DNA from: Schmidtea nova | Taxonomy: Eukaryota | Length of the DNA: 63,856 bases | Direction: 5' to 3' | Assembly: GCA_044892505.1 (NCBI GenBank) | Contig: CM097882.1 | Span: 167,586,001-167,649,856 of the forward strand | Shown: in pieces, positions 1 through 63,856 of the stretch | Position numbering within the stretch: the first letter of the stretch is position 1 | Layout of the letters: each line of letters opens with the position of its first letter | Made by a program: the position numbers and the translations under genes | Notes under the pieces: model-generated | The model's database searches: none | What the model saw: the letters and a program-made list of their open reading frames with translations, nothing else | Told to the model about the DNA's origin: nothing

Positions 1-700
1 TTCTCTCGACTGGTTTTCCATTCGATAGTACATATCGTATAAAAATAGTCAGTTGGTCAACATGGGTAGAGTCTACACTGATTGCAAAGTATTTAGCATT
101 TCTAACTTTTGCGATAATTTTTTTACTGTAACTTTTGATCCATAATTTGATTATTCTTCTCACAAATTGTTTTGGTCACATATGTTGTACTTTTGGATCC
201 CTCTGCCATGTATTTTAATAATGCTCGCCAGAAATGAATCAAACTTTGCAATGATCTTGAAAAAGCTTAAGAAATTGACATTAGTTGGAGATTGAAGTGT
301 TTCATCATCGCCACGAAAGGTAAGGTCTCGTTTTGCGAGACATTTTATGGTTTTAATGACCCACTTAAGAACGTTACACCAATGACTTTTTTCCTATTTG
401 TCGTTGCCAGGATGACAAGATATTACACACAAATCATTGACGTTTCCTTTATGATTTTTACTGTTTTCGTTCACTGTAATTAAAATATGGCAGTTTTTCC
501 AAGTTTCAAACCCACTTTGAAGTGCAGACTCTTGTTTATCATAAAGTTTACAAGGTAAACAAAATATGTTTCCAATAGAAGAGGAATATACAAGCCATTT
601 TCTGGTATTCTTTTCCCAGTTGTACATTTACTTTCAAATATACTCAAAGGAAAAATCTAGATTGAGTGATTTCAATATTCTATACAATACCCCACTTTAA
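1..700 (-). mobile_element. Degenerate hAT (ZMYM1-like) transposase fragment
   Basis: Minus strand RKWLVYSSSIGNIFCLPCKLY...GFETWKN (TTF-type Zn finger) and AKYFAISVDST-HVDQLTIFIRYV...PVER (first catalytic D region), with frameshifts. Interrupted by the LTR element. Confidence 0.8.
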
Positions 701-710
701 ATTAGTATAG

Positions 711-821
711 TGTTATGAAGTACTGAATACTAGAAACTAGTTAAATTCAAATATTTATTAAACATAAAATTTTAGTTATTAAAACAACTTTAAATTAAAG
801 ATTGATTTAATATATATAACA
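711..821 (-). repeat. 3' LTR (111 bp)
   Basis: Direct repeat of 3606-3714. Confidence 0.95.
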
Positions 822-3605
822 TCTCCTTCTCAAATCCAGTCCCCAAATCGGCCCATAGTATAGCATATTGTCTTCGATAGTCAACCTTTCTGATGGTCTT
901 GCAAATGGCTTCTCGGCTTCGGAGCACGACGACCATTTTCCATTTGTCACTCGTTTCATGATTCTTTGCATGAATTTGTTTTTGCTCAGTTCTTCTCTGA
1001 TTTTGTCCTCATCTAAAATACATTTTCTGAATTGGGCGGTCATTGAATGTAAGATGGTCTCTGCTATTACTTCTTCTTCATCTTTAATGTCTTTTTTTAC
1101 ATATTTCAATCGGGACAGGGCATCGACATGTGGGATATCTTTCCCTTTTAGGTACGAAATTTAATAATCATACTGCATCAATAATAATGCCCATTTCGTC
1201 ACTCTTACTGATGTAGTACTGGGAATAGCACTTTTGTTGCCAAACAGATATTGCAGTGGTTTGTGATCGGTTTTGATGTCAAATTTTCTTCCCAAGAGGA
1301 ACTGCTTCAGACGAATCACTGACCATACAATCGCTAATGCTTCGCGCTCTATGTTGGAATAGTTCCTTTCTGCCGGAGATAATGTCCTCAATACATATAT
1401 TTCTGGTGAGCCCTCTTGTGTAAGTATGGCAGCTATAGCGGTTTTGGATGCATCTGTAGTTAATGTTACTTCTTTTTCTAGGTCGTACGGTTTAACTATT
1501 GGTGACTTCGATATCTCCTTTTTTAATTCCTCAAACGCCGACTGGCATGCTTTGGTCCATTGGAAGGCACCACACTTTGATTTCCTTAACTCGTTTATCG
1601 GACGTATTTTCATTGCAAATTGTGGAATTAATCTGCCGAAATAATTGATTAATCCGACAAAGCTTTCCACTTCTTTTCTATTTCCCGGTGTCTGTATCTC
1701 ACGTATTTTCGATACAAGTCTATCATCTGGTTCGATTCCTTTTTCGGATATTTTGAAGCCTAAAAACGTAATCACTTTTGAATGTAGGATAGACTTACTT
1801 TCATTCACTGTGACTTCTTTTTCTTTAAGCCTTGATATGACCGCATTCAATCTTTTTCTCAGCGCTTCATTGTTTTCTGCAAAGATTAAGATGTCGTCTT
1901 GGTAAATTAACAATTCTTTAATGTCTGCTAGGATGTTTTCCATTGTTCTCTGGAAGATTGTTGATGCGTTCTTCATTCCCATCTGCAGTCTGTTTACTTC
2001 GTACAGGCCTTTGCTCTTGTTTATGGCCGATAATTTCTTTGCTTGTTCGTCTAGCTCGATTTGCCAGTAAGCTGAAGTTAAATCTAACTTTGCAAAGACC
2101 TTGACATTCTTTAATTTGGCGAAGATGAACTCAATATTCGGGAGAGGGTAGGCATCCATTTTGATTCTCTCTTTTACATGCACCTTGAAGTCTACACACA
2201 TTCTTATCTCCCCATTTCTCTTCTTTATCCAAATCAACGACGAGGCATTCGTAACCGGGGTTGTGCATGGACTGATTATTCCTATCTTCTCTAATCGGGT
2301 TAGTTCATCGTTCACCTTGCTTTCTAATGCTAATGGTATCGGGCGGGCTCGACAAAATACGTCTTTCGAGTTCTCGATTAGTGTCATTGACGCTTTTATT
2401 CCCTTTATCGACGGGAGAATTTCGGATGGGTGTTTTTCATTTGAGATTTGATTTATTGATAATTCCATTTCATTTAAGATTGAAAGAATGTCCTGACCCA
2501 ACAGGCCAAATTCTTTCGTAGATTGTACTACTATTAACTCGATCGGATATATCTTTGATTTCATTTCGATGTTAGTGTTGAACTTACCGGTTGATTTCAG
2601 TACATGACCATCATATGCTTCTAGAGTCTTCGTTGTTTTCTTTAGTTTGGGTTTACCTAAGTACTCCCATATTGATATCGATATTATTGATACAGTGGCT
2701 CCTGTATCCAATTGCATTTTTACCGGTACTGACTTGATTGTGTACGTCTTTATATTATCCCCAACTTGATTTACAGTTTCGACATGATATATGCCACACT
2801 CCTTCTCGTTATCAGATATATAATTCATTACCTTAGTTTCTTTTGAGAGCTGGGTCGATCGGCACACTTTTGCCAGATGGTTTCTTTTCCCAAATAGTTT
2901 GCATTCTTTATTGAATGCTGGACATTGTCTTTTCTTGTAATTCGATCCGCAAAATTTGCAGTTTGTAACAGTTTCATGGGTTGACTTTTGCTTTGAAAAG
3001 TTTATCTCGAATTCTTTATCTCCTACATTTTCTGTGATGTTTTCTTCGCCTTTGATGAATAATTGTATTTGTTCTGAGTTCTGAATAATGTTCTGGATCT
3101 CGTGAATTGATTTGCAATTGTCCTGACATTGTATGAGAACCTTCTCTTGTGTTGCTTTGTCCCGAATTCCTGTCAATACTGCTATTTTTAACATCTCCTC
3201 TGTAGGGTCGATTACATTCTTTAACTGCTCGAATTCACAGAATCGTGCCCTTGTCTTTAGTCTTGTGACAAAATCGGCTATTGATTCGTTGGCTATTTGC
3301 TTTGTCATATAGAACTTTGTTCTCTCCGCAATAACCAGTCTTCTTTTTGGTTCAAGATACTGCAACAGAGCTTTGTGAATTTTCTCGAATTCCATTTCTT
3401 CAATCTTCTCGGGTTCCACAATTGTCTGAGTTTTCATTAAGACTTTAATTCCGCAACTGGCCATGAAATTGATTGTCGAAATTCTGCCACTGTCTTCTGA
3501 TGTTGACAGGTTGCATCTCGATATAGCTGAAAATGCTAGGAGCCAGCATTTGGCTTCTTCTGCGCATTGCAGGTTTAATTCTCCTAACCTGTGCTGTGAC
3601 GCCAT
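807..3605 (-). pseudogene. Gypsy gag-protease-RT-RNaseH polyprotein with in-frame stop at 1161-1163 and no integrase
   Basis: Degenerate CCHC knuckle, LDTGA protease, YQDD RT, TDAS RNase H. YDY*ISYLKGKDIPHVDALSRL reads on in the same frame into ORF 807-1109. Confidence 0.93.
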
Positions 3606-3714
3606 TGTTATGAAGTACTGAATATTAGAAACTAGTTAAATTCAAATATTTATTAAACATAAAATTTTAGTTATTAAAACAACTTTAAATTAAAGATTTA
3701 TTTAATATATAACA
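3606..3714 (-). repeat. 5' LTR (109 bp)
   Basis: Direct repeat of 711-821. Confidence 0.95.
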
Positions 3715-3967
3715 TATAGTATTCTTAACATGCATGTACTATAATTAAAATGCCCTTTTACTTTCGTCTGACTTGGTTTTTCAGATGTTTTTTCCCAAAG
3801 GTTTTCGTGCTTTGTTTGCAGAATGGTTTATAATTTTAATATAAAAATTAAAATTTTTACATTAAAAAGGTATTTTTAAAAAATATAATGTGTGTAGTGG
3901 CTTAGTTTATAAATTTCTTTTTTTTTAAATTAATTAACTTATCAATTAATTATCTTTTTCTTGATAT

Positions 3968-4178
3968 TCAAAAAATGACAACTTCAACATTTATTTCTCC
4001 CTCGATCGACAAGAAACCAGAAACCAGAAGCAATAATTTCTTAAAAAAGATTCTCATTTGGTCAAACATCATCAAAAATGACAACTTCAACATTTATTTC
4101 TCCCTCGATCGACAAGAAACCAGAAACCAGAAGCAATAATTTCTTAAAAAAGATTCTCATTTGGTCAAACATCATCAA
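3968..4178. repeat. Two-copy tandem duplication, 103-bp period
   Basis: atgacaacttcaac...caaacatcatcaa repeated with atg at 3975 and 4078. Confidence 0.9.
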
Positions 4179-5099
4179 CTATATCCACCAGTGAATCAAA
4201 ATCGGCTTTTCGAAATGCCGTTTCAACTAGTTCTACTGCGAAGTTAATTCACTCCAACGTAAAAACACTATCTACAAACATTGCTTCTGAAACATTGACA
4301 AATCCGATCATATCTGGAATTCCTTCAAACTCAATGACAGTCCTACCAACTACTGGATTTTCGTCGACAGAATCATCAATCAATTTGTTATTTAATAAAT
4401 ACAATATGCATACAATACAATATGCTTAATTGAAGACTTTTTATACATACATAAATTTAATAATCTGCAAACAAATGTACATATTACCTAGTTAAGAAAA
4501 AAATGTAATAAATTTTTATAATTATAATACATATTAACAATTAACAGTCGATGTGATTGCAGTCAACAGTCAACAAAGCAGCACGATATAGAATTTCTTA
4601 TAATAAATTTGAATTTTTCATGAAAACCGGTTGCTAAAAAGAAATTTTAATTGAATAATACGTCAATATCTAACTTATAAAATAATAAAAGAAAAGATGA
4701 TTATGATTTCTTTAAACTAAAGTATTTATAACGAGCAGTTGTACATAACGTATCTATTTAAATTCCTAGTGTTATTAAAATGTTCAAGAAAATAATGCAG
4801 AATAAGAGGGCCCCAGACTTTAGCCTTGTCAGTCTAAGAATAAATCTAGGGCCGAATGGTTATAGATAAAGTAGCTAAATTTCGAAATCATTTGGTGAAC
4901 TTGACTAAATTGTTATTATTGTTTAGCTGTAAAACGACGTTACGGCAGATACTTAAACTTGTTTCAGAAATATAGTTTAAGAACAAAATGCGCTATACAC
5001 TCCATTATTTCTATTTGTTGAGGAAAAATACCAAGTCAATTCTTTAGGGTTTTTTAATTTTTACATTTATTTAACATAAAAAAACTTCAGACTGTTTCT

Positions 5100-5370
5100 T
5101 TGAATTCGTTTATACATTTTATATTTAACAAGCTGATAAGTGGCAAGATCATAGTTTATATATCAAATAATGTCAACTTATTTAAGTTTGGATGGGTCAC
5201 AATAGTAACTTTCGTTTTTCCAATCACTAAACCTACTTTGAAGTGCAGACTCCTGTTTACCATAAAATTTGTAACATACACAAGATATATACAAGACATT
5301 TTTCTAGTAACCTTGTCCCGTCATCCAGTGGCAATATATCGCTCGGTAAATTCTGATCATTAAACAGGTT
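5100..5370 (-). mobile_element. Second degenerate hAT (ZMYM1-like) fragment
   Basis: Shares actttgaagtgcagactc with the sequence near 515-530; reads YGKQESALQSRFSDWKN. Confidence 0.6.
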
Positions 5371-6277
5371 GCTCTTTTACTTTATTACACAAATTTATGA
5401 GTAAAATTTTCCATAAAAATGTACACAAAAAGCAGTAATATTCTTTCCAATTAATTGTTTTTAATAATATAAATTATAATTAATTATTTTTAATAATTTT
5501 AAAGCAAACATGTGAAGAACGAACAACAAATTATATTTGTATGGTTATAAATATAAGAGCATCGCAGGTTGGCCACTCCTGATTTAAACTATTCGCAGAA
5601 TTTCATCACAATTTTGCTTTTAAATTATAATTTCAAACGTATTTAAAAATTTTAATGTATTTATTATGATTTGACAAGTGGTCAATCCTAAAAAAACGAA
5701 TGAGGTGAATTTTAATTAAGTGTAAAGTTTTTCTTTTAAGAAAAATGATTGTTTATAACATCTGTGTTTGATAGTTGAGGAAACTAGCTTTATTTATATA
5801 TAAATCACCCGAAATAGATTCAAACACATTCTTAATTCACTATTATTAATTTTAAATATCACGCTCACTTTCTACTAACTCACAAACATATATCCTTTTA
5901 CTGGCATATTGCAGTTTTTTATACCGCGCGTTTATAAAAAGAACGTCCTGTTCTATAAATAGAATAAGCACTTGTACTGCCCGGCTTCATCATGATTGCA
6001 TTGAACTTCCAAATACAGACGCCAGAATACAAATATTTGCGCCAGTGTTATTAAAATGCTATTATTAAGTTATTTAGACGTTACCGTTATTATGACATAT
6101 TTTTGGTTCTAGATAATGTTGAAAGTTGAAAATATCACCTTGCCTTAATAAACTGATTTTATGTAGAGCTTTTTAAAGTTCAAAATAAATTTTATTTTTG
6201 AATTTTATTTGTCTTTTATTTTTCCGTTTTTCAAATTTGTAGTGTATACTGATAATTAGAATATTCACTTGCGCTAG

Positions 6278-6525
6278 GAAGCTGGAGACAGGCAAATTTA
6301 TCATAGATATTGTATTGAAAGAGCCGCAACGCATTGTTCACATACATTTACGTGTGTCAGTAAAGTCACCGGACTAGAGGCTCAGTTTTTACTTCATAGA
6401 AAACCTGACGTAATCACTCCAAATGGATTGAATCTACAAAGGTTTGCAGCTATTCATGAGTTCCAAAATCTGCACGGGGTTGCAAAGTTAAAAATTAACA
6501 GATTTATTCAGAATCATTTTTATGG
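6278..6525 (+). CDS. GYS1: Glycogen synthase exon ([17 protein letters not shown]...NHFYG)
   Basis: ctag acceptor, gtttgt donor, conserved translation; not captured by the ORF track. Confidence 0.93.
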
Positions 6526-9500
6526 GTTTGTGCATCAATTATTTATTATTATTGTTAGCTAATTTTAGATATTTAGATTTTGATTTAGAGAAAACAGTTT
6601 ATTTATTTACAGCTGGAAGATATGAATTTCAAAATAAAGGCGCTGATATGTTCATAGAATCTTTAGCCAGACTTAACTATCGTCTTAAGGTATATTTTAT
6701 TTTTAACATGATAGTTGCTCATAATATTTCTCTATTAAATTTTGCTTTAATGTGTATATTATAACCTCACATTTTCACTACATCCAATATTTTCCCTGTA
6801 TAATTTAACCTTTGTAATCTTCTGAGAAAAGCTATACCAAACCACCATCTATTTGGCGTGTCTGAAAAGTAATGAGACTACCCTTACCCCACTTACAAGA
6901 CAGAAAGTTTGCAGTAATGCAATTTATTTTCATACAACATAGTCCCCCTTGACTCGAATGACATCTTTACAATGGGTATACAATCGTTCCAGCTCATGCT
7001 GGAAGCGTTCCCACTCAATGCGTCTGAACAACTGCAACGACTCCTTCTGAACTTCTTCTTTGGAGTGGAAGTCCCTCTTTCTGAGGTCTTTTTTCAGGTG
7101 GTTGAACAACCAGCGATCACATTGATTCAAGTTTAGATTGTAAGCTTACTGATGGATTAGCTTGACCTGCCTTTGTTCAAAGAATTCACTGGTGTGTACA
7201 GATGCATGAGGACGCGCATTGTCATGTTACCACCAGAGCTGGTTAAGCCGTGTTGGAGAAGAACGCAGAGTCCTCCATTTTTCACCAGTATCATGGACAA
7301 ACTTAGTGTATCGTTAAGAGGTCACTGTTTCTCCAGGTGGGACAGCAATGTTCTCATCTGCTGTTGATGTTGAAGGCCTTCCACTCTTCGGTTGGTCACA
7401 CAGAGATGTTCGTGAACCTTCAGTGAAATCCTTACACCAGCGAAACACTGTGGCACGGGATAGTATATCAGTCATCTGTGTTTCTTGTAGCTGCTCATAG
7501 ACTTCTGTCCACGTTGTTGTTCAATAAACGCATATGCACGAAAGTGCTCTTTGCTCAGCTCCATTTGTGCAGTCGTTGCACTAAAACAAAGTATGCTACG
7601 AATCATGCCTTATATAGGGTCACACACGCATGTGTGTGAGTAGCCACCTGATTGGTCAGATAGTATAAAGTCTTGTGATTCGTTTAACGCAGTACCAATG
7701 CATAGCTAGCAGTTTTGTGTGTGTGGCATACGAAATCTCATTACTTTTCAGACACGCCAAATATAAGGAGCCTTTATATATTCATAATACCCAACAAACA
7801 CATAAAGTTTAACCAAATTTGACAACTGATTTCAACATAAACTTCAATTAAATAAATTTACACTTTCAGATAAGTCTGTCAAAGGAGAATTATTTTTTAC
7901 AATCAAAAGATGCTTCGGTAAGATTTTAAAATCGTACTTATTAGAAGTACTCTGTTAACAATAACTGCATTTGTTACTCTGTTTTGACAATAATCATTAC
8001 AATTCTGCTAGCAAAATCAACAATCTTTCTCGATTTCAATGATATTAGGACTTATATAAATAACCATAAGCAAATTTTATTAAACTAAAACTGTTTTATA
8101 GCAATTAAAAGTTAAAGGTATGCCTAGCTGTTATAATCCAGATTATTATGTCCTATATTCAGAACTGATTCATAGAGTTTTACGTCTTCGCGGGTCATGA
8201 CTTTGATACCCCCGTATTAAAAGTTAACAATCCAGATAAATAGTTTGATTGATTTGATTTGCAAAAATACAAAATAATTAATTAATTAAAATTTTCTTAA
8301 CGACATTAATTTTTTAATTTTCATTTACGTGCACCACAATTATAATTTTTTTTTGTTTTACAAATTAAAAAATTAAATTAACTATTTAATCTGGATTGTT
8401 AACTTTTAATACAGGAGTGTCAAAGTCCTGACCCGCAAAGACGTCAACAATCTATGAATCAGTTCTGAATAAAGGACAAAATTATTGGCTTTAACTTTAT
8501 TTACATTTTATTATCATATTAATACTTAATTATTGATAAAAATATGAAATAATGCAACTAAAATATGTTTAGTTATTGTTAAGCACAACATTGCGATAAA
8601 TTAAAAAAATTTTCGGTCGTGGCTTGTTAGAAAATTTTACCAATAGTTTGCCAAAAAAAATTTGACATCCCTGGTTCAATAAATAAAACATTGATTGTAA
8701 TTAATATTTATAATATTATAAATAATTTTCAGATTGCAAATAGTGATGTTACAGTTGTGGCTTTCCTAATATTTCCTACTCAAACAAACAATTTTAATAT
8801 TGAAACATTTCGAGCACAAGCGATAGTTAAACAAATAAGAGATACTGTTGAAGAAATTCAGCATAATATTGGACTGAGACTGGTAGATAGTTGCCTCAAG
8901 GGTTCAATTCCAACTGCAGGCTCGGTTTTCGACAATGATGATGTAATGAAGCTTAAACGATGCGTTTTCGCAGCACAAAGATTCTCTCTCCCCCCTATTT
9001 GTACACATAATGTTACACAAGATCATGTTGATCCTATACTCTGTAATTTAAGGCGGTGTAATTTATTTAACAACAGAACTGATAGAGTCAAAGTAAAATT
9101 TTATATTTTCCATTTTTAATAATTTTTTCCGTTTGTTTTGTTTATATTTAAAAATTTGAATATTTTATATATTAAAACAGGATTTAAACAATTTTACTAA
9201 ATTCACTCAAACTTACAAAAATAATGAGTATTTCTGATACTATAATAAATAATTTGTTTAAAAATATATTTTTATTGGTGCCTTAAATTCCTGAAATGAA
9301 ACAAAAAAGTCCTTTATAAATAACTACAATGCGGCACCTCGACAAAACAGCCCCTGACAATAACTAAGTCAGTTTTGTCCAACTGAAAATCTCATATGGC
9401 ACACTAAATAAACTCAAATACCCGCGGTACTTTCGAAAAAAACTGAAAATCAAAATATTCTTCATGGTATTTTCGTTTTGAGGTTACTTTTTCTCTTGCT

Positions 9501-12500
9501 TTTTCAGTTTTGTCTTCATTTTGATGCTGGTTTGAATCTTTCTGCTTTCTTTTCAAGAATTTATCCATGGTAGTTACTAAATTTTGATATTTAAATTTTG
9601 CAATAGCTGGAAAAGCTTTATACTTTAATCACAATTAGCTTTTTCGTGGCACACATCTTGAACAACACTGAACTAAGTCATTTTGGTACGAAATTTTGTC
9701 TATTTATAAATAGAGTAAATTCCTCTAAGATGAACTCCCTAAGATGAAACACCCTAATGAACACTCTAAAATGAAGTCATGAATATTCTTAGTTGTGAAC
9801 ATTTTGTTATTTTGACAAATATTTAGTTTTTAAAAATAAAATTTCAATTTTACTGATTTTATTTATTTATTTATTTGATGCCCTCAAATATTCATGAAAA
9901 AAGTTTCAATTATTTAAAAGAATGAAAGTCGAAACAATACGTTCGTGATCTTAGTAACAGCAAAAAACAGGAAATATGTCTTTTCGCAAAACACACTTCG
10001 GAAATTTCACAGAGATTCTTTGCGAATAGATTCACGTTGAGCGTAAGATCAATTGACAATTGTTAGCTTCTAAACACAACATTAAAGATTCTAGTTTTTC
10101 TAGCGGACTGTTGCGATCCTTCAATGAAAGTCATAAATTAAAAACATGTGTAAACTTTGGTGAAGAAACAGTGGATAAGCTAATAATTGATAATTTTAAC
10201 CCTAAACGGCACGTATTTAATAATCGCTGGAAAAGAATCTTTTTGAAAGCACATTTTGAAAATGTGAGCTAAGATTAATAAAAATCTAAAGTTTCATGAA
10301 TGTAAGTGCCTCTCTAAGTGAGATGTGAATTGCTGTTCCAGAACAACTGTGTATTTTAATGGTATAGATTTATTAGTAGGAAGCGACACATCTATTGAAT
10401 ATGAAAATTAGTAAAATAGTTATGATCCTTAATCACGCAAAGAGAGACGGCACATTTGGAGCATTCAATGTATGTGTAACCAGGTTTTTCACCAAACTAT
10501 CTGAAGTAAGCACATTTTTGCTGGCTGCTGGTGAATCGTGGTAAATTACCAATTGAATCGAAGCTAATGGAGTTGTTAGGACACGGTCGTTTGATTTTTT
10601 TGGCTTGAGGTTCAGAGGAGCTTTCTTGGCTTCATCGGGATAAACCCTCTCTCATTGATGGATTTTGTGGTTGTTAATTAATTTCACCAGCGCGCAAAAG
10701 GCTCTCACTCATTTCCATTGTAAAGCCCAAAAGAGAAAGCTTCTGTTGGTTGGATAGCCGTCAATATTGACGATAGAGTAGCCATGAGTTGATGACTCTT
10801 ACTTGAAGTAGGTAATAGAAGATGTAATGATAATTTTTTTTTGCTACGGAGTAGGATGCGGTATAAACTGAGATACATGTCCAACAAATCAATTCTTTCT
10901 ATATGTTTATTATATTCATAGACTATTGTGGGGCAGGAATCAGAGACCATTGCTCTGTCTTTAACAGAGAAACGATTCACTTGTGGACTGAAGCCTGAAC
11001 CCAGATAAGATGATGCCAATTGTACGGTGGCACTGTCCAGCCAACAAACTACACATATATTTGTATTCACTTCAGTCAAGTAGTCCATCGATCCACGACC
11101 AGTTTTGCAAAGATTTTTCTCTTTTTTCAGAATCTTGTCAGCACCTTTCAATTTGTTATTGCAGAGGCTACAGGTGGAATGTATCCCTTGCTGTTTTAAA
11201 GCAGAAATTAAGGAGATGGACGAAAACCAATTGTCATATTACAATTTACGGTTGATGTTCTTCTCCAATGTCGCACAGAGTGTCAATACTGTGTCACCAC
11301 TACTAGCGAAGATGGCTCCGACGATTTTCCCATATAAATGAATAAGTCGTATAGAATGCCGGTCATTCCACATCTAGCAAAACCTTTTATATCCCATTTA
11401 TTGAGCTTTTTTGGAAGTTACTGCCGCATAGCAGATCTTCTTTTGGTTGGTATCACTTGTTCATCGATGCTTTATTTACGGCATTAACTGTATAGCTTGT
11501 CTCTGTCAGTTGAAGATCTCTTTGTGTTGTCATTGAAATGAAGGCAGCTTTTCAATTTCTTAAAGCGGTTTACTTCTCCGTTAAATGCATCGGCGATGGA
11601 AGGTATTCTCGTCGATGGGCTCCAGTAAATAGGTTAAAATCCCCATTTTTATAATGATCCCTATGAAAACCTCAGTTTCTCCTTTGCAAGTGTTGACGGA
11701 AGTGACAACACCACTTTGCTGAACAGAATAAAGGTCGCAATTTTCTCTAATAATGTATCACCGATGAAATGTTTTAAGCAGTCCACGTTTTTCACATATG
11801 GAAGTGAATCTGTAATAGAAGGTCACAGGTAGAAGGCATTGGTAGGAACAGGGGGCGATGTCTCCATCAAAAAGTCTGAGGGAAAATGGTCGCTAAATTT
11901 TCCATCTCGTCTCCAACTTTGTCACTAGTATCTTCATATTTGCTATTGTCGTTGTTGTCTAAATTAATAATGATAGACTGCTATTGTTATTCAGCACGTC
12001 TTATTGTTTGTTATAGTGATCTTCTTTCTCATGATATTTTCAATAGTTTCTAAAGCTTGATCCTTCGCCGAACGTGATGGCTGTTGTCTCGACATTATGA
12101 ATTAACAGTTAATTGCCTCAAAATCGGTTTATTAAATTCGGAGAAATTGTATGTGAAAGTTTAGCTACGTTTTAATAAAATTAAATAAATGGAATGTATC
12201 ATTCCATTCCCGATTTATTTCTTTTTTGCTCTCGTGAAAACAATCTCAACATGACATCTATGATTATAGTGTGTGCAGTCTGCTGCGATGAATGTACTAA
12301 GGTAAATTCATTATCATTTATAGCACACAGTTGTTCCTGAACAACCAAGAGTTTTAGCCTGTATCTCATATCAACAGATTTTCTCGATCTCAACAGTTAT
12401 ACTAGAAGTTCATACACTAAACTAATTATGAAAAATTCATGAATCTTAAATGTCCCCTCGTAATGTGTAATACTTCATAGTAAAGTTTATGCTTTTATAA

Positions 12501-15500
12501 CAAATAAAACTTCATTATAGAATATGGTGTATTCTGGTTATACGATAACTGACGGTTATTGTTATTAATAAAAATTAAAAATCAATGCCTCTTGAATTTT
12601 TTTAACTTAAATAGGCGAACGAAAAAAATCAGAGAGGGCTCATTGAGTCTCGGTTGTTCTAGAACAACCAAGTGCCGTTTAGGGTTAAGAGTACTTTTGT
12701 AAAAACATTGATTTAACGTTATTTTACAAAGAAAACAAGTGTTTTAAACGAAGACGATAAAGCATCAAGAAAAATGTCTTAGGAAAATGTTACCTTACCT
12801 TTAGCCTCAAGTATGGACGGAGAAAAGTTAAAACCACTAATGGTAATAAAATTCGAAAAACCACAATATTTTAAATTCAAAAAGTATTCTTACATGGTTA
12901 ATAAAAACTCATAGATGACCCGTGAAAATTTTAGTCCATGGTTTTTTTTCCGGGTCATCCTATAGTATAGCCTGTTTAATTTTTCACTTTCGGGAGATAA
13001 ATTTCAAAGATAGGAAACTTATACGTAAGATAGATTTTTACGTTCAACAGTATGGATAATTCTGATTTTGGTAAAAGGAATATTTGAATATTATTTTTAT
13101 TATTTATAATAAGTTTTCAATTCATCGACATTTTTTTTAAACATCTTTCATCTGAATTTTACTTTCCTGGAACTTTTCAATATCTGTCTCCGATGTATTG
13201 TCAATTATTTAATTATCAAAAGTATCACGATTGTCCGTTTAGGGCTCTATAATTATATTTTATTTTCCTTCTCATTACCATTAGAAGCAGAAAGGATGAT
13301 TTCATTTTCATAAGCATTATCATTTATTATCTTTACCCATTTGTTCCGAAACTTATTGTTCAATATAAAAACCATTTTTGTATAGTTTTTATAAAAAATG
13401 AAAATTTTTGAAAAAGAAAGAGTTCAAAAATGTGAACAAAATATGACGTAAATGATATTTTTTGTGAATTTAATACGTGATTTTGTTAAAAAGTGAACTT
13501 TTTTCCACGTGTTAGTTTATAAAATTTCAAATAAATAAATGAAATTTCAATAAAATTTTATTTAATTTGGTTAAAACAATTCACAAATATTTTGTCAAAA
13601 TAGTGTAAAATGATAGAGGTTGGCATTTAAAGGGTAGACAAACTTATTAATTTATCGCACAAAAAATGATTTTGAACTTACAGTTTTGTAATGCTGGTGT
13701 TGGTTACAGTTTTTTTAAAAATCTTATAAATGTTTCATGATCAATAGGGGTTCATTAAACTTTAAATATTTATAAGAAATTTTATAATTATTGATAATCT
13801 GTATTGTGAGAAACATCGATGATTAAATTGTAATCTTCTAACTAATTTAATAAGTTTATTAAATTAATTTATTAATTATAGAAATTAAATCATTATTGGT
13901 TTCCGTAAATATTAGGTTATCCGTAATGAAATGTCCGCTAAGTGGATTATAATTCAAAAGACGTACAAATATATTTAAACATTTATTATTTAATCAAAAT
14001 ATGATCCATCAACATTAATACACTTTTGCCATCGATGCGGGAGCTTTTTTATTCCTTCTTTTAAAAAGTTTCATGTCTGAATTCCAAGAAAGTGATAACT
14101 GTCGATTTTATCTCCTCCAGATCTTTGACATTCCTTCCCTTGATATAAAGACTTAAATGTCTAAATATGTGGAAATCAGCTGATGATAGATCGGGTGAGT
14201 AAGGTGGATGCGGTAAAACATCAAATTCTAAGTCGTGTAATTTTTACAGTGACTTTCGAAGCGTGAGGCCTGGCGTTATCGTGCAGGATAATTGGATCTT
14301 TTTATTAACAATTGCAAGGTGATTAATAGTGAGTTTTTCATGCATTTGTTCTAGTTCTACGCAGTATCGTTCAGAATTGATTGTTGTGCCCATTTTTAGG
14401 AAACAATAACCATACTCAGACCTCCAGACTGAGAGCATGACTTTCTTTTGGTGAAACTCCGGTTTTAGAAACTAATTTGGGCATTGATGTTTATCCAACC
14501 ATTCTCCTGACCGTTTACGATTATCATATTGAATCCATTTTTCATCGCAGGTAATAACATTATTAACCCTTTGATTAGTAAGTTTTATTTTACAATTCAA
14601 TCTCTACAGAGTGATTTTTTTTAATTATTATCAATGAAATCTTATCAATTTCATGTAAAAGTTGTGAAATATGTCTATCATTTTCAAAATATCAACAAAA
14701 AACTCAGAACTAACTAAAAAAACTAAAATTTATTTTAATAACATTTCAAAGTATGATAATCGGAAAAACAAGGATGAACGCATAAACCAACGCCACACTC
14801 TTGGCACATACATCTTGTGCTGGATCTTTTCTTCGCTCTTCTAGTGATGTGTTTACAAACATGGCATTGTCTTTGTGTCCTCGATCCCTTTTTTTGTCTG
14901 TGGGACTGGCACGTGAAAATGTCTTTCCTTCAACCAAAGTGGTTTGTCACCACTGGAAGGTCTTCCGACTCTGAGTTTTTCTTTCCGTTGCATGCTTTTC
15001 AAATATTTGCCTCGCCAGCTCTAGTCTAAACTTTGATAGATGAGGCTTCGTTCCTGTTTTCATTTGGAATAATATTTATGCATTATAAACTGCTAAATCC
15101 ATCAAATGCATAAAAAAAATTTGTATCATTTTACAGATTTTCTGGCCATCAACGAAAAACTTATGACCATATCTGCTTTGTTAACAGCTCCCATTTTCAA
15201 GTTGTAATCAACTATACAGATTGGTTTTACAATAGATTCACCGGTACTGAAATGCTTTTTTCCCGTGTCTTTTGATTCATTTTTGTGGACAGTTGTTAGC
15301 ATGTGTATATCCCTTTTATCATGCCATTTTATCACCATCATGTTCAATGTGTTTCTCATTTCAGTTTCACCCTTCTTCATTTTATTAGGGAAATTTTTAG
15401 GCATACCCTTCCTATTGCATTTTACTGTTCCGCAAGATCCTGTTTTTCTCATAAGTATGTAACTACTTAGATGAGTACTTGAGTACCAATTATCATAGTA

Positions 15501-18500
15501 AATTGTATGGCCCTTGTCTAAATATGACTCAAGTAATGTTGTTACTACAGAGCCAGAAATACCTAACCCTGTAATATTATTATTTATTTCAGTAGAAGAA
15601 CCAGTATAAATAATGAAATCAAGAATGAAACTAGTCACCACGTCACACAAAAGAAAAATTTTTATTCCAAATCTGTGTCTCTTAGAGGATATGTATTGTT
15701 CGATGTCGTGCTTGAAGAGATTAGCAAGTTTGCAATCTGTTTAATTTCTGCAATTCAGTCAATTTATATGGGACCCAATTTTGAAGCTTTTAGGCCATAC
15801 CAATTGTCTTTAAATATTCATGAACGATTCTTTTTGAAATAGAAAGATCTATAGCAAATCCTCGAACAGATTTTGTTGAATTTTGAGCAACAGCTTCACG
15901 TAAATCTTCCTCCGGCAGCGAGGCATATTTTCGAGATCAATTTCAATCATCAAATTTTTTAAACTAACGCCTAATAGTTATTTCATTAATTGTATCGAAT
16001 CCAAAAGCATTATTACTATTCCTCTTCACCTCAAATAAATTGATTTTCGATTTTTACTCATATAAATGAAGAAGTCTTAAATCATGATTTTCTAACTTGT
16101 ACATTTCTATTTGAAAATGAAATTTACAGTAATGAAATTATTATTAGCTTACTTAATATTTGAATTTGAAAAAAGAGCTTTCTAATGAACTTTAAAATAA
16201 AGAAATATGTTTTATATAAAAAAGTTATGACGATTTAAAATTATTATATATTATTCGGACATTTCATTCCGAACACTTAACAATACTTGAAACTAATTTA
16301 CATGGCAAGCTGACGATAAAAACAATTACTTCGAAGTATAGTTTAATTACTAAAAATTTGCCAACATATTTTACTTAGATTAGAATTTTTATTTGTTTGT
16401 TTTATGAACGAGTTTTCGTCATAATATTTAATTAACACATCAAATAAATAATTATTCACGCTGGTCTAGTAGTATCTGAAATAGTTAAGTTATAAACTTG
16501 CGTAAAAATTTGATATTAATACTTNNNNNNNNNNNNNNNNNNNNNNNNNNNNNNNNNNNNNNNNNNNNNNNNNNNNNNNNNNNNNNNNNNNNNNNNNNNN
16601 NNNNNNNNNNNNNNNNNNNNNNNNNNNNNNNNNNNNNNNNNNNNNNNNNNNNNNNNNNAAATAGAATTATCATTAGAAAATTGAAATCCCTGCAATATTA
16701 ATCTCCTGATACGCTCTGTTTATAACAAATGTTTATTATTACATTTATTAAATAAATATATCTCAATACTTTTCACTGATATAAAAATGTTTGTTTTTTA
16801 ATTAATTGCAGATTTAAAATTTTATGAATGAATTTTTAATGTGGTTTATTTTCAATTTGAGATACACAGACTACTAAATTCGGAAATCTTCGCGGAGTTG
16901 AGTTGAACTGAAACGTTCAAATAATTATTTGTATTTACCGTTGTGATTTGTAACTATAACCAATTCAGTTATTTAGAATCCATAAATGGTAACAGGTGTT
17001 GCAAAATTATTCATACACAAAAGAGCATAAGTTACGCGCGAGATAGCTAACAATTAATGTTATCTATTAGAATATATTAAATTATAAATAGTAAAAATGC
17101 ATATCTACTGAAAATCATGTCAACAAGCCGGGCTTCACCCGGAAAGCCGGTTTTAATGTTCCTGGTCCGGTTTTCATAAAAGTTTTGAAAAATTTAAAGC
17201 AGTAAATAAAAAATAATTATTTATTTTCATATTTGAGGGGCTAATATGTTAGTTAATGCGTGGTATGCATAGTGCAATACATGCATAGTATTTAAAACCT
17301 TTACATTTTTAATTTTATTTGCATTTATTTATATACATTTGATGTTATATCTTGTTTTCTTTGTTAATATCACATATATATATATATATATAGATAGATA
17401 GATAGTTACTTTGTGCAATTGGAAAAAGTGATTTCTAATAATAAAAACTTATTTTCATCTTCCAAGAATTGTGTTTTTTACCCAAATATCCGGGTCAACA
17501 ATTTTTCAAAGATGGTATCACTGCCTATGTTGGAAAAGGACAAAGATCAAGTGTAGTCATAAATTACGTGCATATACTATAGAAGAACAGAAAAATAAAT
17601 TATCTCACAAAGCACACATAAACAACACACAAAAATCATATAATAAAAAATACACACAAACAAATTAAATGCAAATTTTAACATTTAAAAAATGATTTTT
17701 GGAAATTTTTCAGAGAATTTGAATATTATTAACGATTTTGCGAGTTGAAGAATCTCATTGAAAGAAATAATTATCATTTAAAAAAAATTTTCACGAAAAT
17801 TAACATTTTTAAAATTAACAAAAACACTTGAAAAATCATCACATTTTTAAAAAAATCATAATTATATATTTAATTTAAAAATTAAAATACCATTATAATA
17901 TTAAAATATTGTAAATATAATCAAAACTTACTAAATTACTCCCAACTGCCCTTAATATGTGTCTCGTTTGCACGTAATAAACGGTAGCTGGTGTAGATTA
18001 GTGCCAACGGGTGTTTCAATGCAATTTTTCTCAGATTTTTGGAAAAAAATAATGAAATAATATCTTAAGTTCTATATTTTGAGTTATAATAAATTTATAT
18101 TTTCAAAGAATTTTGCAAAATTCTTTGCTAAAAGTTATTACGTTTTGCAAAGATGAGGATGTAATAGGGCATGAATTATTTTTATTTATAATTATTTTCT
18201 ATGTTCTTAGCCATTCAGATATTCATTGTACATCTATCGATTACACAACAATCGATACCTAAAATAATGTTCGAAAATCGAAAGTTGAAATAATATATAT
18301 TAAACAAGTTATTAGAGTGTGATTAGGAATTCATATATTTACAAAGCAGGACAATAAATGCTACTGACTACTTTCCTTTGGGAAGTTCACTTGAAATACC
18401 AAAATATTCGATCAAAAATATGATTTTAAAAATATAGTCGTCTATCAAAACAGTAGAAATGGTGTAAGCAAGCCTCGAAGATTAGTGTTTTACAAATAAA

Positions 18501-20593
18501 TTTTAGTTAAAAATGGTTTTAACTTACTTTGATTGTAAATAAATTCAAACTTTTTTTTAAAAAAATCATAATTTCCTAAAAAGTGATTAAAAATAAAATT
18601 GTTGAGCATAGATAATCTTTTAAAGCTTTTATAGGGATCCTATATCATTATGAGATTTAAATAAAAGCCTAAAAAGTTATCTTACTAAATCAAATTACCT
18701 GAAAGTTATTTTAAAATGGATAAAATTTTAAAATAAAATTTTAAAAACTAATTACCAATGACCTTGGATGTGTCACACTCACGTGTATTATAGCTGATGC
18801 TACTGAGTGAAACATTGTATCTAGAATTTATCTATTTGATCAAAAATACTTTGTGACACATATATTAAGTTGGAAGAAAAGTTCTGTTGTATTTTCAATN
18901 NNNNNNNNNNNNNNNNNNNNNNNNNNNNNNNNNNNNNNNNNNNNNNNNNNNNNNNNNNNNNNNNNNNNNNNNNNNNNNNNNNNNNNNNNNNNNNNNNNNN
19001 NNNNNNNNNNNNNNNNNNNNNNNNNNNNNNNNNCATTATTTTAATCCCGCTTCTATAAAAATTCTTGTTCATGGACTGAAAATACTCAGCCACTGCCTTA
19101 GAATTAAACTTTTTTTTCCATTAGATAATTTGGCAGGGACCTGAACAGGTAATAATTAGGTGGTGCAATGTCAGGTGAATATGGTGAATGACTAAGAACT
19201 TCCCATCCCAACGCAGTAAGTTTTTGTTATATCACCATTGCAGTATGTAGTCAAGCATTATCGTGGTGAAAAAAGATTTTTCTAGATGCCAACGCAGGCC
19301 TTTTTTCCTTGATAGCTGCATATAATTTATACATTTTAATAGATACATTTAAGTTTAAAGAATTTAGTTAAATAAACATTAGAAGATAATATAAAAGCAA
19401 TGTAGTATTTTTAATATTGTACTCGATAATTTTTCTCTGTTTTATAAATATAATTTGTATTTCTTTCAATACTTTCTATATCAGAAATTTTTTATTATAA
19501 AGAATAGACCAATATTTTTTTAAAGGTACAGGAAATGTATTCGATTATTTATACTTTGTATTTTTCCTAGTTTGGCATAATCAAAAAATATCGTCACGCT
19601 ACCTGAATCAAGAGTTCAAAAGAATATTTACAATTTTAAAATATTACAAACATTTTATATGATTTTTAATAGGTAATTTTTCATCCGGAGTTTATAACAT
19701 CTACGAACCCATTAATTGGAATGGACTACGAAGAATTTGCCAGAGGGTGTCATTTAGGAGTTTTTCCTTCTTATTATGAACCTTGGGGATATACTCCAGG
19801 TATTTCTCTAAACTTTAATATTCTTAATATTAAAAAATGTTTGATTTTGTAAAACATAAATAGTAATTATTTTTATTAACAGTTTGTATTGTTATGTATA
19901 TTATATTAGCTCGAACTTGTGAGATATCACGTGGTTTACTGACACAATTTAAAATATATCTCATTGATTAGGAATTATATCTTAATTATTTTAAAAAAAT
20001 ACCCAACTACCCACAAAAAAATAAAAAATTAAACTTTATTTAAATTAAATGGTAATGATTGTTTGGTACAAACTGAATCCCATTAATTTGGAAGCGAGCG
20101 GGACACAGCATGTAAAAACCGCGCAAGAAGTATGCTCAAATATCTGAGCAAACATCAAGTAAAAACAAGGCATTAGAAAACAGGAAAATATTAATTAAAA
20201 AAAAGTTAAATTTAATATGAACAAAAGTAAGAAGTAAAGACGAAAAAACACAGACAAAAAAAATTAACAAAATACTCAGAAAAGAATTAGTTATATATTA
20301 AAATTCAGCAAATTTTTTAATTGATTATCTTTATTGATAGTATAAATGTAAAAAATGTAAAAGTAAATAGTAAAAATTAAAGTAGTTTAAATTTACGTAA
20401 AAATAAAATTTATTAAAGTAATGAATAAAATTCTAAATATTAATATAAATTTATTTCAGTAAAATAAAATATTTAACTTTTAAATAAAATAAATTAAGTA
20501 AAAAGAACATTTTAGAAGCATTTGTTTTACTGAATCAATTAAATTAAATGCTCTGAAAATAGTCTAAGTAAAAATTCCATTTCAGTGTTTTTA

Positions 20594-20626
<33 letters not shown>

Positions 20627-23600
20627 TATTATTATTATTATTATTATTATCAATAATTCTCATAATGATGACTATAGATCAAAAAATTTTTTTTAAACAA
20701 TACCACAATATTTCAGCACAGCTTTTATACACACTTAATAAAGGCTGTGCCGAAATATTGTGGTATTGTTTAAAAAAAATTTTTTGTTCTAGTCATCATT
20801 ATGAGAATTATTGATAATAACAATAAAAAAGATCAAAAGTGAAAAAAAGATAATTATGATAATAATAATAATAATCTACTATAACTCTGTATGGTTTATT
20901 TATTAATGAATATTTACTAAAAATTGTTAATTACAATATTGTGTAACTAAAATATATTGCTTACATAATAAGAAAATATTGTGATCTAGTCTTACAAAAG
21001 TTAAAATCATTGAATTAAAAAAAATTGAAGATAAAAATAAAATATGATGACAAAATACATTGTATTTAAAAATTATAAGTTAAAAATGATATTTTTGTAA
21101 ATTGTAATAAATTACCGTTAAAACTCACTTTCCTGCAATTTAACAAATTAAAAATTGTTTAAGATCAAATATACAATATTCACAATATTGACATTGATTT
21201 ATAAATATTTATTTATCAATATGGCGTTACATCCATGCTTTGTTACATAGAAAATTATAATAATAGATTATAATACTGATAAATCCATTATAACGATTTA
21301 TTTAATTTCAAGTTATAAATTTTTATTGAAAATTATTTTATTTTAAAGTTTCAGAGAATTTAAAACTATTTAACTATTTTAGAGATTTGTTAAATAAGGC
21401 ATGTGTCAATTTTTGTTTATTTTAAGGTTTACATATAGAAAACAAAGAAATTTATTTAGAAATTATTTGACATCACCTTAGAAAAAATATCACAAACATG
21501 TAAGTTAACATCCCACTTATGCTATGGATACATTTAAAAAGTAAAAGGTAACGAAATGTAGTTATACATGGATTGGAACATTTAACTAAAATCTAAATTT
21601 CAAAATAACCATAATTGGTTTAGCGCCTTATTTCTTAGAAACAAATCCAAAGAATTCAGTGATGTGGGACATCAAAAGCTTTCTTTTGCTAATCAAAGAA
21701 CAATATTTTCACTCCTATGATCACCTATTTATCATAATGTGTTTTGGGAGAGGTAAAATTGTTTTCATAACCTTTGTGATGGTCATAATTGGTCATAAAT
21801 GGTCATAATTCCTAAAAATAAAGTATATAAAAACAACAAAAGCCAAATTTAATTTTAAATAAAAAATCCCAAACAATGACATGACCTTATTGATTGTGAC
21901 ATATAAACCACAAACTAAGGATAACTATTATATATTTTGTATAAAATAAGTTTCAAGGCAAATAATGTTTATCACGAACCTTTCGCTATTATAGTGTAAA
22001 ATTATTCTACTATTATTACAATACTAAAGTGACGAAGATTTCGCATGATTCCAAATTTTAAAAAAGTGATATTAATAGAAATAACCAACTGCGATTGCGG
22101 TTTAAACTTTAAATATTTACGTGCATTATTTTAGTACTTGATCTTGTACAATATTTCGGATTTCCCATTGTTATTGACGGCAATGTGTAATCTTGAGTCT
22201 TTCGCTCCGTCCCTGTGTAAAACATTCGTCCGTCAAGTCTAAATAAGGAACTTAGATGGGCTGCCTTTGTAATTCATTAATAGTGTTTGCGAATGCAAAC
22301 CGAATGGGGAATTGTAAACGTTTAAATGAAAAAGGCAAGTCATTTAGGATTAATGGAATTCTTGTTATAAAAACTTGATGTTAGATCAGTGACAATTTTT
22401 AAGAATTTTATAAATAAAATATATATTATTCTTTAATTTTAATTATTTATATAATAAATTCTCGTACATACACATATATATATATATATATGTGGTGCGC
22501 CCAATTAGTCGTGAGTCTAAAATAGAAAGACTTAAGATATCAACACAAAACTTTGTATTTAGAACAAGCATGGTAAATAGGCATCATTTCTCAAAATAAT
22601 TTCCTTCTGCACTGACACAATTTTCCCAGCGAATAACGAGGTTTTCGAAGGCGTTTTTGAAGAATTATGGAGACTTTTCTCCCATAAAACTCTCCACGGC
22701 TGCTCTTAAATCATGTTTGTTGGCAAACACCTGGCCCCGCAGATGCTTCTTAAGATGGTTAAACAGGAAAAAATCGGAGGGAGCCAAATCAGGGCTGTAT
22801 GGTGGATGGGGAAGCAAATTGAGCTCACAACGCTCAATTTTGGCCATGGAAACGCTGCTGGTGTGGATGGGAGCAGTATCGTGTAAAAAATAGAGATCAC
22901 ACACTCTGCTCTTGCGTCGTGCCTTCCTTCCTTGCTGCACGATGTTGGAGTAGTAAGAACTATTAATCTTCACGCCGGATTCAGTAAAGTCAGTCAGAAT
23001 AATGCCATTGGCGTCTCAAAACACCGTCAGCATGAGAGCCTTTCGGTGGCAAGTTGAGGACCGAATTTTCAGTAAGTTGCTTTCTCCTAGCAGTTTCCAT
23101 TCTTGAGACTCTCTTTTAGATTCAAGAACATAAAGGGACAACGGTGTCTCGTCCACAGTGATGATATTATCAATGAAACGGTCTCCAACATTGGTCTTGA
23201 TCTGCAGATTCTCCAAGCAGCATTCCAAGCATCGTTGTCGCATTTCCACCGTTAAGAAGCGTGGCACAAAACGGGAACATAGTTTTTGAATACCACTTTC
23301 AGTGAGGAGAGTATGCACAGTGCCTTTGCTCACATTTAGACGGGTTGTGAGATCTCTTGTCGTTATTTTTCTCTCGTTTTGCACGATTGTCTGCAGCTTT
23401 TGCGTTATTTTTTCATCAATTTCTAAGGGTTTTCCAGATCTTTCTTCGTCCACCACGGAGGTTCTACCACTCTGAAAGTAATTGAACTAACAATAAATTG
23501 TTGCTGTAGATGGGCACTCCTTTTGGTAAACAGCTTTCAGTTCAGAAAGAACCTCTTCTCTATTTTTTCCTTTCAGAAAGAGAAAGCGAATAACGCTACG

Positions 23601-26600
23601 GTATTGAATAGTTTCCAGAGGCATATTTCGAATGTTCGCAAAAATATACTTAAACAATAATTAATTATTTAAACAAAATACATTTTCTTTACCTATATAT
23701 GTTGAAGTTTAAATATGCCTGTATCAATTTTTTTACTATTATTATTTCTATATTAGTCTCACGACTTATTGGGTACACCACGTATATATATATAATGTAA
23801 AATAAGCAAATTTTGATGATTTCTTTACTATTTTTATTATTATACAAAACTTAAAATCAAAAAATATTTGTTTTGTATATTAAGCGGAGTGCACAGTTAT
23901 GGGTATTCCATCAGTTACTACCAATCTTTCTGGATTTGGATGCTTTATGGAAGAACATCTCGAAGACCCAAAATCTTATGGAATTTATGTCATCGATAGA
24001 CGTTTTAAGAGTGGGGAAGAGTCGATACTTCAGCTTACTGATGTAAGCATAGATTTTTTATAAGGTTGCAAATAATTATTTATAAATAATGAAATTTTAA
24101 GTTTTCAAAAATGTTAATTTTGGTATATAAAATTATAAAGTAGTTTATCTGAACTTTTCTTAAATAAAAATAAAATAAAAAACATCACTAAAATAATTCA
24201 TCCTTCGTAATTAATAAACTATTTGCAATTTCTTTTTTCTTTCTTTTTTATATAACAAAAGAGCAATATATTCAATTCAAACTGTTAGCTTGCACAATTA
24301 AATATTTAATACAGATACAACTACAGTCGAACCCGCTTAAGACGAACCTCTTGGGGAAGGGGGAAAAATTCGAATTAACCGAACTTCGTCTTAACCAAAT
24401 AATAGAGAAACGGTCACAAAAACCATTCAATTCATGCCTCTCGCAAATGCTATCATTGCTAAACATAATAATACAATTTAAAGGGTCTATTAATTAAGCT
24501 TTGACAAGTATAGTACAAACAGTTCATTCACAAACAAAATTGAAGTACAAAATACATATCAGTCATGCTTAAAATAATCAGTAATAGATGTTTGTGTAAA
24601 ATTTGCTGTACGAGGAAGACATTAAAACAATAAATGAAATTTCTGATGATTTCATAAATGATTTTGGGAGAGAAAGCTCACATGTTTGTCGTTCGGAATC
24701 GTTACTATTTTCAGTAATATCAGTAGAGTTGGAGTATTTTTGAAGGAGGCAATTAAATGATGATATTGCAGTTGACTTAGAGTCTATCGGTGATAGATTA
24801 TCCAGACAACAACTACAGGACTGATTAGCCGACGTAGTCGGCTCTATAGGTTTGGTTTGCCGAGATTGTGTAATGATTTGCGGACGTTGACTAATTAGAT
24901 ATCGACAAATTGATAAGGCAAGCTTAACAGCTTCATTGTGTAATCCATTACTGCGTAACGCTAGGACTCTGAGACATGATAATGGCAATTGCTCTGGCCA
25001 AATACGTTTGACATCATCTTTGTCACTGAGAATTTCCTGTAAATGCGGAAAATCCCAGTTCTTATTATCTGCGATCAAAGCTAATCCGTTACAAAGTAAT
25101 GATAGTGATGACCTCATTTGAACTCCATTAGACCAAGGAGGATTTAAACAATCACGAATGTAGTCATATTCAGGCCGGTAGACATACCAACAGCCTTTAT
25201 ACATTTTGGGAACACAATCTTCTGGGTGTATATAATTATCGAAACAAGTTACCCATAAAACTAGTCTAACAAATTGGCTAGGATGTTCTGGTCTAGCTAC
25301 CATCCAGTATGGTGAAACGAATGCTACTGAGTTGAAAAGAAATGCAGCAAAAGCTAGACATAGAGCTAATTTCAAATTGACAATCTTTTTTTATCTCTTT
25401 GTCAATTCTTCGCAAATCAATTTATATATTTAAAAAATTGAAATATTCAAAAAAAATGTATTTCGACTCAAAAAATACAATTTTTAAATCCTCGAGAAAA
25501 TAATAATGCCATATTAAAACACCAAATACTTATTTTTTTTAAAGTAATTCATAACACAAAATTATATCATTCAAAAATATTAAATCTCGTAATACCATAA
25601 ACAGAGAATTTAGTCCATAAGATATACAAAATTTTTAGAAAAAAATCTATGATTAAATTACATAATTTTTTTAAACTTGAATTTTCTTAGATAATTGAGC
25701 AAATATATCATGATAAGTTCGATTTTCAATATACATGATTTCAAGACCATTCTGTAGCTTCAATTATTAGTGCCTTGATTGTTTTTTGGAGTTAACTCGT
25801 CATTAAAATGAACTGTTGAAAATCTAATAGCACTGAATAAAGTGAAAGTTTGAGGCAGACCATGTTCCTTTAATATTTTGAGAAAAGCTTCAATATCGAC
25901 CTTTTAGACCACTACAACCTAGTGGACAGGTTGTTTGAGATGTTGATTTTATGTTCGGAGAATAGGGATGTTGAGAAAGAATTAATAGTATGTAAGATAA
26001 AGAAACACTAACTCTTCTGAAAAAAGTGGAGAAACAGAGAAATCAGATAAACTTTGTAAAAAGTAACATTAGAGCGGCTCATGAGGAGATGCATAGATTG
26101 GAACAGAACAAACAGAAAAAAACAATGAGAAGAAAGCAGATGAAGAGAAGGACCAGAATGCTGGTTATGTCACAAAATTGACCGTACAAAATGGTCTGTC
26201 GGCTAAAATGAAAGCTAGAGTATTAGACGTGGCACAGAAGCGGACATATAAGCAAGAAATGCCCAGATAAAAAAGCGCCAGATTCTTTGGTTGTGTGAAA
26301 AAAAAGTCATATAAGAAGATTATGTTAGGAAATACGGTGTAAAAGATGCAACAGAAATGGTCATATATTCGAAGAATGGAAGAAGATGACAGGGAATAGT
26401 GTTTACAGACAAGTGAAGGTAGTTTTAGTAAGTCGTACCCAAACAACAGGAAATATATCGAAGTTAGTGAAAAGGACAAGAACTATATTTGTAATATTCA
26501 AGCAAAATTCGGCAGATAAGTAAAGGATGGAGAACGATTCATGTGAGCCTTGGAAAATCTAAAGATTAACAAAGATAACAAATTAAAAGAAATAAAAATG

Positions 26601-29600
26601 ATTAGTGAAAACGTGTTTATGGTGGATAATTGAGATATGGAACGCACGCATTTGGGAAAACATAAGTAATTACAAAAGGTGAACTGATTAATATAAAACC
26701 ATATCATCAATTATTAAGTTTGGAAACAAAGATTAAAGAGGCAATACAGAATTTTTCGAAACGGGATTATATGTAAATGTAATTTTTCGTTGAACATGGC
26801 GTTAATATGCGTATGGAATAAAGAGAAAATGTAAATAAAATTATACTTGGATTTCAAACGACTGAACACGCTAACGGAGAGACAAATAATCTTAATGACA
26901 AATATTGACGAGATGTTGGATTTATAAAGAGGAGCCGTGTTTTTCAGCCCAATTTACCTAGGTTATGTATATTATTAAGTTAGATAAGACGAAGAATCGC
27001 AGGAGAAAACAGGAGAAAACAGCCTTACCAATAAACAACGGGCAATACTGTTTCAATAGAATGCTGTTTGAAATCGCAGCGGCACCAGGTACGTTCCAGA
27101 AAGGATGGCAAAAGTAATCAGTGACATAAATGGGGCTATGGTGTATTTGGACGACATCTTGATTTATTCAAGCAGTAACGAACTACATTATGCAATATTC
27201 GGGGAAGTGTTAAAGTGATCGAGGAAGGATGAATAAAGATTAACTCAGAAAAGTGTCAACAAATACAGAGAGAAATCAAATTCTGAGAACACATGATCAG
27301 CAAAGAAGGATTACAGACATATTCTTTTAAGATAGAGGCCATACAAAATTTGGGAAACCAAGTTGCGTAAATACATTCCGAAAGAGTTTAGGTATTAGCA
27401 ATTATTACAGAATATTCATGAGAGAGTATGCAAAGAAGACCAGACTGTTGGAACAATTATGCAGCAGCCCGAGTTATAAAATATTAGAATGGCTAGAAGA
27501 AACGAATAGGCGTTCGAGGGATTTCTGTAAAACATTCTTGATTTAAATTAAATTAAACACAAAAGCATTCTAGAAACATTTTAAATACTCTGAAACGGTA
27601 TAAATAAAGATGCTATTTTCAGTATTTTTACACTCTTTTGAGAATTTGAGAAATTTTCACGAAGAATCGAAGTTCTCTCTGTAAATTTTGAAAATACTTA
27701 TCTTCAAAGGAAGGAAGTTATAGAAGAAAATAAATGATTAATGCGGTCAATCGATTTTAGTTTTTTGTAGCGCTTATATCCTTTAATTATTTTGGCCGGG
27801 TACATCTCTTTACTGAAAACGATTTATCCAAGATTATTATTATATATAATAAAATTATACTTCACCACATCTTTATTTTTCAAACTTCATGAGTTCCCAA
27901 ATAATTTAAGCAGGTAAAAAGAGTTTAATCTTTATGAATTCTACAGTAATTATTATAAAAATAAGAGTTATTGAATGGATAGCAAACGTACTGTGAACAA
28001 TTGTTTGATCATTGAATATGAAATCTGCATTCGATTAAACAAATGCATTCTAATCAAATATATTTTCATAGTTTCTCGCATAAAAAACATAAGTACAAAT
28101 AAATAATAGAAAGCTAAAGCATTGTTGTGAAAGAAAGGGACCACACATCAAAATGAGCACAAATCTCCTATCGATAGCTCTTGAACCCATAGAAATTACT
28201 CGATTAATTATAGTTGAGGTAACAGCGCTCACTTTTGCGAATACTTTCGCCCAATAGTTTCAATTCCAACTTTGTATGCAACAGGTAACTATCGGTTAAA
28301 ACATCAATTATTTGATTACCATAGAATTAGATNNNNNNNNNNNNNNNNNNNNNNNNNNNNNNNNNNNNNNNNNNNNNNNNNNNNNNNNNNNNNNNNNNNN
28401 NNNNNNNNNNNNNNNNNNNNNNNNNNNNNNNNNNNNNNNNNNNNNNNNNNNNNNNNNNNNNNNNNNNNNNNNNNNNNNNNNGCGGGCCCGGTGCAAAGTT
28501 TATACAAGAAATAATAATTTATTGTAATTTGTTATTTATTACGTTAAGAATAATAAGGTAAACATTTAAATTAATAACAATTAAATTAACATTTCAAAGA
28601 AAATACTTATTTTTATTTATTTATGATTGTTTACATGGAAATACTTATATTAATATAATTAAATATGTTTTAAAGTATTATAAAGTTATTTATGATTATT
28701 TTTTTCAAAAAAAAGATTAAAATAATTTATTAATAACATTTTATTTAAAAATGGGAACGTTGCGGGCCTTGTGCGTTTGCACTGGGTTGCTTTATTTATA
28801 TAGTCAACCCTTCTAAAACCCGAATAATTCGTTCCGCGTTACAAAAAACTCAGAATTAATACAAATCAAATTTTTTATTGTATTGGTCTTTTATTTGTTT
28901 TAAAGAGCAAATGGAATTAATATTGCCCACAGACAATTTAATAGTAATTCAATACTTGCAATCATCATGACTGGAACTTCATTATTTTGTTTCAACTTTT
29001 ATTGAACAATAATGATACTTTTTTTGTTTGCCTTTGTCTCTCATCAGGTGTTAATCTAAGAATGCATCATATATAACCAAAAGTTTGAGTGTTGTTAAAA
29101 TGTTTCCTGAATTTTGAATAATGCTTTCTCTGACTTCGGGAAACTAAATATTCTTTCTTGATGTTCGCTATAGACATTATTTTGTTTTCACAGAAATGAT
29201 ATCATTTAAACAATTTATTTTTCAGTTACACCTTTTTATTTTCGACAGTGATTTACTGTTGAATTTTATTTTGAATATGGTTGAATTATTTTTAGCATTT
29301 TATACATCCTGAATTTTAATTAATTTAATTAATTAAGTTATAGTAAAAATAATTAAGTTAATTTAAACAAGTTTATAATTTATTTATCTTTATGTCTTTT
29401 CAGACTAAATAAATATTTAGTCTTTTATTGTTTGAAAATAAATAAAAATAAAGGAAATTGAAAATAAAAATAAATCTGTGATGAAAAATCTTTTAAATTT
29501 TCGATAAATTTGAGAAAGCGTAATTTATCTAGAATTTGTCAACCTTTATTAATAAAATACTTTTTGCAATGGTTGAAGGATAAATGTATTTATAAGTTTT

Positions 29601-30136
29601 CATATAATTTATTGTATCTTTAGTATCTATTTGAATTCTGTCATTATTCAAGAAGGCAACGTATTATATTGAGAAACAGAACAGAGAGGTTGAGTGAATT
29701 ATTAGACTGGAATAATTTATCATTCGTAAGTAAATTTTGTACTTTCAAAAAATAATTTTGTTAGTATTATAAAAAGGCAAGGTTACTGTCCATGGCAAGA
29801 CATCTTCCGCATTTATTTCAAGATAAGAATCTTGCCGTGGCAGTTACTGAAAAATCTAAATTAATATCAGATACTGATATTTTTTCAGAAGGCAGTTTTC
29901 ACTTGGATCGACCATATTCTGCTCCAAATTCGCCATCTGTTTCCGAAGTTACAGAACACGATTTTCAAGACCCACCAAATGAAGAGCAAATGAATTTTGA
30001 AGTGGACATAGTTGATGACAACAAAGAACGTGTTGAATTAGGATTAGCTCCAAGTCCCGAAAATCTTTTAGACACTAATGAACTTAGTTATTTGAAACAA
30101 TACACGCATACAAAAATGTCCCCATTGAATAAATAG
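6278..30136 (+). CDS. GYS1: Glycogen synthase, 3' part (7 exons; 5' exons lie upstream of the window)
   Basis: Exons 6278-6525, 6569-6689, 8733-9092, 19673-19799, 23885-24042, 29624-29725, 29765-30136 join in frame at GT-AG junctions. Motifs: [46 protein letters not shown] (catalytic E-x7-E), [18 protein letters not shown] (G6P arginine cluster), RPYSAPNSP. Confidence 0.97.
6569..6689 (+). CDS. GYS1: Glycogen synthase exon ([10 protein letters not shown]...RLNYRLK)
   Basis: Follows a 43-bp intron; AGRYEF motif. Confidence 0.95.
6852..7761 (-). mobile_element. Internally deleted mariner element
   Basis: Perfect 26-bp TIRs tttggcgtgtctgaaaagtaatgaga with flanking TA. C-terminal transposase remnant [18 protein letters not shown]...VIRVKGDYV. 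Confidence 0.9.
8149..8478. repeat. Foldback/MITE-like inverted repeat
   Basis: About 90-bp imperfect arms tgtcctatattcagaactgattcatag...aatccagat / atctggatt...gaataaaggaca. Confidence 0.8.
8733..9092 (+). CDS. GYS1: Glycogen synthase exon ([11 protein letters not shown]...DRVK)
   Basis: tttcag acceptor, gtaaaa donor, 120 codons. Confidence 0.95.
10200..12684 (-). mobile_element. piggyBac element (PGBD2/3-like) with decayed transposase
   Basis: 13-bp TIR ccctaaacggcac/gtgccgtttaggg and TTAA TSD on both sides. GRGSMD...[12 protein letters not shown]...YNKH...[11 protein letters not shown] in ORF 10705-11151, with frameshifts upstream. Confidence 0.9.
12740..12940 (+). mobile_element. pogo/Tigger DDE remnant
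   Basis: [13 protein letters not shown]...[13 protein letters not shown] resembles the DDE_1 GEKLKPLVIG...WMT motif. Confidence 0.6.
13912..16280 (-). mobile_element. Decayed mariner split by a piggyBac insertion
   Basis: Imperfect TIRs ttaggttatccgtaatgaaatgtccg / cggacatttcattccgaacacttaa. [16 protein letters not shown] and MLSVW...TINSERYC at 13990-14640; N-terminal remnants near 15850-16100. Confidence 0.75.
14740..15820 (-). mobile_element. piggyBac (PGBD4-like) transposase remnant; termini not resolved
   Basis: [46 protein letters not shown] and a cysteine-rich C-terminus. Confidence 0.85.
18821..19330 (-). mobile_element. mariner C-terminal remnant, partly in a gap
   Basis: [37 protein letters not shown]. 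Confidence 0.8.
19673..19799 (+). CDS. GYS1: Glycogen synthase exon (VIFHPEF...YYEPWGYTP)
   Basis: Catalytic motif; AG/GT boundaries, phase consistent. Confidence 0.95.
20594..20650. repeat. (AAT)n(ATT)n palindromic microsatellite
   Basis: Directly visible; abuts the foldback element. Confidence 0.9.
20644..20820. repeat. Short foldback palindrome, same family as 48780-49264
   Basis: About 85-bp near-perfect arms with a loop of about 9 nt. Confidence 0.92.
22023..22380 (-). mobile_element. Helitron PIF1 helicase C-terminal remnant and probable 3' end
   Basis: [33 protein letters not shown]...[11 protein letters not shown]...[10 protein letters not shown] matches the Helitron RepHel C-terminus; degenerate hairpin plus ttagt near 22023-22046. 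Confidence 0.85.
22491..23782 (-). mobile_element. Full-length mariner (1292 bp); transposase 22584-23624 with three in-frame stops
   Basis: 29-bp imperfect TIRs, TA flanks; [11 protein letters not shown] and [16 protein letters not shown] motifs, all in one frame. Confidence 0.95.
23885..24042 (+). CDS. GYS1: Glycogen synthase exon ([10 protein letters not shown]...QLTD)
   Basis: gtaagc donor; conserved [13 protein letters not shown]. Confidence 0.95.
24324..24640 (-). mobile_element. 3' end of a pogo/Tigger element
   Basis: TA|cagtcgaacccgcttaagacgaa TIR; the +1 frame at the end of the chimeric ORF reads [12 protein letters not shown], a Tigger-like C-terminal motif. Confidence 0.75.
24578..25375 (-). 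pseudogene. Intronless chimeric ORF: claudin-like (Kune-kune/PMP22 family) N-terminal half fused to a ZSWIM4/5/6-like internal fragment
   Basis: aa 1-100: TM1, AFVSPYW, RL(G)LWVTCF, YKGCW, RD(W)LNPPW..VQ and TM2. aa 104-160: [11 protein letters not shown]...[28 protein letters not shown] resembles ZSWIM6 HWQDSHLQHII...[29 protein letters not shown] (recalled). Confidence 0.75.
25920..27530 (+). mobile_element. Highly decayed Gypsy gag-pol remnant
   Basis: Zn-knuckle remnants [10 protein letters not shown] and CKRCNRNGH; RT remnants APGTFQK and [11 protein letters not shown]; many frameshifts. Confidence 0.8.
29624..29725 (+). CDS. GYS1: Glycogen synthase exon ([13 protein letters not shown]...LSF)
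   Basis: Arginine cluster; gtaagt donor. Confidence 0.95.
29765..30136 (+). CDS. GYS1: Glycogen synthase last coding exon
   Basis: Follows a 39-bp intron; YYKKAR...RPYSAPNSP...TAG stop. Confidence 0.93.
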   Translation, partial: YYKKARLLSMARHLPHLFQDKNLAVAVTEKSKLISDTDIFSEGSFHLDRPYSAPNSPSVSEVTEHDFQDPPNEEQMNFEVDIVDDNKERVELGLAPSPENLLDTNELSYLKQYTHTKMSPLNK

Positions 30137-32333
30137 TTCTAAGTTAAATAATAATAAGGGTGTGATAAAGAAAAGTTTTATGCTTTATGATAAATTCTCT
30201 AAAGTTTTTATGTCAAAAATATTACAATAAAATGTGTAGTAATCTCCAGTTTTAAACTTAAAGATAAAAAGTAAATTAAGGAATACTGAAATTTATTTGA
30301 TAAATTATAAAAATAAAGCAGCGTAATAAATAAACGATAGTGAATTATCAAAATAATTATATTAGCATCTTTAATCTCCTTCACTTTTGATCTTGTCATT
30401 TCTCTTATTCTCATTTTATTCAGAATACAGGTCAAAATTTTGACCCTCAGACAAAAGGGCATAAACAAAAACGTCTAGTAGGAGTTATTACACCCATTTA
30501 ATATTTATTCAGTATAACAATATTTTTGGATATTAAACGAAAAACCGATCCAAGAATAACTATGAATTTTCACTTTGTTTCTGATTCCATGGGTGCAAAC
30601 TATTCAAATAAAACTGAAAATTATCTATTAGTCTTTTCCCTATCAAGATTTACAAGATTGGATAAATTAAATTTCAACTTCATCACAAACTGATGGACGA
30701 CGAATTATTTTCGGTTCTTGTCACAATCTAAGGAGTAGAGCAGCAAAATAAAAGTGGATCATTGGACTAGTTACTCAAAGAAACTCTGGTATAATAAGCT
30801 GCTTCACTCTTTTACACTTGAATACTTCTTAAAATACGACTTTGCTCAATATTAAAATTGCAAGGATTTTGCACTCAATTTCTGTTTCCAACATTTTCTC
30901 AAAGTATTTCTTTTTCTTAAAATATTTTTAGGTTCGACGTATTTTTTAATAGTATTATTTCTTATTGCAAAGTCTAACACCTCTGATATAGCAACAATAA
31001 CTTTGGATATATCGATTTCTCAAATTCCGTCACACGCGCCTCCCCTGAATAAAAACCACATGTTTTTGAGAAATAACACTTTTCAGATTTCGAATTAATA
31101 CGTACTCTTACACTCTTTAATTAGTGATTGCCTTTCTCTTTAGTTTTTATATTTTTATTGATTTTCTTTTATTTGCCCATCTTCTTCCAATTTCTTTGAA
31201 ATTTTACTTTCCTGTTATTAAACTTATTCAGTTTGTTTTCCATTTGTTTGTGGTTAAAGCACATACTATTATCGAGTATACACTCAGCAGTTACATTACA
31301 ACTATTGCTTTCGTTGGGTAACTACTGGTTACACAATAGTTACGATGTTATTAAAGCAATTATCGCCTATATGAACCAACATGTGTATCAGAAAGCAATT
31401 AGGATAAATCGCTAATGTTTATGAGTTGTATTGAAAAAAGTATCGGGAGAGTAAATAAAGATCATGAATTAGAAAAGAACAGAGAAATAGGAAATTAACC
31501 TATAAGTCACGATTGAACCCAAGCGCATTATTTAGTGTTATAGCTTTAGAAACAGCGTTCAATTTTTGCGAATATTCATCCATTTGTTACGGTACCAACA
31601 TCGGTATAACAATAATTAAGACCCACTAGAAATCCAATACTACTAACATAATTACCAGGAAAGAGTTATGGTACACGAAATAGAACAGTTGGATATCATG
31701 AAGGTGTCTAAGTTACAGTAACTATAAACATTTAACAATATATATAACAGCATTGCCAACATTTGCGTTAACTAACCCGCCAATATTTATTTATCAACCT
31801 ATCACTTACATTTTAATTTTAGAATTATTTTCGTACTCGGTATTATTATCGATTTGTTAAAACAAACCTTATAAATTTATGAGAGTGACCAAAAGTTAAT
31901 AAAACCACTCAAATAAATTTAAAATGCAGTCGACCTTCTAAATTAATTAGTAAAGATTAACTTAAATATTTTAATTATATATTTTTATAACGAAACAGAA
32001 AAGTTTTCGAAATAATATCTTGTAACTTCATTATATTTAATTTAAAATTTAGTAATAAATTTTATCTGAACTAAATTTAGATGTTTAATAAATTGTTAAT
32101 TAAGTAAATTTCATAAAATAACACAGTGTTTAAACACATCAACGTTAATCATATAACTGCAATAATTTTAACTTTGTGCAAAATATATTAATTTTAGATG
32201 TAACTTAAAATCTATTCTGAATACATTTAAAACATAAACTGCTTAAACTGAAATCAATTCATATCTATTTACAATTGTTTTTCATCATTCATTCTAATAT
32301 ATATATTTGTATTATTTTATTCTATAATTTTAG

Positions 32334-32459
32334 ATGGAATTAGCACAAAATTTGATATTGAATGAAAGTGCATTGTTAAAGCTTTCAAATGACAAACGTC
32401 CAGTTTTCATTTATGAATGGTTAAGATTTCTCGATAAAGTTTTACATGTTGCAAATAAA
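32334..32459 (+). CDS. HEATR5B: HEATR5B coding exon 1
   Basis: ATG directly after a tttag acceptor; WLRFLDK motif. Confidence 0.93.
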
Positions 32460-35400
32460 GTAAAATTAACTTTATAAAACAACAACAAATTTCTTAAGTT
32501 GTTCTATAGATTGACATAAAAGAGAAACAAGAACATATATTAAAAATATTACTAAATCAACTTGAAAAATCACCGGGACCAAGTACAAGAACATTGATAG
32601 CACGAAACCTTGGAACGCTATTCAATGTTGGTGAAACCTATTCATTGCATTTGGCAATAAATACGTGCAATGACTATGTCAAATCTAAAGATGACAGCCC
32701 TAGTTACTTGCCAACACGGTTGGCTGCAATAGCTGCTTTAGGGGAAATCTATCACAAGCTTGGCCGAATGGTTGGTCGATCATATGAAGAAACAGTTTCT
32801 GTATTGATTAAATCACTTAAACAGGTTGGTCACATTATTTTTGTTTTTAAATAATTTTCAGTGAAATTTACATTTAGAGAAAGAGGTCTTTTAACTATTT
32901 TTGTTCTATTTGTACGATGAGTTATTTAAATTTTTATTATTGTACATTACGATGGTTCAAAGGTAAAAGTCACTAACTACATTTTCGACGAAAATGATAT
33001 TATTACATGCATGACTTTATAATTTATTAACCTCTAGTCGTGTAAAATTATTTTTCTATTTTTCCTTCATTATAGTGAGATTTTAGATATGAAAAACTCA
33101 CTGAATAAAACTCACTAATTTCTTAAAATTCAACAATTAAAAGTCATTTTAACATTTGGTGAGTTTTTGCAGAAATAATGTAGTTAGCGACTTTTACCTT
33201 TGAACCATCGATTAGTCGAAATCTTATGAGATATTTTTAAGTTTATTTACTATAAAATATTAAATTGTTTCAATTGTGATTGGTTTAGTTGAGTTTTATC
33301 TTTACATAATATTTTTATTGATAATTTTAATCATTTAATTTAGGTGTAATTAAGTTATTTTTAAGTTGATTTTTTAATAGACTTAATAATGATGATAAAT
33401 ATTATTATTATTAGTAATATTATTATTATTATTATTATTATTATAATAATAATTATTATTATTATTAGTAATATTATTATTATTAGNNNNNNNNNNNNNN
33501 NNNNNNNNNNNNNNNNNNNNNNNNNNNNNNNNNNNNNNNNNNNNNNNNNNNNNNNNNNNNNNNNNNNNNNNNNNNNNNNNNNNNNNNNNNNNNNNNNNNN
33601 NNNNNNNNNNNNNNNNNNNNNNNNNNNNNNNNNNNNNNNNNNNNNNNNNNNNNNNNNNNNNNNNNAACNNNNNNNNNNNNNNNNNNNNNNNNNNNNNNNN
33701 NNNNNNNNNNNNNNNNNNNNNNNNNNNNNNNNNNNNNNNNNNNNNNNNNNNNNNNNNNNNNNNNNNNNNNNNNNNNNNNNNNNNNNNNNNNNNNNNNNNN
33801 NNNNNNNNNNNNNNNNNNNNNNNNNNNNNNNNNNNNNNNNNNNNNNNNNNNNNNNNNNNNNNNNNNNNNNNNNNNNNNNNNNNNNNNNNNNNNNNNNNNN
33901 NNNNNNNNNNNNNNNNNNNNNNNNNNNNNNNNNNNNNNNNNNNNNNNNNNNNNNTTAGTAATATTATTTTTCTTAGNNNNNNNNNNNNNNNNNNNNNNNN
34001 NNNNNNNNNNNNNNNNNNNNNNNNNNNNNNNNNNNNNNNNNNNNNNNNNNNNNNNNNNNNNNNNNNNNNNNNNNNNNNNNNNNNNNNNNNNNNNNNNNNN
34101 NNNNNNNNNNNNNNNNNNNNNNNNNNNNNNNNNNNNNNNNNNNNNNNNNNNNNNNNNNNNNNNNNNNNNNNNNNNNNNTTGCATAGTTTATTAAAATATA
34201 ATAATAAATTTTAAGCGTTAATACTTTTTTCTCAATGTTGATTTGAAGAAAAATATTTTGATCTTAAAAAATATCCTGATAACTCCAATGTGAAATTCTT
34301 TCTAAATGATTTCTACTTCCTTCTGAATATTTTCATTCTCCCGAGTTCTGATTTAATATAAATTGTATAAACTAATTATGACTCTTATTTACATAAATTA
34401 GCGAATTAGAAGGAATTCCCTATAGGAGTAGCGTTCTAAACACTTTCATATGGACTGTTTTGTCCGTTATTAATATTGTCATTAGGAGTTGAACATGAAT
34501 TTGAACAATAAAAGAAAAATTGATTTTAATTGCATCAGAGAATTATTTCTTTTAAATTATATTTAAACACACGTGACTGGTTATAACTAGTATAATAATA
34601 AATATATATTATTATACTATTGTTTTCATGAAAAATGCTGTGATTTGGATTTTAAATACGGTATCAAACATGAGTATCATATATTGTTTGTTGTCCATAT
34701 AATTATTTATTATTTATTTGAAAAATTTGTCGTGCCCAACCCAGTTTTCTTTATATAAGTGTCGGGACAACTGGGGTGAATGTTTTGCAAAGTTTTGTTT
34801 TATTGTTTGTTTGTGTTTGCATGCCTCTTTGTAATACAACACAAATATATAAATAATAATAATATTAATAAAACAACAATATTTCATCAAATTTCATAGC
34901 AATGTAAAAATTAACCGTTAAAAAGTAACTTTTTCTAATATAACTTCTGTTAAATTTTATACGCTCTAGATCCTTTTAATTTTATTATTTATTATTTATT
35001 TATTATTTCCTTTTTATTTTATATCCTTTTTATTTTTTGCTATTATTATTTATTTGTTTAATTTATTGGTATTCTAATGGAATTGTTTTGATATTTTTTG
35101 TGGGTAATAATGAAAATATTTGAAATTGAAAACTTATCAAAGTTCACCAAAATTAAAAATATTGATGATAATATTTATAAATTTTAACATTTTCTCACAA
35201 ATATTAAGAAATGTATTTATTAATTAAAACCAATTAAATTTGTTTTGTTTATCTTGATTTTTTCGGACTGTAGATCAATATGCTTATTTCTCTTTGGCAT
35301 ATATGGATTGCCGAATAAGCAGTGAGACTCGTATATAAATAAATAAATGAACATAAATATATTTCGTATTTACAATAAGCAAGTAACATAGGGCTTCTCA

Positions 35401-38400
35401 AAATAATTTCCATTTACATCGACACATTTTCCTATGGTGTAACGAGGTTTCGAAAGGCAATTTTAAAGAAATTTCGAGACTTTTCGCCAATAAAATGTGT
35501 CATTGCATCTTCCAAATCGTCTTTTGTGCGAATTGCTGGTATCGCTGGGATTTTTGAGTTAATTAAACAAGTAAAAGTTTAATGGCGCCAAATCTGGACT
35601 TAAGGGAAAATGGGGAAGCACCCTGTACACAATTCTCAATTATGCCCATTGAAACTGCACTTGTGTGAATGGGAGCGTTATCGTGTAAGTAATAGACCCC
35701 ACACACCATGTTTTAGCTTTGGAGCTTCCTTGTTTCTTGTACAAGTTTGGAGTAGTAGGATATGTTAATTAGAACTCCACTTTCTGCAAAATCAGACAGA
35801 ATAAGGACACTAGACTCCCAAAACACAGTCAACATGAGTGCTTTTCGGTGACTTATCCATGACATCATCTTCTTAGAACAGACCTTACCAGACTATTTTC
35901 ACCATTCAGATTGCCGTTTAGACCGTGGAACATATAGTGAAAGTTGTGTCTCATCCATTGTCATAATATTATCAAAAAAACTCTTTCCAACTTCGTCCAA
36001 AATTTGAAGGATCTTATTATGTTTTACCTAGTTGTAATGATGATAATTTATTTAGTTGTATATTGATGTTAGTAATGAGTATGTTTGTTGTGGAAGAAAT
36101 TGCAGAGCCCAACAGCGTCTCCGGTAAAATGTGTCGGGACAGTTGGGGTGAGTGCTATATACAGTTGTGTGAATGCGTGGGTGTGTATGTAATTGTGATG
36201 TATGCTCGTATATATATATATATATATATATATAACAAACAACAAAATTTAACTATAAACTTTATTTAATTCCAAAGAAAAAACACTACTCACGAAATGG
36301 GCTTATTTAATTTTCGACTGTCTCTTTGATTTTTCTTATCTTCTATCAATATTCTCGATGGAAAAGAAAATAGATATTTGTGGTTCTGGCTTTGTTGATG
36401 TTTTTTTCTAGCTTCTATTCCTTTAGATTTATTTCTTTAGTAAGAAAATTCTTATTCTTGGTTTTCTTTTTAGCTTGTTTCCGACTTTCTATTGTTTCTA
36501 TAGTTAATTTATTCGTCTTTTGTATTTGGAATTTGTATTTTCTAATCGATTATCAATTATTTAAATAATGTATGATAATTCATATTATTTTGATTTTTAA
36601 AATTTTTATTCTCATTTTAAATCTTATTATCCTCGAGGCATGACAAAAACAAAACATAGGGGGGTTATCCGGCGCCCGCAAGAACGATCACCATAATAAT
36701 TACCGCGGCAATAACAAACATAATAATGCTACAACAATAATAATAAAAAATATATATACAGCATTAACAGTTCTCTTCGCAACTCTGCAAAGATCGATTT
36801 TACATTTCAGCATTTAAAAAAAAGTGTTACGAAGTGAGACCCTAATTTTCTTATGCCACTTTCTCTGAGTAATGTATTAATAGTGCCTTTACTCACATTC
36901 AGGCGCATTGTTAGCTGTCTGGTAGTAATTTTCCTCTCGGACTGAAAGATTTTTCTCAGATCTTACTTTACATTTTCTTTGATTTCACTAGGCTGTCCTG
37001 GCTTTTCCTCATCATAAACTGAGGTTCTATCACTCTGGAAGTAATTGTATCAATAGTAAATTGTTACTTTTGATGGGCACTTACCAACATAAAAAGCACT
37101 CTGTTCTGTATTGACTTCTCTACTCTTGCTTTTCATAAAGAGAAATCGAATAACTTATGTATGACTTATGAATGACTTATCGAATGTACTTATTTACATT
37201 GCACCCTTTTTCTGGACATTTTAAAATAAGTGCTAATATTTCTTAATTAATGTTTAACTGATTAAAACAAATGCCAGTATATTTACCTAAATACACGACT
37301 GAATATATATTTACAGTTTGGTTTATTTCATTCATTCTCATTACATATATAGGCTGAATGAATGAAGATAAATGAAATCGTAAATAACAGATCAAAGGTG
37401 AAGAAAATAAAAGATTTTAACGATTATTAGATCTAGAAAAAGTCCAAAATAATTTTCAGATATAAATAGCATTTAATGATGAAAATAAATCATAAAATAC
37501 ACTTGGAATATTTTGCGAATACGAAGTGGTATTTCTTTTAATAATTTTACATGGTAAATAATTATTCAATCGTATCTATAAAACAACACATTTCTTTGAT
37601 ATATATTTTTTTTTACATTTTCACTTTTATATTTAACACGAAATTGAAGTTATATTTAGTTGATTGACATGTGGTATATTTTGGTAGATGGTTGTCAACA
37701 CCTGCATTATATAGCGCATTGGGAATTTTGTTTATTTTTTTCAAATTATTATTAATGGAAAATTTTTACCTTCGTATTAGTTTTCATTTACCGCTAATAA
37801 TAAGTTACCAATGAAATTGGTGTTAAAATTCTTATAATTTTATTATAAAATTATAATTTTTAATTTAAAGTATATTTTCTTTATTCTACAACATGAGCTC
37901 CCAAACTATGATAAAAGTTTGAATAATATTTTTTTACCACGTATAATATTAAATTATTTTTTATGTGATGTAAATCTTACAAAGTTCGAGAATCACTGTT
38001 CTACAGCGATGTTTTCTGACAAATTTTAGGTGCAAATAGACTGTTTATTATAGATAATTAATTTTAAAAAATCCCACAACGGTATCTATGAATAATTTTA
38101 TTAGATAAATTTGATATCAATTATATTTTTAATACAATTATGTCCTCTTCTGGTTACATTGGACCCTTTCTGTCAATTTTCAATAAGGATTTTTTATTAC
38201 TATATTACATACGCTTAAAATAAATGTTCTTTTCCTATGTTTTTTATTTTTCAAAGTTAGATTTTCATATAAATATATAATTTTTTATCAATTAAGTTGA
38301 ATTAACTTTAAAATATTTTATTGAAAAACTGAAAAAGAACTGTCACTGAATTAAATTTGGTATCTTTAGACATGTTATTATGTAAATAGTGTTGCTCATA

Positions 38401-41400
38401 TCAAATCTAGTGACACAAAGTTTATTAACCCTTTAAGCGCCATAAATACGTTAAGTCGTTCTGTATTTCCGTGCGCGCAACGCTATCCATACAAAATAAT
38501 CCCGTAAACTCGGTTCACTCTGTACTTATTTTCATTAACTAATATCGAGTGTTTTGTGTGACATAAAATGTTTAACACATCGTGACATCTCTTGAAAATT
38601 CCCAACCTGTAATGCACGACCGTACTAATTATTTGCGGTTAAATAAGTAAAAATACTTATTTATAAAATATTTACTTATGAAAATACAATCAAATTTATT
38701 ATTCTTTAATTTTGCATTCACGAGACTATTTTAACTGAATTCGTTATAAAATGAAGATAATATTGTTCTCTTAAATTAAGCGTGGTGGTCAGGAGAAAAA
38801 AATAGAAAGCAATTTCTAAATATCCTGTTGTGCTACCTTCTATTATTGTCTATAATTCTTTATCTGTCCTTGTTGGTCCAGAATAGGGGTTTTAATTATT
38901 TTTAAGTGTTAATATTAATGCTTTAACTTTTATTAGTTTTATAGAATATTTTAAAATTGACATTCAATTGTTTTCATTAGTTTTAGGAAGCAACATTAAT
39001 CAACGTATCTTCTTGAACTCTGACAGAAACCTGTTTGTGGGTACTCATTAACACTAAAGGAAACTGCATAATTTTTCAAGATATTTTTAATGTGTTAGGG
39101 ATATACAAGTTTTCTCTCCATATGTTTCTTATTAAATAACTTCCATCCTGCAATATTGGAACTTGATTTTATAACACAATTTTCTTGATTTTGATTCACA
39201 AATAAGTGAAATAAGTCTTGAACACAGTCACTTTGAATAATTTTCAGAGAGGTAAATCTTTCTTTGAACAATTATCCTTTTAGTAAATGTAACAAAGAGT
39301 TAATATGACCCAATAAATTTCCCACCTTTCACTGACTAAAATTAAAGTATTTCGAAAAATGTCAATTTTAAATGACATCTCCAACTCTTAAATAGCAAAT
39401 TCACCAATCACTATGGATATATTTATCTTTTTTCTTTGGGTTTCCTTAATAAAACTAACAATTTTATAATAAAATCCATTCTAATTCTTTGCTTGTCATT
39501 TTTTAATCTCTTGTCAACAATTAAATTTTATTTTCTACCTCGCATTGACTGATGTTTTAAATTAATTTTTAATTTATTATTTAATATTTATACATTTGTG
39601 CCTCATAAGGTCCACATCAATTTAAAATTGTTTGATACAAATTTAGATTATCAATTACTGCTTGTTTCCACCCCCACTCCGAAACATGTTCACTTTTTCG
39701 CTTGTAATTCAGTTTATTTTAATTTTTATGTAAATAATTATGTATTATGTTTAAACTTAATAGGTGACATGGATTTCACACTAGCCCTTAGTTAAATTAA
39801 AAATAAAAAAAATGTAATGACCGACAGTAATTACTAATACCATCATATTTGGTATGTTTGATTTTTTTCCGGCTTCCAAAACATCTCCATTAAAATTTTG
39901 GACGTTGAAATTTAGGACGTTGAAATTAAGCAGCTAAAATTAAACGATTTTGATGCTTCTCATTGTGCCAATATTTTCATATTATCAATTGTAATTTAAG
40001 ATCCATTTTTCATCATACCTGACTATGCGATGCAAAAATGGTTCAACTTCATTTAATTGAGCATGGTTAATGTACGCTTATAGACGTCTTAATTTATGAC
40101 AATCTTTTAAGTCATGGTGAATTCATTTTAAGTTTTTCGCTTGCCTATGAGTTGCAAATGGTTTGCAATGGTTTGATGTGAAACAATAAATGCAGCATTG
40201 GAGTTCTTGATTCATTTTCCAGAGTGGGCTATAAATCTTGATCGTCAATTAAAGTGTCAGTCGATCTTTCTTGATCTTCAAAGCTAAAACTATTACTAGA
40301 AAGATGTTGAAACCAGAATCTGACTGTTCGTTCGATAACATAAGCATCAGGAAATTTAGAATTTATATTCCTCTCCACTTCAGCACTGTTGTGGGCCAAT
40401 TTAAACTCGTACCAAAATAAAAGTCGAAAATCGTCCATGTTTAACTAAGTAAAAATAAATTGTAAAACAACATTACGACAAAAAATTGTTTTATAATAAG
40501 TTGCATACTTGGAAATTTACCGAGAACTATACGTAATGGGTGTGGAAAAAACGCCACAACTGTGAAGACTACAACGTAATCGGCAACTTCATACTTTATA
40601 ACCTAATATTTATAATATTTTATAAAGCTTGATTTGCATAACAAATTTCAAAAAAAATTACGAATTAATTTAGAGGAAAAAATTGATTATCTTTGAAATA
40701 ATAATTTCATTCGTCTCATTCTTTTAATAAATAATAGAATAAATGTAAATTATTGTTCACTATTTCAATTAGTTTGTTTTCATTTTATTTTATTATGCAA
40801 ATTTCATTTAATTGAAAAATCTTAACAATTGTGATATCTTTGTGTCAGTATCAATTTAAATTCAGTTTTCATTTGTATGGGTTATAAAATTTTGTCGTTT
40901 TCCTATTCTATTAAATGAGATCTTGTGGATTTCAATCTAATTTAAATGATCAGGATATCGATATCACAGAATTTTAGCTAAATTAATTTAGAGGTCTGTN
41001 NNNNNNNNNNNNNNNNNNNNNNNNNNNNNNNNNNNNNNNNNNNNNNNNNNNNNNNNNNNNNNNNNNNNNNNNNNNNNNNNNNNNNNNNNNNNNNNNNNNN
41101 NNNNNNNNNNNNNNNNNNNNNNNNNNNNNNNNNNNNNNNNNNNNNNNNNNNNNNNNNNNNNNNNNNNNNNNNNNNNNNNNNNNNNNNNNNNNNNNNNNNN
41201 NNNNNNNNNNNNNNNNNNNNNCGATTGATTTCTTTATTTTTACGAAGCTTCTTTTACTCATAGCTTTTAGTTTCCAACTTTTTTCCACCGACCGCAACAG
41301 CTCGATGACTAGCTACAAATCCACTGGGATCGGTTTTGAATAACAGTGGCTTATCCATCTCCTTATCACAAGAAAATGCGATTATTGAACAGCCTAATGG

Positions 41401-44400
41401 CATCATTGCAGCTGATTGAATGTACAATTGATTAATATCGGCAATACATCGACAAGTCATGTCACAGGACAGTTCGCATTTAAATCGTGCAGCTTCCATT
41501 TGTGCACGGCATACTTGCGATCCGCAATCAGGAATCATTCCGGTCCTAACGCAACCGGTACTTTCAGTTATGTTAAATAATATTGTAGCTGAGATCTTTT
41601 CATTCATATTATCTGGGACTTTTCTTTGTGTAGCAACTACACCACAATCATTATCTCGAACACCAACAGAAATTAATCCATCTAACGCAATCGCTTTAAA
41701 TGCATAGTCGTCCTGAAATAATCTGCCTTCGGGTGAAAAAATTGTCATATTACGATCAAAGGCACTTGAATTCAAGAACATAACGGAAGTCCAAATTCCA
41801 ATGTTTATTTCCTAAATAAATCCCAAACGAAACAAAATCAAAATCCAAATCGCATTAATTAATTCCAATAGTTCGAAATCAAAAAGTACACATTAATTCA
41901 TAAATTCACTGACACAGTAAGCAAAAATTCAAATAGTCCCAATTACCAAACTTTATTCCATTTACAATGCCATTAGCTTCCAAATTAATTCAACGAAAAG
42001 CTAAATAACTCCACTCAGAAAAAAATTTAAAATCCGCCCTAAATAAATCAATTAATTAATTCAGTTAAACAACTCAATCAGAAAAAAATGTTTTTAATTA
42101 AGTTCCAAAATTCCACCCATTTATCCAATTTTTCACACCCAATAATTCCCTTTTTAAATTAACATACCCAAAATAATTACAATTAAACTCAATAAACAAA
42201 ATCCAAATCCATCTCAAAATAAATCAATTAAATCCGTCAAACAAATCGTTAACTATCTTTCGTTCCATAATTTATCTAAAAATCTCATTCTTTCTGGGAG
42301 TTCTCTATTCCATGAATCATAATCATACAATCCGAGTTAAATTATTGATTGGCGATATTTTGACGCTGTCGTAATTAAAGGTACGAGTGCACATAACAAG
42401 CGGCTGCTTCGTGGATATAATAAAGCATACTCTAAGTCTTCAAAGGGGATGTGAGACAATTTCAGATGCTCTTCCAGCATCAGATACAATCCCAAACCTT
42501 GGAATGCTGCACTGATGAATTGTACTAATTGGATAAGCTCGGTGCAATTATTCAGTGTTTGATAATCAATTTCTGAGACGTTTCCTAGAAACCATTCATC
42601 GAATGTTCGGATAAATTGCTGATGTCGGCTTTTGTCTTGCCATTTTCGAAATTTTATAACTAAAAAATCGATCGGATCCTGCTGGAATTCAGTGTTGTCG
42701 GAAAACATTGAGGAAATAGTTCCGAATTTCTCCATTTCATCTAACATTGCTTTGATTGATGTTACCAATCGGATGTCGGTACTAAATGCTCGGTCTGTAC
42801 ACCGACGCTGCAGCATTCCGCTTTCCGCTATTTCCTGATATTTAGTTGCCAATTTGCCCATTTTTGAATCACAGCCAAAATATCGATGACAATTAAATAG
42901 CATAAGACGAAAATCACACATAAACTCCTTGATATCGAGATAATCTGCACTTTCCATTTTATCCTGCATTTCATTGAGACATATTGGTTCTTTGACAATG
43001 CTTGTATAATCATTTAGATGGAGCTTTTTTGGATCAATTGGGTTTAAAAATGGACGAGTAATAATTGAATAACTACTAGACATGATGCTTGTTAGGATAT
43101 TGCGAGCACAATTCGTTTCAATCGACGAATTCATCATAAATTAATTAGAGTTAGTGATAAGACCTTCTAACGGCTTCCAGGCTCGTCCTACAATCTCTCA
43201 CAGCGATCAAGCACCCAATTAATTATTTTAATTATTATTTTAATTATTTAAATTTTTATTACTCTTTTTATTATAAATATTAATATTCTTATCATTATTC
43301 TTATTATTTTATTTATTTCAGGCTGAATCACAAACTAGATGTCAAACAATGTTGACCTTGCAACATGTTGTGATTGGACTAGGTTCAGCTGGCATTGGTT
43401 GTCATAAAGAAATCTTAAAGGTTACCAGATCTTGTCTTCTTGATCGATCAATGATTGTTAGAAGTGTGGCTTGCAAAGTAAGATATTTTTTGTATTTATT
43501 ATTTAATTGTTTTTGATATTATATGCAGTTATATTAATTTAATTTAAACATTATATTTAAAACCCTTTTTATTTTTAGTTTACAAAATATTTGGGATATT
43601 AAATATAGTAATTTTTCGAGCTAAACTAACATGCGTCATGATTTGAGTTGGAAAATCCCGACTTCGGCTTGTAAAAATAACGATTGAAAATAAATTATGT
43701 TTCACTATTGATTCGGAAATCTGATAGTATACACATGTAATTGTGTAGATATATAATATCACTATTTATGGTGTATGATTCATTTCCGCAGTATTAGAAG
43801 ATCTAGGATAGGATATAGAATTTAGCATAAAACTTGTTTGTCTTCTAAGGTTTTCAATGGAAACATTGGCTTTATTGGCCATCTTTTTAAGATCGAAATA
43901 AACATTGACGAGAAAGGCTAAACATTTTCAACTTTATTATTATATAGTAATAACGCAAAAANNNNNNNNNNNNNNNNNNNNNNNNNNNNNNNNNNNNNNN
44001 NNNNNNNNNNNNNNNNNNNNNNNNNNNNNNNNNNNNNNNNNNNNNNNNNNNNNNNNNNNNNNNNNNNNNNNNNNNNNNNNNNNNNNNNNNNNNNNNNNNN
44101 NNNNNNNNNNNNNNNNNNNNNNNNNNNNNNNNNNNNNNNNNNNNNNNNNNNNNNNNNNNNNNNNNNNNNNNNNNNNNNNNNNNNNNNNNNNNNNNNNNNN
44201 NNNNNNNNNNNNNNNNNNNNNNNNNNNNNNNNNNNNNNNNNNNNNNNNNNNNNNNNNNNNNNNNNNNNNNNNNNNNNNNNNNNNNNNNNNNNNNNNNNNN
44301 NNNNNNNNNNNNNNNNNNNNNNNNNNNNNNNNNNNNNNNNNNNTAAATTGAAATTCTAATTGTAAATTACAATTTAAAGTTTAAAATATCACTTATTTTA

Positions 44401-47027
44401 ATTTTTTATTGTAATATTTATAAGATTTCCACTTTTATTTTGATTTTGAATTGCAAATTCAATCATCAAGGATTTACTAATTTGACTGTTATCATCAATT
44501 TTTTATAATATTTTAATAATTTTAAGTTAAATAGAGATATTAGAATGGCTATACCAAGTGAGCTTTAACTGACTATAACTTATTTATACTATTTCCATTC
44601 CATTGATAATTCAGAATATCTATCGAACAAATATTGAATAATTAATTATTGCTGCTACCAAGGAATCACCATTTTATACTATCAGACAAATAATTCGGCA
44701 CAACTTGTTCAGGTCTTAGTTACCTCTCTATTGAACAACATAAACTAATTTATCATGGGTAAACTAATTTGATTGAAATCACTATCTGCAAAGCTTTATA
44801 AGCAATCATTTAATTTGTAAACAAAAATTTACTAAAGCCTTTATTAGAAAGTTTAATAACAATATACTTGTTGGTGAAATTCCTTGATGAATTATTATAA
44901 CAAATAGTGGGGAGACTGTTGGATTATCATGCTTAGAAAATTATAGTGGTTATCGTTGCAAACGGAAAGTTGTCAAATGAATATATTGCTGTTAGTACCT
45001 ATTCTAATTTAAAAGCTTTAGAAACAAAGTTAATCTAAAGTTTCAGCATATTATTAGGTCGAACTCGTAAATTTCGAATATCTGCATGGTTATATTTTTG
45101 GTCTAATTATAAATTAATATTATGTAAAATAATTCTAAAAATAATTTTGTTTTTATTTTTATGATGTTCGACAGACACCTAATCTCTGCTCATATTACAC
45201 TAGTATGCTCTATCATTTCATTTGATAAATTCTAATACTCAGAGACAACTTTTCTAATGAGTATTTTTTTAAATATAAAAATAATACTTTTTTATTTATT
45301 TTTTCTGAAAAAAAGAAACCACTAATTAATTTGATTTTTAAGCTAATTAGTTCATAATAATACTATATAAAACTTTTCATTTACTCTGTCCGTTGTATTT
45401 TTTTCGATGTGAAACGATACTGAATATGAAACTGAAATATTGTTGAGAACTTTAACAAGACAAGAAGATAAGTCTTAGCTCAACATGGTACGCTAATATA
45501 TTTTTGAAGCAGAAATACGGAAAAGGAAAGGGAAGAGTAAAATTCGAATTTCAAATAACATTATGTTATTGAATATAGAAGTTAATTATAAAGCTTTTCT
45601 TATTAAACAATTTACACTAGATCAATATTTCTCTTTTTAATAAAAGTGCTTCAGGCAATTTAGAAGACAAATATCTAAAAGTAAATTTCTACTTATCTCA
45701 AGGAATTATTATTTCAGTAGATGGTGAGTCCTGAAATAAAAATTAGTTAAAGGTTTGGTTTATAAATTAAATATTAAAAAGAATTATATAAATTTGGGGT
45801 TTTATTTAAATATTTTAAAATTAAGTGGGGTTTTGATAAATTTAGACGTGGTTAGTTTAAATTATCAAAATTTTTCGAAAATTCAAAATTAATTAAAATG
45901 AAGCTAAATGGATCGATATATTTTGAGCCAACAAATTACTTTATATTATATCAACGTATAACCAACTGCGATTATCGATCAAATTTAGAACATAAGTTCA
46001 AGTTGAATTTCAATGATAAACCAGGTGTCATAAATTCTGGAATCATTTGTACCAAGAATGAATGTTGTTCGTTTGAATTTCAGAAATGGAAACTATGAAT
46101 ATCACGAGAAACAATTAAATAAGTGAGATAAACAGTTGGCCTTTTCAAAGTTTGAATTTCAAACCGTCATTCCATGCAATTGCTAAAGCTCTCGGTACTA
46201 AGGGACCAGAAATAAGAACTGGCCGCGTGAATATCAGTCCAACCGGGAAGTGATACCGTGTAAGGGATTGACAATTAAAACAATTGTGGGTAATATATAT
46301 TCTGAGCAATGCAATATCAGTCAATTGTGGATGAAATATAATAATATCATAATATGAAATGGACGTAAATAATAGGATTTATATTGATAATGGAATAATT
46401 AATTTAGTTGTAATAGAAAAAGCAGCGATTTTTAACGTGTGAAGTAGAAAACTGGATTCAAAAAATGAGTCAATCTTCCTGAAGCTAAAGTAAATCTACC
46501 AGCAGTTTCTGAGAAAGATAAAGATTTACATTTCGGTGTAAAATATAATGACAACTTAGGGTTTGCTTCTTTCATCACATCAGGTATCGCTAGAAAAGAT
46601 ATAAAGACTTTTCTCAGGGAAGATGGAACGCAAATTTTTATATCAAAAATTGAAAATCTCGAAGTCGTTTAAGAGTATAGCTATAATCTTGAAATTCAAT
46701 ATGGCCGTGGTTGCAATTGCTACAAAATTGCATCCGAGAAAATTAATTCTGTTATTAATATAAAATGTGCCAACTTGAGATTTTGCCTTCTGCATAGAAT
46801 AGAGTTATATCAATTAGATGAATGATTTAAAAATTATACAAGTACGTGATGAAAGTCGACTTTAGAAAATTTCTCTTTTCCGTTGTAAACTAAAGTCCTA
46901 AACAAGTCTTTTTGACAAATGAGAAATCAGTTACTAAAAGAAGGGAAAATGCTTTTTTAAAAAAGACCTAAAGCTCTAAGATTTTTACATTCTTATATGC
47001 ACAGAGTTGCTAAATAATATTAAAAAT

Positions 47028-47066
<39 letters not shown>

Positions 47067-50000
47067 GTAAAGGCAACGCAATTATTTAGAAAAAATATTT
47101 CGTGATTTTATAAAACTAACTCTATTTGCACTGAAGGGTTATTTTTATAAGACTCTTCAAAAATTATACTCTGATAACGTATTCCGTCATCTCGATGTTT
47201 ATTTTATCAATACAAAATGAAACAGCAGTCTATTATATTAAATATTTTCCATATAATTATATTTTCAAACATTTATGAAAAATTATTCCGAGGTTAAAAA
47301 GTTCATTACGAATAGTAAATGAACAAAATCTGTTTTTTAATAAAGTTTTAAAAGTTATTTAACAGTCATTCTGAGTATGGGGTCAAAAATGACACCAAAG
47401 TAAATAAAGGATTTTTAAATATTTGATTACACATAATAAACAGAAAAATTTAATTGAAATTTAGTTATCGTTTTTTAAGTTAATAAGAATAAATTTGATA
47501 TAAGGTTGAAATTATTAACATAAAATTAGACTTTTTCATTTTTGGAATTGGGTCAAAAATGATCCACACTCATTTTTAGGTAAAAAAAATAAAACTCAGT
47601 ATGAGTGTTAATAGTATTTTAAGTCGATATCAGATTTAGAAAGAAGATTTTATCTTGAATTTTTTTTAATTTTTTAAATATTATTTTCCCAATTAAAAAC
47701 TTTAACATGTCGAAAACAATTAAGTCTAATTTGTATTTAAAAATTTTCTCATTCTATCGTTTTGGAAAAAATTTTAATTAAATTTTATCATTTGACTTTG
47801 GAAATAATTTTGATTAACTTTTTAATTACTGAACTCATAAAATTAATTTCATTTCTTGTCAATTTTCTCAAAAATCTCTGTTTTATTTCATAAATAAATG
47901 ATACTAAAATTCAAAATCAGCCTCACTCATATTTTGATATTTCAATAAAATATTTCTCTTGGAAGTGGAAATCAATTTGTTAGGTATTTTTATGAAATTG
48001 ATGACAAATAATAATTTTCACCCAATGAAATTTTAAAAAAATTTAACACAGATGCCAGACAAATGAACCGTGAGTTGCACGAAAAAAATATTCTAATTTA
48101 ATTTCTTCTTGATGAATGAATGACATAATTTTCAAATTAAATTTTACAATAATAATAAAAAAAATAATTTTTTTTTAAATTCAGTGTTTATTTTCGTTGG
48201 TCGATAATTCACCAACACTCTACACGCTAGAAATCGACAATATCATGTCAATGTGTTTCAAAGCTCTTGAAGATTCGAATTATGATGTGCGTTGTGAAAT
48301 GGCTAAAGTGCTTGGCTATCTGTTTTCAAAATCACTAACTTCAACATCGGGTATTTTTTTTAAAATATATTTACCAATTATTTAATTTTGAATTTCTCGT
48401 ATCGTATTTGGTACAATAATTTTTCAGTCATATTTATTCAAGTAAAACGTGTATGGCATCACTCATAGTTTGCATATGTTAATTTTGTTCGAATTATTTA
48501 AATAGGCATTTTTATTTTGAATTTAGAAATATTGTTATTGAAATTATTNNNNNNNNNNNNNNNNNNNNNNNNNNNNNNNNNNNNNNNNNNNNNNNNNNNN
48601 NNNNNNNNNNNNNNNNNNNNNNNNNNNNNNNNNNNNNNNNNNNNNNNNNNNNNNNNNNNNNNNNNNNNNNNNNNNNNNNNNNNNNNNNNNNNNNNNNNNN
48701 NNNNNNNNNNNNNNNNNNNNNNNNNNNNNNNNNNNNNNNNNNNNNNNNNNNNNNNNNNNNNNNNNNNNNNNNNNNNNNTTTTATTATTATTATCAATAAT
48801 TCTCATAATGACTATAGATCAAAATTTTTTTTTTATAAACAATAACACAATATTTCGGCACAGCCTTTATCAAGTGTGTATTTCTATCGTTATATTTACT
48901 TAATCCTAAATAGTAGCCTTAATTATTTTTTTAATATTTTATAATGATTTTATTGGATGAAAAAATTTATTTTAATTTTTTTGTGCAAATTGAATGTTGA
49001 TGGACGGTTTGTATTTTTTTTTATAAAAAATTTTTTTTATAAAAACTTTTTTCATAAAAAAATACAAACCGTCCATCAACATTCAATTCGCACAAAAAAA
49101 TTAAAATAATTTTTTTCATCCAATAAAATCATTATAAAATATTAAAAAAATAATTAAGGCTACTATTTAGGATTAAGTAAATATAACGATAGAAATACAC
49201 ACTTGATAAAGGCTGTGCCGAAATATTGTGTTATTGTTTATAAAAAAAAATTTTGATCTATAGTNNNNNNNNNNNNNNNNNNNNNNNNNNNNNNNNNNNN
49301 NNNNNNNNNNNNNNNNNNNNNNNNNNNNNNNNNNNNNNNNNNNNNNNNNNNNNNNNNNNNNNNNNNNNNNNNNNNNNNNNNNNNNNNNNNNNNNNNNNNN
49401 NNNNNNNNNNNNNNNNNNNNNNNNNNNNNNNNNNNNNNNNNNNNNNNNNNNNNNNNNNNNNNNNNNNNNNNNNNNNNNNNNNNNNNNNNNNNNNNNNNNN
49501 NNNNNNNNNNNNNNNNNNNNNNNNNNNNNNNNNNNNNNNNNNNNNNNNNNNNNNNNNNNNNNNNNNNNNNNNNNNNNNNNNNNNNNNNNNNNNNNNNNNN
49601 NNNNNNNNNNNNNNNNNNNNNNNNNNNNNNNNNNNNNNNNNNNNNNNNNNNNNNNNNNNNNNNNNNNNNNNNNNNNAGCATAAAGTATTAAATTAATTAA
49701 TAAATAAGTAACAAAATAAGCCTTTGCTGCAAAAATAATTTTATTAAGTGAGAATATTATTTTTGCAACAAAGGCTTATTTTGTTACTTGTTTATTAATT
49801 AATTAATTATTATTATTATTATTATTATTGTTATTAATTTTGTTTTTTATTATTGATTAGGCGTTCAAGGTTCGACTAAACCTGTGAAACAATTCACAAT
49901 CGATGATGTTTTCACTATGCTGGGTCAAGGTTTTACTAGAAGTTCTAGTAGTATATTTAAAACAACTGTCAGTGATTCAGTGAAGAATGGAAATTCTCTC

Positions 50001-53000
50001 AATAGTGAAGTGAGAGTTGGAACTACACATGTTAGTATTTAATTTTTAATTTTGTCTGACATATTTTACTATTAATATTTATAATATTCTGAATTGTATT
50101 AGCAATTATAATTTGATATTCTGGATGTTAAATAAAATTATTGATAAATATACAAAAGACACGATAAAATAAATTGATACTGAAAAGAATGGTGCAGTGG
50201 ATAAACAATGTTACTGATAATATTGAAATTTTTATTTTTTTTATTGTATTAAATTTTATACAATCTTTTTTCAGGCTATTGTAGAATTTGGGAAATGTAT
50301 GGGTACAGCTTGGCTGGAGAGAAATTTGTCTGTGTTTATTAACAAAGTATTGGGATTAGTTGCTAACAGTAAGACCACTCCAACTCACGTTGAAGCTGTT
50401 TATGCAAGAAAGTGTGTAAATTTTATATTGAGAACGGTTATCAGTTTTCTTTTGTCGGATGGTGGTCAAATGTTGGCTGGAAGAGAATTATGTGATATTA
50501 TCAGATATGCTATGTCCAACATGAAGGTTAATCAAAAGTCAAGTTATACCCTAGACTCATTTAGTGAAGACGGAAGTAAAGTTTACCTAAATTCCTCTGG
50601 GGATAACAGTCATCATGTTCTCGTATGTGCCTTGCAAGAGCTAAGTTGCCTTGTTCAAGGACTTAATACAGGAGCAGGTAATTTTTTTATATTTTCTAAA
50701 ATTTTTAAAAAAAACTTCAAATAAGAATTTTTAAATTATCAGCACTGAAATTTAATTAGCGAACAAATTTTTAATTTAAAATGATTTTTTAAAAATTTGT
50801 AATTTTATTTAAAATTTTGTTAAAAACTAAAATTGATTTGCATTTTAGTAGTATTTATTTATAAATTTTAATGATAAATAATATAATAATTTTTTGATTT
50901 GAAATAATTGCGATGAAATTTTTTATTGTGTATTCAGCAATCTTACTTGAAGCACCATCTGCTATTGTCGACTGTATAATGCCGGTGCTCATTCATCCAA
51001 GCAACAGTGCACAATTATCAGCTGCATTTTGTCTTCGTTGTTTAGTGGAAGCGATACCTTCTCAAGTTATTCCAGTTCTTGAAAAATGTTTCAATAAATT
51101 AGATGCCTACAAATCAAGTCCAGAGGCCCTGATCGGTTATAGCTATGCTATAGCGGCTGTGATTGCTAGTGTCAGTCGTATAAATCAACCGATTTACGAT
51201 AAAGGCCAACAAGTTAGGGAAAATTATGTTTTTAATCAAAATTTACTAACACAAATGATTAATTTTTTTTAATGTTATGTCATCGATAATTCTACAATTA
51301 TTTTGGTTTTCATAAATGCATGTTTAAAAAGGAGAACATATACTAAATTTTTTATGCATGTTGCCAGATGTGTTTGATGGTAATCTGCAGTCGGGGGTGG
51401 TATATGTAGCAGCAGTTTCTAGATTTATGCTCGGCGAGATTAAATCTTGATCGAATTGGCTTTCACATAATTTATTATATACAGAAATTTTTGATATGCT
51501 ACATTTATTCTTTTTTTTCAGAAAATCATTATTATCACTCTTATCCAATTTTGATTTGGATTTGTGCCAAATGTTTATTAGAACACATTTTTATTATAAA
51601 TATTTTATTTCCATACACAAATTTGATAAAATTGCAATAACCTCTGGTTTTAATTGTTCCAAGGATTATTTCCAATAAAACAAATAACTCAACACTTGTC
51701 ACTTTCACATGTAGTATCGCGTGATCTCGCTAAGTTGGTGTAAATATTACATCGAAAATACTGAGATCTTCACTTAAATGTTGATTCAACGCCAAAATAA
51801 ATAGTTTAGAATTTCTGTCAAATCTAGAGGTTACATGAGCTATAGCAAGTTAATGAATATTTGTTTTTTATCATAATCAAACCGTTTTGGTTTTTGGATG
51901 ACTTATTGATTAACATTAATTTATAATATAATATCCAATGTTATTTCTAATGACATACGCGTTTGGAGTTTATTTTGATCTCGTTAGTACCACGTAAGAA
52001 ACTCAATCCCACATGGAATCGACCGAGTGACTTTATGACCAGACCTGACAATATAACCGCCTCAAATACCACAATTTGTTAACTGCTCTCATCAAATGTA
52101 TTATGTATATAAATCATTTGTCCGAGTCCATTAGTTATAGAATGTCATTGTTATTAAAATTATAATTTTAGTTCTGAAGGCTCAATTTAGCTTTTATAGA
52201 ATTTTTATTTTCAATACCAAATTAGTTAAGATTCTAAATTCAAAATTTTCAACGATTAATTTAAATATTTTTAGAATAATTTTTTTTGAAACATTTAAAC
52301 TATTATTTTGGCTAGATATTGGAGAAAGCAGAAGAAATCTTACGCTCCAATCAATCCAATTCGAGGCTAGCTCTAGCTGGCTCTCAATCGGCTTGGTTTC
52401 TTATTGGAGCGTGCTCAAATCTGGGGAGTGGTTTTATTAAAAGTCAACTGAAAAAGTTATTGCTTCTATGGAGAAATGCATTTCCGAAAAACAATCAAGA
52501 AATTGAAGCTGAAAGACAGCGTGGTGATGCGGTCACTTGGCAGGTACTATTTAATGTGAATTAATTTCTTAATTTTGGAGTAGTTTTACAGTTGACTTGA
52601 GTATAGTAAATTTTTTTCTTTTTCCAAAATTTATTAATATATTTAAAGCATTTTTTATTATTAAAATGTCCGATTTTTACAAAGAAAATATGAAATAATT
52701 CTGATAATAAAATAATATGTTTAGTAATCAGTCGAAAATTGCCTTTTAGCTAAACTGCAATTTAAAGCAGTTAAAAATCACTCGAGACATTGATAGTTGT
52801 ATGCATTTGCTTCAATTTACATTTTCCAAATATTTTTCTTCTTTTTGTACTTTCTTTTCACTATAATAAATAAAATAAACTCTCATAGACAAGTTAGGCT
52901 AATGCAAAAAGTAAGACGAATTTATAGTCACTGACAAATATTGTTAAACTCTATGTATATAAATTAAATATAACAACAAATTTGTTAATTTATTGTTATT

Positions 53001-56000
53001 AAACTATAAATAAATAAATTAATTAAATAAATAAATAAATAAATATATATATATATATATATATATTTATTTATTTAAATGCTTTTTAGGTTACCTTAGA
53101 ATCACGAAGTGGAGCACTTTGTTCTATTCAAAGTTTTGTCGACAAGTGCGGTCATGAATTGTTAACTGAAGATATTTTGTCGCGGATTTTGCCAATCATT
53201 GACAGTGCACTGCTAATAATGTCACATATTCCGAGCATTTGTAGGTGTTTCGGAGCTCATTTAAAAGCTCCATCTGCAATGTTTCGATTAAGATTGTACA
53301 ATTTATTACTTGTCTTACCGAGTCAAGCATATCATAGTAAGTTATATTAAAAAATAGTTTATTAATTTATAATTCTAATATTTGATAAATATTATGTGAA
53401 ATGATATTATCATTGGTTCATTCATAGAAATTTTATTTGATTTCAAATTTCATACATTTATTATAAAAAATACTTTATAATCTTTCAAATTAATACAAAA
53501 TAATTGATTAGTTCAATTAGTATGTTGGTAGTTCCCAATTTTATTACAAAATCATTTCTTTTAGAGTTTCTGTGTTACCACCATTTTTCAAAATAAATAT
53601 ATAGTACGTATCGTTTTAAAATTTATATATTATTTGTGATTTTATAATTAAAAAAATTAATTATTAATAAAAGAATGATTNNNNNNNNNNNNNNNNNNNN
53701 NNNNNNNNNNNNNNNNNNNNNNNNNNNNNNNNNNNNNNNNNNNNNNNNNNNNNNNNNNNNNNNNNNNNNNNNNNNNNNNNNNNNNNNNNNNNNNNNNNNN
53801 NNNNNNNNAGAAAAAACATTTTAAAAACTAAAATTGACTGTTTTAGTTGTTGAATTTGATTTGGGTACCATATCTTCATGTGTAGTGGTTATAAGACAAG
53901 TCGAAATTGAATCCATTTTAGGAAAGACAGAAATTGCTAATTTAAATTATGTTCGTATGATCAATGTACAGCATATATTTTATTAGTTTATTACATATAC
54001 AAAAAAATTACCGAAACCCGAAGATCTTTCAAAAAATCTTGATTTGGGTTACACAAGAGTGCAAAAGAATATTGTTTCTTTCAATGAAGGCAAAATGAAA
54101 GTTATCACTTCTTTATGGTTTTTTAGTTCAGTGATCTCCAAAAGGGGTTTCCCGGAAGCCTAGGGTTCCGTGGGTTTATGAGCTCTGAAAAAATAAATTG
54201 TTAGCTTTTGAGTTTTCCAGCATATATTTTCCGTTTTTTTTCAAAATTTTTGTCATTTTTACAACAAAAACATGAATGTTCAAGATATTAAACTGACTGA
54301 ACAATCTTCAAAAATAGATGAAGATGGATTTTTCAACTCTGAACGTTAAACAACATGATTGGATTTGGAAACCATTTGGGAATTATGAGACAAAGGAATT
54401 ATTGAAATTATAAGATCAGCTGATTGATGTGAAGGAGGACTTGGTTCAGAAAATGATATTTTTTTCAAGTTGAGGATTTTACTAAATAATCAGTATCCGG
54501 AATTAAGCTAAAAAGCCGTGAAACTTTTGCTGCCTTTTGCAACATCTTATTTATATGAGTTAGGAATCTCTAGCTACAAATGGAAAATCTTTGCCATTCA
54601 CTCGCTAAAAGTGTTAAAATAAATTTATTAACATTATTTAAGTTTTTTGATTTTTTAGTGTGGTTCCGACATAAAAACTTGGAATTTTAGGGCTCCGAGG
54701 ACAAAAAAGTTTGGAAAAAAGCTAGTTGTCAAAAAGCTAAATTAGATAGAGAATGAATATAGTCGGCGATATAAGTTGAATATTGCTGATGGAACAAAAC
54801 AAATTACATTAAAATTGAATGCTTTATTAATAATATCTGTTTCAAAATGAATGGAATGAGCTGATTTCCAATAAATTTCAACAAATAAACCCTTGAAATT
54901 TTTTTAACTGAATCAAATATATCTATTGATAATATTGAATCTATAGAATTAGGTCAAGGTACTTAGAGATTTCCAGCTTTTTATCTTATTCATTAATTTT
55001 AATAAAGTTTTTTTTACAATAAATCTCTTCAAATATTTGACTGTACATTTTCAGTTTCATGTATTTTCAAATAATTATTTCAAAAAGTTTTTCATTTTTT
55101 ATTTGAAAAATAAATTTTTTCACTTGCTTTTGGATTTTATTCAATTTTATTATAATGAATATTGCATGCAAAGAAAATGTTTAATTATAACGTCGGAATA
55201 TAATTTGGGAAGAGACAAAGTTAATAATATAACTATATAAGTTCAGGTAAAACCTTAGTCAAATTATGATCTCAAAGCATGATCTCAAAGTAAAATGATT
55301 GGTAGATTGACTTTCATATCCGTAATTACACCATTTCTTATAAGCAGAAAAATTTGTACAATACTCATTGAATGCATACAAACTTATTAGTGGCATGCAT
55401 TAAGAACCACGTGACAACTACTATAACAGTTATCAAATTCATTTAAAAATAGTCATTTCTAAATAATTATACGAATATTTGCTATTAAAACACAAAAAAA
55501 ATATCGTGCTACTGCCTACTTATAACAGATTAATTCAATAGGAAAATGGTGTATTATGAACTAAGCTGTTTTGTCAGAATGAACAATCAATAAAATATTT
55601 CCTTACTCAAAAATAGACTTCCACGTAGATGAAAGGTAAGCTCGCCTAATATTAAGTCAAGTTTTCGACTTGATTTAATTATAAATTATAAACAAAAGGG
55701 ATCTTTGTTTACATTAGATATTGAAATTCTGATATAATAGCTATGCAAACAATAAAATTAAATATTTAAATTTGAGTTGAATTAAATTGAAAATATATTC
55801 TTGATCTATTGTCTAAAAATATGAAAATATATTAACTTAAATATGGAGAGACAAATGTCAATTCTATAAAAGTTGAGATAATTTCGGTCATCTGTCAGTA
55901 AACGAATTGGTGACAACAGTTTGTTACAATTGCATATACGTTAAAATTATATGTTGATAAATGTTTTTTGTATAAATCAACAACGTTTCGATTGACACTT

Positions 56001-59000
56001 CTTTTAATAACTTCAATTAAAGAGCTTACATTTAAAATGAGTTTAAGGAATATAAACGTAATTTTCCAGTAAAATCTATTTAAATATCACACAATATATG
56101 AATTATTATTATATGTAAATGCTTTTTAAAATACATTTTTTTCTTATATTGTGTTTATTAATCCAGTTGGAGTGTATTTTTTATTTATTTTTGTTTTAAA
56201 TGAGAAAATAAGTAGAATGGTTAAAATTACATCGAGATATTTAATACGTTTTAGTAATGCTTGATCCACATCGACAAAAAGAAATTAAACGTAAAGGTAA
56301 TAATTGAATAAATCAAAACTAATTTTGTTGGAGTTTATTTGTTTAATGAAAATGCATATTAAATGATTGACATTTGTAGTATGATCAGTAACATTAATAA
56401 CAGTATGTTAATAAGATTAATTTTTATTTCGCGCTTGTATTATAAAAAAGAAATATTTTCTGAAATAGTAATCTAATAATATTATAGTTTTTCACTTGTT
56501 AAAATTTTCTTCGTTTTTAGTAGCTCAAAAAATTAATTTTACTATACCTCACATACTGAGACTTTTGTATATTAGGGTAATTTTATTTGATACTATTTAA
56601 ATATTAAATTTCAGATATTTTCTTTTTAAACTCAAAAGATCATAAATTTTTTTTCTTTATTTAACACGAATTTTCGGCACTGCTTTTTTAAATGTTTTTA
56701 CAAAAAGGCAACGCTGCCTTTTTTTAAAAACATTTGAAAAAGGCAGAGCCAAAAATTTGTGTTGTTTTGGAATTTTTTTCATATATTGTTTAATAAATGA
56801 AAATATATGAAATTTGAAAAAAAAGATCAAACGTGACGAAAAATTAAATATGTCAACAAATATAAAATATGTAAATTTTTAATAATAACAAATATCAGAT
56901 TCAACTAAATAATTATAATTTAATAGCAAAATAACGCAATTTTTTATCAATAAAGCCTTTAAATATTTTTTTAAAAAAATTCAATTTTCAAATAGCTTTT
57001 CATCATTCAACTTTTTATTGGTCTATTTGATTCATTTTATTATTTGTTTTAAATTGAAAAATTCACTTGAAATTTTATATTTTATTCGTGTCTTTGGAAA
57101 ATTCGAATGAAACAACAAATGTTCGTTTATTATGAATACATATCCTTGTTTTGCGTCTTTTCGACTTGCGCCACAGCTAAATTAAAACCAACTTTTACTA
57201 TGCATCATAGATATTTTTCTAAGTTGCGTTGTTTGGTTAGTATTTTTATATAATTTCTATATATAAACTTATATAGTTTTCTATATAAATCATAATTCAC
57301 TTTGCGTTGGGATATTTTTGAACGTATTTATGACTGAGAGTAGTGACTTATGTGTATGAAAACCCGAGCAACCAAACAGATGAATAAAAACAATAATTTA
57401 ATTTTATCATGTTTAGTTTATCCAATATTGTTTAGAGATTGAAAACAATTCTTTTAACCAATTTTCATTTTCCTGTTAACATAACTCCAACATTATCTCA
57501 AATACAAACATAATAGAATATTCTTTAGAAAATAAAAAAAATTGATACTAGAAATAAATTCTGACCTAATTGCAAGACTGACGTCAAATTTCACTTGCAA
57601 ATATAGGACTACATATTACCACACATTGAATCTATTGACTAGAGTGGTTCGAGCCCTCCAGCTTTCTTCTTCGTGCGCACCAGGTTTAATATCTCTCGTT
57701 TCATGTGACTCGGTTGGCATTGTGAAGTCACTTTAAGTCAAAATTTCTTGTCAACATCTGCATTTAATTAATATGGAATTACGAATATTTTAATCTAAAG
57801 TTTCAATAAAATAATAATCATTAATTAGTCAATGATTTTCCCTCAAACTATCGCGATCGAGTCGTGGACACTGTATATATTAGAAAGTGACAACTTAAAT
57901 TTGAAAAGTTTTTTGGATATACTTTAATGAAACAAAAAAAGACAAAATGACTTTAAAATTACTATCTAAACAGATTAGTTGGTATGCAGCCTTTGATAAG
58001 CATTTGTGCGCATCGCTAAGCCAATCAAATATTCTGTACAAGCTGGTAACTTGTGCAAATATGTATTCGTACATATATCATATTGAAATTTTAAAAGCAA
58101 AAGGAAATTGTTTAATTTCAATGCGATGAAGTTTTTAATGAAATCGTGATCTTGGTAAACGTTATAAATTATTGGTACTAATATTTAATTAATTTTATTT
58201 ATTAAATAAGCGATTTAAAATTTTTTTGGAAATCACTTTAATATTATATGTTTTTGTTCCTAGAAACGGTCTTTGGAAAATTATTAAGTAATTGAAGAAC
58301 ATATACTAAAATTAATTGACCCGATGAATATGGAAGAAATTCGAAATTTCATACTCGATTAAACTCGGAAACCTCAAAGTATTAACATATTAAAATGAAT
58401 AAATTTTACAAATAAAATGTTTCAACAAATCCTTAAGATTTTTCATTTTGTGATCATAATATTGATTTTTTTAATCAATAATTGAAAGTATTAATTGCGT
58501 AATATTATATAAATTAGTCCAAGCAATTTTGAAAATTCCTCATTTAATTCTCTTAATTTTATCTCATTGTTAGATTTTAAATCAATTGAAATTTATCATA
58601 ATTTATTATTTTAGTATTTAAGTATTTATTAACATACGCAAACTTTCATCCTTATTTTTTATTGTTTTAAAAAAAAAATTCACTCTTTAGTGTTGAATTT
58701 TTCTTCCTGCAATTCAACATTGATAATCCGAACTGGACCAGCTTGAAGTAATTTTATTACTTGTGCAGCCAATCCATCCGCCTTATCGCACAATCTACCT
58801 GTTGAAATAGGTGAAATTTCATCCATAACTATTCTGTTGGTATGGAGGTCTAATACTTACCTTGTGACACTTATCGAAAATTTGCTGTATTACTAAATAG
58901 CATTCGTCTTATCAATGTCTCTCATTTAACTTTTTGAAGGGTTGAATGTCAAAGGGATTACTGGAGAGTGGCACTAAGTTTGTTCGTATCACCTCGGAGT

Positions 59001-62000
59001 GACCTGTGGAAGCCAAGTTTAAAAAAACACTTAATTTTAGTAAAGTTAGAGGCTTCACAATTTTTTATTATTATTATCATGACTTCAAAGGTATGAAGAA
59101 ATTGATGTAATTTGTAGTTTGAAATTCAATCTTAAAAACAAAATATTAAATTTTTAAAAAATTCCCCTTTGTGAAAAAAGTTTTCCTAGCACTAATGATT
59201 GAAGCATATTAAATGTACTACATATTCATGGATTTTTCTACTGTTTTTACTCACATCAATAAATTTTGTGAACATGACTTATAGAATGTGCCTTTTAAAA
59301 TTCACCGGATTTAACCCAAGATTACATAAAAATTTAAGAATTGCAATTTTCTAAATAAACATCAAAATATCCGAAGAAAGTAACAATATAAATTAAAAAA
59401 TGTTTCATTTCTATTGAAATATTTTTAGAAGATTTATTTTGATAAATCGACAAAAATTTTTAATTACTCTTTTAATTGCTGTTTTATTTTCCAAATACAA
59501 AAAAAGCATTTCTTTATTAATAATTTTTCAAAGAAATCCATATGATATTATTAGATTACTTGATATAATTTTTATGATTGAATATCTCTTAATTTGCATG
59601 TGCTATAAAAATTATTTACGTAAAATAATCATAACTGTTTGCTAATAAAGGTACGTATAATACACTGTTGAGAGAATTAGTCGCAGAATTTACTCTGACT
59701 GAGAATCCTTCAAATACTACAACATCATTACTGAGAAGCATGTGCCATGTCGACGATAGTGTTATTCTCGGCTCATGGCTACAAGAAACTGACCATAAAG
59801 AAATTGAAGATCAAGTAATTTACAATTTTTTTCTTTAATATTTATTAAATACTAATTTTTTTAACATTAGAACTACCGCACTCGTCATTTTGACCGGTAT
59901 TACATTTTTACGAGTTTATTCCATTTTTTTAAAAATTACAGTATTTTCACGCATCTTCCACTTTTTTACTTAATTGAAATTGACGTCTCGCCTTATAATC
60001 ATATGGGTTTGATTTAAATAAATTTTTCTTTAATTTGACTTTATGAATTAACCCGTTAACGCCCAATTTAAAAATTTAAAATGGATTGGGATAAATAATG
60101 TTAAATTAAATAATTTTTTTCTCAAAATCTATTTTAAGAACTGAGATAAAAAAAATCATCCTTAGTTCAGTGTAGACTAAAGGAAAAAATAATATTTTTT
60201 ATATTGAATTTGAACATTATTTAATTGCTTTAAAAAAAATAAAATCCTGGCGTCTTATAAATAGGACGCTGGGCTATAACGGGTTAAAATATATTAAAGC
60301 AGAATGCACTCGTCTCAGAGCTTTATACTTTGTCGATTACAGCTTCATTTTCGTTTCAATTTTAAGATTTTTTAAAATTTTCTTTTCTCGGTTTTTCATT
60401 CATTATGCACGATTTCATGAGTTAACTCTTTGAGGCATGGAATTTTGACAAATAAAAAAGCCCGTGTTGCACAAAAAAAATTTATTAAAATTTTAACAAT
60501 TTTGGTTTATTATTATTAATAAAGAAATAAAACTACAAAATAAAATATTAAAAAAATAAAAATACACTTAGGTTTTTAATTATAGGGTGGTGTAGAAAAG
60601 ATCCCACTATGCAGATTTAAGTAACAATAATGTGGGACACTTTTAATCCCGCCATGCCCCAAAGAGTTAATCGATATTTTAACTATGTTAAAATGTTCAT
60701 TGTTTTTAGGTACGTTTGAACAAACCTGTGTCGTGCTGCTGATCTCAGTTATATAAATAAATATAAATTAAATGAAAATAAAAGCTTGGTTTTCGTAATG
60801 AGTAAACTTTTTTATTCGTGGGCGACTTATATAATTTTTGTACTGGAACACGAAAACATGTGAATTTTAATCGAGGGCGTCTCATAATTGAGTGCATCCT
60901 ATATACACTCAAATATGATACATTAAAGAATAAACGAAGATTTAATTACCAACACTATCGATTAAATTTTTAAATGAACCTTTTTATACTATAGAGTCAA
61001 TCACCTGATTCTTTGGTCAGTCGGCAGTTTTGATTATAGAATTTCCTCGGTAGTTCTAATGTTAACTCTTTCAAATCTTGAATTTTTTTTGTATTACATA
61101 CCTGCAAATCCAGCATACATTTTTGCAATTTCAGGCAAAAATGGTAGACTTAAGACAAAAATAATTTTTAAAAAATAAAAAACTATCATGAAAATATGCA
61201 TTCAAAACACTAAATATATTAGTAACTGATGAATTGGGTTTGTACCTGCTCTCATAGGTACCTAGATATTTTTTAGGGTAAACGATACATGTATACATAG
61301 TGGTGACATATAGTAGCCAACGGAGTGCATAAAGTTAATATTGAATTATCAATTGTGAAATGTTGACGAAATATATTTAGTTAAATTTAATCAGTGTCGT
61401 ATGTGTCATCTTTTTTTAACATGTCTAATTTTCTATCTCAAGCCTGGTCTTTAAATGTAAAAAAATGTCAACATATCTTGTTTGATATAATCCTATTTTT
61501 GGAATTTCTTTCTCGGCAAATGATGGCAAAGTAACTGCAATAGCTATTTCTGGACTGTACCTTTCGAATTATTTCAAACTTTTGCGTTTTCTGGGAATGC
61601 CTAGTTGTGTTAAATGAATTCGCTCTTCATATTAACCGGTAATGTACGATTGTGAACAAATTTAGTCGGTTGAATTGTTTACAGTATATCTCTGTTATAA
61701 TTGTTACGCTTGAATTGAGGAATTCCAGTGTACATTAACTTTCATTTTTTTACCAAATACACAGCATTTTATTATGCAGGTGTAATCCACATTTTCAGAC
61801 TGTGCTTAGTATCGGAACACTTGCCGATCATTGGTTTCTCTTCCTGAAATTGACTCGGCGAGCCAACTTTTCATTTCTTGTTATCGTCTTTTCCTCTTGT
61901 GTTAGTTTTCTTGTTAAATATGATATGATAAACTGTAATGATGCTTGTTTTTTTCATTACAAATATTCACTGTCTGTACTCCTTGAGTGTTGGGGGACTA

Positions 62001-63809
62001 CATTCGTCTTGTATAATTCAATTTATCGGTATCCATGAAAATTTTCCAAAGAAAACTGCTTAGAAATATCAAATATTTATAAATGTTTGAAATATAAAAG
62101 TATATTATTATACATATTTGAATATTAGTTGCAGCCAAATAGTGCAAGTGGTTCAGGGGCTTTAGAGCACGATGCGACGGCTCTTTTTCTAAGCGTTTCG
62201 TCTATATGTAAAGTAAGTTAACTTTTTTTTGCAATTTTACTAAGTTTGTATTAAATAAACTTTAGGTTAAAGGAATAGTAACCTATCCTTCTCCTTTACC
62301 ATTAGGTGTTGCAGTAATTGATTCATCAGTTCAATTATTTGGAATTCTTTTTCCAAAAATTCAATCTAAACATCGGCTTCAAATATTAGAACATTTTTCA
62401 GAATGTATTCGACAGGCAAAGTCCTTCCGACAGCAGGCAACTCAAATGAATATTTTTACAGCAGTTCTTTGTGCAATGCGTCGACTGGCTGAAACTAAAT
62501 CGTCTTTTGGAAGCGAACATAATCTAAAGAAGGAAGCCGTAACTTTAATATTTGTAAGATTTATTTTTTCTCAATTAGTTTTTAATTAAAATCTTAGGGT
62601 TCGCTAATAAACCAGAATCCAATTCTTCGATGTGCTGCTGGAGAATGTCTCGGAAGAATGGCACAAGTTATTGGTGATAGTAGTTTTATTGCCGAAATGG
62701 CGCAGTACAGTTTTGATCGGTTAAAAGCCGTGCGCGATGTGACTAATCGAACTGGTTATTCTCTCGCTTTAGGCTGTCTTCATAGATACGTTGGAAGTCT
62801 TGGTTCCGGGCAGCATTTGAGTACAAGTGTTGGTATTTTACTAGCTTTGGCCCAGGATACTAATTCTCCTGTTGTACAAGTAATCAGTATTCCTTTTTAT
62901 TAGTATTAATATTCATTTTCTATTCAAGGTTTGGTCTTTACACGCTCTGGCCCTCATTGCTGATTCTGGTGGACCGATGTTTGGAAATTATTTGGAATTG
63001 ACAATGAATTTGATTTTATCACTTTTATTAAATACTCCACCATCTCTAATTGATGTTCATCAGTGTTTAGGTAAAGTTCTTGGTGCTTTAATTACAACAC
63101 TTGGTCCAGAATTGCAAGGTATNNNNNNNNNNNNNNNNNNNNNNNNNNNNNNNNNNNNNNNNNNNNNNNNNNNNNNNNNNNNNNNNNNNNNNNNNNNNNN
63201 NNNNNNNNNNNNNNNNNNNNNNNNNNNNNNNNNNNNNNNNNNNNNNNNNNNNNNNNNNNNNNNNNNNNNNNNNNCAGTTTACGAATGTCATGCACCGTTA
63301 GTTGCTCTATTCTACAAGGACATCCGGATTCTCTTGTTCAAGCCGAAGCAGTATCATGTTTGCAACAATTACACATGTTTGCACCCAAACATGTCAATCT
63401 ATCTTCTTTGATTCCTCATCTTTATGAAGGTCTTTCTAGTCCCCATTTATTGTTGAGACGAGCTGTTGTAGCATGTTTGCGTCAATTGGCTCAGAAAGAA
63501 GACCCTAAAGAATTGGAAGAGGTTATATCACATATTATTCGTGATCAATCAAATAATAGAAAAGATGCGAAACAATCACAAAGAAATCAGTCTGTTGGAA
63601 AATCAGTTAGATCTGATCCAACTGCATCTGATATCCTTCAAGCTGCTTTACTGTCAAAAGGTTTAGAGGGTGCATTATTTCAGCTGTTGGATTTTGAACA
63701 GGATCACAAATTATGTTCTGATTTGCAAGATACACTGTTATGTCTATTACAATCTCAAGGAGAAGATCAATTAACAAAATGGTTGCAGTTATTGAAAGAA
63801 GTCATTCAA
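32334..63809 (+). CDS. HEATR5B: HEAT repeat-containing protein 5 (HEATR5B-like), 5' part; gene continues beyond the window
   Basis: Exons 32334-32459, 32510-32824, 43322-43477, 48185-48350, 49861-50030, 50275-50677, 50938-51212, 52316-52543, 53090-53336, 59651-59814, 62129-62212, 62266-62553, 62598-62879, 62929-63118 and (start in gap) ~63275-63809. Phases are consistent. N-terminus [11 protein letters not shown]...[17 protein letters not shown] and motifs [47 protein letters not shown] match HEATR5. Confidence 0.96.
32510..32824 (+). CDS. HEATR5B: HEATR5B exon 2
   Basis: SPGPSTR...[14 protein letters not shown]...GRMVG. Confidence 0.94.
32950..33210. mobile_element. MITE with 34-bp TIRs
   Basis: cgatggttcaaaggtaaaagtcactaactacatt / aatgtagttagcgacttttacctttgaaccatcg (1 mismatch). 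Confidence 0.85.
35380..37150 (-). mobile_element. Decayed mariner related to 22491-23782, split by an insert of about 0.8 kb
   Basis: 35380-36010 parallels the C-terminal half and 36830-37150 the N-terminal half of the 22.5-kb copy. Confidence 0.75.
39960..40606 (-). mobile_element. mariner N-terminal remnant with one TIR
   Basis: [32 protein letters not shown]...RTVRFWF, degenerate RIV.YDEKWI, TIR-like ttaggttataaagtatg. Confidence 0.8.
41254..41781 (-). pseudogene. PSMA6: Intronless proteasome subunit alpha type-6 copy; 3' end runs into an N gap
   Basis: [43 protein letters not shown]. Lacks the YKYGY segment and has a stop at 41254-41256 before the normal C-terminus. Confidence 0.9.
42253..43137 (-). 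pseudogene. Intronless KIAA2026/BRD10-like bromodomain copy (266-aa open ORF 42337-43137, plus a further in-frame segment past one stop)
   Basis: Bromodomain PFLNPID...[25 protein letters not shown] and [13 protein letters not shown]...YDSW resemble recalled KIAA2026 ADFRLML and IVFYELERCLLMP...YRTW. Bromodomain is secure; the ortholog call is moderate. Confidence 0.75.
43135..43174 (-). other. Planarian-type spliced-leader (SL) exon, 40 nt, fused to the bromodomain ORF
   Basis: Minus strand GCCGTTAGAAGGTCTTATCACTAACTCTAATTAATTTATG. The first 19 nt match the recalled Schmidtea SL GCCGTTAGACGGTCTTATC at 18/19. It ends in ATG like flatworm SLs and is followed by coding sequence, not a GT donor. 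Confidence 0.88.
43322..43477 (+). CDS. HEATR5B: HEATR5B exon 3
   Basis: [13 protein letters not shown]...[12 protein letters not shown]; absent from the ORF track. Confidence 0.92.
45898..46775 (+). pseudogene. PKM: Processed pyruvate kinase pseudogene (N-terminal half, frameshifted, with deletions)
   Basis: [56 protein letters not shown] and ISKIEN in colinear order, no introns. Confidence 0.92.
47029..47064. repeat. (AAT)n microsatellite
   Basis: Directly visible. Confidence 0.9.
48185..48350 (+). CDS. HEATR5B: HEATR5B exon 4
   Basis: [14 protein letters not shown]. Confidence 0.93.
48780..49264. repeat. Long near-perfect palindrome (foldback element), arms about 240 bp, bounded by N gaps
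   Basis: The left arm is the reverse complement of the right arm with only a few mismatches; centre near 49040. Confidence 0.95.
49691..49804. repeat. Short hairpin inverted repeat
   Basis: aataagtaacaaaataagcctttgctgcaaaaataat / attatttttgcaacaaaggcttattttgttacttgttt. Confidence 0.85.
49861..50030 (+). CDS. HEATR5B: HEATR5B exon 5
   Basis: Phase-consistent; ends EVRVGTTH with gttagt donor. Confidence 0.88.
50275..50677 (+). CDS. HEATR5B: HEATR5B exon 6
   Basis: [36 protein letters not shown]. Confidence 0.93.
50938..51212 (+). CDS. HEATR5B: HEATR5B exon 7
   Basis: [23 protein letters not shown]. Confidence 0.93.
52316..52543 (+). CDS. HEATR5B: HEATR5B exon 8
   Basis: LLLWRNAFP...RGDAVTWQ. 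Confidence 0.93.
53090..53336 (+). CDS. HEATR5B: HEATR5B exon 9
   Basis: [10 protein letters not shown]...[16 protein letters not shown]. Confidence 0.93.
54129..54725 (+). mobile_element. hAT Charlie/ZBED5-like non-autonomous remnant
   Basis: cagtgatctccaaa terminus; [25 protein letters not shown] dimerisation-domain motif. Confidence 0.8.
56663..56763. repeat. Short hairpin inverted repeat
   Basis: About 48-bp imperfect arms around a 4-nt loop (aaaaaggca acgc tgcctttt). Confidence 0.8.
59651..59814 (+). CDS. HEATR5B: HEATR5B exon 10
   Basis: [14 protein letters not shown]...[15 protein letters not shown]; absent from the ORF track. Confidence 0.94.
60052..60283. mobile_element. piggyBac-type MITE
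   Basis: TTAA|cccgttaacgccca ... tgggctataacggg|TTAA. Confidence 0.8.
60426..60666. mobile_element. piggyBac-type MITE
   Basis: TTAA|ctctttgaggcatgg ... ccatgccccaaagag|TTAA. Confidence 0.82.
62129..62212 (+). CDS. HEATR5B: HEATR5B exon 11
   Basis: [15 protein letters not shown]. Confidence 0.93.
62266..62553 (+). CDS. HEATR5B: HEATR5B exon 12
   Basis: [17 protein letters not shown]...[10 protein letters not shown]. Confidence 0.93.
62598..62879 (+). CDS. HEATR5B: HEATR5B exon 13
   Basis: [18 protein letters not shown]...LALAQD. Confidence 0.94.
62929..63118 (+). CDS. HEATR5B: HEATR5B exon 14
   Basis: [17 protein letters not shown]...GPELQ. Confidence 0.93.
63275..63809 (+). CDS. HEATR5B: HEATR5B exon 15 (true start hidden in N gap; 3' donor approximate)
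   Basis: [43 protein letters not shown]; likely donor caa|gtgaat. Confidence 0.88.
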
Positions 63810-63856
63810 GTGAATTACTAATTAATTAATTAAAAATTTTATGGTTTAATTAATTA

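What the first reader, a model, noticed from the sequence alone, without database searches (positions are those of the whole stretch)
24578..25375. In-frame chimera of a claudin-like gene and a ZSWIM4/5/6-like gene, antisense in a glycogen synthase intron
Seen: one 265-codon intronless ORF. Its first ~100 aa carry claudin-like TM1, ECL1 (LW..C...GCW) and TM2. At about 25070 it switches to a ZSWIM-like segment ([19 protein letters not shown]). Established: these are unrelated families, one a septate/tight-junction tetraspan protein and the other a Cul2-type substrate receptor. Inference: gene-fragment shuffling by retroposition or transposon capture produced a potential two-TM membrane fusion. 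The start is TTG and an upstream A-run may be frameshifted, so it may be a pseudogene.
Basis: partly seen in the sequence, partly recalled or inferred. Interest (0 to 1): 0.7.

Follow-up and report, generated by a model that had tools for sequence, protein, structure and literature searches.

The report
Retrotransposon LTR carrying claudin–ZSWIM cargo
The "chimeric gene" is a broken, stand-alone terminal repeat (solo LTR) of a planarian Ty3/gypsy jumping gene that picked up spliced pieces of a host claudin-like mRNA and a host ZSWIM mRNA and read them in frame as a head on its own Gag protein; this copy is dead, but the capture habit of the element family is unusual.

Summary
The 265-codon ORF at 24578-25375(-) is real and is a claudin-like::ZSWIM chimera. 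It is not a gene made at this locus. Window 24612-25916(-) is a 3'-truncated solo LTR of a Ty3/gypsy-like retrotransposon, antisense in a glycogen synthase intron.

The same roughly 1,550-bp unit flanks a gag-pol element as a 98% identical LTR pair with a 5-bp target duplication. It also occurs as many solo LTRs with 5-bp duplications (over 100 protein-level matches; 616 first-look DNA candidates).

Inside the LTR lie intron-less pieces of two host genes. They are joined at 8-12-nt microhomologies, which fits reverse-transcriptase template switching:
- a claudin-like gene (5'UTR, exon 1, start of exon 2, C-terminal tail);
- a ZSWIM4-8 gene (a 49-nt exon plus 608 nt of the next exon).

In better copies the ORF starts at the claudin ATG and runs through the LTR end and primer-binding site into the element's ORF1. 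Sister elements carry NOMO or PCMT fragments at the same place, also in frame.

The window copy has lost its ATG (now ATT), has a frameshift and lacks its last 255 bp, and its lineage evolves neutrally. The scan has already flagged other claudin::ZSWIM copies and the cargo-Ubl-Gag design elsewhere in this genome (Schmidtea nova).

The parts
24612..25916 (-). 3'-truncated solo LTR (1,305 of about 1,550 bp) of a Ty3/gypsy-like retrotransposon. It starts TGTAGTGG at 25916, and the last 255 bp of the LTR are missing.
   Evidence: Co-linear at 84-95% identity with 40 scored copies, all starting at the same base. The same unit forms the 98% identical LTR pair of an 8.6-kb gag-pol element with TSD CTGCC. 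Solo copies have 5-bp TSDs.
25436..25916 (-). Non-host 5' part of the LTR (AT-rich, presumably U3 plus promoter). Its first 120 bp or so are shared with sister LTR families.
   Evidence: No match to the host parent genes. The first 120 bp match sister elements at 80%. Word depth over 25722-25923 is very high in public runs.
25138..25435 (-). Derived from the claudin-like host gene: about 30 nt of 5'UTR plus exon 1 (TM1 and the first extracellular loop). The ancestral start codon is now ATT at 25404-25406, followed by a 1-nt frameshift in the A-run.
   Evidence: 90.9% identical to L033 4645-4349. Start-codon loss and 10-nt versus 9-nt indel.
25074..25137 (-). Derived from the start of claudin-like exon 2 (start of TM2), joined to exon 1 without the parent's 46-bp intron.
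   Evidence: Matches L033 4302-4239 directly after the exon 1 match.
25037..25085 (-). Derived from a complete 49-nt exon of the ZSWIM4-8 host gene. It overlaps the claudin part by about 12 nt of microhomology (ATTAGC..TGAT).
   Evidence: Matches L025 6245-6293, which is flanked there by AG| and |GT.
24612..25036 (-). Derived from the first 425 nt of the large ZSWIM exon, joined to the 49-nt exon without the roughly 9.8-kb intron. Full LTRs carry 608 nt of this exon, then a 70-nt claudin C-tail and the roughly 10-nt LTR end.
   Evidence: 94.4% identical to L017 6116-6544. Splice-junction alignment.
24578..25375 (-). The reported 265-codon open frame. It is the remnant of the LTR-borne cargo ORF, and its last 11 codons run out of the LTR into unrelated sequence.
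24322..24611 (.). Fragment of a different dispersed repeat that abuts the truncated LTR end. It marks the rearrangement that removed the LTR's 3' end.
   Evidence: At least 40 copies at 93-97%, all ending at the same base. Public contigs of other copies run on differently past 24612.
23881..24063 (+). Glycogen synthase exon (Pfam profile positions 486-546), upstream boundary of the host intron.
29621..29953 (+). Next glycogen synthase exon (profile positions 539-622), downstream boundary of the host intron.

Best explanation
Window 24612-25916(-) is a decayed, 3'-truncated solo LTR of a Ty3/gypsy-like LTR retrotransposon of the planarian Schmidtea nova. It sits antisense in a glycogen synthase intron.

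In this element family the LTR holds host cargo between about 480 bp of its own 5' sequence and its last 10 nt or so. The cargo was copied from spliced mRNAs:
- first, the 5' end of a claudin-like mRNA (5'UTR, start codon, exon 1, start of exon 2) and a piece of its C-terminal tail;
- later, a 49-nt exon plus 608 nt of the next exon of a ZSWIM4-8 gene, placed in the middle.

The joins lie at 8-12-nt microhomologies and the introns are missing. I infer that reverse transcriptase switched templates between element RNA and host mRNAs. The first capture was probably made while the minus-strand strong-stop DNA was synthesised, which would explain why the cargo reaches the host mRNA's 5' end and why it is present in both LTRs.

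In intact copies the cargo ORF begins at the claudin ATG and runs through the LTR end and the primer-binding site into the element's ORF1. ORF1 consists of a linker, a ubiquitin-like domain ending in GG, and Gag. The cargo is therefore translated as the head of a cargo-Ubl-Gag polyprotein. I infer that host deubiquitinases cut Gag free behind the Ubl.

The window copy itself does nothing. Its start codon is gone, its frame is shifted, its end is deleted, no internal element follows it, and its lineage evolves neutrally.
For: Repeat status: both halves occur side by side in the same order in most of the matches found (149 and 98 matches). The DNA search gave 616 first-look candidates, and the 40 scored ones were 84-95% identical.

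LTR status:
- A 98% identical direct-repeat pair of 1,479 and 1,347 bp flanks 5.8 kb carrying RVT_1, RT_RNaseH_2, Integrase_H2C2 and rve domains.
- That element has the TSD CTGCC and a PBS-like TGGTGTCAG 2 nt after the 5' LTR.
- Five of seven solo copies have perfect 5-bp TSDs and two have 4 of 5.

Host parents:
- Claudin-like gene L033 has three exons and a 46-bp intron.
- The ZSWIM gene's 942-codon exon carries PF21055 at E=3.6e-42.
- The introns are absent in the LTR, and the junction microhomologies were read directly.
- Older LTR variants (L036, L037) have the claudin parts but no ZSWIM insert. They carry two different in-frame internal deletions.

In-frame design:
- L019 (389 aa) and L018 (504 aa) read from the LTR into ORF1.
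- Sister elements with an 89-94% identical interior have 721-957-bp LTRs. Their 917-921-aa ORF1 starts in the LTR with NOMO1-like (E=5e-17) or PCMT (E=6e-23) fragments.
- Ubiquitin-family hits cover profile positions 1-69 of 72 in three elements, just upstream of the DUF7041 Gag-like domain.

Selection:
- Intact copies give dN/dS of about 0.3-0.7 (24 synonymous to 35 nonsynonymous changes; binomial p=0.001). The window lineage gives about 1.0-1.1.
- All indels in open copies are multiples of three (48, 54, 258 and 9 nt).

Window copy decay.
Against: - No RNA data: the only public runs that hold the stretch look like Tn5 DNA libraries. The transcription start, the U3/R/U5 limits and translation of the cargo are all inferred.
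- The LTR ends in ..CCAAA, not the canonical CA. The PBS was not matched to a tRNA.
- The ubiquitin hits are below Pfam's gathering score.
- None of the roughly 100 scored copies of this subfamily has an open frame longer than 506 aa. No intact cargo-to-Gag ORF1 was seen for the claudin::ZSWIM family itself.
- The dN/dS test rests on few substitutions and on copies chosen because they are open.
- The strong-stop capture model is one of several possible routes.
Confidence: 0.85

Rival explanations
1. A unique chimeric retrogene or pseudogene formed at this locus by retroposition or transposon capture of two host mRNAs. It might encode a two-TM fusion protein.
For: The ORF is intron-less and chimeric, and both parts derive from spliced host mRNAs.
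Against: - At least 100 copies share the same junctions.
- The unit has fixed LTR termini and 5-bp TSDs and flanks a gag-pol interior.
- There is no poly(A) tail.
- The window copy lacks its start codon and is frameshifted.
Confidence: 0.02
2. The cargo is a neutral passenger. Host fragments were picked up by accident, and the ORF is open and in frame with ORF1 only because the copies are young. It has no role for the element.
For: - Most copies carry stops or frameshifts.
- Pooled dN/dS is about 0.7.
- Earlier notes of the scan report cargo as varied as OGT and nuclear-receptor fragments, which argues against a specific cargo function.
Against: - Three independent cargoes (claudin, NOMO, PCMT) are all in their native frame and in phase with ORF1; chance is about 1/27.
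- The ZSWIM insert and at least five later indels all keep the frame.
- Intact copies show an excess of synonymous change (p=0.001).
- If translation starts at the cargo ATG, staying in frame is needed to make Gag at all.
Confidence: 0.3
3. Some open solo-LTR copies (226-346 aa) have been co-opted as a host multigene family encoding short claudin-TM1::ZSWIM-linker proteins.
For: Several solo LTRs keep complete open frames with an ATG (L015, L006, L029-L032). These show dN/dS of about 0.3-0.7.
Against: - Purifying selection in the active master lineage before insertion explains the same pattern.
- The protein lacks every defining domain of both parents.
- There is no expression evidence.
- The window copy is broken.
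Confidence: 0.05

Closest known systems
Bs1 LTR retroelement of maize (multiple cellular gene transductions forming a hybrid ORF; Jin & Bennetzen 1994 and Elrouby & Bureau 2001, 2010, as summarised in PMC13317346)
   Same: An LTR retroelement carries intron-less fragments of several unrelated host genes, stitched into one hybrid open reading frame and copied with the element.
   Different: - Here the cargo lies inside the LTR itself, so it is present twice per element and in every solo LTR.
- It starts at the host mRNA's 5' end and start codon.
- It is read in frame into the element's own Ubl-Gag ORF.
- Sister subfamilies carry different cargo at the same site.
- The host is an animal (a planarian), not a plant.
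BARE-2 and Veju-type LTR variants made by aberrant template switching (PMC13317346)
   Same: Foreign sequence was introduced into an LTR by a template switch between co-packaged RNAs, founding a new LTR subfamily.
   Different: Those inserts are other retroelement or unknown sequences and act as promoters. Here the inserts are host coding exons kept as an ORF.
Retroviral transduction of cellular genes and N-terminally extended Gag (murine leukaemia virus glyco-Gag) - from my own knowledge, not tested here
   Same: - Spliced host mRNA pieces are captured by copy-choice recombination.
- Fusion proteins of the host-Gag kind arise.
- An upstream, leader-encoded extension can add a membrane-targeting head to Gag.
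   Different: - Retroviral captures replace internal genes, not LTR sequence.
- Glyco-Gag's extension is viral, not host-derived.
- No ubiquitin-like cleavage module is involved.
LINE-mediated processed pseudogenes and chimeric retrogenes
   Same: Intron-less copies of host mRNAs, with chimeras formed by template switching.
   Different: This unit has no poly(A) tail and no variable-length TSD. It has fixed LTR termini, a 5-bp TSD and a gag-pol partner.

Membership tests
LTR of a Ty3/gypsy-type LTR retrotransposon (solo LTR) | The same sequence occurs as a direct-repeat pair flanking a gag-pol interior. | tested here: met
   G000:C1:408187028-408195664 has repeats of 1,479 and 1,347 bp at 97-99% identity around RVT_1, RT_RNaseH_2, Integrase_H2C2 and rve ORFs.
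LTR of a Ty3/gypsy-type LTR retrotransposon (solo LTR) | Short target-site duplication of fixed length at the ends of insertions. | tested here: met
   - The full element has the 5-bp TSD CTGCC.
- Five of seven solo copies have perfect 5-bp TSDs and two have 4 of 5.
- The window copy could not be tested because its 3' end is deleted.
LTR of a Ty3/gypsy-type LTR retrotransposon (solo LTR) | Canonical TG...CA termini, with PBS and polypurine tract next to the LTRs. | tested here: inconclusive
   - The LTR starts TGTAGTGG but ends ..CACCAAA.
- TGGTGTCAG lies 2 nt after the 5' LTR and was not matched to a tRNA.
- Only a weak purine run (GGGGCTGA) precedes the 3' LTR.
LTR of a Ty3/gypsy-type LTR retrotransposon (solo LTR) | Domain order RT - RNase H - integrase. 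| tested here: met
   On L018, reading along the element's sense strand, the order is a DTGS-motif ORF, RVT_1, RT_RNaseH_2, then Integrase_H2C2 plus rve.
Claudin / PMP22 superfamily (Pfam Claudin_2) | Four transmembrane helices with the W..C..C first-loop motif, scoring above the family threshold. | tested here: not met
   - Only TM1, loop 1 and the start of TM2 are present.
- Claudin_2 scores 16-20 bits against a cut-off of 29.1.
- The fragment derives from a true family member, L033. The eight homologues I scanned pass Claudin_2.
ZSWIM4-8 family | SWIM zinc finger and the ZSWIM4-8 C-terminal domain (PF21055). | tested here: not met
   - The ORF's second half has no Pfam hit and no ZSWIM hit in the all-protein search.
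- It is a copy of a poorly conserved stretch of the parent's large exon, upstream of the parent's PF21055 domain.
LINE-type processed pseudogene or retrogene | Poly(A) tail, variable 7-20-bp TSD, single or few copies. | tested here: not met
   There is no poly(A) at the 3' end of full copies, the ends are fixed, the TSD is 5 bp, and there are at least 100 copies.
Cargo-Ubl-Gag retrotransposons of this genome (design noted earlier by the scan) | Host-derived cargo read in frame through a ubiquitin-like domain ending in GG into Gag. | tested here: inconclusive
   - In-frame read-through from the LTR cargo into ORF1 is shown in L018, L019 and sister elements B and C.
- Ubiquitin hits (E=6.5e-4, 0.02, 0.036) cover profile positions 1-69 of 72 and the domain ends LYGG, but all are below the Pfam cut-off.
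- Cleavage was not tested.

The most novel reading that the evidence does not exclude
The LTR-borne host cargo is a selected, exchangeable module. This planarian gypsy lineage repeatedly replaces the R/U5 part of its LTR with the 5' end of a host mRNA, by template switching during strong-stop synthesis. It thereby borrows a host 5'UTR, start codon and N-terminal head; here that head is a claudin signal-anchor, and in sisters it is a hydrophobic NOMO or PCMT N-terminus. The head is expressed as cargo-Ubl and cut away from Gag. The cargo would influence where or how well the polyprotein is made, for example by targeting it to the ER membrane, or would interfere with host proteins.
Probability: 0.3. 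Interest if true: 0.75.

Novelty: new variant of a known kind. Interest (0 to 1): 0.5.

Why it matters
For genome annotation, dozens to hundreds of "claudin::ZSWIM chimeric genes" in the Schmidtea nova assembly are LTR copies, not host genes, and should be masked. The scan has flagged several of them separately.

For transposon biology, host coding sequence built into an LTR, kept in frame with Gag and swapped between sister subfamilies is an uncommon form of gene transduction. My literature searches found no description of it.

Each capture keeps its splice junctions and microhomologies. The family is therefore a natural record of reverse-transcriptase template switching, and a possible source of exon shuffling in planarians. 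LTR/Gypsy expansion accounts for much of this species' larger genome (PMC11410931).

Tried and rejected
- PDB sequence searches with the ORF and with the ZSWIM parent exon were blank.
- The word-based protein search with the ZSWIM parent exon found only one partial relative, which starts downstream of the captured stretch. Conservation of the captured ZSWIM stretch outside this genome could therefore not be shown.
- Spliced-leader test: the planarian SL seen at window 43135-43174 is not present at the cargo's 5' junction. Capture of a trans-spliced mRNA is not supported.
- RNA evidence: the look-up of sequencing runs gave four runs of one study with no RNA on record. Laid on the window they look like Tn5 DNA libraries, with Nextera adapter ends. 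They show only repeat-level depth, and one contig spans the LTR's 5' junction with just 29 nt on the LTR side. There is no support for or against expression.
- The idea that the roughly 71 nt at the LTR end are original LTR sequence was rejected. About 60 of them are the claudin gene's C-terminal tail.
- The idea that all cargoes share a secretory head is only partly tenable, because earlier scan notes list OGT and nuclear-receptor cargo.
The spliced parent coding sequences were not joined; their exons were searched separately by reference.
Full report
**1. Observation**

The ORF listing gives one 265-codon frame at 24578-25375(-) starting at TTG.
- Residues 4-67 hit Claudin_2 and Clc-like only weakly (E about 1e-3, below threshold). 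Residues 103-265 hit nothing in Pfam or in the PDB.
- The surrounding + strand carries glycogen synthase exons at window 6245-9104, 19649-19801, 23881-24063 and 29621-29953.
- A mariner-type transposon with 50-nt inverted ends sits next door at 22479-23794.

**2. It is a repeat**

Six-frame searches of the window's own genome gave 149 matches for the claudin half and 98 for the second half. Typical identity was 75-92%. In most matches the two halves lay side by side in the same order, and many carried stops.
- A DNA search with 24612-25916 gave 616 first-look candidates. The 40 scored ones were 84-95% identical and began at the same base.
- blastn against fetched copies puts the window copy's limits at 25916 (a sharp end common to all copies) and 24612.

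**3. It is an LTR**

At G000:C1:408187028-408195664 the unit occurs twice in direct orientation (1,479 and 1,347 bp; 97-99% identical).
- The two copies flank 5.8 kb that encodes a zinc-knuckle Gag region, a DTGS protease motif, RVT_1, RT_RNaseH_2, Integrase_H2C2 and rve.
- The element is bounded by the 5-bp duplication CTGCC. It starts TGTAGTGG, ends CACCAAA, and has TGGTGTCAG 2 nt behind the 5' LTR.
- Seven solo copies of about 1,550 bp were checked. Five have perfect 5-bp target duplications and two have 4 of 5.
- The window copy is co-linear with LTR positions 1-1294 and lacks the last 255 bp. At 24611 it abuts a truncated copy of another repeat, which has at least 40 copies at 93-97% (loose ends).

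**4. What the LTR is made of**

Coordinates are those of the intact copy L019, with the LTR start as position 1.
- 1-480: AT-rich sequence with no host match.
- 481-768: matches the claudin-like gene on L033 (G000:C1:370748000+, minus strand) from about 30 nt upstream of its ATG to the end of exon 1.
- 769-832: matches the start of exon 2 of that gene. The gene's 46-bp intron is absent.
- 832-880: a complete 49-nt exon of a ZSWIM gene (L025 6245-6293, flanked there by AG and GT).
- 881-1478: the first 608 nt of that gene's next exon (L017 from 6120). About 9.8 kb of intron is absent.
- 1471-1540: the claudin gene's C-terminal tail (L033 3803-3734).
- The last 10 nt or so are the LTR end shared with sister families.

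The claudin-to-ZSWIM join lies in a roughly 12-nt near-identity (ATTAGC..TGAT). The ZSWIM-to-claudin-tail join lies in an exact 8-nt identity (ATCCATCT).

The ZSWIM parent exon is a 942-codon frame with PF21055 ZSWIM4-8_C at E=3.6e-42.

The claudin parent has three exons:
- Exon 1 gives Claudin_2 E=2.6e-6.
- Exon 3 gives Claudin_2 E=0.0026.
- I searched the exons apart and did not join them.

Relatives found by the all-protein HMMER search match only residues 10-108, and the eight I scanned are bona fide Claudin_2 proteins. No protein with the combined architecture was found.

Older LTR variants (L034, L036, L037; 78-80% identical in the LTR, but about 95% identical to the claudin parent once the intron gap is discounted) lack the ZSWIM insert. 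L036 and L037 carry two different in-frame internal deletions of the claudin sequence. The order of events was therefore claudin capture first and ZSWIM insertion later.

Window coordinates of the parts:

| Part | Window coordinates |
|---|---|
| Non-host 5' LTR | 25436-25916 |
| Claudin exon 1 part | 25138-25435 |
| Claudin exon 2 part | 25074-25137 |
| ZSWIM 49-nt exon | 25037-25085 |
| ZSWIM large-exon part | 24612-25036 |

**5. How the cargo is read**

In L019 an ATG-initiated 389-codon frame starts at LTR position 510, crosses the LTR end and the PBS (..LPKMVSEE..) and continues into the interior. In L018 a 504-codon frame does the same.

I examined three sister elements whose interiors are 89-94% identical from the PBS onward.
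- Their LTRs are short (816, 721 and 957 bp; pairs 99.6-100% identical). They share only the first 120 bp or so and the last 10 nt or so with this LTR.
- In two of them a single 917-921-codon ORF1 starts inside the 5' LTR and runs through the same ..PKMVSE.. junction into Gag, followed by a 1,136-codon pol.
- The LTR-encoded heads are host fragments: NOMO1-like first domain (E=5.2e-17) and the N-terminal half of PCMT (E=6e-23).

ORF1 contains a ubiquitin-family match covering profile positions 1-69 of 72.
- The match has E=6.5e-4, 0.02 and 0.036 in the three elements, all below the Pfam cut-off.
- The domain ends ..LYGG and lies about 55 residues before the Gag-like DUF7041.
- This agrees with earlier scan notes on a cargo-Ubl-Gag design in this genome. 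I treat those notes as a lead that I only partly tested.

**6. Selection and decay**

- Three independent cargoes are in their native frame and in phase with ORF1; the chance of this is about 1/27.
- The ZSWIM insert keeps the frame on both sides.
- All indels in open copies are multiples of three (48, 54 and 258 nt in one subfamily, and 9 nt).
- Pairwise Nei-Gojobori dN/dS is about 0.3-0.7 among open copies. Pooled over independent pairs there are 24 synonymous and 35 nonsynonymous changes against a 22% synonymous-site share (binomial p=0.001).
- The window copy against its nearest relatives gives 1.0-1.1.
- The window copy has ATT for the ancestral ATG (25404-25406), a 10-nt instead of 9-nt indel in the A-run (a frameshift), and the 3' deletion. 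The "TTG start" is an internal Leu codon of the ancestral ORF.
- No scored copy of this subfamily has an open frame above 506 codons. The subfamily therefore looks extinct, while sister subfamilies look young. I only describe them.

**7. Mechanism (inference)**

Three observations bear on the mechanism: the introns are missing, the joins show microhomology, and the cargo begins near the host mRNA's 5' end and sits directly upstream of the last 10 nt or so of the LTR.

These fit copy-choice by reverse transcriptase. After priming at the PBS and copying the end of U5, the enzyme would switch into a co-packaged host mRNA and run to its 5' end. A transfer to the 3' end of the element RNA would then place the cargo in both LTRs. 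Later switches would have inserted the ZSWIM piece. Splicing of a read-in host transcript into the LTR end is an alternative that I could not exclude.

**8. Context**

- The genome statistics (283 contigs; 1,251,382,582 bp; N50 455,729,997) are identical to those of Schmidtea nova schNov1 in Table 1 of PMC11410931. That paper attributes the enlarged genome largely to DNA and LTR/Gypsy elements.
- The closest described cases are maize Bs1 and the BARE-2/Veju LTR variants (PMC13317346). Searches for a planarian or Ubl-Gag precedent found nothing pertinent.
- The scan has already flagged other copies of this same chimera. s1-411097 falls at my copy L006, and s1-428773 falls next to the copy at C1:3331020xx.

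**9. Limits**

- There is no RNA evidence. The four public runs are Tn5-type DNA contigs.
- The U3/R/U5 limits, translation of the cargo and Ubl cleavage are untested.
- N stretches were left as they are.

Noticed in passing
window 22479-23794: A mariner/Tc1-type DNA transposon with 50-nt terminal inverted repeats (88% complementary). It has decayed transposase ORFs on the minus strand (DDE_3 and HTH_Tnp_Tc3_2 hits) and lies in the glycogen synthase intron just upstream of the exon at 23881.
   Followed up: partly
window 24322-24611: A 290-bp fragment of another dispersed repeat (at least 40 copies at 93-97%), truncated exactly where the LTR is truncated. The type of element was not determined.
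   Followed up: partly
window 15126-15650 (-): A 174-codon ORF that looks like a piggyBac-type transposase fragment. This is judged by eye only.
   Followed up: no
L038/L039 (G000:C1:278361106-278368649), L040/L041 (C2:111646916-111654277), L042/L043 (C1:107259987-107267815): Sister gypsy elements with 99.6-100% identical LTR pairs. Their LTRs encode NOMO-like or PCMT-like host fragments, read in frame into a 917-921-codon ORF1 (frame broken in the first element), followed by a 1,136-codon pol. The integrase search gave 24,649 first-look candidates genome-wide.
   Followed up: partly
L026 5110-5590 (G000:C1:330655110-330655590, +): A paralogous claudin-like gene, 47% identical to the cargo, with an intron at the same position (after ..WLNP). 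This supports the exon structure inferred for the parent.
   Followed up: partly
G000:C1:278133585-278133850: Matches to the TM3-TM4 exon of the claudin parent (67-89%, with frameshifts). This may be an LTR variant that retains more of the claudin coding sequence. It could not be fetched.
   Followed up: no
L018/L023: 5' LTR versus 3' LTR of the full element: The two LTRs of one element differ by large internal deletions: about 89 bp in the 5' LTR and about 219 bp in the 3' LTR. Both lie inside the cargo, although the LTRs are otherwise 98% identical.
   Followed up: partly

Follow-up and report, generated by a model that had tools for sequence, protein, structure and literature searches.

A spliced leader and pieces of two host mRNAs within a solo retrotransposon LTR of BEL/Pao type in an intron of a planarian HEATR5 gene

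The window (the whole stretch of 63,856 nucleotides of Schmidtea nova DNA analysed here) contains a HEATR5A/B gene with exons placed by tblastn at 32334-32459, 32513-32821 and 43322 onward, and intron 2 of this gene (32825-43321) holds a cassette of sequence derived from other host genes. A preliminary description had set this cassette in intron 2 of HEATR5B, about 100 bp from exon 3; the intron is confirmed, with the host gene given here as HEATR5A/B, and the cassette is indeed close to exon 3, but the element reaches about 43260 and is thus about 60 bp away. The features are as follows.

32513..32824, plus strand: exon 2 of the host gene HEATR5, its left edge set by tblastn
43322..43478, plus strand: HEATR5 exon 3 (host gene), from tblastn
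41222..43262, minus strand: solo LTR of a BEL/Pao-type family bearing a spliced leader (SL), 95% identical to sister copy L002 over 2066 bp
43175..43262, minus strand: constant LTR head (U3-like), 5'-clipped, left boundary approximate
43135..43174, minus strand: full spliced leader, type B, 40/42 nt, ending in ATG with no GT donor behind it
42246..43134, minus strand: slot 1, from the 5' part of a spliced host mRNA for a bromodomain protein, containing two stops, 96-97% identical to its parent
41782..42245, minus strand: T/G-rich linker of about 465 bp, with AATAAA at 41952-41957 and 41804-41809
41231..41781, minus strand: slot 2, the spliced 5' part of a PSMA6 mRNA, about 92% identical to its parent

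Profile searches identified a bromodomain ORF (42337-43140, minus strand; PF00439, E 1e-16) and a proteasome-alpha ORF (41254-41811, minus strand; matches to PF00227/PF10584), for which the closest homologues, determined on a sister copy, are flatworm PSMA6. With these ORFs found and the introns of their parents absent from both, the initial account of two intronless host-gene copies lying head-to-tail on the minus strand is borne out, as is a linker that it put at about 470 bp and that measures about 465 bp (42245-41782). Its label KIAA2026 fares less well: the bromodomain is real, but this identity is weak and unconfirmed (PF23450 at E 0.011, below the cut-off), and no longer homologue of the ORF was recovered at E<=1e-15. 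A search of 39-45 kb against Rfam gave no match. Contigs from four public runs of one study bridge the joints between exon 3 and the LTR, between bromodomain and linker, and between linker and PSMA6 (these contigs have Tn5 adapter ends and bear on the joints, not on expression or RNA ends), and the same two cargos occur in six dispersed sister copies, so that the cassette is not a misassembly, an outcome that the preliminary description had allowed for.

Taken as a whole, the cassette is a solo LTR, clipped at its 5' end, that belongs to a BEL/Pao-type family of retrotransposons. LTRs of this family consist of a head of ~105 bp, a full SL, slot 1, a T-rich linker, slot 2 and a terminus; the window copy lacks the first ~25-30 bp, and its last ~20 bp enter a stretch of N, in line with the earlier remark that the 3' end falls in a gap. 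The 3'-terminal motif of the family is also recorded for the window copy, directly next to the last base that can be read. Of the poly(A) tract and TSD noted earlier as not evident, a poly(A) tract is indeed absent and is not to be expected, since the cassette is an LTR, and a TSD cannot be read for this copy because the 5' end is clipped and the 3' end runs into N. Neither family internal region gave a blastn match anywhere in the window, and the window copy is absent among the 23 sites at which an LTR end is followed by a PBS.

Further copies and element termini, which the preliminary description proposed to seek, were both found: the family numbers more than 1,000 copies, with TG..CA ends. 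Exact 5-bp TSDs flank 12 of the 15 solo copies that lie outside microsatellites (counted after removal of 13 regex mis-calls of the 3' end) as well as five full elements. Behind 5' LTR copies is the PBS TGGTAGCAGAGCG (23 exact sites), with 18 nt complementary to a tRNA-Met(CAT) array, and ahead of 3' LTR copies is a PPT (150 sites). These TSDs, PBS and PPT rule out a non-LTR element with a microsatellite tail, the (AAT)n flanks being target sites; the region upstream of L014 was rejected as an internal region. In 11 elements the paired LTRs are 97.7-100% alike and carry identical cargo. Discordance or rearrangement between paired LTRs is seen in four older elements (L091, L073 and the regions of L059 and L060), and recombination at the DNA level explains it equally well. 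LTR length ranges from 0.5 to 2.6 kb, and a pol-bearing copy (L236) of about 10.3 kb has the domain order DUF1759, RVT_1, Peptidase_A17, Integrase_H2C2 and DUF5641; the protease match is weak and comes from sister families. One cargo is shared by two elements (L264, L268), of which one bears pol and the other lacks it. Given the tRNA-Met primer, the family is filed here as BEL/Pao-type and not as a formal member of the Belpaoviridae.

The SL is a fixed part of this LTR. That of the window matches two type-B SL RNA genes of the same genome (L106 and L107), which have the same exon followed by GT and an Sm-like site; we take it to be an SL on the basis of these genes and of general features of planarian SLs. 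The head in front of it is common to 33-34 other cargo clusters and is unlike the DNA upstream of the true SL RNA genes. Exact 15-mer junctions of head and SL number 1,236 (control 0), and among 3' LTRs chosen by the PPT and the first 13 nt alone, 30 of 30 have the SL at +96 to +112. Sites with an SL followed by GT total 23, comprising six true SL RNA genes without the head (L106-L111) and 17 heads with cargo; in the LTRs cargo stands directly behind the SL, with no SL-RNA intron or Sm site in any copy. At the 5' joint of the cargo the homology is that of the SL, of which the three SL types share 19 nt. Heads only 2-4 nt apart carry different cargo or a different SL type, while heads with the same cargo differ by up to 24, and short duplications and deletions occur at the joint of head and SL.

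Slot 1 is exchangeable. In 128 LTR heads, a non-random sample of the family, it comprises 64 different sequences, with each cluster pure for one SL type, and 3' LTRs chosen by PPT add five more, giving a total of at least 69 in a small sample. Host Pfam families other than proteasome are matched by 23 of 63 slot-1 representatives. In all three parents checked, slot 1 begins exactly at a host AG acceptor and the introns are gone; that of the window starts directly behind the tttag acceptor of its parent (C3:68.12 Mb), of which four introns are absent from the copy and one small exon is matched only roughly. The RNA origin first proposed for the cassette holds. Microhomology at the joint of slot 1 and linker is about 2 nt in the single cargo examined. 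Some cargos agree over their first 13 nt and then diverge, indicating that not every exchange uses the SL. Among the loci compared, no post-SL sequence recurred behind an AG in other LTR linkers, as was sought for self trans-splicing.

Slot 2 holds PSMA6 in the window and PSMA4, FHA or FKBP in other copies, and it heads the family's ubiquitin-Gag ORF: in the window it is in the reading frame of this ORF, with a nonsense codon at 41254-41256, and across the family 52 of 53 junctions of PSMA6 and Gag ORF keep the frame, across seven or more junction lengths, these junctions being related by ancestry and not independent. As it lies in this frame, slot 2 likely supplies the start codon. Single ORFs of the elements are 1190-2570 aa long, and all but one of 13 long ORFs continue across the PBS. 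Ubiquitin is present in the SL family and in all seven pol-bearing ORFs scanned outside it; the motif LRLRGG is kept in all six SL-family ORFs, and two sister ORFs lack a clear ubiquitin-end motif. The linker of the window LTR is likely to act as a poly(A) region, to judge from its sequence; of 16 LTRs, 11 have AATAAA at a distance of 60-260 nt before PSMA6, where 2.4 would be expected. Values of pN/pS, uncorrected for transition bias, are about 0.45 (PSMA6) and 0.51 (bromodomain piece) and do not separate the two slots. Neither the nature of the cassette as an LTR of a family of more than 1,000 copies, nor its exchangeable slot 1, nor PSMA6 in the Gag frame had been recognised in the preliminary description.

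We consider it quite probable, from these sequence patterns, that this is a BEL/Pao-type family whose LTRs each carry an SL and a swappable mRNA 5' end acquired when reverse transcriptase slipped onto a trans-spliced mRNA and returned by way of the SL. In this scheme the unit is the LTR with the order of parts observed above, and slot 1 is a copy of a mature SL-bearing mRNA, the SL type being seen to travel with the cargo and not with the head. Reverse transcriptase copying the LTR would jump from the linker to a co-packaged host mRNA, reach the SL end of that mRNA and re-anneal to the SL of the element, whereupon both new LTRs would gain the cargo. The long ORF is found to open inside the LTR, in slot 2, and to continue past the PBS through an HSP90 fragment and ubiquitin to Gag. 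Slot 2 may be mainly a start codon and an open frame, which deubiquitinases would remove at the GG ends of ubiquitin, leaving its content free to vary; in pestiviruses with ubiquitin insertions, host enzymes cut there. The window copy itself would be the remnant of LTR-LTR recombination of an insertion in HEATR5 intron 2.

Retroelement template switching, one of the routes originally suggested, is supported as the probable route, whereas the suggestion that a single event retroposed a polycistronic or once-joined RNA is very improbable. The head-to-tail, intronless cargos with an SL in front would suit it, but the parents are unlinked and on different chromosomes (bromodomain C3:68.12 Mb; PSMA6 C1:208.7-208.8 Mb), so that an operon source fails, PSMA6 is present behind many other slot-1 cargos, and there is a threefold gap in synonymous divergence from the parent (0.13 for PSMA6, 0.045 for the bromodomain piece), which points to separate captures with PSMA6 first. 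Least credible of all is a Pack-type DNA transposon, a segmental duplication or a misassembly: a short imperfect TGGT..ACCA terminal inversion and 5-bp TSDs recall the first of these, but PBS, PPT, paired LTRs and gag-pol are present, dispersed copies have different flanks, contigs bridge the joints, and introns have been removed. Both parents do have introns (two of PSMA6 are absent from its copy), contrary to the intronless parents envisaged earlier for a duplication at the DNA level.

Two other rivals concern the manner in which cargo enters. Integrated LTRs might recombine through the SL with cDNAs of SL-bearing mRNAs, the next retrotransposition copying the change to both LTRs; the discordant LTR pair of L091 and the recombination of heads and cargos at the SL speak for such entry, and introns would be equally absent, yet all 11 LTR pairs above 97% identity are concordant, a second, non-homologous DNA joint would be required, and the slips at the head/SL boundary fit strand transfer by reverse transcriptase, and we regard this rival as unlikely. 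Rather less likely still, read-through RNA of the element could act as a trans-splicing donor, its head and SL being spliced to host acceptors and the chimera reverse transcribed. Cargo does start exactly at host acceptors, and SL addition to retrotransposon transcripts by trans-splicing is proposed in the available text of PMC12582326; against this, no LTR copy among the 23 SL+GT sites has an SL-RNA intron or Sm site, and among heads that are nearly identical the SL type changes along with the cargo, which a fixed donor would not predict.

Within the preferred scheme of template switching and return through the SL, we lean narrowly, from the sequences, towards an element RNA that starts at the SL (the SL being the start of R) over one that starts in the linker (the SL being in U3). 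A motif located at the start of sister non-SL LTRs is contained in 21 of 64 SL-LTRs, which speaks for a further start within the linker, and slot 1 has AUGs and stops ahead of the point where Gag starts, which a single RNA beginning at the SL does not readily accommodate. More tentatively, and somewhat short of probable, the family may use the host SL as the start of its R region, making strand transfer a built-in sampler of trans-spliced mRNAs, with a polyprotein begun from a disposable host leader that ubiquitin cleavage frees, and more than 1,000 SL-tagged 5' ends scattered in the genome. If so, LTR copies would also be a source of small RNAs matching host genes, and would preserve a fossil trace of the trans-splice sites and SL types used by cells feeding the germ line.

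SL trans-splicing would here feed gene capture, its universal 5' tag giving reverse transcriptase a homology otherwise met by chance, and the LTR would be a device for exon shuffling with two slots, in which Gag obtains its start codon from the host. Trans-splice sites and SL-type preferences can also be catalogued from these copies in the genome, independently of RNA data. All 150 scored Proteasome_A_N matches pass the cut-off (711 candidates), and the cargos of SL-LTRs inflate planarian gene counts and can confuse read mapping, RNAi design and the annotation of SL genes.

We found no paper describing LTRs with an SL and exchangeable host-mRNA cargo, and the closest systems each share part of the arrangement. 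LTR-mediated retroposition in animals, including Pao BATUMI and BEL18_AG chimeras, likewise involves partial intronless pieces of host mRNAs in LTR elements, double template switches, and two-gene chimeras later amplified as non-autonomous elements (Tan et al., 2016; PMC5131818). In the available text of that study, however, retrocopies replace part of internal ORFs at scattered points with a median microsimilarity of 6 bp, whereas the SL family has both cargos inside each LTR, a fixed slot behind a full 42-nt SL, a slot-1 turnover of at least 69 mRNAs, and a second cargo that heads the Gag ORF in intact elements. With BEL/Pao elements it shares LTRs, PBS, PPT and a single gag-pol ORF with DUF1759, RT, Peptidase_A17 and integrase, but the ICTV profile gives LTRs of 0.2-1.2 kb, genomes of 4.2-10 kb and a tRNA-Arg/Gly primer (PMC8742986), against LTRs of 0.5-2.6 kb, about 10.3 kb for the pol-bearing copy L236, and tRNA-Met here. 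An ORF that begins within the LTR, with an HSP90 fragment and ubiquitin ahead of Gag, likewise distinguishes the SL family from BEL/Pao and from the planarian BEL/Pao superfamily Flow, the accessible part of whose description does not mention ubiquitin (PMC8742986, PMC3118150). In parasitic flatworms, SL-like DNA without SL-RNA features is also tied to LTR/LINE elements; as far as the available text goes, those are partial leaders, read as trans-spliced element transcripts and discarded, whereas the SL here is full length, fixed in the LTR and followed by host mRNA (PMC12582326). A genomic SL marks the copy of a trans-spliced mRNA in dinoflagellates too, described in the accessible parts of the reports as retrogenes marked by a relict SL, with no mention there of LTR cargo (PMC6050394, PMC5585692). 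Finally, cytopathic pestiviruses, in the portions of the literature available, resemble the family in placing host ubiquitin in a polyprotein ahead of a functional protein, but these are dead-end variants of an RNA virus (PMC2850149, PMC13517609), whereas in the SL family ubiquitin is a fixed part.

The cassette in the window (41222..43262, minus strand) is one among many: a DNA search for further copies returned 2,824 candidates, and 40 of them were scored. Its copies share a layout of a ~105-bp head, a spliced leader (SL), variable sequence (slot 1), a T-rich linker, PSMA6 (slot 2) and a short terminus. The terminal 21-mer occurs 340 times in the genome and the head/SL 29-mer and 15-mer 362 and 1,236 times, with a control count of 0 for each. 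This repeated unit is an LTR. Behind some copies stands TGGTAGCAGAGCG (23 exact sites), with 18 nt of complementarity to a tRNA-Met(CAT) array; in front of others there is a purine tract (150 sites). From 38 solo copies called by regex, 13 with a false 3' end were removed, and an exact 5-bp TSD flanks 22 of the 25 scored; ten of these lie within microsatellites and are uninformative, and outside microsatellites the count is 12 of 15. In 11 full elements the LTR pairs are 97.7-100% alike and carry identical cargo, and in four older ones they are discordant or rearranged. Most full elements lack pol; it is present in L264 and in L236, where a single ORF holds an HSP90 fragment, ubiquitin, DUF1759, RT, Peptidase_A17 and integrase. 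The LTRs of L236 are 99.84% alike, and its 5' internal region is 95% identical to that of the pol-less L193.

The tRNA-Met genes form a tandem array with a 458-bp unit (L254-L256, C1:510.09 Mb onward), and their 3' motif has 1,034 matches genome-wide. At C1:139.08-139.11 Mb (L194, L195, L282-L286) seven element units stand in tandem with shared LTRs and a period of ~5.3 kb. Several LTRs (L042/L071, L073, L089, L129, L287) adjoin a second LTR in inverted orientation, possibly through autointegration or because elements landed in copies of their own family. Insertions often lie in (AAT)n/(ATT)n microsatellites, as they do in the other BEL/Pao-type families.

For the window copy, the preliminary description placed both ORFs, the SL and the linker correctly; the identification of the proteasome piece as PSMA6 holds, as does the antisense position inside intron 2 of HEATR5A/B, but the KIAA2026 label of the bromodomain piece could not be confirmed. 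The copy has no internal region, is without the first ~25-30 bp of the family LTR and is 95% alike to its sister L002. It is a decaying solo LTR, with a function of its own not likely. A DNA transposon as its identity and misassembly as its origin were both excluded. The same intron holds a Mariner/Mos1-type HTH fragment (40232-40444, minus strand; PF17906, E 2e-8).

Slot 1 derives from a mature trans-spliced mRNA, of which it holds the 5' end. We sampled 128 distinct heads through PSMA6 similarity, the terminal motif, SL+GT and junction patterns, criteria that make the sample non-random. The sequences behind their SLs form 64 clusters; 52 follow SL-A, 12 follow SL-B, and no cluster mixes leader types. 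In 30 further LTRs picked irrespective of SL, the leader lay at +96 to +112 in all 30, and these added five cargos. Host families other than the proteasome were matched by 23 of 63 cluster representatives (one or two matches being slot 2), including Ku, NOP5NT, NDUFS1-type Fe-S, EF-Tu/G, SMC, Forkhead and zf-TAZ. Parents were traced for three slot-1 cargos, and in all three the cargo starts at the first base past an AG acceptor.

Parent genes of captured pieces
C3:68.12 Mb, bromodomain parent, split in the genome
C1:313.75 Mb, EF-Tu/G-type parent, split in the genome
C2:394.57 Mb, NDUFS1-type parent, split in the genome
C1:208.74-208.84 Mb, PSMA6 parent, with two introns missing from the LTR copy

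All eight bromodomain copies contain stops. In the bromodomain parent (L128, C3:68.125-68.127 Mb) one exon stands in three tandem copies, with a GT donor at the matching end of the third only; PSMA6 has three nearby parental copies (L177-L179).

The cassette leader, which we take to be a planarian-type SL, matches SL RNA genes of the same genome. These six genes (L106-L111, C2:408.6-411.7 Mb) are of three types and carry a GT donor together with an Sm-like site; the DNA upstream of them is unrelated to the LTR head. Type C is absent from the 128 heads. Flatworm SLs end in ATG, according to the accessible text of PMC12582326.

Heads with only 2-4 nt of difference between them can carry different cargo or SL types, and heads with one and the same cargo can differ at up to 24 positions; the SL is therefore the exchange point. 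A polycistronic transcript, one of the sources proposed in the preliminary description, is excluded by the locations of the bromodomain and PSMA6 parents on C3 and C1. Entry of cargo through DNA-level conversion, or its supply by trans-splicing with the element as donor, we regard as minor alternatives beside a jump of the reverse transcriptase, a route we infer from the anatomy of the LTRs. While copying the LTR, the enzyme would jump onto a co-packaged SL-mRNA, run to its 5' end and land back on the element's own SL, and the cargo would pass to both daughter LTRs. Such a jump could work across leader types because 19 nt are common to all three. Behind the SL, three different cargos in L100-L103, L112 and L114 agree over their first 13 nt and nowhere else, a pattern suggesting replacement just within an older cargo.

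Ahead of slot 2, AATAAA occurs in 11 of 16 LTRs where shuffling predicts 2.4, an enrichment that would place slot 2 in U5. In the shortest young family AATAAA lies just 35 nt behind the SL, a spacing that favours an RNA start at the SL. Against such a start, AUGs in slot 1 would hinder Gag translation; moreover, the motif GTCTGTGTGCGC, a candidate promoter element found in 21 of 64 SL-LTRs, often as an inverted pair, repeatedly stands at the start of sister LTRs (L227, L231), and its presence in many linkers also counts against a start at the SL.

Young elements carry a single frame of 1,190-2,570 aa, which begins in slot 2 and passes through the LTR end and the PBS into ubiquitin and Gag, and the PBS-encoded peptide is present in 12 of 13 long ORFs. 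PSMA6 could be aligned in 53 of 60 terminus contexts and shares the frame of Gag in 52 of the 53. These cover seven or more junction lengths; as the copies share ancestry, they stand for about seven independent events. Divergence from the parent is 13% at synonymous and 6% at non-synonymous sites for PSMA6 copies, against 4.5% and 2.3% for bromodomain copies. The PSMA6 capture is therefore the older one, and PSMA6 is not conserved as a proteasome subunit. Sixteen of 29 PSMA6 copies are free of stops. LRLRGG motifs are kept in all six SL-family ORFs, and host deubiquitinases would cleave there.

In other subfamilies (L132-L134, L138-L145; L021-L024, L191, L193; L186-L192) slot 2 holds a presumably PSMA4-like, an FHA or an FKBP protein, and some of these regions are mosaics of several pieces. 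The recurring proteasome/ubiquitin theme may be chance. Families without an SL (L217, L219-L235) have the same tRNA-Met PBS and likewise carry ubiquitin in front of Gag. Their ORF, too, starts within the 5' LTR, on variable leaders that include one prenyltransferase piece (PF00432) and, weakly, one PSMD13-like piece. Slot-2 capture looks clade-wide.

Partial SLs near retroelements have been remarked in parasitic flatworms and then set aside (PMC12582326), and planarian BEL/Pao families have been catalogued, with ubiquitin unmentioned in the accessible part of that account (PMC3118150). In the literature searched we found no account of LTRs that bear an SL and exchangeable mRNA cargo, though subscription papers, Repbase and supplements may hold part of one. 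The family is named BEL/Pao-type because its primer tRNA and LTR length depart from the ICTV profile (PMC8742986). LTR-mediated retroposition is known, including BEL/Pao cases; in the accessible text of PMC5131818 these are internal replacements with short microsimilarity, unlike the SL-defined LTR slot of S. nova. The family is a new form of LTR-mediated gene capture, combining a fixed, SL-defined slot with a host-derived Gag leader.

What the first reader, a model, noticed from the sequence alone, without database searches (positions are those of the whole stretch)
43135..43174. Genomic fossil of a trans-spliced mRNA: a spliced-leader exon fused to a coding sequence and supplying its ATG
Seen: on the minus strand a 40-nt stretch GCCGTTAGAAGGTCTTATCACTAACTCTAATTAATTTATG is joined directly to ATG AAT TCG..., and its terminal ATG is the first codon of the 266-aa bromodomain ORF (MMNSS). 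Established: triclad SL exons begin GCCGTTAGACGGTCTTATC (recalled Schmidtea sequence, 18/19 match here), and flatworm SLs end in AUG that can initiate translation. An SL RNA gene would continue with a GT donor and an Sm site, which this does not. Inference: this is a reverse-transcribed, full-length 5' end of a mature trans-spliced mRNA. The 3' half of the leader differs from the Schmidtea SL, so it may be this species' own SL or an undescribed SL variant.
Basis: partly seen in the sequence, partly recalled or inferred. Interest (0 to 1): 0.9.

Follow-up and report, generated by a model that had tools for sequence, protein, structure and literature searches.

The report
Spliced-leader-tagged processed pseudogene in a flatworm
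A decayed, intron-free copy of the front end of a bromodomain gene still carries at its 5' end the short leader that flatworms add to mRNAs by trans-splicing, so it was made from a mature mRNA; this is an expected by-product of retroposition, but a useful marker and apparently not yet reported for planarian genes.

Summary
On the minus strand, 43174..43135 is a 40-nt leader ending in ATG, joined directly to ATGAAT of a 266-codon ORF.

The first 19 nt match, at 18 of 19 positions, the 5' end of a 41-nt leader that opens two unrelated full-length mRNAs in a public metatranscriptome (L005, L007). One of these shows the same leader-ATG|gene-ATG junction.

The ORF is the N-terminal quarter of a BRD10/KIAA2026-like bromodomain protein, which is about 1200-1400 aa in other flatworms. 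It starts at the natural N-terminus.

It runs uninterrupted across three intron positions found in relatives, one of them shared by a triclad relative, a monogenean and a trematode. It also has a net 90-nt in-frame deletion and a stop codon with homology continuing behind it. Homology ends near 42238.

So this is a processed pseudogene derived from an SL trans-spliced mRNA, lying antisense in an intron of a HEAT-repeat gene.

Not shown: the species' own SL RNA gene, the parental gene, a poly(A) tail or target-site duplications. The copy is cut short at its 3' end, which does not fit simple LINE-type retroposition.

SL-tagged retrogenes are well known in dinoflagellates, and leader remnants beside retrotransposons have been noted in parasitic flatworms. 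This is a new member of a known kind, of moderate interest.

The parts
43135..43174 (-). Spliced-leader relic, 40 nt, ending in ATG
   Evidence: Read. The 5' 19 nt match the leader of L005/L007 at 18/19, once in the window with 0 expected. The 3' 21 nt differ from that leader (15 of 25 aligned columns identical).
42340..43134 (-). Intron-free coding remnant of a BRD10/KIAA2026-like bromodomain gene, starting at the gene's own ATG (43134..43132), codons 2-266 of the ORF
   Evidence: Pfam Bromodomain E 1.2e-16 and weak KIAA2026_hel. Aligns from the natural N-terminus of the Cichlidogyrus and Clonorchis orthologues. Uninterrupted at intron positions i1 (42969|42968), i3 (42819|42818) and i4 (42538|42537), which are split in L002/L001; i1 is also split in L008 and L009.
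42835..42840 (-). Site of a net 90-nt in-frame deletion (codons 100-101, YQ, replace 32 residues)
   Evidence: P0001, P0019, P0035 and P0089 all carry LE..FEQKL..LP... at this point. The deleted stretch includes conserved intron position i2.
42337..42339 (-). Premature stop (TAA), where the relative P0002 has Lys
   Evidence: tblastn of P0002 runs through the stop.
42238..42336 (-). Post-stop tail still homologous to the gene, with a second stop; homology ends at about 42238
   Evidence: tblastn of P0002 residues 8-101 covers 42540..42259. The DNA alignment to L001 reaches about 42238. See also the alignment. No further piece of the gene is found anywhere in the window.
43175..43220 (-). 46-nt flank immediately 5' of the leader, much richer in G+C than the adjacent intron; origin unknown
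   Evidence: About 47% GC against 0-12% in the next 80 nt. No Rfam match and no copy elsewhere in the window.
41800..42235 (-). C-poor, G/T-rich degenerate tandem repeat (period about 180 nt) abutting the 3' end of the copy
   Evidence: Repeat families D1, D3 and D4 with spacings of 176-189 nt. 0-4 C per 40 nt. No A-run.
43322..43477 (+). Putative exon of the host gene on the opposite strand (AG acceptor, GT donor, 52 open codons); the copy starts 147 nt upstream of its acceptor
   Evidence: Read. ORF. Further plus-strand HEAT-repeat exons lie at 50299-51272 and 62977-63821. That this exon belongs to the same gene is inferred, not tested.

Best explanation
This is a processed pseudogene made from a mature, SL trans-spliced mRNA of a BRD10/KIAA2026-like bromodomain gene. 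In the parent, a spliced leader of about 40 nt ending in AUG was trans-spliced to an acceptor lying directly before the start codon, giving leader-AUG|AUG-AAU. A reverse transcriptase copied this mRNA through to its capped 5' end, and the cDNA was inserted antisense into an intron of a HEAT-repeat gene. The copy then decayed: one substitution in the conserved 5' half of the leader, a net 90-nt deletion, a premature stop, and replacements at otherwise invariant residues. Shown: leader identity for the 5' half, intron absence, start at the natural N-terminus, and the lesions. Inferred: the parental acceptor, which enzyme did the copying, and why only the first 940 nt or so are present. For the last point I favour a template switch by the reverse transcriptase onto an internal position of this mRNA, followed by copying to its 5' end. 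A later deletion or rearrangement at the tandem repeat that abuts the copy fits equally well.
For: Leader. The 19-mer with N at position 10 found two transcript-like contigs of one JGI sample. Each begins with G plus an identical 41-nt leader ending in ATG, followed by unrelated coding sequences. L007 is a full-length mRNA with AATAAA and poly(A). L005 has leader-ATG|ATG in frame, as here. In the window the site is unique and not expected by chance.

Processing. Intron positions i1, i3 and i4 of the triclad relative (L002/L001) are continuous in the window. i1 is also present, in the same phase, in Cichlidogyrus (L008) and Clonorchis (L009).

Junction. The ORF aligns from residue 2 with the natural N-termini of the orthologues. 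In those genes an AG lies 0 nt (Clonorchis) or 4 nt (Cichlidogyrus) before the ATG.

Decay. There is a stop with about 30 homologous codons behind it, a 30-residue deletion, and window-only changes at Y84H, R110Q, P127S and R170S.
Against: No poly(A) tract, no target-site duplication and no flanking LTR were found. The copy is truncated at the 3' end rather than the 5' end, the opposite of typical LINE-made retrocopies. The 3' 21 nt of the leader match no leader I could reach. Neither an SL RNA gene nor the parental gene of this species was available. A 46-nt G+C-rich piece sits directly upstream of the leader, where a capped mRNA should have nothing.
Confidence: 0.85

Rival explanations
1. 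The copy is one segment of a single chimeric retro-insertion. The reverse transcriptase began on another RNA downstream (the adjacent PSMA6-like copy), switched templates, landed inside the bromodomain mRNA, copied it to its cap, and perhaps switched once more (the 46-nt flank). This is a rival only for the mechanism of insertion, not for the RNA origin.
For: Two intron-free, decayed gene copies lie on the same strand 460 nt apart. The Clonorchis PSMA6 gene spans 13.8 kb for 247 aa. The bromodomain copy is complete at the 5' end and cut at the 3' end, as expected for the template reached by a switch. A foreign-looking 46 nt precedes the leader. Partial and multi-gene retrocopies made by template switching are documented in animals (PMC5131818).
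Against: The two copies are separated by a tandem repeat of unknown origin. No LTR or retroelement sequence flanks them. The 3' end of the PSMA6-like copy lies in a masked stretch, so neither a poly(A) tail nor duplications around the whole unit can be seen.
Confidence: 0.25
2. The locus is a working retrogene that encodes a short bromodomain protein, translated from the leader-derived ATG.
For: A 266-codon ORF is still open, and the one indel seen is in frame.
Against: The stop falls inside conserved sequence and homology continues behind it. The deletion removes the conserved stretch LE..FEQKL that follows the Pfam bromodomain match. Residues invariant in all relatives are replaced. Three quarters of the protein is missing. 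No promoter is evident, and the copy lies antisense in another gene's intron.
Confidence: 0.07
3. The join is an assembly or cDNA-contamination artefact.
For: The window contains many masked or gap stretches. The S. polychroa paper reports SL-bearing transcripts mapping as chimeras in planarian data (PMC10899757).
Against: The sequence is continuous without N from 41222 to 43961, running through both flanks. The copy carries a stop, a deletion and a truncation that a fresh cDNA would not have.
Confidence: 0.03
4. The 40-mer is a cis-encoded 5' UTR or a chance resemblance, or the locus is a rearranged SL RNA gene.
For: The 3' half of the leader has no verified counterpart.
Against: An 18/19 match, placed so that a 40-nt unit ends in ATG exactly at the natural start of a conserved protein, has 0 chance expectation. 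The same 19-mer is 5'-terminal on unrelated mRNAs. There is no GT donor or Sm-like site after the leader. A DNA rearrangement could not join an SL exon precisely to a splice acceptor.
Confidence: 0.02

Closest known systems
SL-relict retrogenes of dinoflagellates (DinoSL-tagged 'recycled' genes)
   Same: A DNA-encoded remnant of a trans-spliced leader at the 5' end of a gene copy marks origin from a mature mRNA (PMC6050394, PMC5585692).
   Different: Those are very numerous, mostly expressed and often still contain introns, and the relict lies in the 5' UTR, sometimes in several nested copies. Here there is a single decayed, truncated copy in an animal, with the leader's ATG fused in frame to the start codon.
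Partial leader sequences next to LTR and LINE elements in parasitic flatworm genomes
   Same: Same phylum and same logic: leader remnants in the genome are interpreted as integration of trans-spliced transcripts (PMC12582326).
   Different: Those were discarded SL-RNA candidates linked to mobile elements. Here the leader is complete and heads a copy of a cellular gene. No mobile element flanks it, and the host appears to be a free-living triclad.
Classical LINE-made processed pseudogenes
   Same: Intron-free, promoterless, decayed, and inserted away from the parental context.
   Different: Those keep the 3' end with poly(A) and target-site duplications and tend to lose the 5' end. This copy keeps the complete 5' end and lacks the 3' three quarters, poly(A) and detectable duplications.
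Template-switch (LTR-mediated or chimeric) retrocopies
   Same: Partial mRNA copies, no poly(A), sometimes several parental genes side by side (PMC5131818).
   Different: That class is defined by flanking LTR retrotransposon sequence with microsimilarity at the joins. None was found here.
Triclad spliced-leader RNAs (Schmidtea SL1, SL2 and SL3; Zayas 2005 and Rossi 2014, as cited in PMC12582326)
   Same: The conserved 5' 19 nt, a length near 40 nt and a 3'-terminal AUG. The comparison with L005/L007 is a tool result.
   Different: This is not an SL RNA gene: there is no donor site and no Sm site. The 3' half differs from the one leader I could retrieve.

Membership tests
Processed pseudogene / retrocopy | Lacks the introns of the parental gene | tested here: met
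   Continuous at i1, i3 and i4, which are split in L002/L001. i1 is also split in L008 and L009. The parent of the same species was not available, so relatives stand in for it. P0001, the closest relative, also ends at i4.
Processed pseudogene / retrocopy | Carries a post-transcriptional mark of mature mRNA | tested here: met
   A trans-spliced leader at the 5' end.
Processed pseudogene / retrocopy | 3' poly(A) tract | tested here: not met
   Homology ends at about 42238 inside the coding region and is followed by a G/T-rich repeat with no A-run.
Processed pseudogene / retrocopy | Target-site duplications | tested here: inconclusive
   No convincing direct repeat flanks the copy. The boundaries are uncertain on both sides, and AT-rich flanks give chance matches.
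Processed pseudogene / retrocopy | Disabling lesions | tested here: met
   A stop with homology behind it, a 30-residue deletion, and loss of three quarters of the gene.
Flatworm (triclad-type) spliced leader | The same sequence at the 5' terminus of unrelated mRNAs | tested here: inconclusive
   Met for the 5' 19 nt (18/19 to the leader of L005 and L007). Not testable for the 3' 21 nt, because no transcriptome of the source species was reachable. That L005/L007 come from a triclad was not established.
Flatworm (triclad-type) spliced leader | About 35-42 nt long with a 3'-terminal AUG | tested here: met
   40 nt ending in ATG. The L005/L007 leader is 41 nt ending in ATG.
Flatworm (triclad-type) spliced leader | Encoded by SL RNA genes (leader + GT donor + Sm site) elsewhere in the genome | not testable with these tools
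   No second copy in the window. Rfam has no matching family. Collection scans returned only two transcripts and bacterial chance hits.
Flatworm (triclad-type) spliced leader | Joined at a 3' splice acceptor of the target pre-mRNA | tested here: inconclusive
   Orthologues have an AG directly before the start codon (Clonorchis) or 4 nt before it (Cichlidogyrus). The first exon of a triclad parent was not found.
SL RNA gene | Leader followed by a GT donor and an Sm-binding site | tested here: not met
   The leader is followed by ATGAATTCG and 265 codons of bromodomain-protein sequence.
BRD10/KIAA2026-like bromodomain protein | N-terminal bromodomain followed by the KIAA2026 helical domain | tested here: met
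   Bromodomain at 60.9 bits. KIAA2026_hel reaches only 16.5 bits in the decayed copy, but it is on record for P0002, P0019 and P0035, to which the copy aligns.

The most novel reading that the evidence does not exclude
The 3' half of the leader preserves an SL class of the source species that has not been described. On this reading the locus is also one of many SL-tagged retrocopies made by a reverse transcriptase that reaches the cap and switches templates. Leader relics could then serve in flatworms, as DinoSL does in dinoflagellates, as an exact genome-wide marker of retroposition and of the enzyme responsible for it.
Probability: 0.3. Interest if true: 0.6.

Novelty: new member of a known kind. 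Interest (0 to 1): 0.4.

Why it matters
A leader relic proves RNA origin without relying on intron loss. If such copies are common in planarian genomes, they would give a clean census of retroposition. They would also give a handle on which retroelement drives it, since a complete 5' end with a missing 3' end and no poly(A) argues against simple LINE priming. They would preserve a fossil record of past SL variants too. For annotation, the case is a warning: a leader-derived ATG can make a dead fragment look like a complete ORF.

Tried and rejected
- **Rfam:** neither the window at gathering thresholds nor the locus at permissive E-values gave anything, and Rfam has no family matching the leaders of L005/L007.
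- **Full-text searches for the leader:** DNA and RNA spellings of both halves gave no relevant paper. Zayas 2005 and Rossi 2014 are not held. The S. polychroa SL is only in an image.
- **Collection scans with the 19-mer:** the three other metagenome hits and both bacterial-genome hits are G+C-rich chance matches. Viral contigs gave nothing.
- **Exact look-up of the 266-aa ORF:** not on record.
- **Search with the first 56 residues for a triclad first exon:** no candidate.
- **Rest of the gene:** tblastn with full-length orthologues found no other piece in the window.
- **Repeat and ORF scans for duplications, LTRs or element ORFs near the copy:** none found.
- **Idea that the 46-nt flank is a small RNA picked up by template switching:** no support from Rfam.
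- **Idea that a conserved AATAAA in the relative's coding sequence explains the 3' end by premature polyadenylation:** no A-run follows, so I dropped it.
- **My first gap-lenient DNA alignment:** it produced spurious blocks outside the exons, so I used only the exon-level matches.

Full report
**Observation.** It is followed without a break by ATGAATTCG. Its last three bases are the first codon of the ORF 42337..43137, 266 aa, MMNSS.... Pfam finds a bromodomain at residues 15-99 (E 1.2e-16) and sub-threshold matches to the KIAA2026 helical and DDT domains near the C-terminus. Neither half of the 40-mer occurs again in the window at up to 3 mismatches, and shuffles expect none.

**Is it a spliced leader?** No held paper prints a triclad SL (for the two key papers), so I looked for natural examples.

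- A scan of public metagenome contigs with the 19-mer, leaving position 10 free, returned five loci. Three are G+C-rich bacterial chance hits.
- The other two, L005 and L007, come from one JGI sample and carry the match at the very end of the contig. Each begins with G followed by an identical 41-nt leader ending in ATG, and then diverges into unrelated coding sequence.
- L007 is a complete mRNA: leader, a 456-aa ORF that I read as a thiolase or trifunctional-enzyme beta subunit (not scanned), AATAAA and poly(A).
- L005 encodes a 465-aa protein that I read as SAM50-like (not scanned). It shows leader-ATG directly followed by the gene's ATG, giving MM..., the same arrangement as in the window. 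In L007 the leader's ATG is out of frame with the main ORF, so the leader's AUG is not always the initiator.

An identical 5' terminus on unrelated full-length mRNAs is what defines a spliced leader. The window's first 19 nt match it at 18 of 19, once, with zero chance expectation. The mismatch (C10 to A) breaks the small 5' hairpin predicted for the L005/L007 leader. That fits a mutation acquired after insertion.

The 3' 21 nt are much less similar: 15 of 25 aligned columns, against 18 of 19 for the 5' half (rough Fisher p 0.013). Decay that left the 5' half almost intact cannot explain this. The 3' half is more likely a different species' or a different class of leader, but this is unverified. 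I could not establish which organism L005/L007 come from.

**What the leader is attached to.** A full-library search found two classes of relatives.

- Flatworm proteins of 1174 aa (Cichlidogyrus casuarinus, P0019) and 1381 aa (Clonorchis sinensis, P0035). Both have a bromodomain at the extreme N-terminus followed by the KIAA2026 helical domain.
- Closer fragments: P0001 (a UniParc entry, about 82% identical to the window copy over aligned columns) and P0002/P0004, from genomic contigs of one sequencing run of a related species (L001, L002).

The window ORF aligns from its second residue with the natural N-termini of the orthologues. The leader therefore sits exactly where a trans-spliced leader would sit on this mRNA. 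In the orthologous genes an AG lies immediately before the start codon (Clonorchis, L009) or 4 nt before it (Cichlidogyrus, L008). That is compatible with a trans-splice acceptor there, but it is not proof. A search for the first exon of a triclad parent found nothing.

**Processed origin.** The related triclad gene has four introns in this region:

- i1, after KEPICLNQ, phase 1 in the Met codon.
- i2, in LLP|I, phase 2, with a GC-AG intron.
- i3, in ESG|ML.
- i4, after ...CSE.

i1 and i2 occur at the same positions and phases in the monogenean gene, and i1 also in the trematode gene. P0001 also ends by reading into i4. The window sequence is continuous at i1 (42969|42968), i3 (42819|42818) and i4 (42538|42537). 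i2 cannot be judged, because it lies inside a deletion. Absence of three introns, one of them shared across flatworm classes, combined with a leader that is only added to RNA, shows the copy came from a spliced mRNA.

**Decay and extent.**

- Codons 100-101 (YQ) replace 32 residues present in every relative, a net 90-nt in-frame loss.
- The ORF ends at a TAA where the relative P0002 has Lys. About 30 further codons behind the stop are still homologous and end in a second stop.
- Residues that are the same in P0001 and in at least one outgroup are changed only in the window copy: Y84H, R110Q, P127S and R170S. Window-unique changes outnumber those of P0001 with each of three outgroups: 7 vs 5, 10 vs 3 and 11 vs 4.
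- Homology ends near 42238, and no other part of the gene is in the window.

The locus therefore holds the leader plus roughly the first quarter of the coding sequence. It is a pseudogene, not a 266-aa gene.

**Context.** The copy lies antisense, 147 nt upstream of the acceptor of a plus-strand exon (43322-43477: AG, 52 open codons, GT). I infer that this exon belongs to the HEAT-repeat gene whose exons follow at 50.3-51.3 and 63.0-63.8 kb. Sequence is continuous without N from 41222 to 43961.

Directly 3' of the copy is a C-poor, degenerate tandem repeat with a period of about 180 nt (41800-42235). After that, on the same strand, comes an intron-free proteasome alpha-6-like ORF (41254-41781). 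It is only 55-60% identical to flatworm PSMA6 and has an in-frame stop with homology behind it. The Clonorchis PSMA6 gene spans 13.8 kb. This is therefore probably a second processed pseudogene. It carries no leader.

Directly 5' of the leader are 46 nt at about 47% G+C, next to intron sequence at 0-12% G+C. They match no RNA family and nothing else in the window.

**Mechanism.** The RNA origin is well supported. How the copy was inserted is not.

- There is no poly(A), no convincing target-site duplication, no LTR and no element ORF nearby.
- A copy complete at the 5' end but lacking the 3' three quarters is the reverse of the usual LINE product.
- One reading that fits is a template switch: a reverse transcriptase working on another RNA jumps to an internal position of this mRNA and runs to its cap. 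Partial and multi-gene retrocopies of this kind are documented (PMC5131818).
- The neighbouring PSMA6-like copy and the foreign-looking 46 nt are compatible with that reading, but the diagnostic flanking element sequence is absent.
- A full-length retrocopy later truncated at the tandem repeat fits equally well.

I rate the RNA-origin claim at 0.85 and the single chimeric-event variant at about 0.25.

**Comparison with what is known.** Leader relicts as a hallmark of retrogenes are well established in dinoflagellates (PMC6050394, PMC5585692). In parasitic flatworms, 597 candidate SL loci were discarded because they held only partial leaders next to LTR or LINE elements. The authors read these as integrated trans-spliced retrotransposon transcripts (PMC12582326). 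Searches combining 'spliced leader' with processed pseudogene or retrocopy terms found no report of a leader-tagged copy of a cellular gene in an animal. The library is not complete, so this is absence of evidence only. Given that planarians both trans-splice and carry active retroelements (an intact 814-aa gypsy-type pol ORF lies at 1161-3605), such copies are expected. I file this as a new member of a known kind.

**Verdict.** Corrections: the gene has its own ATG right after the leader's; the ORF is a truncated pseudogene; and the retrocopy lacks the classical 3' signatures. Interest is moderate (0.4): a clean and instructive case, but a single locus of a predictable kind.

Noticed in passing
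window 41254-41781 (-), running into the masked stretch 41000-41221: An intron-free proteasome alpha-6-like ORF, only 55-60% identical to flatworm PSMA6. It has an in-frame stop followed by homologous codons and no leader. It is probably a second processed pseudogene, on the same strand 460 nt downstream of the first.
   Followed up: partly
window 41800-42235: A degenerate tandem repeat with a period of about 180 nt, almost free of C on the minus strand. It starts exactly where homology to the bromodomain gene ends. Origin unknown.
   Followed up: partly
window 43175-43220 (-): 46 nt at about 47% G+C directly upstream of the leader, next to intron sequence of 0-12% G+C. It matches no RNA family and has no repeat in the window. 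It could belong to the insertion, which a capped mRNA alone would not explain.
   Followed up: partly
window 43322-43477, 50299-50724, 50913-51272, 62977-63821 (+): Exons of a plus-strand HEAT-repeat gene (Pfam HEAT in the last one). To my eye it looks HEATR5-like, but I did not test that. Both pseudogenes lie antisense in one of its introns.
   Followed up: partly
window 1161-3605 (-): An intact 814-aa gypsy-type pol ORF (protease, reverse transcriptase, RNase H): a possible local source of reverse transcriptase.
   Followed up: partly
window 10705-11151, 15126-15650, 23016-23456 (-): Fragments of piggyBac-type transposases (DDE_Tnp_1_7) and a Tc/mariner-like HTH ORF, that is, DNA-transposon debris.
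   Followed up: partly
window 8691-9119 (+): An ORF matching positions 322-448 of glycogen synthase (E 1e-46), probably an exon of a real gene.
   Followed up: no
L013:1-33 and L014:1-35: PSMA6 transcripts from two different JGI samples start with the same leader-like sequence of about 30 nt, ending ...TTATAATG at the start codon. This may be the spliced leader of another organism.
   Followed up: no
L002:247-292: Intron i2 of the related species' gene appears to use a GC-AG donor (GCAAGT). The same intron position has a GT donor in the monogenean gene.
   Followed up: no
window 24578-25375 (-): A 265-aa ORF with a weak claudin/Clc-like N-terminus followed by unrelated sequence. It may be a chimeric or decayed gene piece.
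   Followed up: no
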